From the NCBI RefSeq assembly GCF_037042905.1, contig NC_087251.1, positions 20,462,001 through 20,526,000 of the forward strand: a DNA stretch of 64,000 nucleotides. The letters run 5' to 3'. Both the position numbers and the translations under genes were made by a program. Within the stretch, counting starts at the first letter, position 1; every line of letters starts with the position of its first letter. The notes beneath the pieces are model-generated. The model did not search any database, was not told the DNA's origin, and saw only the letters and a list, made by a program, of their open reading frames with translations. Shown here piece after piece: positions 1-64,000 of this stretch. Source of the DNA: Lytechinus pictus (lineage: Eukaryota).

Positions 1-3000
1 CTCATACATTGCAGAGTATCGTACTGGTATAAGCTTATCCCATTTGATTTGTATTACTCGTACATTGCAGAGTATCATACAGGTATAAGCTTATCCCATT
101 TGATTTCCATAACCTCATACATTACAGAGTATCCTACAGGTATAAGCTTATCCCATTTGATTTGTATTACCTCATACATTGCAGAGAATCATTCAGGTAT
201 AAGCTTATCCCATTTGATTTGAATTACCTCATACATTGCAGAGTATCGTACAGGGATAAGCTTATCCCTTTTGATATGTATTGCCTCATACATTGTAGAG
301 TATCCGACAGGTATAAGCTTATCCCATTTGATTTGTAAAACTCGTACATTGCAGAGTATAGTACTGGTATAAGCTTATCCCTTTTGATTTGTATTGCCTT
401 GTCCACTACAGAGTATCATGCAGGTATAAGCTTATCCCTTTTGATTTGTATTGCCTCATACATTGCAGAGTATCCTGCAGGGATAAGCTTATCCCATTTG
501 ATATGTATAACTTGTACATTGCAGAGTATCGTAGTGGTATAAGCTTATCCCTTTTGATTTGTACTACCTCATACATTGCAGAGTATCGTACTGGTACAAG
601 CTTATCCCATTTGATTTGTATTACTCGTACATTGCAGAGTATCATACAGGTATAAGCTTATCCCATTTGATTTCCATAACCTCATACATTACAGAGTATC
701 CTACAGGTATAAGCTTATCCCATTTGATTTGTATTACCTCATACATTGCAGAGAATCATTCAGGTATAAGCTTATCCCATTTGATTTGAATTACCTCATA
801 CATTGCAGAGTATCGTACAGGGATAAGCTTATCCCTTTTGATATGTATTGCCTCATACATTGTAGAGTATCCGACAGGTATAAGCTTATCCCATTTGATT
901 TGTAAAACTCGTACATTGCAGAGTATAGTACTGGTATAAGCTTATCCCTTTTGATTTGTATTGCCTTGTCCACTACAGAGTATCATGCAGGTATAAGCTT
1001 ATCCCTTTTGATTTGTATTGCCTCATACATTGCAGAGTATCCTGCAGGGATAAGCCTATCCCATTTGATATGTATAACTTGTACATTGCAGAGTATCGTA
1101 CTGGTATAAGCTTATCCCATTTGATTTGTATTACTCGTACATTGCAGAGTATCCTACAGGTATAAGCTTATCCCTTTTGATATGAATTACCTCATACATC
1201 GCAAAGTATCTTACAGGTATAAGCTTATCCCATTTGATATGTATTGCCTCATACATTGTAGAGTATCGTACAGGTATAAGCTTATCCCATTTGATTTGAA
1301 TTACCTCATACACTGCAGAGTATCGTACGGGGATAAGCTTATCCCATTTGATATGTATTGCCTCATACATTGTAGAGTATCGTACAGGTATAAGCTTATC
1401 CCATTTGATTTGAATTACCTCATACACTGCAGAGTATCGTACGGGGATAAGCTTATCCCTTTTGATATGTATTGCCTCATACATTGTAGAGTATCGTACA
1501 GGTATAAGCTTATCCCATTTGACTTGTATTCCTCATACACTGCAGAGTATCGTACGGGGATAAGCTTATCCCTTTTGATATGTATTGCCTCATACATTGT
1601 AGAGTATCCTACAGGTACCGGGTATAAGCTTATCCTTTGGATTTGTATTACCTCATACACTGCAGAGTATCGTACAGGGATAAGCTTATCCCTTTTGATA
1701 TGTATTGCCTCATCCATTGTAGAGTATCGTACAGGTATAAGCTTATCCCATTTGATTTGAATTACCTCATACACTGCAGAGTATCGTACGGGGATAAGCT
1801 TATCCCTTTTGATATGTATTGCCTCATACATTGTAGAGTATCATACAGGTATAAGCTTATCCCATTTGATTTCCATAACCTCATACATTACAGAGTATCC
1901 TACAGGTATAAGCTTATCCCATTTGATTTGTATTACCTCATACATTGCAGAGAATCATTCAGGTATAAGCTTATCCCATTTGATTTGAATTACCTCATAC
2001 ATTGCAGAGTATCGTACAGGGATAAGCTTATCCCTTTTGATATGTATTGCCTCATACATTGTAGAGTATCCTACAGGTATAAGCTTATCCCATTTGATTT
2101 GTAAAACTCGTACATTGCAGAGTATAGTACTGGTATAAGCTTATCCCTTTTGATTTGTATTGCCTTGTCCACTACAGAGTATCATGCAGGTATAAGCTTA
2201 TCCCTTTTGATTTGTATTGCCTCATACATTGCAGAGTATCCTGCAGGGATAAGCTTATCCCATTTGATATGTATAACTTGTACATTGTAGAGTATAGTAG
2301 TGGTATAAGCTTATCCCTTTTGATATGAATTACCTCATACATCGCAGAGTATCTTACAGGTATAAGCTTATCCCATTTGATATGTATTGCCTCATACATT
2401 GTAGAGTATCGTACAGGTATAAGCTTATCCCATTTGATTTGAATTACCTCTTACACTGCAGAGTATCGTACGGGGATAAGCTTATCCCTTTTGATATGTA
2501 TTGCCTCATACATTGTAGAGTATCGTACAGGTATAAGCTTATCCCATTTGACTTGTATTCCTCATACATTGTAGAGTTTCCTACAGGTACCGGGTATAAG
2601 CTTATCCTTTGGATTTGTATTACCTCATACACTGCAGAGTATCGTACTGGTATAAGCTTATCCCATTTGATTTGTATTACTCGTACATTGCAGAGTATCA
2701 TACAGGTATAAGCTTATCCCATTTGATTTCCATAACCTCATACATTACAGAGTATCCTACAGGTATAAGCTTATCCCATTTGATTTTTATTATCTCATAC
2801 ATTGCAGAGAATCATTCAGGTAAAAGCTTATCCCATTTGATTTGAATTACCTCATACATTGCAGAGTATCGTACAGGTATAAGCTTATCCCATTTGATTT
2901 GTAAAACTCGTACATTGCAGAGTATAGTACTGGTATAAGCTTATCCCTTTTGATTTGTATTGCCTTGTCCACTACAGAGTATCATGCAGGTATAAGCTTA

Positions 3001-5070
3001 TCCCTTTTGATTTGTATTGCCTCATACATTGCAGAGTATCCTGCAGGGATAAGCTTATCCCATTTGATATGTATAACCTGTACATTGCAGAGTATCGTAG
3101 TGGTATAAGCTTATCCCTTTTGATTTGTACTACCTCATACATTGCAGAGTATCGTACTGGTATAAGCTTATCCCATTTGATTTGTTTTACTCGTACATTG
3201 CAGAGTATCCTACAGGTATAAGCTTATCCCTTTTGATATGAATTACCTCATACATCGCAGAGTATCTTACATGTATAAGCTTATCCCATTTGATTTGTAT
3301 TGCCTCATACATTACAGAGTATCCTACTGGTATAAGCTTATCCCATTTGATTTGTATTACTCGTACATTGCAGAGAATCATTCAGGTATTAGCTTATCCC
3401 ATTTGATTTGAATTACCGGTACGTCATACATCGCAGAGTTTCATACAGAGATAAGCTTATCCCATTTGATTTGAATTACCTCATACATTGCAGAGTATCG
3501 TAAAGGGATAAGCTTATCCCTTTTGGTATGTATTGCCTCGTACATTGTAGAGTATCCTACAGGTATAAGCTTATCCCATTTGATTTGTAAAACTCGTACA
3601 TTGCAGAGTATAGTACTGGTATAAACTTATCCCTTTTGATTTGTATTGCCTTGTCCACTACAGAGTATCATGCAGGTATAAGCTTATCCCTTTTGGTTTG
3701 TACTACCTCATACATTGCAGAGTATCCTGCAGGGATAAGCTTATCCCATATAATTTGAATTTCTGGTACCTCATACATTGCAAAGTTTCCTACAGGGATA
3801 AGCTTATCCCATTTGATTTGAATTACCTCATACATTGCAGAGTTTCGTACAGGGATAAGCTTATCCCTTTTGATTTGTATTGCCTCATACATTGTAGAGT
3901 ATCGTACAGGGATAAGTTCATCCCGTTTGATTTGTATTACCTCATACATTGCGAAGTATCATACAGGTATAAGCTTATCCCATTTGATTTGAATTTCTTG
4001 TACCTCATACATTGCAAAGTATCCTACAGGGATAAGCTTATCCCTTTTGATTTGTACTATCTCATACATTGCAGAGTATCCTACAGTTACTTGTACAATG
4101 GGGAATGTCATATAGGTATAAGCTTATCCCATTTGATTTGAATTACCGGTACCTCATACATCGCAGAGTGTCATACAGGGAATCTGGATAAGCTTATCCC
4201 ATTTGATTTGTATTGCCTCGTAAATTGTAGAGTGTCATACAGGTATAAGCTTATCCCTTTTGATTTGTATTGCCTCATACATTGTAGAGTATCATACAGG
4301 TATAAGCTTATCCCTTTTGATTTGAATTACCTCATACATTGCAGAGTATCCTACAGGTATAAGCTTATCCCTTTTGATTTGTATAACTTGCACATTGCAG
4401 AGTATCGTAGTGGTATAAGCTTATCCCTTTTGATTTGTACTACCTCATACATTGCAGAGTATCGTACTGGTATAAGCTTATCCCATTTGATTTGTATTAC
4501 TCGTACATTGCAGAGTATCGCACAGGGATAAGCTTATCCCTTTTGATATGTATTGCCTCATACATTGCAGAGTATCAGACAGGGATAAGCTTATCCCTTT
4601 TGATTTGTATTGCCTCATACATTGCAGAGTATCCTACTGGTATAAGCTTATCCCATTTGATTTGTATTACCTCATACATTGCAGAGTATCGTACAGGTAT
4701 AAGCTTATCCCGTTTGATTTGTATTACCTCATACATTGCAGAGTATCAGACAGGGATAAGCTTATCCCTTTTGATTTGTATTGCCTCATACATTGCAGAG
4801 TATCCTACTGGTATAAGCTTATCCCTTTTTGGTGATTCGTACTACCTCATGCAGTGCAGAGTATGATACAGATATAAGCTAATCCCTCAAACTGTCTGGC
4901 TTTCGTGTCGAGGTATAAGCTTATACCCTAATTATCCAGTTTCAATTATATGAGTTTATATGATATACTGGCTACATGACGAGGTATAAGCTTATCCCTA
5001 AAACTATTCTGGTTTTAAAGTCCATGTTTATAACTTATACAAATCCGACCACCTTCAAGATACAAGCTTA
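1..5070. repeat. 57-bp (some 56-bp) tandem minisatellite, roughly 85 units, with palindromic core GG(G/T)ATAAGCTTATCCC; runs off the left window edge
   Basis: Consensus unit ggtataagcttatcccatttgatttgtattacctcatacattgcagagtatcgtaca. ORFs show 19-aa periodicity. Identical ORFs at 224 and 791 give a 567-bp higher-order repeat. Units degenerate after about 4860. Confidence 0.97.
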
Positions 5071-5591
5071 TACATTTTTTCAAACAATTTTGTTTGCTCA
5101 ATGATATTCAATCGTATTTATTGTTGAATAATTGTAAAGTTCTCTTTTGGATTTGTTTTGTGAAATAAATTGTATATCTTTAACCGATTTTGCTCTATTC
5201 TTTCCCAATTTATTTGATGTTTGAATTGCAAGTGTGAATTGTTAGAGTGATTCTTCATGAGTTGACTCAGTGTGAATGATTGAAATTTAAAATGTCACTT
5301 TTTTTTACATGAATGATGTGTTGTAAAATGTTTTTCATTCTTTTTGATATGTCTGAAAAGGAAAAGATATTATTATCCTCGTATTTGTTAAGTAAAATAC
5401 AATTTGGCATAATATTTTGACAAAATCTGGATTTTTCCAGTCCAGATTGAAATAATTTATTGTTATACATATATCCTTAGATGTTTAGATGCCGATGATT
5501 GTGCAAAGTGCTCAATGCTATAGATAGCAGAGCATATAATCATACCTGTCTGTTGAACGTCTGCTACCGGTGGTTTCACGCCCGAACTTGA

Positions 5592-5594
<3 letters not shown>

Positions 5595-5678
<84 letters not shown>

Positions 5679-5712
5679 ATATATGTATGTATATATACAT
5701 ATACACACACAC

Positions 5713-5747
<35 letters not shown>

Positions 5748-5790
5748 TATATATATATGTATATGCATATATCTATACATACATATACAT
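5595..5790. repeat. (AT)n microsatellite
   Basis: Long perfect AT run to about 5671, followed by interrupted AT/AC runs. Confidence 0.97.
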
Positions 5791-5981
5791 ATTATGTGAG
5801 TGTGTGTGTGAATGAAGAGAACAATGATATGGAATAATGTATATATATACATTAAAAATGATTGATACTGTATTTCAGGGTCATTATTAACCTGCTTGGT
5901 TAAAAGTGCACGTTCTAAAATGTGAAGATGAAATTAAGTGAACAGAAATTAACGTAATCAAGGGTTATGCGTTCATTTAAG

Positions 5982-6300
5982 TGACTGACTCTCCTACAGA
6001 AAATGTTGAGGAAACGACCCCAGGGGTGACGACGACAGTAACAACCAGCCCAAGTTTCCTCCCCACATTCGAGGTGACATGGGACACCAGTCGGCTGATG
6101 CACGTCGAAACGGTCGACGTGATCGTGTACGGTTACAGCGAAGACGATGTGGGCGCCCTACAGAAGATAATGACATTGGCAGAGAACATCAGCTACCATG
6201 ATGGTTCTATCAACGTCACAGCACCTTCAACCAACACCAGCTACGAGGTTGGTTTGTTCGGTGTTCTACAGCACCAGGATGTGACGCCATCAAACAATGG
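5982..6300 (+). CDS. Exon: Thr/Pro-rich linker plus beta-rich segment preceding AMOP
   Basis: AG at 5980-5981, GTAAG at 6301. Ends in phase 2, matching the exon at 14245. Confidence 0.75.
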
Positions 6301-9300
6301 GTAAGCTGTAAACTGACTCATATTTGAACCATTGAACTGCAAATAAGAAACTTCATTGTGAGAAGCTGACATTGGAAAGCGTACATCAAAACCGCAATAT
6401 TTGCTTTACATTTGAACGAGGCGAAATTGCCATCTAAAAAAAGAAAGAGATCCAATGATTACAATTCCCAGAATGTGCAGAGAGTTCACTTTTGCCAGTT
6501 AATCAATTCTTAAAATTGAAAGAAAGTGTGGTCAGGTTTATTTTTCAGAGGTTAACGTTCTGAAACATTGACAAATGCATATGTTCTAGAGAAAATATGT
6601 CGAGTATTTTTTATTGGAAAGATGGGGCTTTAATATTTTAAGGATCCTTCAGAGGAAAATAAACTAAAAAGGACTGAAAATTGTGAAGTTTGTCTTGATT
6701 CCTTATTTCAGAGGTAGATTCGTCATACAAAGGGTCTGAAACCAACCATTTTAAAGCACGAAAACAAATCTATATCCTAACGTTTAATGATCTAGATATT
6801 GAAGAAATTTCTTGTCATTTGTACTTATAGTAGAGCGGATTAGCCGAACAATTGTGCAAATTTTGACTAAAGCATGAAACTTTCACAAGTATAAGTATAT
6901 GCCCTAAGATTTATTTTAAAGATGGGAGGTAAATTTTAAAATGCCATTTTCGGCCGTTGCCATGACAACGGATTAATTTCTCAAAAATGACATACATTCC
7001 CATGTAAATGCTAAATAAACATGATATAAATGACCAAAATGATAATTTTTAAGCTCCCAAATGAATATATATAAAATTTAGAAACATTCAAAATTAACAA
7101 GATAGTTCCAATTGGTCCGTTGCCATGGCAACGACTTGTTTTTCCCCAGAAAAATAAAAAAACTGATTAAAAAAACGTTGTAGAATAGGATTTATCTTTA
7201 ATTTTCCCGAATTTTACAGTGTTGAACAATGATATTTTGGTTGCTCAATGTATAAACTACATCTCAAGCCGTTGCCATGGCAACCAAATAACATCAATTT
7301 ACAAAAATTAAATGGTTAACAAGACAATGGACAGGTGGAAAATACAACTGGAAATGACTTAATCTGTATGCTTAAGTTTTGACCCCCTCATTTGAACAAA
7401 AAATACAGAAAGTGTTCTGCAGGAATTCTTTATAAAGATAAAACATTATGTTGCCTTGGTAATGCTTGAATTAAATTTAAAAAACAAATGTTGCAAAGAT
7501 CCCGTTGCCATGGCAACAGCATATTTCCCTCTAGAAAGGTAAAAATATTGATAAAAATGTAGAATACGATCATCATTCCATTTTCAATATTTTTAATGAA
7601 CTAATAAAAATATATGTTTGTGACTGCATTTATAAATATAACATCTTAAGCCATTGCCATGGCAACCAAATAACATCTAATTAAAAAAAATCAATGACAG
7701 GGATGACAGGGTTATGGATAGGGGAAAAATCCAATGAAAATAACTTTTATGCATAAGTTTTGACCTACTCAATTAATTTAGGGGAAACAGTATACAGTGA
7801 GTGTTCTTCATGAACTAATTAGAATGATAAACATTGATGTTACCTTAGTAACACTTGAATTCAACGATAAATGTCAATGTTGCAAATGACCTGTTGCCAT
7901 AGCAACGGCTCATTTACGCAAAAAAGTTCTAGTTTTGATTAGAAAAAGGACTTTGGACTCTGATTTTTCTTTCATTTCCCCTAATTTAATGGTAAGAATT
8001 GATATGTTTGCTGTTAACATACAAACAATATCTGAAGCCATTGTCATGGCAACCAAATTAATCTAATTTGAAAAAAAAAATAACATGGTTGACAACACAA
8101 TGGACAGGTGGAAAATACAATTAGAATTGACTCAATCTGTATGCTTAACTTTTGACCCCCTCATTAGAACAAAAAGTACTTAAAATGTTCTGCTGGAGTT
8201 CTTTAAAAAGATATGAACTTATGTTGCCTTGGTAACACTTGGATTAAATTCTTTTTAAAATGTTACAAAGGGCTCGTTGCCATGGCAACAGCTTATTTCC
8301 CTCTAGAAAGGTAAAAATATTGATAAGAATTTAGAATACAGACATGTATGATCATCTTTCCATTTTCAATAATTTTAAGGTACTAATCGAGATATATATG
8401 TGACTAAATTTATAAATATAACATCTTAGACCATTGCCATGGCAACCAGATAACATCTAATTAAAAAAAAAACATGGATGAGAAGGATATGGACAGGTGA
8501 AAAATACAATGAAAATTCACTTGATGTGCATCACTGTATGCATCAGGATTGACCTCAATTAATCTAGGGGAAACAATACAATGAGTGTTCTGCATGAACT
8601 ATTTATCATTCTAAGAATGATAAACATTGAAGTTGCCTTGGTAATAATTGAATTCGATAAACATCAACGTTGCAAATGACCTGTTGCCATAGCAACTACT
8701 CATTTCCCCAAGAAAAGTACCAGTTTTGATCAGAAAATCTGTAGAATCTGATTTTTTCCTTTCATTTCCCCTAATTTTAGGGTAAGAATGGATATGTTTC
8801 CTGTTAACATTCAAATTATAGCTTAAGCCATTGTCATGGCAACCAAATAACATCTAATTTGAAAAAAATAACATGGTTGACATGATAATGGACAGGTGGA
8901 AAATGCAATCCATTAACTCAAGGTTTGACCCAGTCAATTAATTTTGAACAAAGATTACAGTGGTTTGCATTAGTTCATTAGAATGATAAAATTTGAGGTT
9001 GCCTTGGTAATGCTTGAATTTAATAATAAATATCACTGTTACATATAGCCCGTTGCCATGGCAATGACTCCTTTTTTCCCGAATAAAGTACCAAATTTGA
9101 TCGAAAAACAGTTTAGAATCTGCATTTTGTCATAAATTTCCCCTAATTTTAGAGTGCAAAGCATTATGTTTGCTGTTGATATACAAATAACCATTGGTTG
9201 TCCTTGTAACTTGTTCTAATGCATTAAACCATGGTTTTATGATGATGGTTTAGACATAAAAATCATATTCCCCAGACAGATATTGAACAAACTATGTCCT

Positions 9301-12300
9301 AATTTATTATTTCACTTTTGAAACTATGGTTTAGACACCAAAATCATATCTCACAGGTGAATATAAAAGGAGTTATTCCACTTTTAAGTATCAGCAGCCA
9401 TTTTAGAATAGTTTTTGGAAGCCATATTGGATTTTCGAATACACCTGACCGTCATTGTAACTTGTACTAATATTGTTAGACTCTTGAAACCAATGATTTA
9501 GACACCAAAATATTATCCTCCAGGCCAATATGAAATGAGCTATGTCCGCTTTAGGTATAAGCAACCATTTTAGATTCAATTTTTTGAAGCCATCTTGGAT
9601 TTTTGGACATTCCAGACCACTGGCTTTCCCTGTAACTTGGTCCAATGTACTACTTGATCCTTAAAACCAATGAATAGAAACCAAATTAAAGCCATTTTAT
9701 CAAGTAATGGATGAATTGTGGATTTTTAGCCTATGGCACCCACTGAGGGCACCATCTTGGAATACCCTTGCTTAAATTATTTTTAACCTTTCAACCAGTA
9801 AAGGTATTTTTTATTTTATTTGACGAGTCTACTTTTCATGTAAAATAACCAGTGAATAGATTACACTTGGCGTTGAATAGATTCGTATGTTACTTTAAAA
9901 ATGATCACAGTATTACAAAATTTTCTTCTTCAAAATCAGCAGTGCAATTTTGAGGGGGCCAGATATGACATATCAAGCAAAATTTACTTTAAAATGTTCT
10001 CACCGAGCCAGCGACAGAGCAAAAATTTCCAAATTTTTCCTTTTTGGTATATTATTCGTAAAATAATCATATTTTATCCATCTCTCTTTCACTTTCTCTG
10101 TATTCTTTCTTGATAATGATTTTTTTTCTTTTTTGGGAGGGGGGGGGGGAGACGGGTTGCAAATTCCCGGGAATTTTCTTGATGGAAACTTTCCATGGGA
10201 ATAAACGTGACTTTTGTGGGAATTTTTTTTTTAATTTTCGGCAATTTTCATGAATTTTTAAAGAAATTATGGGAATTTTCACAAAGTAACGATTTTCTGA
10301 CATTTGTATGCAGGAATTAAAAGGTGTATCCTGGCAGATGATGCCTAATAGTGCTTTGCTATCATATTTCAAGCCAAGTATGCTAAAACAGTCGAACAAG
10401 GAAGGATTTCATGATTTCATGATCTCCATGTAAAAGTTGATTTACTGTATTTACCTTGATTAGGATATCAAGACCATGTCTACTCCTCAAATAGACTTAA
10501 GATTTTGATTCATCAACCCCTATAATCCCCTTAGATATTGATATGATGAACAGCTTTAAAACACAAATCACCCCAAAACGCTCTCTTCAAAATGGCCGCC
10601 TGCGAATACTTTGAACGTAATTGTCCAGCATCAAAATTAGAGTTTCGGGAATTTATTTGAGCCCAAAAAAGTCTGATGTGATTTTTGTAGGTCTTATTTC
10701 GATGCCATGTATAATGAAATAAGATGGTGCTTATCATGTAGCATATTTATGTTCAGCAACCTCCTATAAGGGAAAAGGAAATAAATAAACATATTTTTAT
10801 CAAAATTTGTACTTTTCTGGAGCCATTTGTAACATTGATATTCATCATTATGTTCAAGCATTACCAAAACAAAAGTAATTTTTGTCATCCTAATGAAATC
10901 ATGCATAACACTTAATGTAACTTTTGTTCAAAATTAAAAGAGTAGGTCAAACCTTACGCATATTCAGTTAATTTTATTGTATTTTCCTTCGGTCCATTAT
11001 CTTGTCAGCTATGTTTTTTTTGTAAATGAAATGTTTTGTTATTGCCATTTCAACGCCTTTAAATGTTATTTATACATTTAACAACAAACATGTACGTGTA
11101 TGTTTGACACCCTAACCTTAGTGGAAATGAATGAAAAATAAGATTCTACTAGGTATTTTTTTTTATCAAAGATGGTATTTTCTGGGGGAAAAACGATCCG
11201 TTACACATTTGCAAAAAAATGATATTAAATTCAACCATTACCAAGGCAGCATCAGTTTTTATCATGCTATTGTACTCATGCAGAACACTTACTGTAATTT
11301 TTGTTCAAAACTTAAAGGAGAATGAAACCTTTGGAACAAGATAGCTTGTGTGAAAACAGAAAAATCTAAGAAACAGATCAATGAAAGTTTGAGAAAAATC
11401 GGACAAATAATGAGAAAGTTATGAGCTTTTGAATATTGCGATCACTAATGCTATGGAGATCCTCACATTGGCAATGCGACAAAGATGTGTGATGTCACTC
11501 TTGAACAACTCTCCCCATTACTTTAGTATATATTTCACTTAAATTGCCTCTTTTATTACATCTATCAGTAGAACATGTATTCTTTCTATAGGAGGGCATG
11601 TAATACAGATTTTTAAAGAATACATCATGGATAAAGAGTTTGTATCACCATACGAAAAAGCAAAAAGACACATTTTCAGGGTCCATCAAAGGGAAAGTTG
11701 TTCATGTGTGACATCACACATCCTTGTAGCGTTGCCAATGGGAGGATCTCCATAGCATTAGAGATTGCAATATTCAAATGCTCATAACTTTCTTATTATT
11801 TGTCTGATTTTTCTCAAACTGTCTTTGTTCTTATTCTTTGATTTTTCTGTTTCGACACTAGCCTACTTGTTCCAAAGGTTTCATTCCCCTTTAATGACTG
11901 GTCAAACATTATGGAGCTTTTAAAAGTAAACCTTTATTTTACATCCCACCTGACCATTATCATTTCAACAGTAATTTTTTTTTGTATTTATAAATTACAT
12001 CTTGATTGGTTGCCAAGGCAATGGCTGAAGATGTTATCTACATATTAACCGCAAACATATATTTTCTAACACCCTTAACTTAAGGGAAATGAAAGAAAAA
12101 TCAGATTTTATCATGTTTTTATTTATCAAAGCTGCTGATACTTTTCTGGGGGAAATGAGCTGTTGCCATGGCAACAGAACATTTGAATTATTAATATTTA
12201 TCATTTAATTCAAGAATTACCAAGGCAACATCAATTTATTATTCTAATGAACTCATGCAGAATGCTTAGTGAATTTTTTGTTTAAAATTAAATGACTAGC

Positions 12301-15300
12301 CAAACCTTTCGCATATTGAGTTATATTTGTATTTTCCACCTGTCCATGATCTTGTCATCCAAATTTTTATTTTTTTGTGAATTAGATATTATTTGGTTGC
12401 CATGGCAATAGCATTAGATTTTATTTAAACAATTTGCATCAAACATATCTATGTTTAACACACTAAGATTGGGGGAAATGCAAGAAAAACCAGATTCTAT
12501 AGTCCTTTTTTAATAAAAACTGGTACTAAATGATCCGTTGCTATGGCAACAGGCAATTTGCAACATTGATATTTATCGTTGAATTCAAGTATTACCAAGG
12601 CAACATCAATCTGTATCATTCCAATTAGTTCATGCAGAATACTCACTGTATTATTTCCCCTAAATTAATTGAGTAGGTCAAACCTTATGCATATACATAA
12701 GTTAATTTTCATTGTACTTTTCACCTATCCATAACCTTGTCATCCCTGCTGTTGTTTTTTAAATGAGATGTTATCTGGTTGCCATGGCAATGGCTTAAGA
12801 TGTTATATTTATAAATGTAGTCACAATCATATTTTGATTAGTTCCTTAAAAATATTGAAAATGGAATGATGATCATACATGTATTCTATATTTTTATCAA
12901 TATTTTTACCTTTCTAGAGGGAAATAAACTGTTGCCATGGCAACGGGATCTTTGCAACATTCGTTTTTTTTATTTAATTCAAGCATTACCAAGGCAACAT
13001 AATGTTTTATCTTTATAAAGAACTCCTGCAGAACACATTCTGTATTTTTTGTTCAAATGAGGGGGTCAAAACTTAAGCATACAGATTAAGTCATTTCCAG
13101 TTGTATTTTCCACCTGTCGATTGTCTAGTTTACCATGTTATTTTTGTAAATTAGATGTTATTTGGTTGCCATGGCAATGGCTTGAGATGTAGTTTATACA
13201 TTGAGCAACCAAAATATCGTTGTTTTACACTGTAAAATTAGGGAAAATTAAAGATAAATCCTATTCTACAACGTTTTTTTAATCAGTTTTTTTTTTCTGG
13301 GGAAAAACAAGCCGTTGCCATGGCAACGGACCAATTGGAACTATCTTGTTAATTTTGAATGTTTCTAAATTTTATATATATTCAATTGGGAACTTGAAAA
13401 TTATAATTTTGGTCATCTATGTCATGTTTATTTACCATTTACATGGGAATGTATGTCATTTTTGAGAAATTAATCCGTTGCCATGGCAACGGCCGAAAAT
13501 GGCATTTTGAAATTTACCTCCCACCTTTAAAATAAATCTTACGGCATATACTAATACTTGTGAAAGTTTCATGCTTTAGTCAAAATTTGCACAATTGTTG
13601 TGATTTTTGGAGCTAATCCGCTCTACTATTAATGGGATGTCTGTTTAATATTGTTTGCTAATTGTAATGCCTAATTTTGTTTTGATTATTTTCATTCATT
13701 CGATACACACATGTAAATACTTTCAACTTTAAATATGAAATCCGCAATAAATTACTGTACAACGAGAAACGCTTTCGTAAGAGACGCTCATTGGCATGAT
13801 GGTCTTTTGAAAATATATCTAGAGTGGCGTAATGAGCAAAAAAAGGAAGAAAATGGCGTATCGGGCAATTCTTTTTTAAAGTTGCAAGCAAATGAAGCGA
13901 GCGAGCGAAAATATCGACATTTTTATTACAAAAGTCAAATTTTGTCATAGATATGAAACATTCATCCATCCGTAATGTAACGCCACTTTTCCCTTCCGTG
14001 GAAGGCACTAGCGTACCTACGGGGGGGGGGGGGGGCAGAGGGGCAGTCTGCCCCCCCCCCCCCCCTGACGAGCCACCACCCATTCAAAGCCACCACCCAT
14101 GCATGTATCCCTGCCCCCCCCTGACGAGCTTGAAATACCTTTTTGCCCCCCCCCCCCTGACGAAAATCCTGGAAAATCCTAGGTACGCCACTGGTGGAAG
14201 GCCACAACTACAATTCACGTTTTTTGTCTATCCTTTTGTTTAAGTCTTGATGGACGTGCTGGTGTGTGGAGTGAGGTCCATGTTCTTCAGTGGCTCAGAG
14301 ACCACGATCCTGCTCCTTGGTGTGCCCAGTGGATCACCGACAATGACAAGGAGAACGATTTCATCGACGCTGCTCCGGCTTGCCCATGCACGCTCTGGGT
14401 CGCAATGCTCGACTTTGCTCGGTTTCGGCGTGATCCTAAATGTTATCAAGGCTCTAGCAGGGAAGATAACTGTCAGTTCCGACCAGGAGCCGTTCATTGT
14501 GTTCGGGCCATCCAACACAGGTGATGCGAAAATCCAATGTCTTATTTGTTTTTATTTAAACAAGTGCACCAATCTAAAATGTGTCCAAAATATATCAGAT
14601 TATAGACTGCATTTAGATTACTGTAACGATGTCGGTAGCCCTTTTTTATATCAGTGTCTTTACTCAAGGTCAAATATCGCCAGCTAAGTAATCACAGGAG
14701 CCGAAGAGCTTCCCTGTAGGTGACAAAATATTCGCCAATAAATTACAAAAATATACTACTACAATATTCATATTTAATGTATAAGTTTCAAACAAATGCT
14801 GTTTTAGACGATATCAAAGTTTCTAAAGAATGGCATGTATAGCATAAAATAAATTAATGCAAATTTATTCCTGGATATATTTGTCGTGTATTTCAACAGT
14901 GGGTTTATTTCTTGTGGTACGTTGTGAAAACCTTGAACTTGCAGGTGGTGATAACCCAAAACCACAAAAAATTGTCAATTTCCTGACCTCCAACAACTCC
15001 AAACCTCTAACCTACTCTCTTTTGTTTCTTTTTGTGTTTGTCACATTGCTTCCCTCCCTCTATCAGTTTATCAATTGAGGATTATTTATTTTCTTTATTT
15101 TTCGCTTCTCCCTTTCTCCCCCCCCCCCCTTTGTTTGTCTCTTGCTTCGGGGAATGCCTTAACTTTTTTGCTATTCTTTTTTACAAATCCTTGTTGAATG
15201 TGGCAATGCACAGTTCATTGATGAATAGTTTAAGAGAATCAATTGTTATTACGTTCATTTGAATAACAATCATGTTTTTGACATTTACTGATGGCATGGT

Positions 15301-16780
15301 ACAGAATGAAAAGAGCGAATCAGGTCTTTAAAAAAAATTATACAGCAAGTTCATATTTATAAGAAAAAGATAAAGGACCGAATTGGGGGAATTCCCAAAA
15401 GACATGCTGGAAATGTAAGTCACGATGTCATCATTTGGAAATTCCATATACTTTAAATTATTATTAGTCGAAGTGGAAATATCACCAACGGAAAGAGATC
15501 AATTTGTTTGACCGACCAGTCTTGTCCGTAATTAACAATAAAAATGAAAAACCTGTAGCATGTTTAAATCTGTTTTTAATATGAAAATTGTGTTAATTTT
15601 TGATCAAGTTGTTTCATGTTATATTACCAGAATGTTGGTGGTGCCATTGGAATCCAGTTATGTAGTTTTTTTTTCGAGAATTTTGTTTAATATTTTGTTT
15701 TTTCCATGAATATAGCATATAAACTGTGTGAAAAATTTTCACGTAAACATATACGAAAATATTCGAAGATTGCGGAATGTTAGAATTATACAATTTTGAA
15801 AAGAATAGAAAATATTGAAGGACAAAAGCCTGAAAAAATATGTATACAAAGACAACTGCAACATACAATAAGTTATGAATAATGCTTATTGCTTATTGTT
15901 TCAACTCCTACATATAAAACAAATTAATATTGATGTAATTTAATATTCAAAAATCTTTATCATGAACTATGTTTGAAAATGATTCGATGAATATGTTTTC
16001 AATGATGTTATTAACATTTCTCATTTTCTTTGCATTCGTAATTAATTGTCTAACTGATGTCATAATAAACCTTCAACTCGGATATTATTTATTTCAGTGA
16101 GTTAGGTGGCGGGCAAGAATGCTGTTACGACAGTGACGGTAACATCAGTAACGCTCAAATATTCCAAGCAGGAGGAGGATTTGCTCACCGTTATCATCAC
16201 AACGGCATTCGTCCTTACATAAATGCAACGCAGGTAATCCTCAAACATGGCATAGATATGATAAACATAAGATCAAATGCGGGTGCCAAACAATCTACAA
16301 TCATATCACGAATTCCATAAATGATTATGCGTTTCATATTTAACACCTTTTTATCCAATAAAAAAAAAAACAGACTTTAATGTTGTATTTAACTCAGTTA
16401 TTTCTATCGCTTTAGGACAACAAAATTGTGTTCATTAACATACTAATCTTGATGTTTGTCTCAAGATCACTCCGCACCACTGTCTTTTAACTTAATGAAT
16501 TCGCAAACAATGGGCATTTATCATGAAAATATTTGAATTTAGACTATTTTCGTATCGGAACAGGTCCCCTTCCTGTCGCATTTTATGGCTGATGTTTTAC
16601 CGTGGACATACTGCTGCCACCTAGGAAATCAGGTCCCCGACGCAACTGATCTGAGCAGTGGGTGTCTCCAGTATACAGAGAGGAGGCCATCACAGCTCTG
16701 CAATCATTATGTACCCCCAAACCTCGGTAAGTGACATTAATGCCTTCATTCGTTTGCCATCATTCCTTCATTCATTCATT

Positions 16781-16829
<49 letters not shown>

Positions 16830-19800
16830 TGACTAGTAGTAGTAGTAGTAGTAGTAGTAGTTGACTAGTAGTAGTAGTAGTAGTAGTAGTAATAGTAGTA
16901 GTAGTAGTAGTAGTAGTAGTAGGTCATGGTAGTAGTAGTATTTAGTATAAAACCTTCATACTTGTATTTCAAGCATATTTTATGGTGTTTTAAGGGCTAA
17001 ATAATATTTCTTTCATTTTCAATTTTTATAAGCCATGTGCATGTCAATTATATTTATCTTTGCACACAGCATTGGGAAACGGCGACCCACACATCATTAC
17101 TCTGGACATGAAGAAATACACATTCAACGGACATGGTGAATTCATTCTTCTTAAGACCCTGGATGAATCGTTTGTTCTTCACACAAGAACTACACCACTT
17201 CAAGGTAATTTCTAATTGGTAAAATGAATGATGAACATATAACAAAATGCGAGCCCGGCACTGTTTGTAAGATAATGGGTGCCTTTGGAGATACTACGAA
17301 CCAAAAATAAATTGTAATTATGATGTTTGATTAACCTCTATATTGAATTAAAATCCTTTGTCGTCCTGTTTAGAGATTTTTTTTTTATCATTGCAGATGT
17401 GAACGCGACAGTTTTTGTAGCCGTTGCCGCCCAGTGTAATGATAGTGACGTCATCCATGTTGAGATTAATGAAGAAAGGGTCATGGATGCATACGTTCGT
17501 CCTCAGCAGGGTGGTGACTTCGAACGGATTGATTTTGAGCAGGCGACAGCTAGGAATTATGAAGGTACTAAAACATTTTTCACTCACTTTAGACCATGAG
17601 CATATTTTTTTTAAACTTGTCTTTTTATGTCAGTATCTCTGTATTGCCTCACTAATTATTGTTTTTAGGTCCATAGCCAATCATTTAACATATTGATTAT
17701 GGGTTTCACATTGATATTCAATTAATATTCACTTGGGCCTTTCAAACATTAACGATATACTGTTAAAAGTTCGTAATTTTCTTTTTTGTAATCTTTTGTT
17801 ACGTTTGGTTGTTTTCATACATTTATTAGGTTTTTTCGTATATCAATTCCTTCACTTGAGTATACAATTCAATAATCGGTTGTAACTATTTGGTAATCTT
17901 TTCAAAGTTTATTCCCAATGCAGATGACAATGCCTCTCGTTCCCTAAAATCATCATGAAAAATCTCAAACCTAGTTTATTTTGTTAGCTACATGTAGTTT
18001 ATTTGTTATCTCTTTGTCAAGGTGTATCTGTCATAGGTCTCAATATATCGTCCAATGGTATACTTGTGGCCTTCGAGGGTGGCTCAGGTTTAAAACTCAT
18101 GGCTGCTGAGGGTGCCCTCATCATTCAGTTGGTGCCTCATCCCTCATTCAGGGAGCAGACACGTGGTCTGATGGGCACTTGGACTGATGACGTCAGTGAT
18201 GACTTCATGACGCCGGATGGGACTGTCTTGTCACCTAACTCATCGACGGAAGAAATATACTTTCAGTTTGGACTCAAATGTAAGACAACTTTTTATTATT
18301 ATAATATATCATATCATATTATATTATTTCATATTTTGCTACCTGATGTTAAAAATATATATTCATACTATGATTCATACTACAATGGTAGAAGTAATAG
18401 TAGAAAGGGCAATGGTAATATCAGAAACAGGGTAAGTCGTAATTATATTGTGAGTTCAGAATAATTTCCTTAATGAAATAACGAAATATGATAATAAATA
18501 GGGTGAACTTTTTCACCTATAATAAATATAAATGTTGCATATGTATGTATCTGATATGCATATATGTATATGCATCTCACAATTGACCTTATGATAAACT
18601 AAGGAAGTTATTCGAGCCAGTGGAATAATATTATTTGACTGTAGGTGCACAGTATAGAACTTTTTAGTAGTTTTGGCATTGATCAATTATGTTGCATTAC
18701 ATTGCAGATTTACCGTTTTATATATGTTCTTTTTCAGGGAACGTCTCTGAGGATAATTCATTGCTCTACTATCCGGAGGGAATAAATCAGAATAATACTT
18801 CAGACTTGAATTACGTACCAATGTTTGAAGCTACAGCTAACCCTAACATTAACCAAAGCCTTGTCCAAGATATCTGCAATGGCGATGAGTTCTGCATCTT
18901 TGATCTGCAAGTTACCGGGAGTATCAGCTTTGCTCAAAGTACAGCCAATTCGCTGCAGGAATTCCAGGAGGCCCAAGAAGCATTCAATATAGGTAAGAAA
19001 TATTAAATCCCAAGCTAGCTTATTTTATCCATTGATTACCTTTGACGTTGTTCGTTAATTTTCTGTTCATTGGTGGTAGGGCACCTTTAGTCACGACGGC
19101 TCATTTATTCACAAATACCTTAAATGTCAATTTAAACCAAATTTTCCACACAAAGTCCACATCCATTTGTGTTCTTTGAAATAGTCGCTGAAAAACCCAA
19201 ACATTATAGTCACCCTTTTCTGTCCAATTTATTAGTTTTTATATTTCCATTTCACGTTGTAATGATTCCCTTAATAGTGTATGTAATTGGATAGATCAAG
19301 ACATACTCTTCATGGTGAATTTGAGACTGAAGGAGTGTGGCCCGTTGAATCAGATACCTTATTTTCTGTTCAGCTACCTCATTTCTGATTAGCCGAGTAC
19401 TGATTCTTAAAATACATTGGATGCAGAACTTCCATTGGTATCAGCATGCCCGGATCAATTAGAAAGAGTGTCCTCTAATCGTTTACCTCTCCTCATGCCT
19501 GTTGTATTACTTTCTTTACAGTGACATGTCCTACTCTTGGTACACCTGACCTTGGGAATGCTATCATCAGTAGATACACCCCTGGAGGTGAAGCGAACTA
19601 CACGTGTATTGAAGGCTATCTGATCAGTGATGATGCCACAATAATGTGTCAATCAGATGGATCATGGAGTAATGATGTCATTCCACGTTGTATTGGTAGG
19701 TTTATTATGTAATATCTGATCATAGCATCTCGGGCATAGCATAGCGAGTTTATCATACCGTTCCCATCAGTCACATGCATTGTCAGTGTTAAGTGTTTGA

Positions 19801-22800
19801 TTTTGTTAGCAATGTTGTCATAAGGTCATGCCCACCAAATCCTTTGATAAGCTTAAACTTGAAAGATAAAGCTGGGTTGCTATTAAAGCACTGGGAAGGT
19901 TTTCAATTGATCATAGCAACTTCAACATTATTAAAAGGTAGGCTATTTTGAATATTGTAAGTGCAATCCGTAGTGTAGACGATGATGAAATTAGTACTTT
20001 AGCAAAAATAACATCACATTATATTTTATTTGTATCTCACTATATTCCGGGGTATTTTTTTATTCTTCATTGTGGACATTAATTATGAGAGCTGTAATTG
20101 CCAATTCAATAATTTATCTGTGGCATAATTCTAACAGTTGATGCTTTGCTCTTGTTTTATACTTAGATAATGTGAAACCTCGCGTTACTTGTCCCGGTAT
20201 TACATCAAATACAACACTACAAGGACAACCTAGAGGGATTGTCTTCTGGCAGGAACCAACGGTGGAGGAAAATTCAGACAACTACACCGTTTCCTTGGTG
20301 GGTTCTGTTTTCAATGGTGGAGACTTTCCCATCGGCTTATCAAACATTACCTACGTGGTGACAGATGCTGCTGGACTCAACGATACATGCACGTTCATAG
20401 TAAATGTAACAGGTACGTATGACGCGTATGATAACGCCTACTTGTCTGTGAACAAGTTCTCATTAGTGCGAAAAAAAACTCTGTTAATTTTTATGAAAAC
20501 TTATATAATTTGTATTATTGTGTATTGCGGTTTCTTAAGTGCCCATTCCAAGAAACTTATATGGGCATGAAAAATTGTGGAAATACCTCAGTATTACAGA
20601 AGCCAACAAATGAAGACCAAATATATATATTTACACACGAACCAGAGATAGGACACTCTGAGTTCTCTAAAAAAAAATCGATGAACTTAATTAGAATAAC
20701 GGCATTTTTAGTTTTCTTACAAATGTAATTGTAGTCAAATGAACTGAGACAAAGCATACTCATGAAAGTTTATTATGTATGCATGTCCAAAATTCTGTTC
20801 AGACAATGAAGATCCAACGATCCAATGTCCAAACTCGATCGTTACCAAGACAGCACCCTCTCTAGACTCTGCAGAGATCATCTGGCCTCTCCTTAATGCA
20901 TCTGACAATTCTGGCATGGAGGTTACAATCACACCTAATGGGGAAAATAGGAATGGGACTAACTTCAAAATCGGTGCAGAATTGATCTCCTATATCGCAA
21001 TGGATTCATCTGGAAATACTGTGGAGTGTTCATTTTGGGTCAACGTTACAGGTAATGAAAATAATATTTTATAGTAAATTTATTGATCACAAAACTGACT
21101 TTATCTGTTTATACACTGTGTAATGTAAAATGGACAAAGGTTTTGAATGTTGCTAAGATTAAATAAAATCAAGAGATTTAATTTAGGGGTAAATTTAACC
21201 ACGGATACAATTTTTAAGAAGTAGATTGCCCATGAAGGTTCGAAAAATCTGAGTAAATTTGCTGAGACATTTCTTTTTGGTATTGCACTTTATTGACTCG
21301 CCGCAGTATTCTGATGTCTATAATGAAAAGTTTAACAATAAAAGCGCAGAATGAAAATACTATTTCTGACGAAAATTCCCCGTGAGCCAACATTCGCTCA
21401 ATCATTTAACCATCAAGCAATGAAAGTAACTTGGTATGGAATTGATTTATTTCATATTTCAGACATGGAACAGCCTATGATCACATGTCCAGTTATACCC
21501 ACGCTACCAACGGAAGAAGGTCAATCTTACGCCAAGGTTTCCTGGGAAGAGCCATCCGTTTCCAATGGCACCATCACTGATAATTCTGGATCAGCTCAGC
21601 CCAAATTTCTTGGTCCCGGGAGTAATGGAGGAAACTTTGAAATCGGGATTCATGTCTTGACATATTTGGTTACAGATGAAGCAGGCAATTCCAATAACTG
21701 TACATTCTTGATTAATGTCATAGGTAAGAAAGATATACCCGAGTGTTTTAATACAGTCATGACATTTATTCATAAAATGTACTGGGACGAATTCGAAATA
21801 ACCTTTCTTGCTAGACCTTACACATTTGATGATAGTATTTCTTGTTCTGTCACTTCGCAATGATAACACTAATGTTGTCCTTGTTCATTACCAGTTTGAT
21901 GATGGAAAATATTGGCCCCTTTTTTCCCATTTATTAAGTCGATTGAGTGGTAGAAATCATTAAATTCATCAGCTATTATTCTGTATAAACTTTTTTATCT
22001 TAGATACCGAAAAACCACGAATCACCTGTCCAAACGTGACGTCAAACACCACACTTCATCAGCGATCCGTTGGAATGGTGTCTTGGATGGAACCAACCGT
22101 TGAGGACAACTCAGGCATATTCAACATTTCCCTGATCGAACCTGCTTCCAATGGAGGAGAATACCCGATTGGCGTTTCAAACATTACCTATGTCATAACC
22201 GACGATGTCGGGTTGATGGATTCCTGCACCTTTTCTGTAGTTGTGATAGGTTTGTAAATTTGTAATTCTATATTCTAGGTAAAGATGTGAATAGGTTTTC
22301 GAAAATTTTCAATCGAAGTGTTCGACTAATGGTATGTTATTTTCAGATTATTATCAGAGATAAATGTTAACTTCATCATATTTATTCAAATGTCTGACTT
22401 GTAATAAGAGCAACATACCAAAGTGAAATGCAGATTGAAAATATTATTCTAATACTCATATATCGAATATTATTATAATACTCCTATATCGTAATTTCAA
22501 TTATAATATTGTGTATTTCGATTTCTCAAGTGCCCTTTCCAAGAAACCTATATGGGCATGAAAAATGTGGAAACCAACAAATGAGGACCAAATATATATA
22601 TATTTACATACGAATCAGAAATAGGATACTCTGATTTTTCTATAAAAAAATCGATGAAGTTAATTAGAAAAATGTAATTTTTAGTATTCTTTCAAATGTA
22701 AATAATATAGTCAAATGAATTGAGACGAAGCATACTCACGAAAGTTCATTATGTATGCATGTCTAAAATTCTGTTCAGACAATGAAGATCCAACGATCCA

Positions 22801-25800
22801 ATGTCCAAACTCAATCGTTACCAAGACAGCACCCTCTCTAGACTCTGCAGAGATCATCTGGCCTCTCCTTAATGCATCTGACAATTCTGGCGTGGAGGTT
22901 ACCATCACAGCTAGTGGGGAGAACAGGAATGGGACTAACTTCACAATCGGTGCAGAGTTGATCTCCTATATCGCAATGGATTCATCTGGAAATACTGTGG
23001 AGTGTTCATTTTGGGTCAACGTTACAGGTAATGAAAACAATATTTTATAGTAAATTCATCGATCACAAAAGTTACTTTATCTGTTTATACTCTGTGTAAT
23101 GTAAAAAATGTAAGATGGGTAAAGGTTTTGACTGTTGCTTAAAACTGTTGCTAAGATAAAATACAATCAAGAGAGAGAGAGAGAGATGTAATTTAGGGGT
23201 GAATTTAATCAGGGAGAGACTTTTAAAGAAGTAGATTATCAATGATTATCCATGAGGGTTCGAAAAGTCTGAGTAAATTTGCTGCGACATTTCTTCTGGT
23301 GTTGCACTTTATTGACTCGCCGCAGTATTCTGCTGTCTATAATGAAAAGTTTAACAATAAAGGCGCAGAATGAAAATACTATTACTGACGAAAATTTCTT
23401 GAGAGCCAACATTCGCTCAATCATTTCACCATCAAGCAATGAAAGTAACTTGGTATGGAATTGATTTATTTCATATTTCAGACATGGAACAGCCCATGAT
23501 CACATGTCCAGTTATACCCACACTACCAACCAAGGAAGGTGAATCTTACGCAAATGTTTCCTGGGAAGAGCCGTCCATCTACAATGGAACCATCACTGAT
23601 AATTCTGGATCAGCTCAGCCCAAATTTCTCGGTCCCGGGAGTAATGGAGGAAACTTTGAAATCGGGATTCATGTCTTGACATATTTGGTTACAGATGAAG
23701 CAGGCAATTCCAATAACTGTACATTCTTGATTGATGTCATAGGTAAGAAAGATATACCCGAGTGTTTTAATACAGTCGTGACATTTATCCATAACATGTA
23801 TTCGGGCGAATTCGAAATAACCATTCTTGCTAGACCTTACACAATTACTGATAATATTTCTTGTTCTGTCACTTCTCAATGATAACACTAATGTTGTCCT
23901 TGTTCATTACCAGTTTAATGATGGAAAATATTGGCCCCTCTTTTCCATTTATCCAGTCGATGAAATGGTAGACGTCGTTAACTTCATCATCATCAACCTT
24001 TATTCTGTAACCTTTTTTTTATCTTAGATATCGAAAAACCTCGAATCACCTGTCCAAACGTGACGTCAAACACCACACTTCATCAGCGATCCGTTGGAAT
24101 GGTATCTTGGATGGAACCAACCGTTGAGGAAAACTCAGGCATATTCAACATTTCCTTGATCGAGCCTGCTTCCAATGGAGGGGAATACCCAATTGGCGTT
24201 TCAAATATTACTTATGTCGTAACCGACGATGTCGGGTTGATGGATTCTTGCACTTTTTCTGTAGTTGTGATAGGTTTGTGATTTGTAATTCTATGTTCTA
24301 GGTTAAGATGTTAATAGATTTTCGAAGATTTTTAATCGAATGGTTTGACTGATGGTACATTATTTTTCAGATACAAACGTTAATTTCATCATATATATTT
24401 ATTTGGCTGACCTGTAATAACAGCAACATACCGTAGTGAAATGTAGATGAAAAGCATTATTGCATTATTCTTATATTGCCATTTCAAACATATAATTCTT
24501 GATATAAACAAGTGTTTGGGACTGCAAAATCGTAAAATAGCCGTAAAAACGGACATACTGAAGCTTTTCGACATGCACTCATCGGAGAAAATTTTACTCC
24601 GATGAGTGCATGTCGAAAAGCTTCAGTATGTCCGTTTTTAAGGCTATTTTACGATCCTTTATATGCCATTTCTCTTCAATATTGAATAAAAAAAGAAATC
24701 GATGATTTAGGAACGTTAATTTGCTCATTTATTCAAGATTGATGATTTTGATACCTGTCGTCAGGATATTCTAGAGCAAGATGTGGACATTCACGAAAGC
24801 TACCGAATCCGCCCATGCCTTGTAAACCCAGTGTAGACCAGCGTTCAGACCTTTAAGACGTCATACACATTTTGTTTTTTTTCCTGTCTAACTCAGTAAA
24901 ACATCATATAACGTCACCGTTGGTAATCTAAGCCAGCATTATCTTGTCTTTCATTTTCTGTATTTCCTTCTGCATCTTCTGTTTAAGATTGGGAATGTTT
25001 TCTTCGCTAGATTCAACGTTGTTGTCTTCTGCTGCTTTTTTATCAATCGTTTCCTTTTTTCGTTATCGCAGCAATATTCGTCTGGATATCGTCCAATTTC
25101 TGACAGTCTTTTGTTTAGAATTTGGTGAGTGTCTTATGCAGGTCACCGAGAGTGAGATTCGAATCCCCGGCCGGTTTTTACCGCTGCATGGGGAGGGCAT
25201 GGTCTGCTGTATTGTACTCCGGTCGTGCGGGGAACATGGGCGTTGTTTCTTTGAATCCATGTTTTCGGCAGATACGCCTTTGCTTCTCAAATTGTATAAT
25301 TTGGACATTAAAAACGAGAAAATGCTTGAAGGAATTACCAAGAATATGAATGTCAATGAATGTCAGTGTCTATAGTACGCCACCAATGTTTGGGAATGAT
25401 AACTCCAGATAAAACAGCTACAAACCCATCAGAAAGTGTGGTTTTCTGCGAGAGCTCACGAAACGGACACCTCACGCTAAGACGCCCATTTTTCTCATTA
25501 TTGTGTATTGCGGTTCCTTAATCACAATATCCAAGAAACATATCTGAGCATGATGGATCGTAGAAATATCACAGAAACCAACCAATGAAACCCAAATATT
25601 TATTTACACACGAATCAAAGAGACGACACTCCGAATTGTCTGACAAAATTGAAAAGCCTTCTGGCATCTATCTTTTTATGATAAGGATGATTTTAGTCAA
25701 ATAAAGTTTGTCGAATCTAGTCACTAATTTATGCATGTCCAAAATTATGTTCAGACAATGAAGATCCAACTATCCAATGTCCGAACTCAATCGTTACCAA

Positions 25801-28800
25801 GACAGCACCCTCTCTAGACTCTGCAGAGATCATCTGGCCTCTCCTTAATGCATCTGACAATTCTGGCTTGGAGGTTACCATCACAGCTAGTGGGGAGAAC
25901 AGGAATGGGACTAACTTCACAATCGGTGCAGAGTTGATTTCCTATATCGCAATGGATTCATCTGGAAATACTGTGGAGTGTTCATTTTGGGTCAACGTTA
26001 CAGGTAATGAAACTAATATTTCATCTAAATTTTATCGATCCCGTGACTTACTTTATGCATTGTGTAAAATGTAAGATGCGCAAAGGTTTAGGCTGTTGCT
26101 TAGAACTGTCGCTAAGATAAAATAACATGAAGAGAGGGAGACATGTGATTAAGGGGTAAAGTTAATCACGGAAAGACTTTTAAAGAAGTAGTTTATCCAA
26201 GAGGGAATTTGCTGAGACGTTTCTTCTTGGTGTTGCACTTTATTGACTCGCCGCAGTATTCTGCTGTCTATAATGAAAAGTTTCACATTAAAAGCGCAGT
26301 ATGAAAATACTATTACTGACGAAAATTCCTTGTTAGCCAACAGTTCAAACATTTAACCATCAAGCAATGAAAGTAACTTGGTATGGACTTGGTTTATTTC
26401 ATATTTCAGACATGGAACAGCCTATGATCACATGTCCAGTTATACCCACACTATCAACGGAAGAAGGTGAATCTTACGCCAATGTTTCCTGGGAAGAGCC
26501 ATCCGTTTCCAATGGCACCATCACTGATAATTCTGGATCAGCTCAGTCCAAATTTCTCGGTCCGGGGAGTAATGGAGGAAACTTCGAAATCGGGATTCAT
26601 GTCTTGACATATTTGGTTATAGATGAAGCAGGCAATTCCAATAATTGTACATTCTTGATTGCTGTCATAGGTAAGGAAGAGTGTTTATTTAATACAGTCA
26701 TGACGCTTATCCATAACACGTAGAGGTAAAATTATACGGTCTTATATTCTGTTTAATAATGGGGCGTTTCTGAAATACCCATTGTAGTGAGACTTTTATA
26801 TAAATGATAGTATTTTTAGTTAGCTTTTTTGGCACTTCTTCGCATGGGCGGAAATCTGTCCCGAAAGGTAGGGGGGACCACAGGGGCGGATCCAGCCTTC
26901 GCCAATAGGGGGGGGGGGTTCAGCCATATTTTAATCCCCGATTGGCCGCTCGATGATGATTTTTGTTTGTTTCATTAAAGGGGTAGTCTTCGTGGTCACT
27001 TTTTAGCTTTATTCTTATAAATCAACATAAATATATAATATCATAATCAATATTTATATAATGCGAGCGCGAAGCGCGAGCAATTTTTTTTTGTTTTGTT
27101 TAAGGGGGGATTTTACGTATTTTTTCCTAAAATTTTAACATTCTGGGCAATGTTTGTTATCCCGAAAAAGATGTGTATGCAAATAAATAAGTACTACGAA
27201 CGCGAAGTGCGAGCAGAAATGATCTGATGGAAAAGGTACCTGTTAAAGACTGCTTGCAGTTAGCCATGAAGACGTTACATATTTCAACAATCAAATAATG
27301 CGAGCGCGAAGCGCGAGCTGAAATTTTTTGAAATTTTTATCTAAGGAATGGAAATTCTAAGCACTTTGTGTAACTTAAACATAATAGGTATATAACTAAA
27401 CAATTGATGCGGAGCGCGAGCGGAAAATTTTGAGATTTAGACCTAAGAACGAAACACTCTACATGTATTCATGTTCTGTCATGTTCTGTCATAATGCGAG
27501 TGCAAAGTGCAGCCAGAAAATGTTTACATACGTTTAATTTGAACTGATCGAAAAGGTACTTGTTAAGCAGGGGCGGATCCAGCCTTCGCCAATAGGGGGG
27601 GGGGCGGATTTTATTTTCGGCCATATTCTCCCCGATCGGCCGCTCGAAGATGATTTTTGGTTTCTTTGAAGGGGTAGTCCTAATAGTCATTTCTTATCTT
27701 TATTCTTATGAATAAATTTAAATATATAATATCATAATCCTTATTTATATAATGCGAGCGCGATGTGCGAGCAATTTTTTTTGGGGGAAATTTTATGTAT
27801 TTTTTCCTAAAATTTTGAACATTCTGGGCAATGTTTGCTATCCTGGAAAAGATGTGTATGTAAATGAATAATTACTACGAACGTGAAGCGCTAGCAGAAA
27901 TGAACTGATGGATAAGGTACCTGTTACAGACTGCTTGCAGTTAGCCATGAAGACGTTACATATTTCAACAATTAAATAATGCGAGTGCGAAGCGCGAGTT
28001 GAAATTTTTTGACATTTTTACCTAAGGAATGAAAATTCTAAGCACTTTTTGTAATTCAAACAGATAGGTATGTAATTAAACAATTGATGCGAGCGCGAAG
28101 CGCGAGCGGAAAAAAAATCGAGATTTAGACCTAAAAACGGCACACTCTATTCATGTTTTGTAAATCATGAAAAGAATGAGTAATAGGGGATCTTCCTACA
28201 TTAATAATGCGAGCACAAAGCGCGAGCAGAGTTTTTGATATTGTGATCTGAAACTGGATAACGATTTAAATATAGAACAAGTTGAGTATCTGAATAAACA
28301 TGCGCGGGCGTGTTTCATATTCAGACCTAGAATCTAGGCATTCTACACATCTTTTATTATGAAAAATCAGAGCGAGCGCGAAGCGCGAGCTTAAACTATA
28401 TGATATTCCAATCTGAAAAAAAAAAGTTAATTTCAGCTATTTATTTCAAGCACTTTGTAGGAAAATCGTGAGGTGGATATGGATCGCACTTAATAAAGAG
28501 CTGATATTTTTCATTATTATTTGAGTTTTGACATAGGACTGGGACATCCTTAGGACATGTCATATGAAAATGATGACTATCTTACTATCCCTCTTGCTAA
28601 GCGCGAGATGAAACAAAAGGGACAATTTAATCATTAAATTAATATCTTATTTATTAATGCCTAATGAGGGGGGGGGGGGAATCTAATGATATTATGGCCT
28701 GAAAACTGGACATTTCAAGCAAAATAATAGGTACTTAATAAATCGAAATTTGCGAGCGCTCAGCACGAGCAGAAAATTTCAATATTCAGACCATAAAGCT

Positions 28801-31800
28801 ATCATTTTAACAGAGCACCTTTTAAAAATCAGTTTGTAAATCACACAAAATAATGAAAGTTCGATTTCCGAGGTGAAATGTGTAATGTATATTGACTTCC
28901 AAACTTGATATTTAAGATCCATATTGAACAATCACCTAACAGGCAATGCGAGCGCGAAGCGCGACCGAAAATTTTATATAGTGACATGAAAGATTCTTTT
29001 TATTTTCCAAGTCTTCCCCTCATCTTATTTTATTCACTCTGGAAAATTTGACAAGCAAAAAAAAAGTTTTCACCCAAAATGTAAGGTCATTTAGTTCAAA
29101 AGACATGTATTATTTCGAATGTGAATGATGCATTTTTTTCCATCATAAAAGACCAAAAATAGTAGGGGGGACATTTGATATTGTGTCCCCCCTACTATTT
29201 TTGGTAGGGGGGACACGTCCCCCCTGTCCCCCCTGGGATTTCCGCCCATGCTTCTTCGTGATAACGCCAATGTTGTCAATCACTACCAGTATTCAATTCT
29301 AGTGGAGAATATCTTAAGGACCTTTTCCCCCTTGCTCCTATTTATTCAGTTGATCAAATGAAACAGTAAGAGTCATTAAATATATCAAATTTTATGATTG
29401 AATTGAATTTAATCTTAGATAGCGAAAAACCCCGAATCACCTGTCCGAACACCACGTCAAACACCACACTTCATCAACGATCGATTGGAATTGTATCATG
29501 GATGGAACCAACCGTTGAGGAAAATACAGGGATATTCAACGTTTCCTTGATCGAGCCTGCTTCTAATGGAGGAGAATACCCAATTGGCGTTTCAAATGTT
29601 ACCTATGTCGTAACCGACGATGCCGGGTTGATGGATTCCTGCACATTTTCTGTAGTTGTGATAGGTTTGTAAATTGTAGTTCTAGTTTTAGGAGATGAAG
29701 TAAAGGTTTTGTTTTAATATTAGAATCGTTAGGCTCATAGTATCATATTTTTCAGCTTATTACTATAGATAGATATCAATTTCATAAAATTCATTAGACT
29801 AACTTGTTATTCCAGCAACATGCCATCATGGGCGTCAGCATTCTTTCTTCTTGCGGGGGGGGGGGGCATCTGTTGTTGCGTCCCCCCATACAAAAGATAA
29901 TCCTCTGCTCTGATGTCCATGAGAGTGATGTGTTGGAGGAAGAACATTCTTTAACATCAGACAAGGTTCATAATCATCTAGCAATTACTTAACGTTGGTA
30001 TTTCGTTTTCTGATAAAACAAAGTTGGAGCAGAAGTTTATCTCTATGCAAACTCTGAATTTTACATTCAAGTGCGAGCTTCTTCTGCAGTTACACCTTGA
30101 AACATGTCGTTGATAAATTTTTAATAATCTAAATCACTACGATTTCGGTTAGAGGAATTGGATTAGATCGACATTAATATTCGTTATGTATTTATAATCC
30201 TTGCTTCATATTAGATGATGAAGATCCAACCATTCAGTGCCCCGGATCTATTCACGTCACAACGCGACCAGACCTTCCCTCGGCCCTGGTGTCGTGGGAT
30301 GACCCAACAGGAAGTGATAACTCAGGTGACATTGATATTGTTGAAGTGGGGTCAATTCTCAAAGGCAGTGAATTTGTGATTGGAGTCAGTATGATCACCT
30401 ACGTTGCATCAGATAGAAGTGGAAATTTTAAAAATTGCTCATTCGCCATTAACGTTACAGGTAAAAATTTTCTTTCATAAATTCATGACTTGTTTCTATT
30501 TCCTTATTTTTTAAAATTAATTTCTTGTTATCCTTCAGGATGAAGTCGTATTTAAAGTACGCTCACCTTAGAATTATAAAACTTCTCTTGTGTCCTTTTG
30601 AAAAATATATATTCATAGAATTCCACTAGGTATCACGAATCTTTGTGCTTAATTGTATAGTTTTAAATGATATAAGTCGAACTTCAAATTGGTTTGACTG
30701 AGCATACAATCTGAAAGGACATGTCACTCTATGTAAAATGGAACCCATGAATCACTTTAACCCTATAGTGAAACAGGTCATTTGCATTCAATATATCTAT
30801 AAAATTTTCTTGTTTATAGGTAGACATTCTGCAACTTTAAACTAGCCTGTAGTTGAACAGACAAATGAAACAAAATATATTCCTTTATTTCTCTTTGTTC
30901 ATACCTGTCCAGACAATCAAGACCCCGTCATTCGGAATTGTCCTAGCCCAATAACAACAGTTTCAAGACATGGTCTCAATGTGACTGAAGTCTCATGGAC
31001 TCCTCCAAAGGCAACGGATAATTCTGGGCCAGTGGAACCGGTCTTTATTGGTCCAGGTACCCAAGGTGGAAACTATTCTATTGGGACAGTTACAGCGACT
31101 TACACAGTTGAAGACCTGTCGGGAAACATGGATATTTGCGCTTTTTCAATAACCGTACGAGGTACGTAGGAAATTTTCATTATGATTTCAGCAGACAATG
31201 TCCTCTTATCAATGCAATGGACCTTCGCAATATGTTCCTGACTAGTGGCGTGAGCTGCGAAAAATAATCGAAATTAATCGTGTCAAAGCGTTGCTATAAC
31301 GCTGGAACAAAGTAAAATTTTACGATATTTTCCAATCCAAATCCAAATTTACAAGCTTACATCAGAATAATCATAAGTTTACTTCGTTTTGTTTATGACT
31401 CTAGATTACAATGACGTTGTAGTTATCTGTCCAATGAATGTTGTCATGTCAACCGAGCTGGGAAGAGCTAGTGCGACTGTTGCATGGTCTGAAGCGACCA
31501 ATCCGCCTGGATGGAGCAATGTCACCATTACACTGGAAGGGTCAATGAAAAATGGTGGAGAATACCCCATTGGAGAGACTAGCCTCACCTACTTTGCCGT
31601 AGATCCTGATGGACTGAACGACTCATGTACATTCTTTGTTGTCGTAATAGGTAATTCAATATGATCTCAGTCCTAATTTTTATTCCATTGCTCTGCCTTG
31701 AACTTCAGATCTGCCTGTATGCCTCCTGAAGTAGTATTGATTTATATCGATTAGTCCCAGAACACGTCAACTACTTATTCTCTTTCCTTTGTCTGAAACC

Positions 31801-34800
31801 CTGTTATAATTCAGTGGTCCTTTTGATTAAATGTCATGACGGATGTGTTTATAGTACCTGTACATTTATCAATTTTAAGTCATTTACTTTGTATCCAAAA
31901 ATCTCACCATCAGCGGCTCAGGCCTACATCTTACCATTACTCATGTCAAAAGTAATTTTATTGCAGTAGATGATAAAAAACATAGAGCCGATGGAACTCG
32001 GGGTTGAAATACAGTTCAGAGAAGATGACCTCTGCTATAGCCTGTAAACCTGATTGAATGAAAATCAATGTATGTTCTTTTCTTGTTGCAATTCACGTAG
32101 ACGAGGAAAAGCCTAACATTACCTGTCCTGTGCTGGTCAAAGCATACACCGAAACAAACGTCTCCTATTCCCGAGTATCCTGGCCAGAACCTACAGCAGT
32201 AGATAACTCTGGTAATGTAACAGTCTCGTTGATTGGGCCAGGATCTAACGGAGGTTTCTTCTATATAGGTGATACAAATGTGTCTTACCGTGCCGTTGAT
32301 GATGCTGGAAACCCCAGCTCTTGTATTGTAACAGTTCGCGTCATTGGTGAGTACACTTCAACCCCTAGGTTGTAACTTGTCGTTTTGGGACACTCCCTTA
32401 CTATACTCGATTTGGTTCATTCACTTACCCTTTTAATTGTGTTTTAGTTTCAGTTCAGTTGCTGTATATCATATCTAAATATTATTTAAAACAAACTGTA
32501 TTGTACAGTATTGTACTTTTTTGTTTCTTTAGATAATCTAGTCTGTTCGATAACATTCTCTGATTATCTATGCGTCCACATTGTATCCAATCTAATGTCT
32601 TATTACCGATTGAAATGATCCAACATATTGTGCGGCATATCATCGCAGGGGATATAGTGTCATATAGACACTGGCTAGCTTGGAGCGGGAGAAACTGAAT
32701 ACAAAAAGTTCGGACATGGAAAAAACCACGACCGATCTACTCCACATTGATTTTATTTCTAAGACCATAATGACTATATTCCTATTTTTCTTTGAGGATT
32801 CGTATTTTCTAACAGTTCTTCTAAATGTATTTACTCTTAGATGACGAACCTCCTGTTCTAACATGCCCCGAGAACATTTCGACAACTACTCAACTAGGAT
32901 CATCTAGCTCAGATGCAGTAACGTGGTATAAACCTACCGGAAGAGACAACTCTGGAACGGTAACCGTTTCGCAAATCACCACCGAACAAAATGGAGGAAA
33001 ATTCAAAATCGGAGTCACCAATATTTCTTACCAAGCTGTTGATGACTCAGAAAATAATATTACATGTGTGTTCTACATTCTAGTGGAAGGTGAGTAGCAA
33101 TGTTTCTTGTTTGTCATTGACAATGTGTATCACGGAGTATTGAGAAAGCAGTGTAGGAGTAATTTGCATATCTTTTTAGGTGGGCCTACAAATGCAAAAA
33201 TTATGGCATATTGATTACGCCACTGGAAGAATTCAAATTATAAACACATCCCCTGGTGAGATTTATTCGGATAAGTATGATGTTGTTCAACAAACAAGTA
33301 AGTGATATCCATAGATTGCTTGCCGATGCCAGACATTCCTTTTAAATTTTCTTTTAATATTTCAGAATTTGATGTGGTTTAAACAGTGATATACAGATCC
33401 TGTGGATGCATCGTGGTCTAGTGGTTCTGACTCTCGCCTTTGAAACAGAGGGTCATGGGTTTGAATCCTAGCCATGGTGTGTTTTCCTTCAGCAAGAAAT
33501 TCATCCACACTGTGCTGCACTCGACCCAGGTGAGGTGAATGGGTACCCGGCAGGAGTAATTCCTTGCATGCACTGAGCGCCGGTGATGGTAGCTCGAGCT
33601 AAAGCCGGGGAAAACATAACAGCGCTTTGTATGTATCATCTGGCAAAAAGCGCTTTATAAATCCAGCTATTATTGTTATTATTGTCTTTCTTTTTTTTCA
33701 TGAAAGATGACGAACCTCCGATATTACAGTGCCCTGAATCACAGTCGGTATTTACCCAACAAGGCTCTGATAGTGCCCCTGTCACATGGAGTGAAGCAAA
33801 TGCAACAGACAACTCGGGAGCTGTGACTGTTTTGCTCCTTGGACCGGGTTCTAGTGGTGGACTTTTCAGAATCGGTTCGACCAATATAACTCATCTAGCA
33901 GAAGATGATACTGGAAACAATGCAACCTGTATCTTTACTGTTGAAATCAAAGGTTTGTATTGGCGTTAAATCTTCTACCATGCAGCTATATTTTTTCATT
34001 GCATTTTAATTCGTAATACCTTCCATGATTAATAGAAGGAGATTTTATGGCATGATTTTGTTTTCAAGACACACAGGGCCCAACGCTGCATTATATGATG
34101 TATATCATTAAATTGACATTCTATACCAACAAATAATAGTATGCAGAACTGAATACTTACTCTGATGCTCAATGTATTTGTTTATCATGAGTAATACATC
34201 CTTCCCTTACTATCCGTTTACTCCGTAGACAATGAACCACCATTTGTAAGTTGTCCTAGCAACATATCATCAACGACACAAGCAGGATCACCTTCATCAG
34301 GTCCCATCACATGGAGCGAACCCGTAGGTACAGATAACTCTGGGTCAGTGACAGTTTCAATGGTCGGATCGGGTAATTACACGAATGGAGGAAACTTCGA
34401 CATAGGTGTGACCAATGTCACCTACCGGGCGACCGATAGATCAGGAAATACACATATGTGCTCATTTATCATCGAAATACGTGGTATATTATATTTTTAT
34501 TTCAATTTTTAAAATTTTCAAGATTCTAAACATTGCATAGTCTAAAAGAATTTTCAAATACCCACTTTTTTATGATAGAGACGCATGCAACTTTGGATGT
34601 TTCCAGTAGAAAAATGACCCTATGAAATCAATGTCAGGTCTTCATAATTCTTTCCCCTGGATCATTTCAGAATACGTATACCATGATTCTACCATGTATA
34701 AATCTTCATGACATTTGACTTTCATTAGTAATGTCCATCAGTTTCAAGGGCAACCCTTTACCTACCAAGGGCTTTCCTTGTCAATGTGTGACTAGCAATT

Positions 34801-37800
34801 AAGCAAGCTGTAGAGTTAAACATATTCATATTGATATATTGTCATGTTCTTTACTCGAAATAATCGTGTAATAACTCCATATTTCGATGGCTTTTCTTCC
34901 TTTCTATCTACAGATGACGATCCTCCAGAACTGACTTGTCCAGATTCTATTTCTGCAGTCGCTGAACAAGAGACAGGTGAAGCTACCGTTACCTGGATAG
35001 AACCAGATGTACAAGATAACTCTGGTACGGTAACTGTCACATTGGCAGGACCAGGAGCTAACGGTGGAAATTTTAGCATCGGTATGACGAACTTGTCCTA
35101 CCACGCAGTAGATGAAACAGGAAACGTCAAATCGTGTAATTTTTCAATATCAGTAGTAGGTACGAATCAGGCATTTATTTTGTTTTCAGATAAAGAGTAT
35201 TATATTTGTAGCTATTTCGTTAAGGTTTTAGTTTGCCCATTTTTTATAATCTGCAAAAGGCATGTTGTATGTTATCACCCAAACACCATGAGGCAATATG
35301 CCTCCTAAGTAGAATTAGATGGAAAAGAATAGAAAACAATGGTTTTTACCCCCCCCCCCTCCGCACACACACACACACACACACACCCTTAGAGACACTT
35401 TTGATTTATTTCATGAATTATATCATATTGTTATTATTATCATGCCCTTAATAACTATTATACCTCAATGAGTACACAGTTTGCAAACAAACAGAAAAAA
35501 AACGGACAATGAATGGACTTATGTTGTCTATAAAGAGGAAATTGTTACGTCCACAGTTGAACGAATACAAATTGTGCTATGATCGAGTATAGAGTATCTG
35601 TGAATTATTATTTTATTGATTCCTTCAATGATGTTTGAATCTTTTTAAAATAAGTGAAGTTCTTCCCCCTTTAAAACCTTGGCCAATTGTAGCGGAATTA
35701 CACAGTAAAAACGCTGTTTAAGATTTTATACAACGCTGTTTACTATATGAACCTTACAGTATTTGTTTAACCGTTTAAACAATCATGTTTAAGTTATTGA
35801 AGATTAGATATTGAAAATTAAACTTTGTTGCTTAAGATTAAACACTTGTTTAAACTGTTTAAACAATTACTGTAAGGTTCATATAGTAAACAACGTTGTA
35901 TATTTTTTTTTTACTGTGTACCCCTCTTTCTCCTCTGTAGATCCCTCAAGCTGTATATCAAACCCTTGCCGTAATGGAGGAACGTGTAAGGATTTCTCCG
36001 GGTTCTTCCTCTGTCGTTGCTCTGATGGCTTCCAGGGACAGACATGTCAACAAGGTGAATTCTTGTTTAAAATGTTTGAAGTTCATATTATTCTCCACGA
36101 TGATGGCAAATTGAATATAAATTAGCGCCACAACACAATATAAAATCTAAATATAAGTATGTAGTAGATAGGGTACGATTTTGGTGGTCATAACTTTCAA
36201 ATTGCCCACCTGTTGAATGACAATCTCACTGCTTCTGAAAGGAAAACAATTACGGTATAGTTGTCAGTGAAAATTGCATTTATACTGTTGTTTACCTAAT
36301 ATTGTCTATTTAATTTTCATTTCAATCCTTCAAAAAGCAATTGTCAGTTGTGAATCGGGATCAAACGCTTGTGACTCTACCGAAGAATGTGCAGATTCTG
36401 TCTGCCGATGCCGCCCAAATTTCATCCGAATTAATGGAGTGTGTATCCGTAAGTACAATTGGAATCGTGTTCCACAGATTGTTTTTACAATTTCTCCAGG
36501 TATTTGCTGAAGTTGGGATAGATTTTACGATGTTTTTATATTAAAATAATATACATTTTTCAGTCACATTAACACATTAAAATGTTTTGCTTCACTTGTT
36601 GATGATGGTATGAACTGTTTCAGATGTATTCATTTCCTAGAAATTCCGATCATGCCAGTTGGTTGCTTGATTCAGCCTTTGCTGTCTTAGTAAAATAGTG
36701 CCTGACCACAGTTATATATTTTGATGGTTACAGTCTTTGCTGATTCTAGGATAATAATTTTCAATGTCAATGCTGTCATAACCCTATCTTTGATTTTCCC
36801 TTTTTTTCCTAAACGTTATCACCACCACCAGGAAAGAACAGATATCGCCTGACCTTGACTGCCATCTCTCTACTTGGTGAATCTCTCGATTATGTGGACA
36901 GTTTATCTGATCCATCATCAGATGAATTTCAGAGCATTGCTGAGGATTTTAGAGGAGTGGTCAGTATATCTTATACAATTTGGTAACATCAAAATAGTTT
37001 TTGTTGATATACATTGGATGGGCTCTCTTGCTCTTTAACCTGATTTGACAATACTAGGATACGTTGCCTTAAATCAAAATTTAGAACTATGAGAATGCAA
37101 CATTATCGATCATCCTTTAGTTTAACCAGGACAATTCATGTTCGCTTAATTCCATAGGAAGTATAGCCTGTAACGATTAGTAAAAGACGGATTGATAAAT
37201 TATCCAAGGGTAATAGTAAGCGATCTTAAGGTTTCAAGCGATGTATTCTTTAATTAACGAACTTTTTTTCTTAATTTCATCAGGTTCTTTCGATCACTTC
37301 ATTTATCAACGATATAACAGTCGTTCAGCTTGAATCGGGAAGCGTCATCTTCACTTTCGATAGCTTTGTCAACGTCTCCATAGGAGAGTCAGTCGTACTC
37401 TCGGATTTGCAGGAAGCACTGGGATCTGGATCCTCCACAAGCGACCTTATCCTCTCGCCAAATACAGTTCCAGAAATCTCAGGTATGATCATCATTAGAA
37501 TTAATCAATGACACTCATACTTCAGTGCTATAATCGTTATCTTGAGCAATCATACACTAAAAAATGTGTTAACATACGGAATGTGCTTGCTTAAACTATA
37601 CCGACACTTACTACGATTTTTAAAGATTTGTTATTCCGCGAATAATTAAAGAAGCTTATAGAAGAAAAAACAACATGGTACATGACCTCTCTCTCTTTCT
37701 CTCAATTTCTCCATACAGATTTTGACGAATGTGCTGATGTCACAACCAATGACTGTTCGCCAAATGCCAATTGTAGGAACACAATCGGATCTTATGAATG

Positions 37801-40061
37801 CACTTGCAATTCAAATTATAATGACGAGTCTATTAGACAGAGTGGCAGAGGCAGAATATGCGGTATGTATTGACTTTTGATTTGCTCTTGACCCCGAAGT
37901 AATAAAACTTGAACAAAGTTACTTAAGACACAAGTTCAATGAATCTTAAAAAATCCTAATTATAGAGAAATCTCAATTGTCTCTATCAGGCTTTGTGCAA
38001 AATATATTTACGAATTTTTTTACAAATAATTTTGTGTACAATACTTTTACGATGGAACTGAATTTCCATCTTTTTTTTTACCTTTGATGAATGGTGGTTT
38101 ATTATGATGCATTGATGAACGTAACTGTATTACCCATTTATTAAAATGCTCGTCTTTGTTGTTATCTCGTTTTAGTCTTTCAGCGAAGTCTTCTGATTGC
38201 TCTGATATGTCTCGCCGTTGGCTTCACTCTTTTTATCGTTTGCTGTGGTGCTCTGTGCTGCCGCTGGTCTAGACTTCAAAATATTTATGTAAGCATCCTG
38301 GTCATATATTTCCGTTTACTTTTCCTACGAAAAACATGAAACACTGCCCACGGCTTTCTAAGATTATTTCTTAACAATTATTCAAAACTGTGTTAATAGG
38401 AGAACATAATTAATATCTGTATCCTCATACTCGTCATGCTAATAAAATGGTTCTGTATATGCATCGGCTTAAAGATGTAAGTTATGGAGGAAGATTTCTT
38501 ATTCCTCCGTGGTGATATCTTTCAGTTTGGCAAAATGAATTTGCACTACTTAAATTTCCAGTGATATTTAGTTATGATTTATTTCTAATCCTAGGCTTTC
38601 CATGCTGGTCGAAAACCTGATGAATCATACAGGCCTCGTCGACCACACTCGAAAAGGAGCACCCGGTCTAAAGGACCTGACTTCTCTCATTCTAAACATT
38701 CAGAGTCCTCAAGAAACCCATCACCTCGTTTCACTGCGGATAGCACAGAGATGCCTAGTGAGGGCTTCTTTCATTCAGAACTCCCAAAGTCCTCGAGAAG
38801 AAACCTATCTCTTCCCTCCATTGCTGATAGCGTAAAGATGGCCCATGAGAACGATCGATCTGTAAGATCTGCTTTCAGCCCTCGTGCAGGTCCTTCATCT
38901 GCACGCAAATACCATTCTTATGCTTCTACCCGATACCCCTTGGAAAGGAATGACCGCTTCTTAAGGCCGTTTGTGGTAACTGGGAGTGAACCTACAGTAA
39001 GTGCTAAAAATCTCTGGCTTGTTTTGACCAATTTCCATGAAACAATCAATACTTTAAACTGTTGTTTTGAAATGATCGTGGAATGAATTAGCAGAAATAT
39101 CCAAATAGTTTATATTTCTGGCAGTCGTATATTATCCAATCGTTTATTCCGACTGCAAGCAATTTCCACCTATTAGAGCCTCTTTATTTACTATTGTCCA
39201 CGGCGGGCTGCAATTGCATATTAATGAGTCAGAAAGAAGAAGATCGAGTGTATTTGAATTCCAATTCATCGTGATTTAACCGTGAACCAGAATAGCCTGG
39301 TGGTTAAGTCGCTGCCCAGAAAGCAGTAGATGGCAGGTTCGAATCCCACTGGTTCCATTTTTTTCTGACTTATGATTTTCATTACAGATCGAGCATGCGA
39401 TCTTAAACACATAGGATTAATGCCGAAAATTTGTTTACAAATTCTGTTATAATTTCCTCCTATTAAAGCCTCTTCATTTACTATGCAAGCAACTTGTTGC
39501 ATCTTGTAGGTCATGTGTAGAAAATTACATTACACATTAGTATTATTGGTATTATTGTGTCTTGTTTCGACGCAAGGTAACCCAAATGACTCAATTACTC
39601 AGACAAACTACAATTACCTTGAAATACAGACATTATAACATTTTAATCCAATTTTAAAACTAGCGCTATGAAGTCGAAGCTATTTGGACATGTTGCAGGA
39701 ATTTAAAAAATGAATACTATAGATTTCATATTGTGCACGAAATATGAAGTCTAAATATCTTAAACAACAAGCAACCTGGATTTCTTCCTGTCTACCTACC
39801 TACGTAATATGAATCCTGGTAATGGGGATACTTTTTAAAAATAAAACCTGTCATTCATTCTCAATTTGAACATATTGTAAGGTAACGAGGGGATGTGCCT
39901 ATCACATTTTGCTTTCTATCTTCAGATAATCAGACTGTTTGTAGACCGTGATTAATTAACAACATTGTCTCAAATTCGTGTCCGTTCACTTTTAGGGATA
40001 TCAGAGGAGGATGTCGGAAGGAGGAGCTAAATTCGTCAAACAACCAAGATTTATTCCTTGA
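5982..40061 (+). CDS. Whole gene model (5'-partial, spliced): Mesh/SUSD2/MUC4-like transmembrane protein, AMOP-VWD-Sushi-HYRx18-EGF-EGF-SEA-EGF-TM-tail
   Basis: About 35 exons with AG/GT boundaries and compatible phases, and no in-frame stop when joined. Motifs recognised: QECCY (AMOP), GDPH..TLD..YTFNG.GEF (VWD), D.E.P.I.CP...DNSG...F.IG (HYR), EGF Cys spacing, GSVI (SEA), hydrophobic TM. Confidence 0.88.
6828..13628. mobile_element. 6.8-kb non-autonomous foldback DNA transposon (Academ-like termini)
   Basis: Termini TAGTAGAGCGGATTAGC...GCTAATCCGCTCTACTA flanked by TTA on both sides (6825-6827, 13629-13631). Inverted arms over 2 kb built from ~390-bp subrepeats. No transposase ORF. Superfamily is inferred from TAG..CTA ends and a 3-bp TSD. 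Confidence 0.88.
11316..11890. mobile_element. Kolobok-like MITE nested in the right arm of the foldback element
   Basis: TTAA|AGGAGAATGAAACCTTTGGAACAAG...CTTGTTCCAAAGGTTTCATTCCCCT|TTAA with ~200-bp imperfect TIRs. The flanks rejoin into a host subrepeat. Confidence 0.88.
14006..14193. mobile_element. hAT-like MITE (188 bp)
   Basis: CACTAGCGTACCTA...TAGGTACGCCACTG termini; exact 8-bp TSD GTGGAAGG (13998-14005, 14194-14201). Confidence 0.88.
14245..14520 (+). CDS. Exon: AMOP domain, N-terminal part
   Basis: ...WCAQW...PACPCTLWVAMLDFARFRRDPKC...CQFRPGAVHCVRA; ttaag| acceptor and |gtgatg donor. Confidence 0.9.
16098..16233 (+). CDS. Exon: AMOP domain (GGQECCYDSDGN), absent from the ORF track
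   Basis: tttcag| and |gtaatc; phase 2 to 0; AMOP QxCCY motif. Confidence 0.9.
16564..16726 (+). CDS. Exon: AMOP domain C-terminal part, absent from the ORF track
   Basis: VPFLSHFMADVLPWTYCC...CLQYTERRPSQLCNHYVPP; cag| and |gtaag. Confidence 0.9.
16781..16939. repeat. (TAG)n microsatellite
   Basis: Interrupted TAG run. Confidence 0.96.
17070..17204 (+). CDS. Exon: VWD domain start with GDPH motif
   Basis: ALGNGDPHIITLDMKKYTFNGHGEFILL; cacag| and |gtaat. Confidence 0.92.
17397..17564 (+). CDS. Exon: VWD domain
   Basis: ttgcag|..NATVFVAVAAQ..|gtact; phase 1-1. Confidence 0.85.
18022..18279 (+). CDS. Exon: VWD domain C-terminal part
   Basis: TRGLMGTWTDDVSDDFMTPDG...IYFQFG; |gtaag. Confidence 0.9.
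18738..18992 (+). CDS. Exon: post-VWD Cys-containing region (CNGDEFCIFDLQVTG)
   Basis: ttttcag| and |gtaag; motif typical of the SUSD2/Mesh/MUC4 region after VWD. Confidence 0.88.
19522..19695 (+). CDS. Exon: Sushi/CCP domain
   Basis: CP.L..P..G...NYTCIEGY......IMCQSDGSWS....RC. Confidence 0.92.
20167..20412 (+). CDS. Exon: HYR domain 1
   Basis: 246 bp, phase 1-1, HYR consensus. Confidence 0.9.
20803..21051 (+). CDS. Exon: HYR domain 2 (module copy 1, exon A)
   Basis: 249 bp, phase 1-1, DNEDPTIQCP...CSFWVNVT. Confidence 0.9.
21463..21723 (+). CDS. Exon: HYR domain 3 (copy 1, exon B)
   Basis: 261 bp, phase 1-1, DMEQPMITCP...CTFLINVI. Confidence 0.9.
22004..22249 (+). CDS. Exon: HYR domain 4 (copy 1, exon C)
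   Basis: 246 bp, phase 1-1. Confidence 0.9.
22779..23027 (+). CDS. Exon: HYR domain 5 (copy 2, exon A)
   Basis: 249 bp, near-identical to 20803-21051. Confidence 0.9.
23482..23742 (+). CDS. Exon: HYR domain 6 (copy 2, exon B)
   Basis: 261 bp, near-identical to 21463-21723. Confidence 0.9.
24028..24273 (+). CDS. Exon: HYR domain 7 (copy 2, exon C)
   Basis: 246 bp, near-identical to 22004-22249. Confidence 0.9.
24529..24655. repeat. Near-perfect 127-bp palindrome inside a ~1-kb copy-specific insertion (~24490-25495)
   Basis: atcgtaaaatagcc...catgcactcatcggag-aaaatttta-ctccgatgagtgcatg...ggctattttacgat. Confidence 0.92.
25755..26003 (+). CDS. Exon: HYR domain 8 (copy 3, exon A)
   Basis: 249 bp, phase 1-1. 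Confidence 0.9.
26410..26670 (+). CDS. Exon: HYR domain 9 (copy 3, exon B)
   Basis: 261 bp, phase 1-1. Confidence 0.9.
26843..29250. mobile_element. 2.4-kb composite non-autonomous hAT-like element
   Basis: TIR CATGGGCGGAAATC...GATTTCCGCCCATG; exact 8-bp TSD CTTCTTCG. Absent from the paralogous introns of copies 1 and 2. Confidence 0.92.
29419..29664 (+). CDS. Exon: HYR domain 10 (copy 3, exon C)
   Basis: 246 bp, phase 1-1. Confidence 0.9.
30215..30460 (+). CDS. Exon: HYR domain 11
   Basis: 246 bp, DDEDPTIQCP...CSFAINVT. Confidence 0.9.
30913..31161 (+). CDS. Exon: HYR domain 12
   Basis: 249 bp, phase 1-1. Confidence 0.9.
31405..31650 (+). CDS. Exon: HYR domain 13 (divergent; lacks DNSG)
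   Basis: 246 bp, phase 1-1. Confidence 0.87.
32101..32346 (+). CDS. Exon: HYR domain 14
   Basis: 246 bp, phase 1-1. Confidence 0.9.
32841..33089 (+). CDS. Exon: HYR domain 15
   Basis: 249 bp, phase 1-1. Confidence 0.9.
33404..33681 (+). mobile_element. tRNA-derived SINE
   Basis: A box TGGTCTAGTGG, B box GGTTTGAATCC, central cactcgacccaggtg...aatgggtacc block resembling conserved invertebrate SINE cores, and an (ATT)n-like tail. Confidence 0.8.
33707..33952 (+). CDS. Exon: HYR domain 16
   Basis: 246 bp, phase 1-1. Confidence 0.9.
34229..34483 (+). CDS. Exon: HYR domain 17, absent from the ORF track
   Basis: 255 bp, DNEPPFVSCP...DNSG...FDIGVTNVTY...CSFIIEIR. Confidence 0.9.
34914..35159 (+). 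CDS. Exon: HYR domain 18
   Basis: 246 bp, phase 1-1. Confidence 0.9.
35701..35918. mobile_element. Palindromic MITE with CACAG...CTGTG ends and TA flanks (CACTA/EnSpm-like)
   Basis: TA|CACAGTAAAAA...TTTTTACTGTG|TA; inverted match tgtttactatatgaaccttacagta / tactgtaaggttcatatagtaaaca. Confidence 0.82.
35941..36054 (+). CDS. Exon: EGF-like domain
   Basis: CISNPCRNGGTC......CRCSDGFQGQTCQ. Confidence 0.92.
36338..36448 (+). CDS. Exon: short EGF-like domain
   Basis: CESGSNACDSTEECADSVCRCRPNFIRINGVC; |gtaag. Confidence 0.85.
36832..36959 (+). CDS. Exon: SEA domain, first half
   Basis: RYRLTLTAISL...LDYVDSLSDPSSDEFQSIAEDF; phase 1 to 0. Confidence 0.82.
37284..37482 (+). CDS. Exon: SEA domain, second half with GSVI motif
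   Basis: ITVVQLESGSVIFTF; catcag| and |gtatg; phase 0 to 1. Confidence 0.85.
37719..37862 (+). CDS. Exon: calcium-binding EGF domain
   Basis: DFDECA...NDCSPNANCRNTIGSYECTC...GRIC. Confidence 0.92.
38176..38288 (+). CDS. Exon: transmembrane helix plus juxtamembrane Cys cluster
   Basis: LLIALICLAVGFTLFIVCCGALCCRWSR; tttag| and |gtaag. Confidence 0.85.
38595..38996 (+). CDS. Exon: Ser/Arg/Pro-rich cytoplasmic tail
   Basis: 402 bp open in phase 0, in frame with ORF 38751; |gtaagt. Confidence 0.78.
39283..39357 (+). pseudogene. Degenerate tRNA-like sequence or SINE head
   Basis: A-box-like TAGCCTGGTGG, B box GGTTCGAATCC, GAACCAG/CTGGTTC closing stem, GCTGC/GCAGT stem with a 7-nt loop, followed by T7. 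The T-stem is mismatched. Confidence 0.5.
39996..40061 (+). CDS. Probable terminal exon (GYQRRMSEGGAKFVKQPRFIP*)
   Basis: Pyrimidine tract plus tttag acceptor, phase 0. A competing acceptor at 39925 also exists. Confidence 0.5.
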   Translation, partial: GYQRRMSEGGAKFVKQPRFIP

Positions 40062-41602
40062 AACAAATCGAGGTGACAAGCTTCGCGAATTTGGGACAGC
40101 ATCGACACTCATTGAGCAGTTGAGGCGGTGTATGACGCCGACGATTTAGATGATGTCGTTATGATAGGATTTAGCGGCTTGGTAGAACATTTCTATTTAC
40201 TTTGATCGCGATTTCATGGCAGTGTATATTTCAGAAAACGTTCAATACCATCTAGCGGTAAAATGAATTACTGCCATGAACGATTATTTTATAGTCATGT
40301 TTATCATTTAAACGAATGATTTTCATGAATATGTGCCAACGGTACTTTGCTATTTGAAACTTTCACATTTTAGTGATGGAAAGTAGGCTACATCTTCAGG
40401 ACAGAAGATTTTTTTTTCAGACAAGTGAAGTCGCATGTTATATTTGCCGATTTAAAATGATCTCAGCTTTCATTATTGACTGTATTTGACTATGTATGTG
40501 AATCATCATTCTGTTCACCAGAGAATCGTTATTGTTATCACCACTGACGAGTTGTCAACTCTGAACTACTCCGCAAAATCCATGGTTTGATTGGCTTAGA
40601 AGCAATTATATCTAATTATTACATGAGTCAAAGAAGGGCATCTTGTCAGCCCTGAGAAACTTGGTGAATACAAACAAAATACCAACAGTCGTGTTTTTTT
40701 CTTCTTCGAATTACTTGTCTCCAGCAAGTTTACTTTATTAAAAATGACGGGTTTCGTTTAATCTTCTATTTGAGCGTATCGTTCGATGAAAGAACAAGCA
40801 ATAATATTAATCTAACAGGTGACAGTATATATTTTATGTCCTATGATTAAATCTGTAGTGTAGTTTTGTGGAATGTAATACACTGCCTAATCCTATATTT
40901 GATCAAGTAATTGTGCTTTATTCACATTTGTATGAACGGTGTAACTGATATATTTATTTCCAAGACCTTAAACCTTAAAGAACAGTGTCATCCAGAGTCA
41001 AGAAGGAAGAACATTTGACTTGGACAATTTATTTTTTTGTGATCTCTGTAATAGTGTATTTATACAAGTCATGTATGTTTTGATGGGAATGAAAATGTAT
41101 TTTCAGGCAAGTAATCTTAATCTGCTTTGGAGTTAATTATGTTCTAGGACAAAAGGTGATTCTTATGAATAAAAAAATTAGCTATAGCTATGTGCAATCA
41201 GTTGATGTTCAATATTGGTAGAATATAAATCCGAAGACATCTATCTTATCTGGTCCAAAGACGATAATAAAAGTCCGTGTCATGCTTAAAAATATACAAC
41301 AAATAATATCTGTGCTCGCCAGCGCTTTTCAAAAGTTCAGTCGTTCCTGTATGATTTGTAGTTAAGTATTGAACCCTTCAGATTCTTCAAAAAAAAGTTA
41401 TCTCACATTATAATATAAAAAAGGCAGAATGTTCATGGGGACATAAAAAAGAAGCCTCAATCTAAGCATGTTTAAAAAAAGATACAAGTGGCATTTCAGA
41501 CATTGGTGGAGGTGTCCTCGGTTAACACTGACATTTCACACTTATGGCTCCTTGTTTGGAGTTTAAGTTTTAAACGAATTATCTCACAATGTCCATGTTC
41601 AC

Positions 41603-41942
41603 CATGGCCCTGGGAAGCGGGGGTGCTGTGTATATTATTTCCCATATGCAGCGCCCACAAGAATTTTGGTACGTGTTAACAAATGGTGAAATGTAAGCAA
41701 AATGTCCTATATTTTGTAGTGAAACCTTTTTTTTGCTTGTCAAATTCCTCTGGACAGAAACAAATTTTATTTTGTAAAAAAATCCCCCCTTTTTGTTTGC
41801 TTTTTGCTTTTTTTTTTGCTTGTCAAATTTCCCGTGACAGAAATGACCTTTGTAATGTGGTGAAAACCTTTTTTTTTTTTTTTTTTGCTTGCCAAATTCA
41901 CATCAGCAACCTCAGTAAAAAAAGATCGTTCCCAGGGCCCTG
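41603..41942. mobile_element. Degenerate hAT-like MITE
   Basis: CATGGCCCTGGGAA...TTCCCAGGGCCCTG; flanking 8-mers match at only 5/8; internal direct repeats. Confidence 0.6.
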
Positions 41943-42810
41943 CGGTTGACGGGAAAATACAAGTAAGTGTGTGTATGACACCATAGTCACAATTTGGTAA
42001 ACCCGAACTTAGCTTCTTGTAATTGGTTGTTAACTATGATCCTGAAGAACCCCGATATTGCAAGTTAATGGAGCCTCAGAGTGAAAACATGTGGTTTGAT
42101 AATCATGATTATTGAACATGTTGAAATAGCATATACTAATCATCAATTCCCAATCACAGTTGTAAAAACACATTCACCATTATTCTTAGCACGAAAATGA
42201 CCAACATTTCTTACTTATTTTCAAATTTGAAGAGGATTTTGATATGCAAATGCATGTTTTGTTTTCTGTAGCTGGAAAGAGATAGTGTTTTATGAAGTAG
42301 TAAATAATCTGCATACAGTGCGTATATGCACAATAAAACCAGCGTAACTTGAAGAACGGCATTATTAAATACCTCAGGACTTCATTGCATGAATTGAATT
42401 TGCCTAGGCGGTACATTTACCAGTCATAGAAAATTACACTAAATCCTTATGTGTTGTAGTTGCCATCGATGGCAAAAATTATATTTGAATAATGAGGAAC
42501 AGAATCACAATTTTTATCTAAAATATTGATTTCCATTTTTATACTCACTATATAATGTATATTCATAATCATGTACTCGGAGAAAACGCTAAATTGTGTA
42601 CAAACTATAAAGGAAAACTTGAATATATAGAATTCTTTTAATGAATGATTGAAACATTTTAAATTTAGTTTCTCACTTATTTCATCATAAATCTAATGCA
42701 TATGATTAGGCTCGTTCATTTTATTCTTTCGATTGTGGAAGAACCTTATTTTAATACTTTCTTTTCAACATGTTCAATCAAAATGAGGCATATTCGAATG
42801 AAGGAACATG

Positions 42811-42947
42811 ATGAATGAATGAATGAATGAATGAATGAATGAATGAATGAATGAATGAATGAATGAATGAATGAATGAATGAATGAATGAATGAATGAAT
42901 GAATAAATGGATGGATGGATGGATGGATGAATGAATAAATGAATGAA
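42811..42947. repeat. (GAAT)n/(GGAT)n microsatellite
   Basis: Direct reading. Confidence 0.96.
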
Positions 42948-45388
42948 CTGTGTTTATTTTATTACATTTTTTGCATTGGTACTGATAGCGTTCTATGGTA
43001 CTATCCTAATTCCTATAATGATTTTACGTGTACAACAAAGAGAAAGAGAGCGGGAATTAGAGATTAAGAAAAAAAGGAAAGGAGTCGTATATGAGTGCCA
43101 AGATAACAGTAAATCTTAATGGATAATAATTGATTGTGATCAGGTAAAAACAATGTGTAATTTTTAGGATTGAACTTATGATGTGCTAAAATATACTTTA
43201 CTGTAAAGAAACTTTGCAATATTTGAAACAGTAATAATTAGTATGCTGTGAATTTCATTAATGTACACATGTTTTCAAGTTTGATGTACAAATTATTACA
43301 AGTAATATTGTCCTTTTAGTTCGTACTTAAATGTTTATTTTTGTTGTGTTATAATTTATCTCTTTGAGAGAGAAAATTGTATACTCGATTAACGCCGAAG
43401 CAGAATGCATCTTGGTCTTGCCTAATGTGTCAGCTAGGAGGAAGCCATGGATATGTAACAGGAGTTCAAGAATGTGGCTCGTATTCTGAAATCCGGTCTA
43501 ACTTATTATCATGTTCAAACTATTGCCTATAACTACGGGAAACTGAAAATGTGCTTTACATTGGATGTTTCTTATGTTTTACCGTGTTCTTTCTGAATGC
43601 TTTAATCATGTTAATGACGAAAAAGACATTTTTATTACTTATTTCTTCATTATTTTTTTCTTCAAATTAATCAAATTAATTGTCTTCCACCATGCGCTCT
43701 CAAAACAAATAAGTCAAAATGACTAGTTAATTGTGCTATGCGACAATTATTTTCTTCGTTTGAAATAAACATTTGCAGTATCTAAACAGAAATGTATGTG
43801 TTGTGACTTTCATTGAGTAAAAAAAGATGATGATTTAGCCGAAAATATAGACACACTGCCACTCTAATATTAGTTAAATACAAGAGCATTTATTGCACAA
43901 AATACCTGCACTTAGAATTCAAGGAGAATATACAACACATATGGACAATAACAGAAGTTGCTTCAGTCAGATGATGGGCGTGACTGGTATTTACAGTGAT
44001 ATAAAATGTGTATACGGTAATTGTTTAACGGTATCAAAATTCAGAGCAACAGATATAGTCACATTTATTTGACTGACAAATATCATCCTTGTCAATATTG
44101 GTACAACCAATTTTAACAAAATTCTAGAAACATCATCTGAAAATAATTCCCAGGTCTTTAAAAAGTTACTCGAAAAGTAAATTTCAGCGAGAGGGAATTG
44201 GCGTAAATTATACAATTCGAGTAAAACACATTTTTAAAGTAAAATATCAAACACTTATTGTTACTAGTCGGTGTATTAATTTTTTTTTACAAAGTTATCT
44301 ACAATTGAATTTAGCCATCAAATTCTCTCGATATTCATTTCTTGTGGATAAATCATGACAGTGTAAATCGGTTCTGTCCATAAGCTGTGTTTGTAAATAT
44401 CATGACTAAAACACATGGTTCAGAATATCGAATTCGGAATTTGCTCTATGATTTTAAGTCATTAAATCACCAGAAACTTTATAGGAAAAAGATAGCAAGT
44501 TTAACATATCAACCAATCAACGGTAATAAAAATATTTAGATTAAAAACTATTATCTGCATAATATGCAGAGAATAATTGTTTATCTGAACAAATTTATAA
44601 CAATTTTTAATGCAAAAAATATATTGCAAAATATTAATTTTGCAAAATAATATCAGCATTCCTATTCAAATGAAAAAGAAGAATATGTACAGTGGAAGGT
44701 TTTTGTTTTTGTTTTTTGTATAAAAAGTGGAATTCTATATTGCAATTTCGATAATATGCCTCTTTTGAATACCACGTGATATAAAGTAGATAATTGTAGG
44801 CTTACTTTTGATTGACTGTATATTTATATAGCCAATTGAAATTTACAACATTACATATTGTTATATTTTAATTCTGAGTGTTTTTCTTTATATGTGAATG
44901 CCAAGAAAGAGGAAATATTTGTAAGAAGGTGTTTGGGTTCCCCGTGATTTTAAGTTCAAATTTCTTTACTAATGACTTGCTAGCAATTAGGACTGATACC
45001 TTATCAAGAATTGAAATGCCTGCAATGTGCAAAAATGCCACAATCATTACGAAGATGAATAATGCGTGGGGTGGGTGGTGAATAGGTTTGAAGAAGAATT
45101 GTAATATCAACGCCATTTCATAAAGCAAAGAATCGAAAAATGCATCCGTATACGAATCCAGGAATTTATCAATAATCGAGATGCATACAGGATATCTTGG
45201 TGAATTTTATGTACGCGGCCTGTCTTCGCGTATCAGTTGCCAGCGTCGATACCATTGCTTCATCAGGGCTAGCTGTCACGTGCTAGTAGTGATTAAATGC
45301 ATGTGACCAAGTTAAAAATATCAAACATCATTCAATCATGCCGACAAGTATTTTCATAGTTTCTCATTGGAGTCTTTTTATATCGATC

Positions 45389-57250
<11,862 letters not shown>

Positions 57251-60200
57251 CTTGGATTCGACTCCCTGAACCTCAGTTGAGCTTCACATTCAAGATACAA
57301 TATCCAACCGCTCCTGCGGCGTGTGCACACAAATAATTAATACGCTCACATCAAAAGTTCGTATGTATTCCAGTGTGGTAAGGTGTCAAATAGATTCCTT
57401 TTCATAAAACAAATCTCTCCACAAGATCGTGTAAACCCGTCCAATACACGTTTCGTATTCTGATCATGTGAACTCGAAACCAAAATTTCATCTGCATGAC
57501 TTCGTTGTCTGCTGGCTCATTCCGAGTGTAATGGTGGCGTCGAAGGAGGGGGTCGGGGGGGGGGTGTTATGGGAAGTCGTCTGGAAACTATTTCCAAATT
57601 GTTTGCTCTGGAGAAAGCTACTTGGGTGGCTTGGACATCGAGAGGGACACGCTTCTATTCCTGTTTATTGAATTGCACTTGCCCCTCATAGCCAAGCATT
57701 TCATTAATTAGCTGGGATATGATTCTAGGGGGTATGAAAGGTGACTGAAAAGCAGCCATGGTGGAATAATAGAGTAAATTCATTATCTTTAGATGGGCAA
57801 TGATGAACCAAATGCAAGAACAAAATAGCAAAAATGAATCATATCACAGAAAATTTGTTTCCCTATTGATTCAACTTGTATAGGCCATAATGCAAACGTT
57901 CGCAATATCCGATATAAAAAAATATTATGAGAAAGTTATATCATTCTTAAGATAGCTGTGGATGGTCGTCGCAATTCTCAGTTGGCGGCTGTCGAGAATG
58001 GATCTATCTACAGCAAATCTTCTCACTCCTTCACCGTCCGCAATCCGTGAAAAGTCGATTTGTTCGCTTTTCTTGTACAATATCCCTTGTTCTTTGGATT
58101 CATTCCTTCTCCTCCCCGAATCCAAACCGAACATACTCCTCCCTATTTTCCCCCACACCTCGTAATCACCGTCACATCTACGTCATGCACCTAAGCTCCC
58201 CCTTCCTCGATTCCGTCGTGAGATTCATCCCCGTTGTTAAGCTCATCTCTTCCTCTCCTCCTTGGCCCCTCCCGGAAGAGCGCACATGACAGAAGCATAA
58301 TTGTAACTTCCTTTCAACTGTCGAGTTGTTCAAACCACAGCAGCGACATGCTGCATCGGATCACTCGGCTATAGTGAAGGAGAAAATGATGTAACCAATC
58401 AATATGAAGTTTAATTTCATCCAAAATCAAAATTATATTCCTTAAGAATACGGCTCAGATTGTTTCCAGTTGCATTTCATTTGTGTCATTTTGTCAAAAT
58501 CTGTTAGATAATAAGTATCATGCACCGCTATATATTCTTTATTTGATAATGAAAGTTTGGAACAGTTTTAAGAATATAGGCATAACCTTTCTTTCGGTTC
58601 TGATATATTTTATTTTATTTTAGCTTATTGATTGCATGCATGCAATTTTACTCTGATGAAAAGATTCAGTGTTAAATGCTATTTCCGATGGATAATATAA
58701 AGTGTATAACCCCATTTCCTACACGATATCATTTCTATTTTTATTCTCCCCCTTTTTAATTTTACATGTAATTGGGCGGATCCACCTTTTACAAATATAC
58801 CGGGGAGGGGTGGAAAAAATTATCCTCTATCGGCAACATCGGCCGATCGATGTCGAATATCTAAAAGCTAGAGAGGGGGTAGTCCCAGAGGGTGAAGTTT
58901 AACGACCGTTCTAACATTATTTTTACAATCATGATAAAGCCTAGTAATGTAAGCGCGTGCTAACACTCTGTGATATGTATTTAGACCTGAAAACTAAAGA
59001 ATTAAGCACCAGTTGTAATCGTGAATAAGATAAAATATTAGTAATTTTCAGCAACTTTGGGGGAATGAGTATATGTACCTCACAAAACAAATAGTGTTAG
59101 CACAAAGCGCTTGCATGTTTTCCTTCTCCTCTTCTTTTCTATTCTTCTTCCTCCTCCCCCAATAATACAATAAATTCTATCAAAATAACTGTAACATAAT
59201 CATAATAATCTCATTGACAATGTCAAATATCTACTTGCATTGGTGTATAAATTTTTATTCCATAAGCATGTATATATCTCGCATTAAATTCAATAACATT
59301 TAACAGTTACAAAAATATATATAAAACACATGTTTTACATGTTGAACATAATGACATGTCAACCATAAACAAAGCCCATTGCCAACTGAGAATTATAACG
59401 GCAAATCTATAGATAGGCAGCAACTTTTGCTGCTTAAAAACTGCTTTAGAAGAATCTAATAACATTAATACAGCAAATATCTTTTCACCACATGATTAAA
59501 CTTGAGGATGAGTTTAAAAGTGTAAATAATTTACCCCCAAAATATAAGGTGATCAGGACATTGATGACGAGAAAGAAAGCTTCATATTCAAGTAAAAAAA
59601 AAGAAAGAAAACGAACAAAACAAAGATCCATAAGTGTACGTAACAATACCATGGGAATGATTGAAAAGGGCAAATTAATGTGTCAAATTCTTCATATGTT
59701 GGTGGCAAATAATCATGGATAGATAGAGAAATGGAAATATGAATATTTTGAAATGCAATCAAGAACTGAATTCTGTGGTACCCCTTGCATTGTAGAATGT
59801 TCCCCACTGCTTGTTATGAAGGAAAGGCTATCTAATGGAAACTACCATGGTTGCGATGTTCAACAGCTAATCAGAATAATTGATTTCAGGAAAATTACCA
59901 TTGTATGGCGAAGTTACTAAAAAAGTAACTTTTATGCAATGGGCCCCTGGTGATTCTGGTCAATAAAATGTTCTGGTATATTTTGATTTTGATGAAATTT
60001 TTCAGGGCTTCATATTTACACTATATCAATCATCCAATGATAAAAACCTTAGTGCTTGATTGCAGGGCTCATTTGATTACATTGAGCATTACATACAATC
60101 TAGTGTACAAATCAGTTGCTGTACAATTAATCACAAAGTTTGCAACCAAGCCTGTAACCAACAAAAAGCTTAGCAATCACCATAGAACTGTTTATTTATG

Positions 60201-60719
60201 ATTGATTGCATTGACTGCAATGGACAATTGTGAAAATCAAGCATAAGATTAATTGCTAACATTTCTGTTATGAGAGCAAGGTCATGAAGCTAAGATTTTA
60301 CTACCAAATACATAGCACTTGCTAAAGATATTGTTTCATGAGTAACGGGAGTGGGGAAGCCCCTCTTGCAACTCTCTCAGATAAAAAGTGCTGTAATAGA
60401 TAACAAATACATGCAAGGCACCAATCATATTCAATAACATTGATATTTACTGGATGACACACACAGAACGTATACTAGTCCGATTTTAACAAAAGGTCAT
60501 AATTTCCATTGACCTATTCATTAATATCATATTAAACTAATCGATAAAATAAAAAAGAAAGGGCGCTGTATATCATGTCTTATACTTCTTTATTACTGTT
60601 CAATAATCGGGATAAGCATTTCATTTACTTTCATTTTCAATGTAGAAATTCCCTGATCACACTTCCTTCATAAATAAACACGATATACAGACAAAACACT
60701 GTTGATCTTGTTGGATGGA

Positions 60720-61067
60720 TAATAAAAAGAATCCTTTGAGACTTCAGGAAATGTTAATAGTTTCATACCCCCTTTTTATTCCTAATTTACTGCCTCATTT
60801 AGTCTTTATTTAAACATAAGATATAAAATATAATTTTGTTTTCCTCTAGGAGACCCTAGCCTTACAAGCCTTGCTTTTTCAGGGGTTCTCCTTGTCTTTC
60901 TCTCAATACGTTTAGTTATTTGCTATGTTTCTTTCTTTTCTACTGTAACAATGATTTATGGTTAATTGATTTTTTTCATTTGTAGAATGTGAAATCATAC
61001 TTGTAAGATAAAATGTATGTGCAGAAAGAAAGACGAATAAATATCTTATCTTATCTTATCTTATCTT
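60720..61067 (+). mobile_element. Probable LINE 3' UTR remnant with (TCTTA)n tail
   Basis: Stem ggagaccc...gggttctcc, then AATAAA directly followed by a short tandem-repeat tail. Confidence 0.4.
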
Positions 61068-62216
61068 AAACATGATTGAACATAAAACATGTTAAAGGTC
61101 ATATTATATGATGAAATCTTCCTCAAGTTTCAATGATAAAATTGCAAAGGCTTTTCTCATCTTTTTCTTTTGTGTGTGAATATCGCAAAGGTAGAAACAT
61201 TACAGTATGAAAAAAGAGAGCAGCAAACAAACTTTAGTACTCTGACAAGTCTTGCAAAGCGAAATTGGCTTCAGAAATGATACACTTAAAAAAAGTACCA
61301 TAGTTTTCCCCTTTTTTATCAGACAATGAGAACACCAACACTTAAACATTTAAGAAATAATACAAAAACTTATTATCATTCCTTATTGAATGTCATGAAT
61401 CATCTAAATGCAGTCTGTGACAAGAAATTTTTTTTTTTTGAGATTGCACTTGATATCATCAACCTTAAGAAAGGCTTGCCAATGATTGCAACAATAAAAA
61501 AGCTCCTTGAAAAGTCATAGAGAGTGAGAGTGGTGAAATTAAATTCATGTGACAGAATACTTTGTCTTCATGAGCAAATTGGCCAAATCTATAAATATAA
61601 CTGACTTAAGTTAAGTTTTACATCGTCTTATTTTTTACTGTACACATTGCACTTCTTATCCTGAATAAAAACACCTGTATCACTCTATTAAACAATATAC
61701 CTATTTAAAACAAGTTTTAAATAAAACAACTTTACCACATCACCTTTGAACATATTTGTAATACAAAATACTTATACTTTCAATAAAAAACACATTTCAC
61801 TGTACATATTTTATACCTGAAACAAACTGTGACCACATTTCCAAGTGTTTTATAGAGCCCTCAATGATCTTCAAAGCTCAAATGCTGGGTATTCATTGAT
61901 TTTTTAAAATCCTGATGGAGACTCTTCAAACACATGCCTAACAAGTGTAGATTTGAAGCCTTGCCAGAAGACTCTAGTACTACAGAGTGAATCAAAACAC
62001 ATGACCCTCAGATTACATGGTGATCACTACACTGTAAAATTACTAAGATATACATGCAAGATATAAACCATACATCAAATGATTAACAATGAATAAAAAA
62101 CATTCTAGCACAATATTTCAACAAGCAGAAATAATTTTTAAAGTCCTCCTTAATGTTGAATACTTGATAAATTCAAAAGAGATGCTCTATAATTAATATT
62201 TAAACTGGGTTCCAAC

Positions 62217-62779
62217 AGGAAAGTGTGAGACCCATTTAACAAAAGTTTTCATACAATATTTTTATGAGAAATTTTCCTAATCTAAACTGGGTTCCAACAG
62301 AAACTTATCAACTTCACAAGCGCACGACACAAATTCATACATTATCCTTTTTTTTTTTACCTCAATGGTGTGTTTAAAATGTTAATTTTAACTTCCAGTA
62401 ACTTCTTAGTTATTGAGGCAATCAATTAAACATGCCAATGGTCATACTGTGAACTTTTATAAACGCCAACGGGTAAGTTTGTTTAATCCATTTTCATTGG
62501 TCTTTCTTTTGGCATTTGTGACTTTGGATTCTGGAACCATTTGGTTTGAGAGGCTACATCCTCTTTGTTATAAAACCAATCTTTTAATTATTGACATGTG
62601 CTTAGTAAAGATTATTGAAGCTAGCCTGTGTCAAACGTTTGTTCATTTTGACTGAGTGCAATTTGTGTCGTGCGCTTGCAAAGTTTGATAAGTTTCTTTT
62701 GGAACCCAGTTTAGATTTAGAAAATTTCTCATAAAAATATTGTATGGAAACTTTTGTTACATGGGTCTCACACTTTCCT
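62217..62779. mobile_element. MITE with ~115-bp imperfect TIRs
   Basis: AGGAAAGTGTGAGACCCAT...ATGGGTCTCACACTTTCCT, extending inward to gcgcacgacacaaatt / aatttgtgtcgtgcgc. Confidence 0.8.
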
Positions 62780-64000
62780 CCAAGACACAGGAGTATGAGG
62801 GATCACAAATAAAAAGATCTTAAAGACTGTTGAAAAAAAAAGTTGAAAATTAAAGACCTCTCATACTATTATATAGAGGAAAGTGGAAATAAGCTGAAAT
62901 TAAGCTGAAAATCAAAACCAAAAATAGCTGAAATCGGCTATAAACCTCAAACCTCGCACCACTGAAATTTGTCTTTAAGAGGACTTCAGCAGTCAGCACA
63001 CTTATTGTACCTTTTGAGATCACCAATCTGAATCCGAGTTTCAGCATGACAGATAACAAGTTCATATATCTTCATAAAAAGTACACAATTTTGTGCACAA
63101 ATTAAATGCTTGACATCAATGTCATCATCATGAAATTCAAGGTAGAAATGATTTCAGAGGCATTAACTCTTGTCGAGATGAGGAAGACAATTAATTTGAG
63201 ACTTCCTAGTGGCAACTACCATCAATTATTATGTCATTGCATGTTTAAGAAAGGCAAATATAACTTACAGAGGTGTAACACGTGCAAATTTTGTTGGACC
63301 ACATGCTTATATAATGAATAGAATTCATTATATATTGAATATATATTGAATAGCCATTACTGGTATTTTTATTCAGTTTCCTTGAAGAATAAATTGACAC
63401 ATTGCATGGTTCAAATTCAATTTTTAGGAGTATCCAATAGTGTATTTCCCTTTACAAAATACACTTGCATAAATATAGATAACATTTGTACTAGTAATAT
63501 TTACTAGTACACAGTATATATTTCCAAAACATATGGAAATAGAAAGCCTTAGCACCTTGTAATAAGCCAGTTCACGGTTAGCTCATGATCAACTTTTCTC
63601 AAATGACCTTTGTGATTTTTCATTAGGATAAGCACTATCATTTTCAAACGTAGATGTTGCGTAAGCTTTACCAGTAGAGTATTCAAATTCTAAGAACAAA
63701 AGGCATTGTGTAGACCGGGTGACTAGAATAGTACATCAGGGATAAAGTTTGGAAATCTGTTTTATTGTCTGCCTTTGGCACATTTGACTATTGTTTAGGC
63801 TACTGTCAAATACCAGTGATTATGAAGGCTCTATTTATTACTCTTCAGCTTGGATGTGATAAATATTTTGAAAGGAATACATGAATAATCATCAAATCAC
63901 AAATGCCTATGTCAGTGAATTTGAAAGCCACCTTCATGGTTGTCTCCAATGACCTTTTTCTACTCGTGCGCAGTTTACAACCGTGAACAGGCTTATTATG

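Follow-up and report, generated by a model that had tools for sequence, protein, structure and literature searches.

A young foldback-like DNA transposon of Lytechinus pictus with conserved X-box-like palindromes in its inverted arms

Introduction

Transposons with arms built of repeats and with multiple subterminal binding sites are known already. En/Spm (CACTA) and Ac/Ds elements carry many short protein-binding motifs, in both orientations, within the subterminal few hundred bp, where they are needed in cis, and En/Spm makes 3-bp target-site duplications; the duplications of P and FB elements measure 7–9 bp, that of Drosophila Foldback being 9 bp. Sites for transcription factors also travel on transposons, as do CTCF sites in SINEs and p53 or OCT4 sites in LTRs. 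The THAP domain of Galileo is reported to bind at several sites, which lie in the tandem repeats of the element's long, foldback-like inverted repeats (PMC3688188). In PMC10045372, which cites Kapitonov and Jurka (2010) and Kojima (2020), AcademX, a lineage of the Academ superfamily, is described as making 3–4-bp duplications and encoding a nuclease.

Here we describe an element found in a 64,000-nt stretch of the Lytechinus pictus genome (NC_087251.1, positions 20,462,001 to 20,526,000; hereafter the window, in whose coordinates positions are given). Its arms are arrays of 14-bp palindromes. Unusually, the conserved palindrome matches, in every letter, the optimal site of RFX, an ancient regulator of the host. 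A literature search found no published description of transposon arms built from X-box palindromes.

Results

The element is 6.8 kb long (6828–13628) and is bounded by a 17-bp terminal inverted repeat, TAGTAGAGCGGATTAGC, at 6828–6844 on the plus strand and at 13612–13628 on the minus strand. A 3-bp target-site duplication, TTA, flanks it at 6825–6827, where the sequence ...actTTA meets TAGTAGAG, and at 13629–13631, where CTCTACTA meets TTAatg. The right end is also marked by 22 RNA reads (run X13) that leave into other sequence exactly behind 13628, as is expected of copies at other loci. No stop-to-stop frame longer than 113 aa exists within 6828–13628, and a search of two canonical 8.3-kb copies of the family for frames of at least 120 aa found none. 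With inverted termini, a duplication, no transposase, many near-identical copies and termini common to ORF-bearing relatives, the element is a young, non-coding, non-autonomous cut-and-paste DNA transposon. It lies whole within an intron of 7,944 bp (6300–14243, plus strand, GT..AG) between an upstream exon at 5999–6299 and a downstream exon at 14244–14520, the latter encoding an AMOP domain (frame 14183–14524, E 7.9e-13). The joint 6299>14244 is present in one contig each of two runs, X1 (3297 nt) and X2 (1623 nt), and downstream of these exons, also on the plus strand, lie VWD, MUC4 C8-3 and three HYR exons. This bears out an earlier reading of the sequence alone that had placed the element in an intron of a cell-surface protein gene.

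Genome-wide, the exact terminus TAGTAGAGCGGATTAGC occurs 281 times (137 forward and 144 reverse), and the reversed pattern 0 times. The sequence-only reading had proposed a search with this terminus as the route to an autonomous partner; it returned these termini and no such partner. The first 100 termini listed comprise 36 pairs and 28 solos, with a median paired length of 7.5 kb, and the complete copies are on the order of one hundred. Perfect 3-bp duplications, varied in sequence, flank 12 of the 13 complete copies examined. The 40 best-scored genomic matches to the first 503 bp of the element are 96–100% identical to it, and many copies of the family are 99–100% alike, so something moved this non-coding family recently.

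Alignment to a canonical copy (L032) shows that the family's full form is 8.3 kb long and that the window copy derives from it by an internal deletion of ~1.46 kb, with the junction at about 9191: the left arm is collinear with L032 positions 93–2466 at 99%, and window 9191–13628 matches L032 3927–8386 at 98.8%. The left arm (6828–9190, plus strand) consists of a terminal ~290 bp followed by about five and a half subrepeats of ~390 bp, and carries 17 X-box-like sites, at 6956, 7119, 7271, 7450, 7504, 7653, 7839, 7893, 8040, 8223, 8276, 8433, 8632, 8683, 8830, 8998 and 9052. The inverted right arm (11950–13628, minus strand) has about four subrepeats and 12 sites, at 12009, 12162, 12216, 12396, 12537, 12591, 12778, 12931, 12985, 13165, 13314 and 13477. 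Over the outer ~750 bp the arms are 92–96% complementary; 6847–7159 pairs with 13287–13599 at 96% and 7296–7567 with 12881–13152 at 95%. The units are spaced 369–407 bp apart and are mutually only 60–91% alike, and with default settings Tandem Repeats Finder did not report any array. The interior (9191–11950) is non-coding and holds, besides the deletion junction, short tandem pieces (about 9200–9720) and degenerate subrepeat remnants (e.g. at 11041). It also holds an inverted-repeat module (11295–11911) with 221-nt arms that are 86% complementary. The canonical family includes this module. It represents a repeat of far higher abundance, its summed contig depth being 4,000–26,000 as against about 10–200 in the rest of the element. 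The earlier description of a mobile element with foldback-like arms of subrepeats is supported.

All eight perfect copies of GTTGCCATGGCAAC that had been reported from the sequence were recovered where they had been placed (starts at 7119, 7271, 7504, 8276, 12162, 12931, 13314 and 13477). The rest of the 64 kb has no perfect copy, and none appeared in any of 100 shuffles. Allowing up to two mismatches, 23 sites are found in the window, 22 of them in 6828–13628 (0.16 expected); with up to three, 32 are found, 29 of them in the element (1.87 expected). Each subrepeat carries two to three palindromes, about 29 per copy, which we call types A, B and C in the order in which they occur, at about 0, +150 and +333 bp of the unit. 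The first begins 129 bp from the element end. The 14-mer is identical to the classic palindromic RFX site as given in PMC3414849 and PMC4168999, in line with its earlier identification as the canonical RFX X-box. All three site types fit the degenerate consensus RYYRYY N1-3 RRNRAC of PMC4168999 on one strand; scanned with N2 spacing, this consensus gave 29 distinct sites in the 6.8-kb element versus 11 in the other 57 kb, while the stricter GYTRYYNNRRHRAC gave 35 strand matches versus 2.31 expected. For an arbitrary 14-bp palindrome to be exactly the optimal site of a host factor is an unlikely coincidence, which speaks against a transposase as its binder; the coincidence weighs less than it first seems because the window was picked from many. 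Genome-wide there are 1,852 perfect sites (0 for the reversed control), and 30 of the first 50 listed on contig 1 stand in clusters of the family's type. Judged from these clusters, a large share of the strongest RFX words in the genome appears to come from the family.

The palindromes had been noted to look better conserved than the DNA between them, and an alignment of copies agrees. Of 16 arms aligned, 10 non-redundant ones were used, after dropping the reference arm, three duplicates (98–99%) and two short arms. Motif columns had a mean pairwise identity of 0.839 versus 0.681 elsewhere, a value reached by 24 of 10,000 random placements. When arms were compared with an ORF-bearing relative, motif columns were 83–90% identical and the others 60–62% (Fisher p 1e-6 to 1e-11). 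When the first 1,150 bp are ranked in non-overlapping 14-bp windows, six of the top seven are X-box sites; the five A/B sites score 0.975–1.0, the best G+C-rich non-motif window scores 0.895, and conservation does not follow G+C content (r = -0.07). In these alignments, then, conservation across diverged subfamilies is highest in the palindrome columns of the arms. Departures from the optimum that are specific to a type are kept as well: of 45 type-B sites, 42 have A in position 1, and all 36 type-C sites have TT at the centre. About 30 bp beside the type-B sites are also conserved. Two further conserved arm blocks, GCTAAATAAACATG (0.986) and TAATTTCTCCAAAA (0.96), are not X-boxes; they could be the true sites of a transposase, which would count against a transposase as the binder of the palindromes. 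Constraint after insertion was not detected: in a set of 20 copies with 99% or more identity to their consensus, 5 of 196 motif columns and 72 of 1,794 other columns had private substitutions (p = 0.43; low power). By this low-power test, constraint appears to act on the transposon lineage and not visibly on inserted copies.

ORF-bearing relatives share with the window's family the terminus type TAGT..G.G..TTAG and the 3-bp duplication (ATA and TAA in their case). They encode a protein of ~1,100–1,500 aa with an HTH-like segment, a central, weakly transposase-like domain, a FEN/XPG-like nuclease domain and a CXC tail. A sister element in L055 (positions 228–7731) has an intact ORF of 1498 aa (50% identical), the terminus TAGTCAGGGGCCTTAG, which agrees with that of the window's family at 11 of 16 positions, and the duplication TAG. 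Its subterminal tandem repeats, of 178 bp, carry a different palindrome (GCTAATTTATGTAAATTAGC and relatives); we looked in them for the X-box and found none. They include ATGCAAAT, which we take to be a POU octamer, and it could be that elements of this lineage commonly build their arms from host-factor sites (X-box here, ATGCAAAT there). An intact transposase of the X-box lineage was not found, which counts against the family's own transposase as the binder of the palindromes. The ORF-bearing copies examined (L057; a copy nested in L036+L037; L046 over a 590-aa match) carry one or two in-frame stops. These copies align only to residues 346–1492 of the 1498-aa relative, and the N-terminal, cysteine-rich 345 aa has 14 genomic matches, none of them at X-box-lineage loci.

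A model of the C-terminal domain (L055 residues 1011–1498, pTM 0.83) matches flap endonucleases, XRN1/2, T5 exonuclease, Rad2/XPG, EXO1 and FEN1 (Foldseek E from 7.7e-5, probability 1.00). A Foldseek search for an Academ-type DDE (RNase H-like) domain found nothing. With DUF6589, the only Pfam candidate for such a domain, L055 scored 24.9 bits, which is under the cut-off of 27, and the homologue P0022 scored 27.1 bits; the top row in VIA-align was P element transposase (Z 6.1, 212 residues), a value under the tool's safe level. The relatives have the XPG-like nuclease domain, though the window copy encodes nothing, and a duplication within the 3–4 bp of AcademX, so that their termini, duplications and protein domains fit an AcademX-like lineage of the Academ superfamily. 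Two other assignments were set aside: the Drosophila Foldback family, given the 3-bp duplication and the AcademX-like relatives, and CACTA/En-Spm, given termini that read TAGTAG... and no match to Transposase_21/24 in Pfam. The earlier label of foldback transposon is apt for the long inverted arms of tandem subrepeats and the mostly non-coding copies, and fails as a family name, 12 of 13 copies having 3-bp duplications. A transposase with an RFX-type DNA-binding domain was likewise rejected. Pfam found no RFX domain in the transposon ORFs, and none of the 9 genome-wide matches to PF02257 (RFX_DNA_binding), which fall at about 6 intron-split loci, is at a transposon ORF locus.

Discussion

We propose that the palindromes are putative cis-acting subterminal binding sites and hold, with moderate confidence, that a transposase is the more likely binder. 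The X-box-like sites would be bound by a protein and required in cis for the element's propagation, and, standing at multiple subterminal positions in the two arms, they would label the ends and assist in bringing them together, in a mode analogous to the THAP sites of Galileo or the subterminal motifs of En/Spm or Ac/Ds. The family's own transposase would be the likelier protein to bind them; if it does read the sites, their identity with a host RFX site would be a case of convergence or else a secondary benefit. The L055 sister element, with the same architecture and a different palindrome, favours such element-specific sites over a general use of host RFX.

Subterminal binding may, however, have been handed over to the host, with RFX dimers as the functional binder on the ~29 sites of each copy, a possibility that we take seriously while thinking it unlikely. 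RFX would then condense the arms or pair them, and any transposase of the family that recognises the TAGT..TTAG termini could act; alternatively, it would drive expression or open chromatin in RFX-rich cells (ciliated embryo, testis). The identity of the word with the classic site, the fit of all three site types to the degenerate consensus and the RFX genes of the host all speak for this. So does the conservation of the sites in lineages that encode nothing, together with the absence of an intact cognate transposase from the assembly, which is easier to explain by a host protein on the sites and a related transposase on the termini; the L055 terminus shares 11 of 16 positions, and the octamer-like ATGCAAAT of the L055 repeat is also in its favour. 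Mammals offer a germline rationale, RFX2 and RFX4 being described as active in testis in PMC4408798. Yet the sister element has kept the architecture and not the X-box, and the conserved departures of types B and C, with the ~30 bp beside type B, exceed what an RFX footprint needs. RNA reads on the arms are near zero (0–0.4 per bin in about 6% of two runs), a weak objection that concerns the transcript level only. To our knowledge, dependence of synapsis on a sequence-specific transcription factor of the host has not been demonstrated for any DNA transposon. More specifically, and rather doubtfully, the family may have given up its own subterminal recognition, its perfect X-box arrays recruiting host RFX dimers while a related transposase acts at the TAGT..TTAG termini. 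This would explain why the sites are the best-kept part of non-coding lineages, why an intact cognate transposase is missing and why the word is the RFX optimum; as a corollary, the ATGCAAAT-bearing repeats of the L055 sister would do likewise with a POU factor.

That the palindromes have no function at all, being alike through recent common descent, gene conversion among subrepeats or a mutational or structural bias of palindromes, strikes us as very improbable. Many copies are indeed very young, and conversion is possible in subrepeat arrays and inverted arms. However, the excess conservation persists between lineages whose arms are otherwise only 60–62% identical, is independent of base composition and is sharply confined to the 14-bp sites together with a small number of other blocks, where conversion would even out whole tracts; a 14-bp palindrome would, moreover, form at most a weak hairpin of 5–6 bp. 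Selection by the host, for copies that spread multi-X-box enhancers or RFX sinks, is in our view very improbable. The abundance of perfect sites in the genome, absent from the reversed control, and their clustering in the family's manner could be cited for it. Against it, copies that are 99–100% alike are too young to have been shaped by host selection, private mutations are not significantly rarer in motif columns (with the low power noted above), and conservation between transposon subfamilies reflects selection on the element rather than on loci. The window copy itself is placed centrally in an intron of 8 kb, and the gene is not of ciliary type.

If a transposase reads the sites, a mobile element has converged on the specificity of a host factor, and competition between RFX and transposase at the arms is predicted. 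If RFX reads them, this would be a rare DNA transposon dependent on a sequence-specific host transcription factor, and thousands of strong RFX sites would be mobile, which bears on how ciliary and germline networks gain sites or are buffered. The family is also a worked example of an AcademX-like lineage in its termini, duplications and domain layout.

Among known systems, Galileo (P superfamily), FB and Tetris of Drosophila likewise have long inverted arms of tandem subrepeats and mostly non-coding copies. They differ from the window's family in terminus type and encoded protein, and P and FB elements in their 7–9-bp duplication as against 3 bp; the window's family has, for its part, ~390-bp subrepeats and repeats a palindrome of 14 bp that is also the optimal site of a host factor. 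The THAP sites of Galileo are given as beginning about 70 bp from the end (PMC3688188), and the first site here at 129 bp. With AcademX, as described in PMC10045372, the family shares long elements, a 3-bp duplication within the range of 3–4 bp and, in its relatives, a FEN/XPG-like nuclease domain; that description does not mention arms of palindrome arrays. MITEs are similar in logic, and at 6.8–8.3 kb the window's family is far larger. En/Spm and Ac/Ds share the many subterminal motifs in both orientations, whereas En/Spm has CACTA rather than TAGTAG... termini, and here the arrays span 1.7–2.4 kb and the motif is a perfect palindrome. The X-box of ciliary promoters is identical to GTTGCCATGGCAAC and fits the degenerate consensus; in ciliary genes it is normally single and near the gene start, while here about 29 copies per element, set by its repeats, lie in an intron rather than a promoter. 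As with other transposon-borne factor sites, one repeat family appears to give a large share of one factor's strong sites. The CTCF, p53 and OCT4 cases are mostly parts of promoters or enhancers of retroelements, and here the sites appear to be conserved cis-elements in the arms of a non-coding DNA transposon.

X-box sites are arrayed in the arms of the element

The X-box array noticed in the sequence-only reading is correct and lies far above chance. That reading had counted eight perfect copies of the 14-mer GTTGCCATGGCAAC; all eight (8/8) start where it had placed them. The remainder of the 64-kb window has no further perfect copy, and 100 shuffles of the sequence yielded none. When two mismatches were allowed, 22 of the 23 matches in the window fell within the element (6828–13628), and with three mismatches 29 of 32 did so, against 1.87 expected. 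Passages of PMC3414849 and PMC4168999 quote GTTGCCATGGCAAC as the classic palindromic Rfx site; the degenerate X-box consensus with a 2-base spacer, quoted in the same passages, has 29 separate hits in the element and 11 in the other 57 kb.

Three kinds of site recur in the arms: A, (C)CGTTGCCATGGCAAC; B, ATTGCCATGGCAAC then CAAATAACATC; and C, GTTGCCTTGGTAAT then GCTTGAAT. They are placed at approximately 0, +150 and +333 bp within a unit whose period is 369–407 bp; the left arm has 17 X-box-like sites and the right arm 12. The arms are inverted repeats, 92–96% complementary over the outer ~750 bp. Tandem Repeats Finder at default settings reported no array in 6000–14500 because the units are only 60–91% alike; the subrepeat arrays were detected by a separate repeat search. 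An alignment of 44 units was used for the unit layout only, since the motifs were its anchors and it is biased toward motif conservation.

The element belongs to a family of non-coding transposons

The element ends in a 17-bp inverted repeat, TAGTAGAGCGGATTAGC, with TTA flanking both sides. Among 13 complete copies with this terminus (the window copy and 12 others), 12 have a perfect 3-bp target duplication, which varies from copy to copy (TTT, TAC, TAT, TGA, GAA, ATA, CTT, TTA); the sole exception, a contig 4 copy with a nested insertion, has unmatched 3-bp flanks. Genome-wide (811.7 Mb, 368 contigs) the exact terminus was found 137 times in forward and 144 times in reverse orientation, with 0 matches for the reversed control. 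The first 100 termini listed comprise 36 pairs spanning 1.6–14.8 kb (median 7.5 kb) and 28 solo ends. The best 40 of 871 candidate matches to the first 503 bp of the element are 96–100% identical, and the family is young. Terminus and arrays are common to several subfamilies at 78–89% identity. The modal form of the family is 8.3 kb long (loci L031 and L032); the window copy is collinear with it apart from an internal deletion of 1.46 kb that has its junction near 9191. It has no coding capacity, its longest stop-to-stop frame being 113 aa, and neither 8.3-kb copy has a frame of 120 aa or more.

The description of the element as a foldback transposon holds in part. It was right to call it a mobile element with foldback-like arms; it is not Foldback proper, and we assign it instead to an AcademX-like lineage (below). 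A Helitron or retroelement origin is ruled out by the inverted termini and 3-bp duplication, PIF/Harbinger by the lack of a DDE_Tnp_4 domain and by duplications that are not TWA-specific, and CACTA by its different termini.

Inside the window element, 11295–11911 is an inverted-repeat module with 221-nt arms that are 86% complementary. Its summed depth in two contig runs was 4,000–26,000, against 10–200 for the remainder of the element; it had 5–16 raw RNA reads per bin, and many reads continue into other sequence at 11312 and 11894/5. This module is a separate, highly abundant MITE-like repeat carried by the canonical family. A 10.65-kb family copy on contig 4 (L038+L039), the one with the unmatched 3-bp flanks, is interrupted by an insertion in which a 700-aa frame and a 317-aa frame each occur twice, as inverted copies. 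By eye, the YVDD motif of a reverse transcriptase and a GIY-YIG-like motif can be recognized in these frames; going by these motifs, the insertion looks Penelope-like.

The element lies in an intron of a cell-surface-type gene

On the + strand, frames downstream of the element match AMOP (14183–14524), VWD, the mucin-4 C8-3 domain and HYR repeats. In one contig from each of the sequencing runs X1 and X2, 5999–6299 is spliced directly to 14244–14520. Between the two pieces lie 7,944 skipped bases with GT..AG at their ends; the element is therefore intronic, as had been proposed from the sequence. The run records do not label X1 and X2 as RNA, but the spliced form of the contigs points to it. 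In raw RNA reads from two further runs, of which about 6% each was read, the arms had almost no depth. A search for RNA data sets containing the queried stretch listed none.

Within 14183–30000 the host gene runs on the + strand from AMOP, VWD and MUC4 C8-3 into an extended run of HYR-domain exon triplets that are nearly identical; the three HYR exon types repeat at ~20.1–21.9, 22.0–23.9, 24.0–26.7 and 29.4 kb. Upstream of the element, the window opens with 4.9 kb of a 57-bp minisatellite (1–4887; ~72–86 copies, 83% matches), and an (AT)n tract lies after it at 5595–5792. At 9428–9730, raw RNA reads came from one strand only, at a depth of 7–10; a joint 9730>9581 (150 back) with 15 extra letters was present in 63 and 50 reads, and run-offs occurred at 9603 and 9702. 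The reads seem to come from a transcribed repeat, short tandem or dispersed, whose sequence is not that of the window copy.

The palindromes are conserved across the lineage

Conservation was measured on 16 arms aligned over their first 1.3–1.75 kb, with site positions taken from L032, a copy of the window's family; scores refer to the arms remaining after L032 (as the source of positions), three 98–99% duplicates and two short arms were left out. Mean pairwise identity was 0.839 in motif columns against 0.681 in other columns, in agreement with the earlier claim that the motifs are better conserved than their spacers. When as many windows were placed at random, only 24 of 10,000 trials reached the motif value. 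Over the first 1.15 kb, the stretch where all arms are in register, the five A/B sites score 0.975–1.0, and X-box sites account for six of the seven top non-overlapping 14-bp windows. Conservation did not correlate with G+C (r = -0.07), and G+C-rich non-motif windows all scored ≤0.895. Against the ORF-bearing element, the most distant relative, motif columns are 83–90% identical and others 60–62% (Fisher p 1e-6 to 1e-11). Departures from the perfect palindrome are kept as well, with A at position 1 in 42 of 45 type B sites and a TT centre in all 36 type C sites (36/36); only B and C counts from the site census are used, the class A count being inflated by both-strand reading of palindromes. 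Approximately 30 bp adjoining the B sites are also well conserved. At the level of the transposon lineage, then, the palindromes are constrained.

For changes after insertion, 20 of 29 oriented copies were kept (at least 99% like the consensus) and nine dropped for <99% identity or large indels; one locus, L023, lacked the 20-mer end. Private substitutions fell in 5 of 196 motif columns and 72 of 1,794 others (p = 0.43), and shared variants in 0 of 196 and 31 of 1,794 (p = 0.07), both with low power. No constraint after insertion was apparent in this low-power comparison of 20 young copies.

Genome-wide there are 1,852 perfect copies of GTTGCCATGGCAAC and 0 of the reversed control; from base composition we estimate roughly one chance copy. 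Among the first 50 sites listed on contig 1, clusters with the family's spacing account for 30, and 17 are within or next to elements with exact termini, so that a large fraction of the strongest RFX words sits on the family and its relatives. Contig 1 also has X-box clusters without the exact 17-mer terminus, at 22.75, 23.81, 23.82 and 31.16 Mb; these may be further subfamilies. No account of X-box arrays in the arms of a DNA transposon emerged from our literature search, and what it found on GTTGCCATGGCAAC concerns ciliary genes.

ORF-bearing relatives encode a protein with a nuclease-like domain

The exact-terminus copies examined contain no transposase; the two longest carry nested insertions. 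One of the nested insertions, that on contig 5, is a relative in its own right, with termini TAGTRGGGTGGCTWAGG, the duplication ATA, 1.2-kb arms that are 90% inverted and carry X-box arrays, and a ~1,100-aa frame with two stops inside. Another copy, at positions 1612–8878 of locus L057, is flanked by the duplication TAA; it contains 11 X-box-like sites, and its frame is broken by one stop. The X-box-lineage frames align to residues 346–1492 only of a 1498-aa relative, and the 14 genome matches of its cysteine-rich N-terminal 345 aa include none at X-box-lineage loci. Since the lineage's frames are without this N-terminal part, whose matches lie elsewhere, no intact cognate transposase of the X-box lineage was found in the genome. 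Around a 1347-aa relative (L056), whose N-terminal exon is at the locus edge, no TAGT..TTAG terminus was present in the surrounding 10 kb. A metagenome scan returned three partial, distant relatives, all without X-box.

The ORF protein has at least 844 homologues (E < 1e-5), all unnamed and typically 1,400–1,530 aa long, from hagfish, eels, crabs, sea anemones, abalone and many metagenomic contigs. The homologues listed (P0001–P0120) include proteins at 58–66% identity in animals as distant as hagfish, deep-sea eel, porcelain crab, pipefish, sea anemone and abalone, together with many short metagenomic contigs. The patchy distribution and high identity suggest that the transposon lineage may have spread horizontally.

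The predicted model of the C-terminal 488 aa (pTM 0.83) matched flap endonucleases, XRN1/2, T5 exonuclease, Rad2/XPG, EXO1 and FEN1 in Foldseek (E from 7.7e-5, probability 1.00, TM 0.3–0.58). The model of the central 630 aa (pTM 0.67) had no Foldseek match at E 0.001 or better; with VIA-align the P element transposase ranked first, at Z 6.1 and 212 residues, in a range where by the tool's own account matches may be chance, as were lower rows for Hermes and RAG1 and small HTH/Myb-like matches at residues 16–73. Pfam gave nothing on the ORF pieces, or DUF6589 alone, weakly, at or just under the cut-off. PDB sequence searches gave no usable match (one disregarded hit at E 0.3 with a single protein, 0 with a profile of A1), and the ESM Atlas returned unnamed 'hypothetical protein' clusters only. 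An RFX-type domain in the transposase is not supported: Pfam gives none in the ORFs, and the PF02257 matches in the genome lie away from the ORF loci. Since passages of PMC10045372 describe AcademX elements as having 3–4-bp duplications and encoding a nuclease, we place the lineage as AcademX-like, on the basis of its 3-bp duplications and nuclease-like domain and with the DDE domain unconfirmed.

A sister element has the same design with another word

The 1498-aa frame is intact, and 50% identical, in a sister element at positions 228–7731 of locus L055 (contig 8), which is apparently single-copy. Its terminus, TAGTCAGGGGCCTTAG, has TAGT, G.G and TTAG in common with the other two terminus types, and its duplication is TAG. 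No X-box is present in it within two mismatches. The left end instead has 3.6 copies of a 178-bp tandem unit, each with the near-perfect palindrome GCTAATTTATGTAAATTAGC, and the right end has repeats with ATGCTAATTTATGCAAAT; the latter contains ATGCAAAT, which we take to be the POU octamer. Both the X-box family and L055 combine one short terminus type, a 3-bp duplication and palindrome-bearing subterminal tandem units. Because L055 has this design with other palindromes and no X-box, the architecture is common and the word different, as would be expected for binding sites co-evolving with the element's own protein.

Candidate readers of the palindromes

As cis-elements of the transposon, the palindromes are under constraint. 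We give an even chance to their being read by the element family's transposase, as its putative binding sites. A putative functional use of host RFX as the reader is possible but less likely in our estimate. In its favour, the word is identical to the RFX optimum, and the host has RFX genes, with nine PF02257 matches at ~6 intron-split loci. Sites are kept in lineages without coding capacity, and copies are 99–100% alike even though an intact cognate transposase did not turn up; other conserved arm blocks could be the transposase's own sites, and the L055 repeat has its presumed POU octamer. In mammals, according to passages of PMC4408798, RFX2 and RFX4 act in the testis. However, the conserved non-optimal variants and flanks exceed the needs of an RFX footprint, and the word is changed in the sister element. 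Host co-option and lack of any function share the remaining probability.

Recognition by the family's own transposase would have a likeness in Galileo, where, according to passages of PMC3688188, several sites bound by the THAP domain lie in the tandem repeats that make up long foldback-like ends. Both elements have several sites in subterminal tandem repeats of such ends; in Galileo these are bound by the THAP domain, whereas those of the X-box element are putative binding sites.
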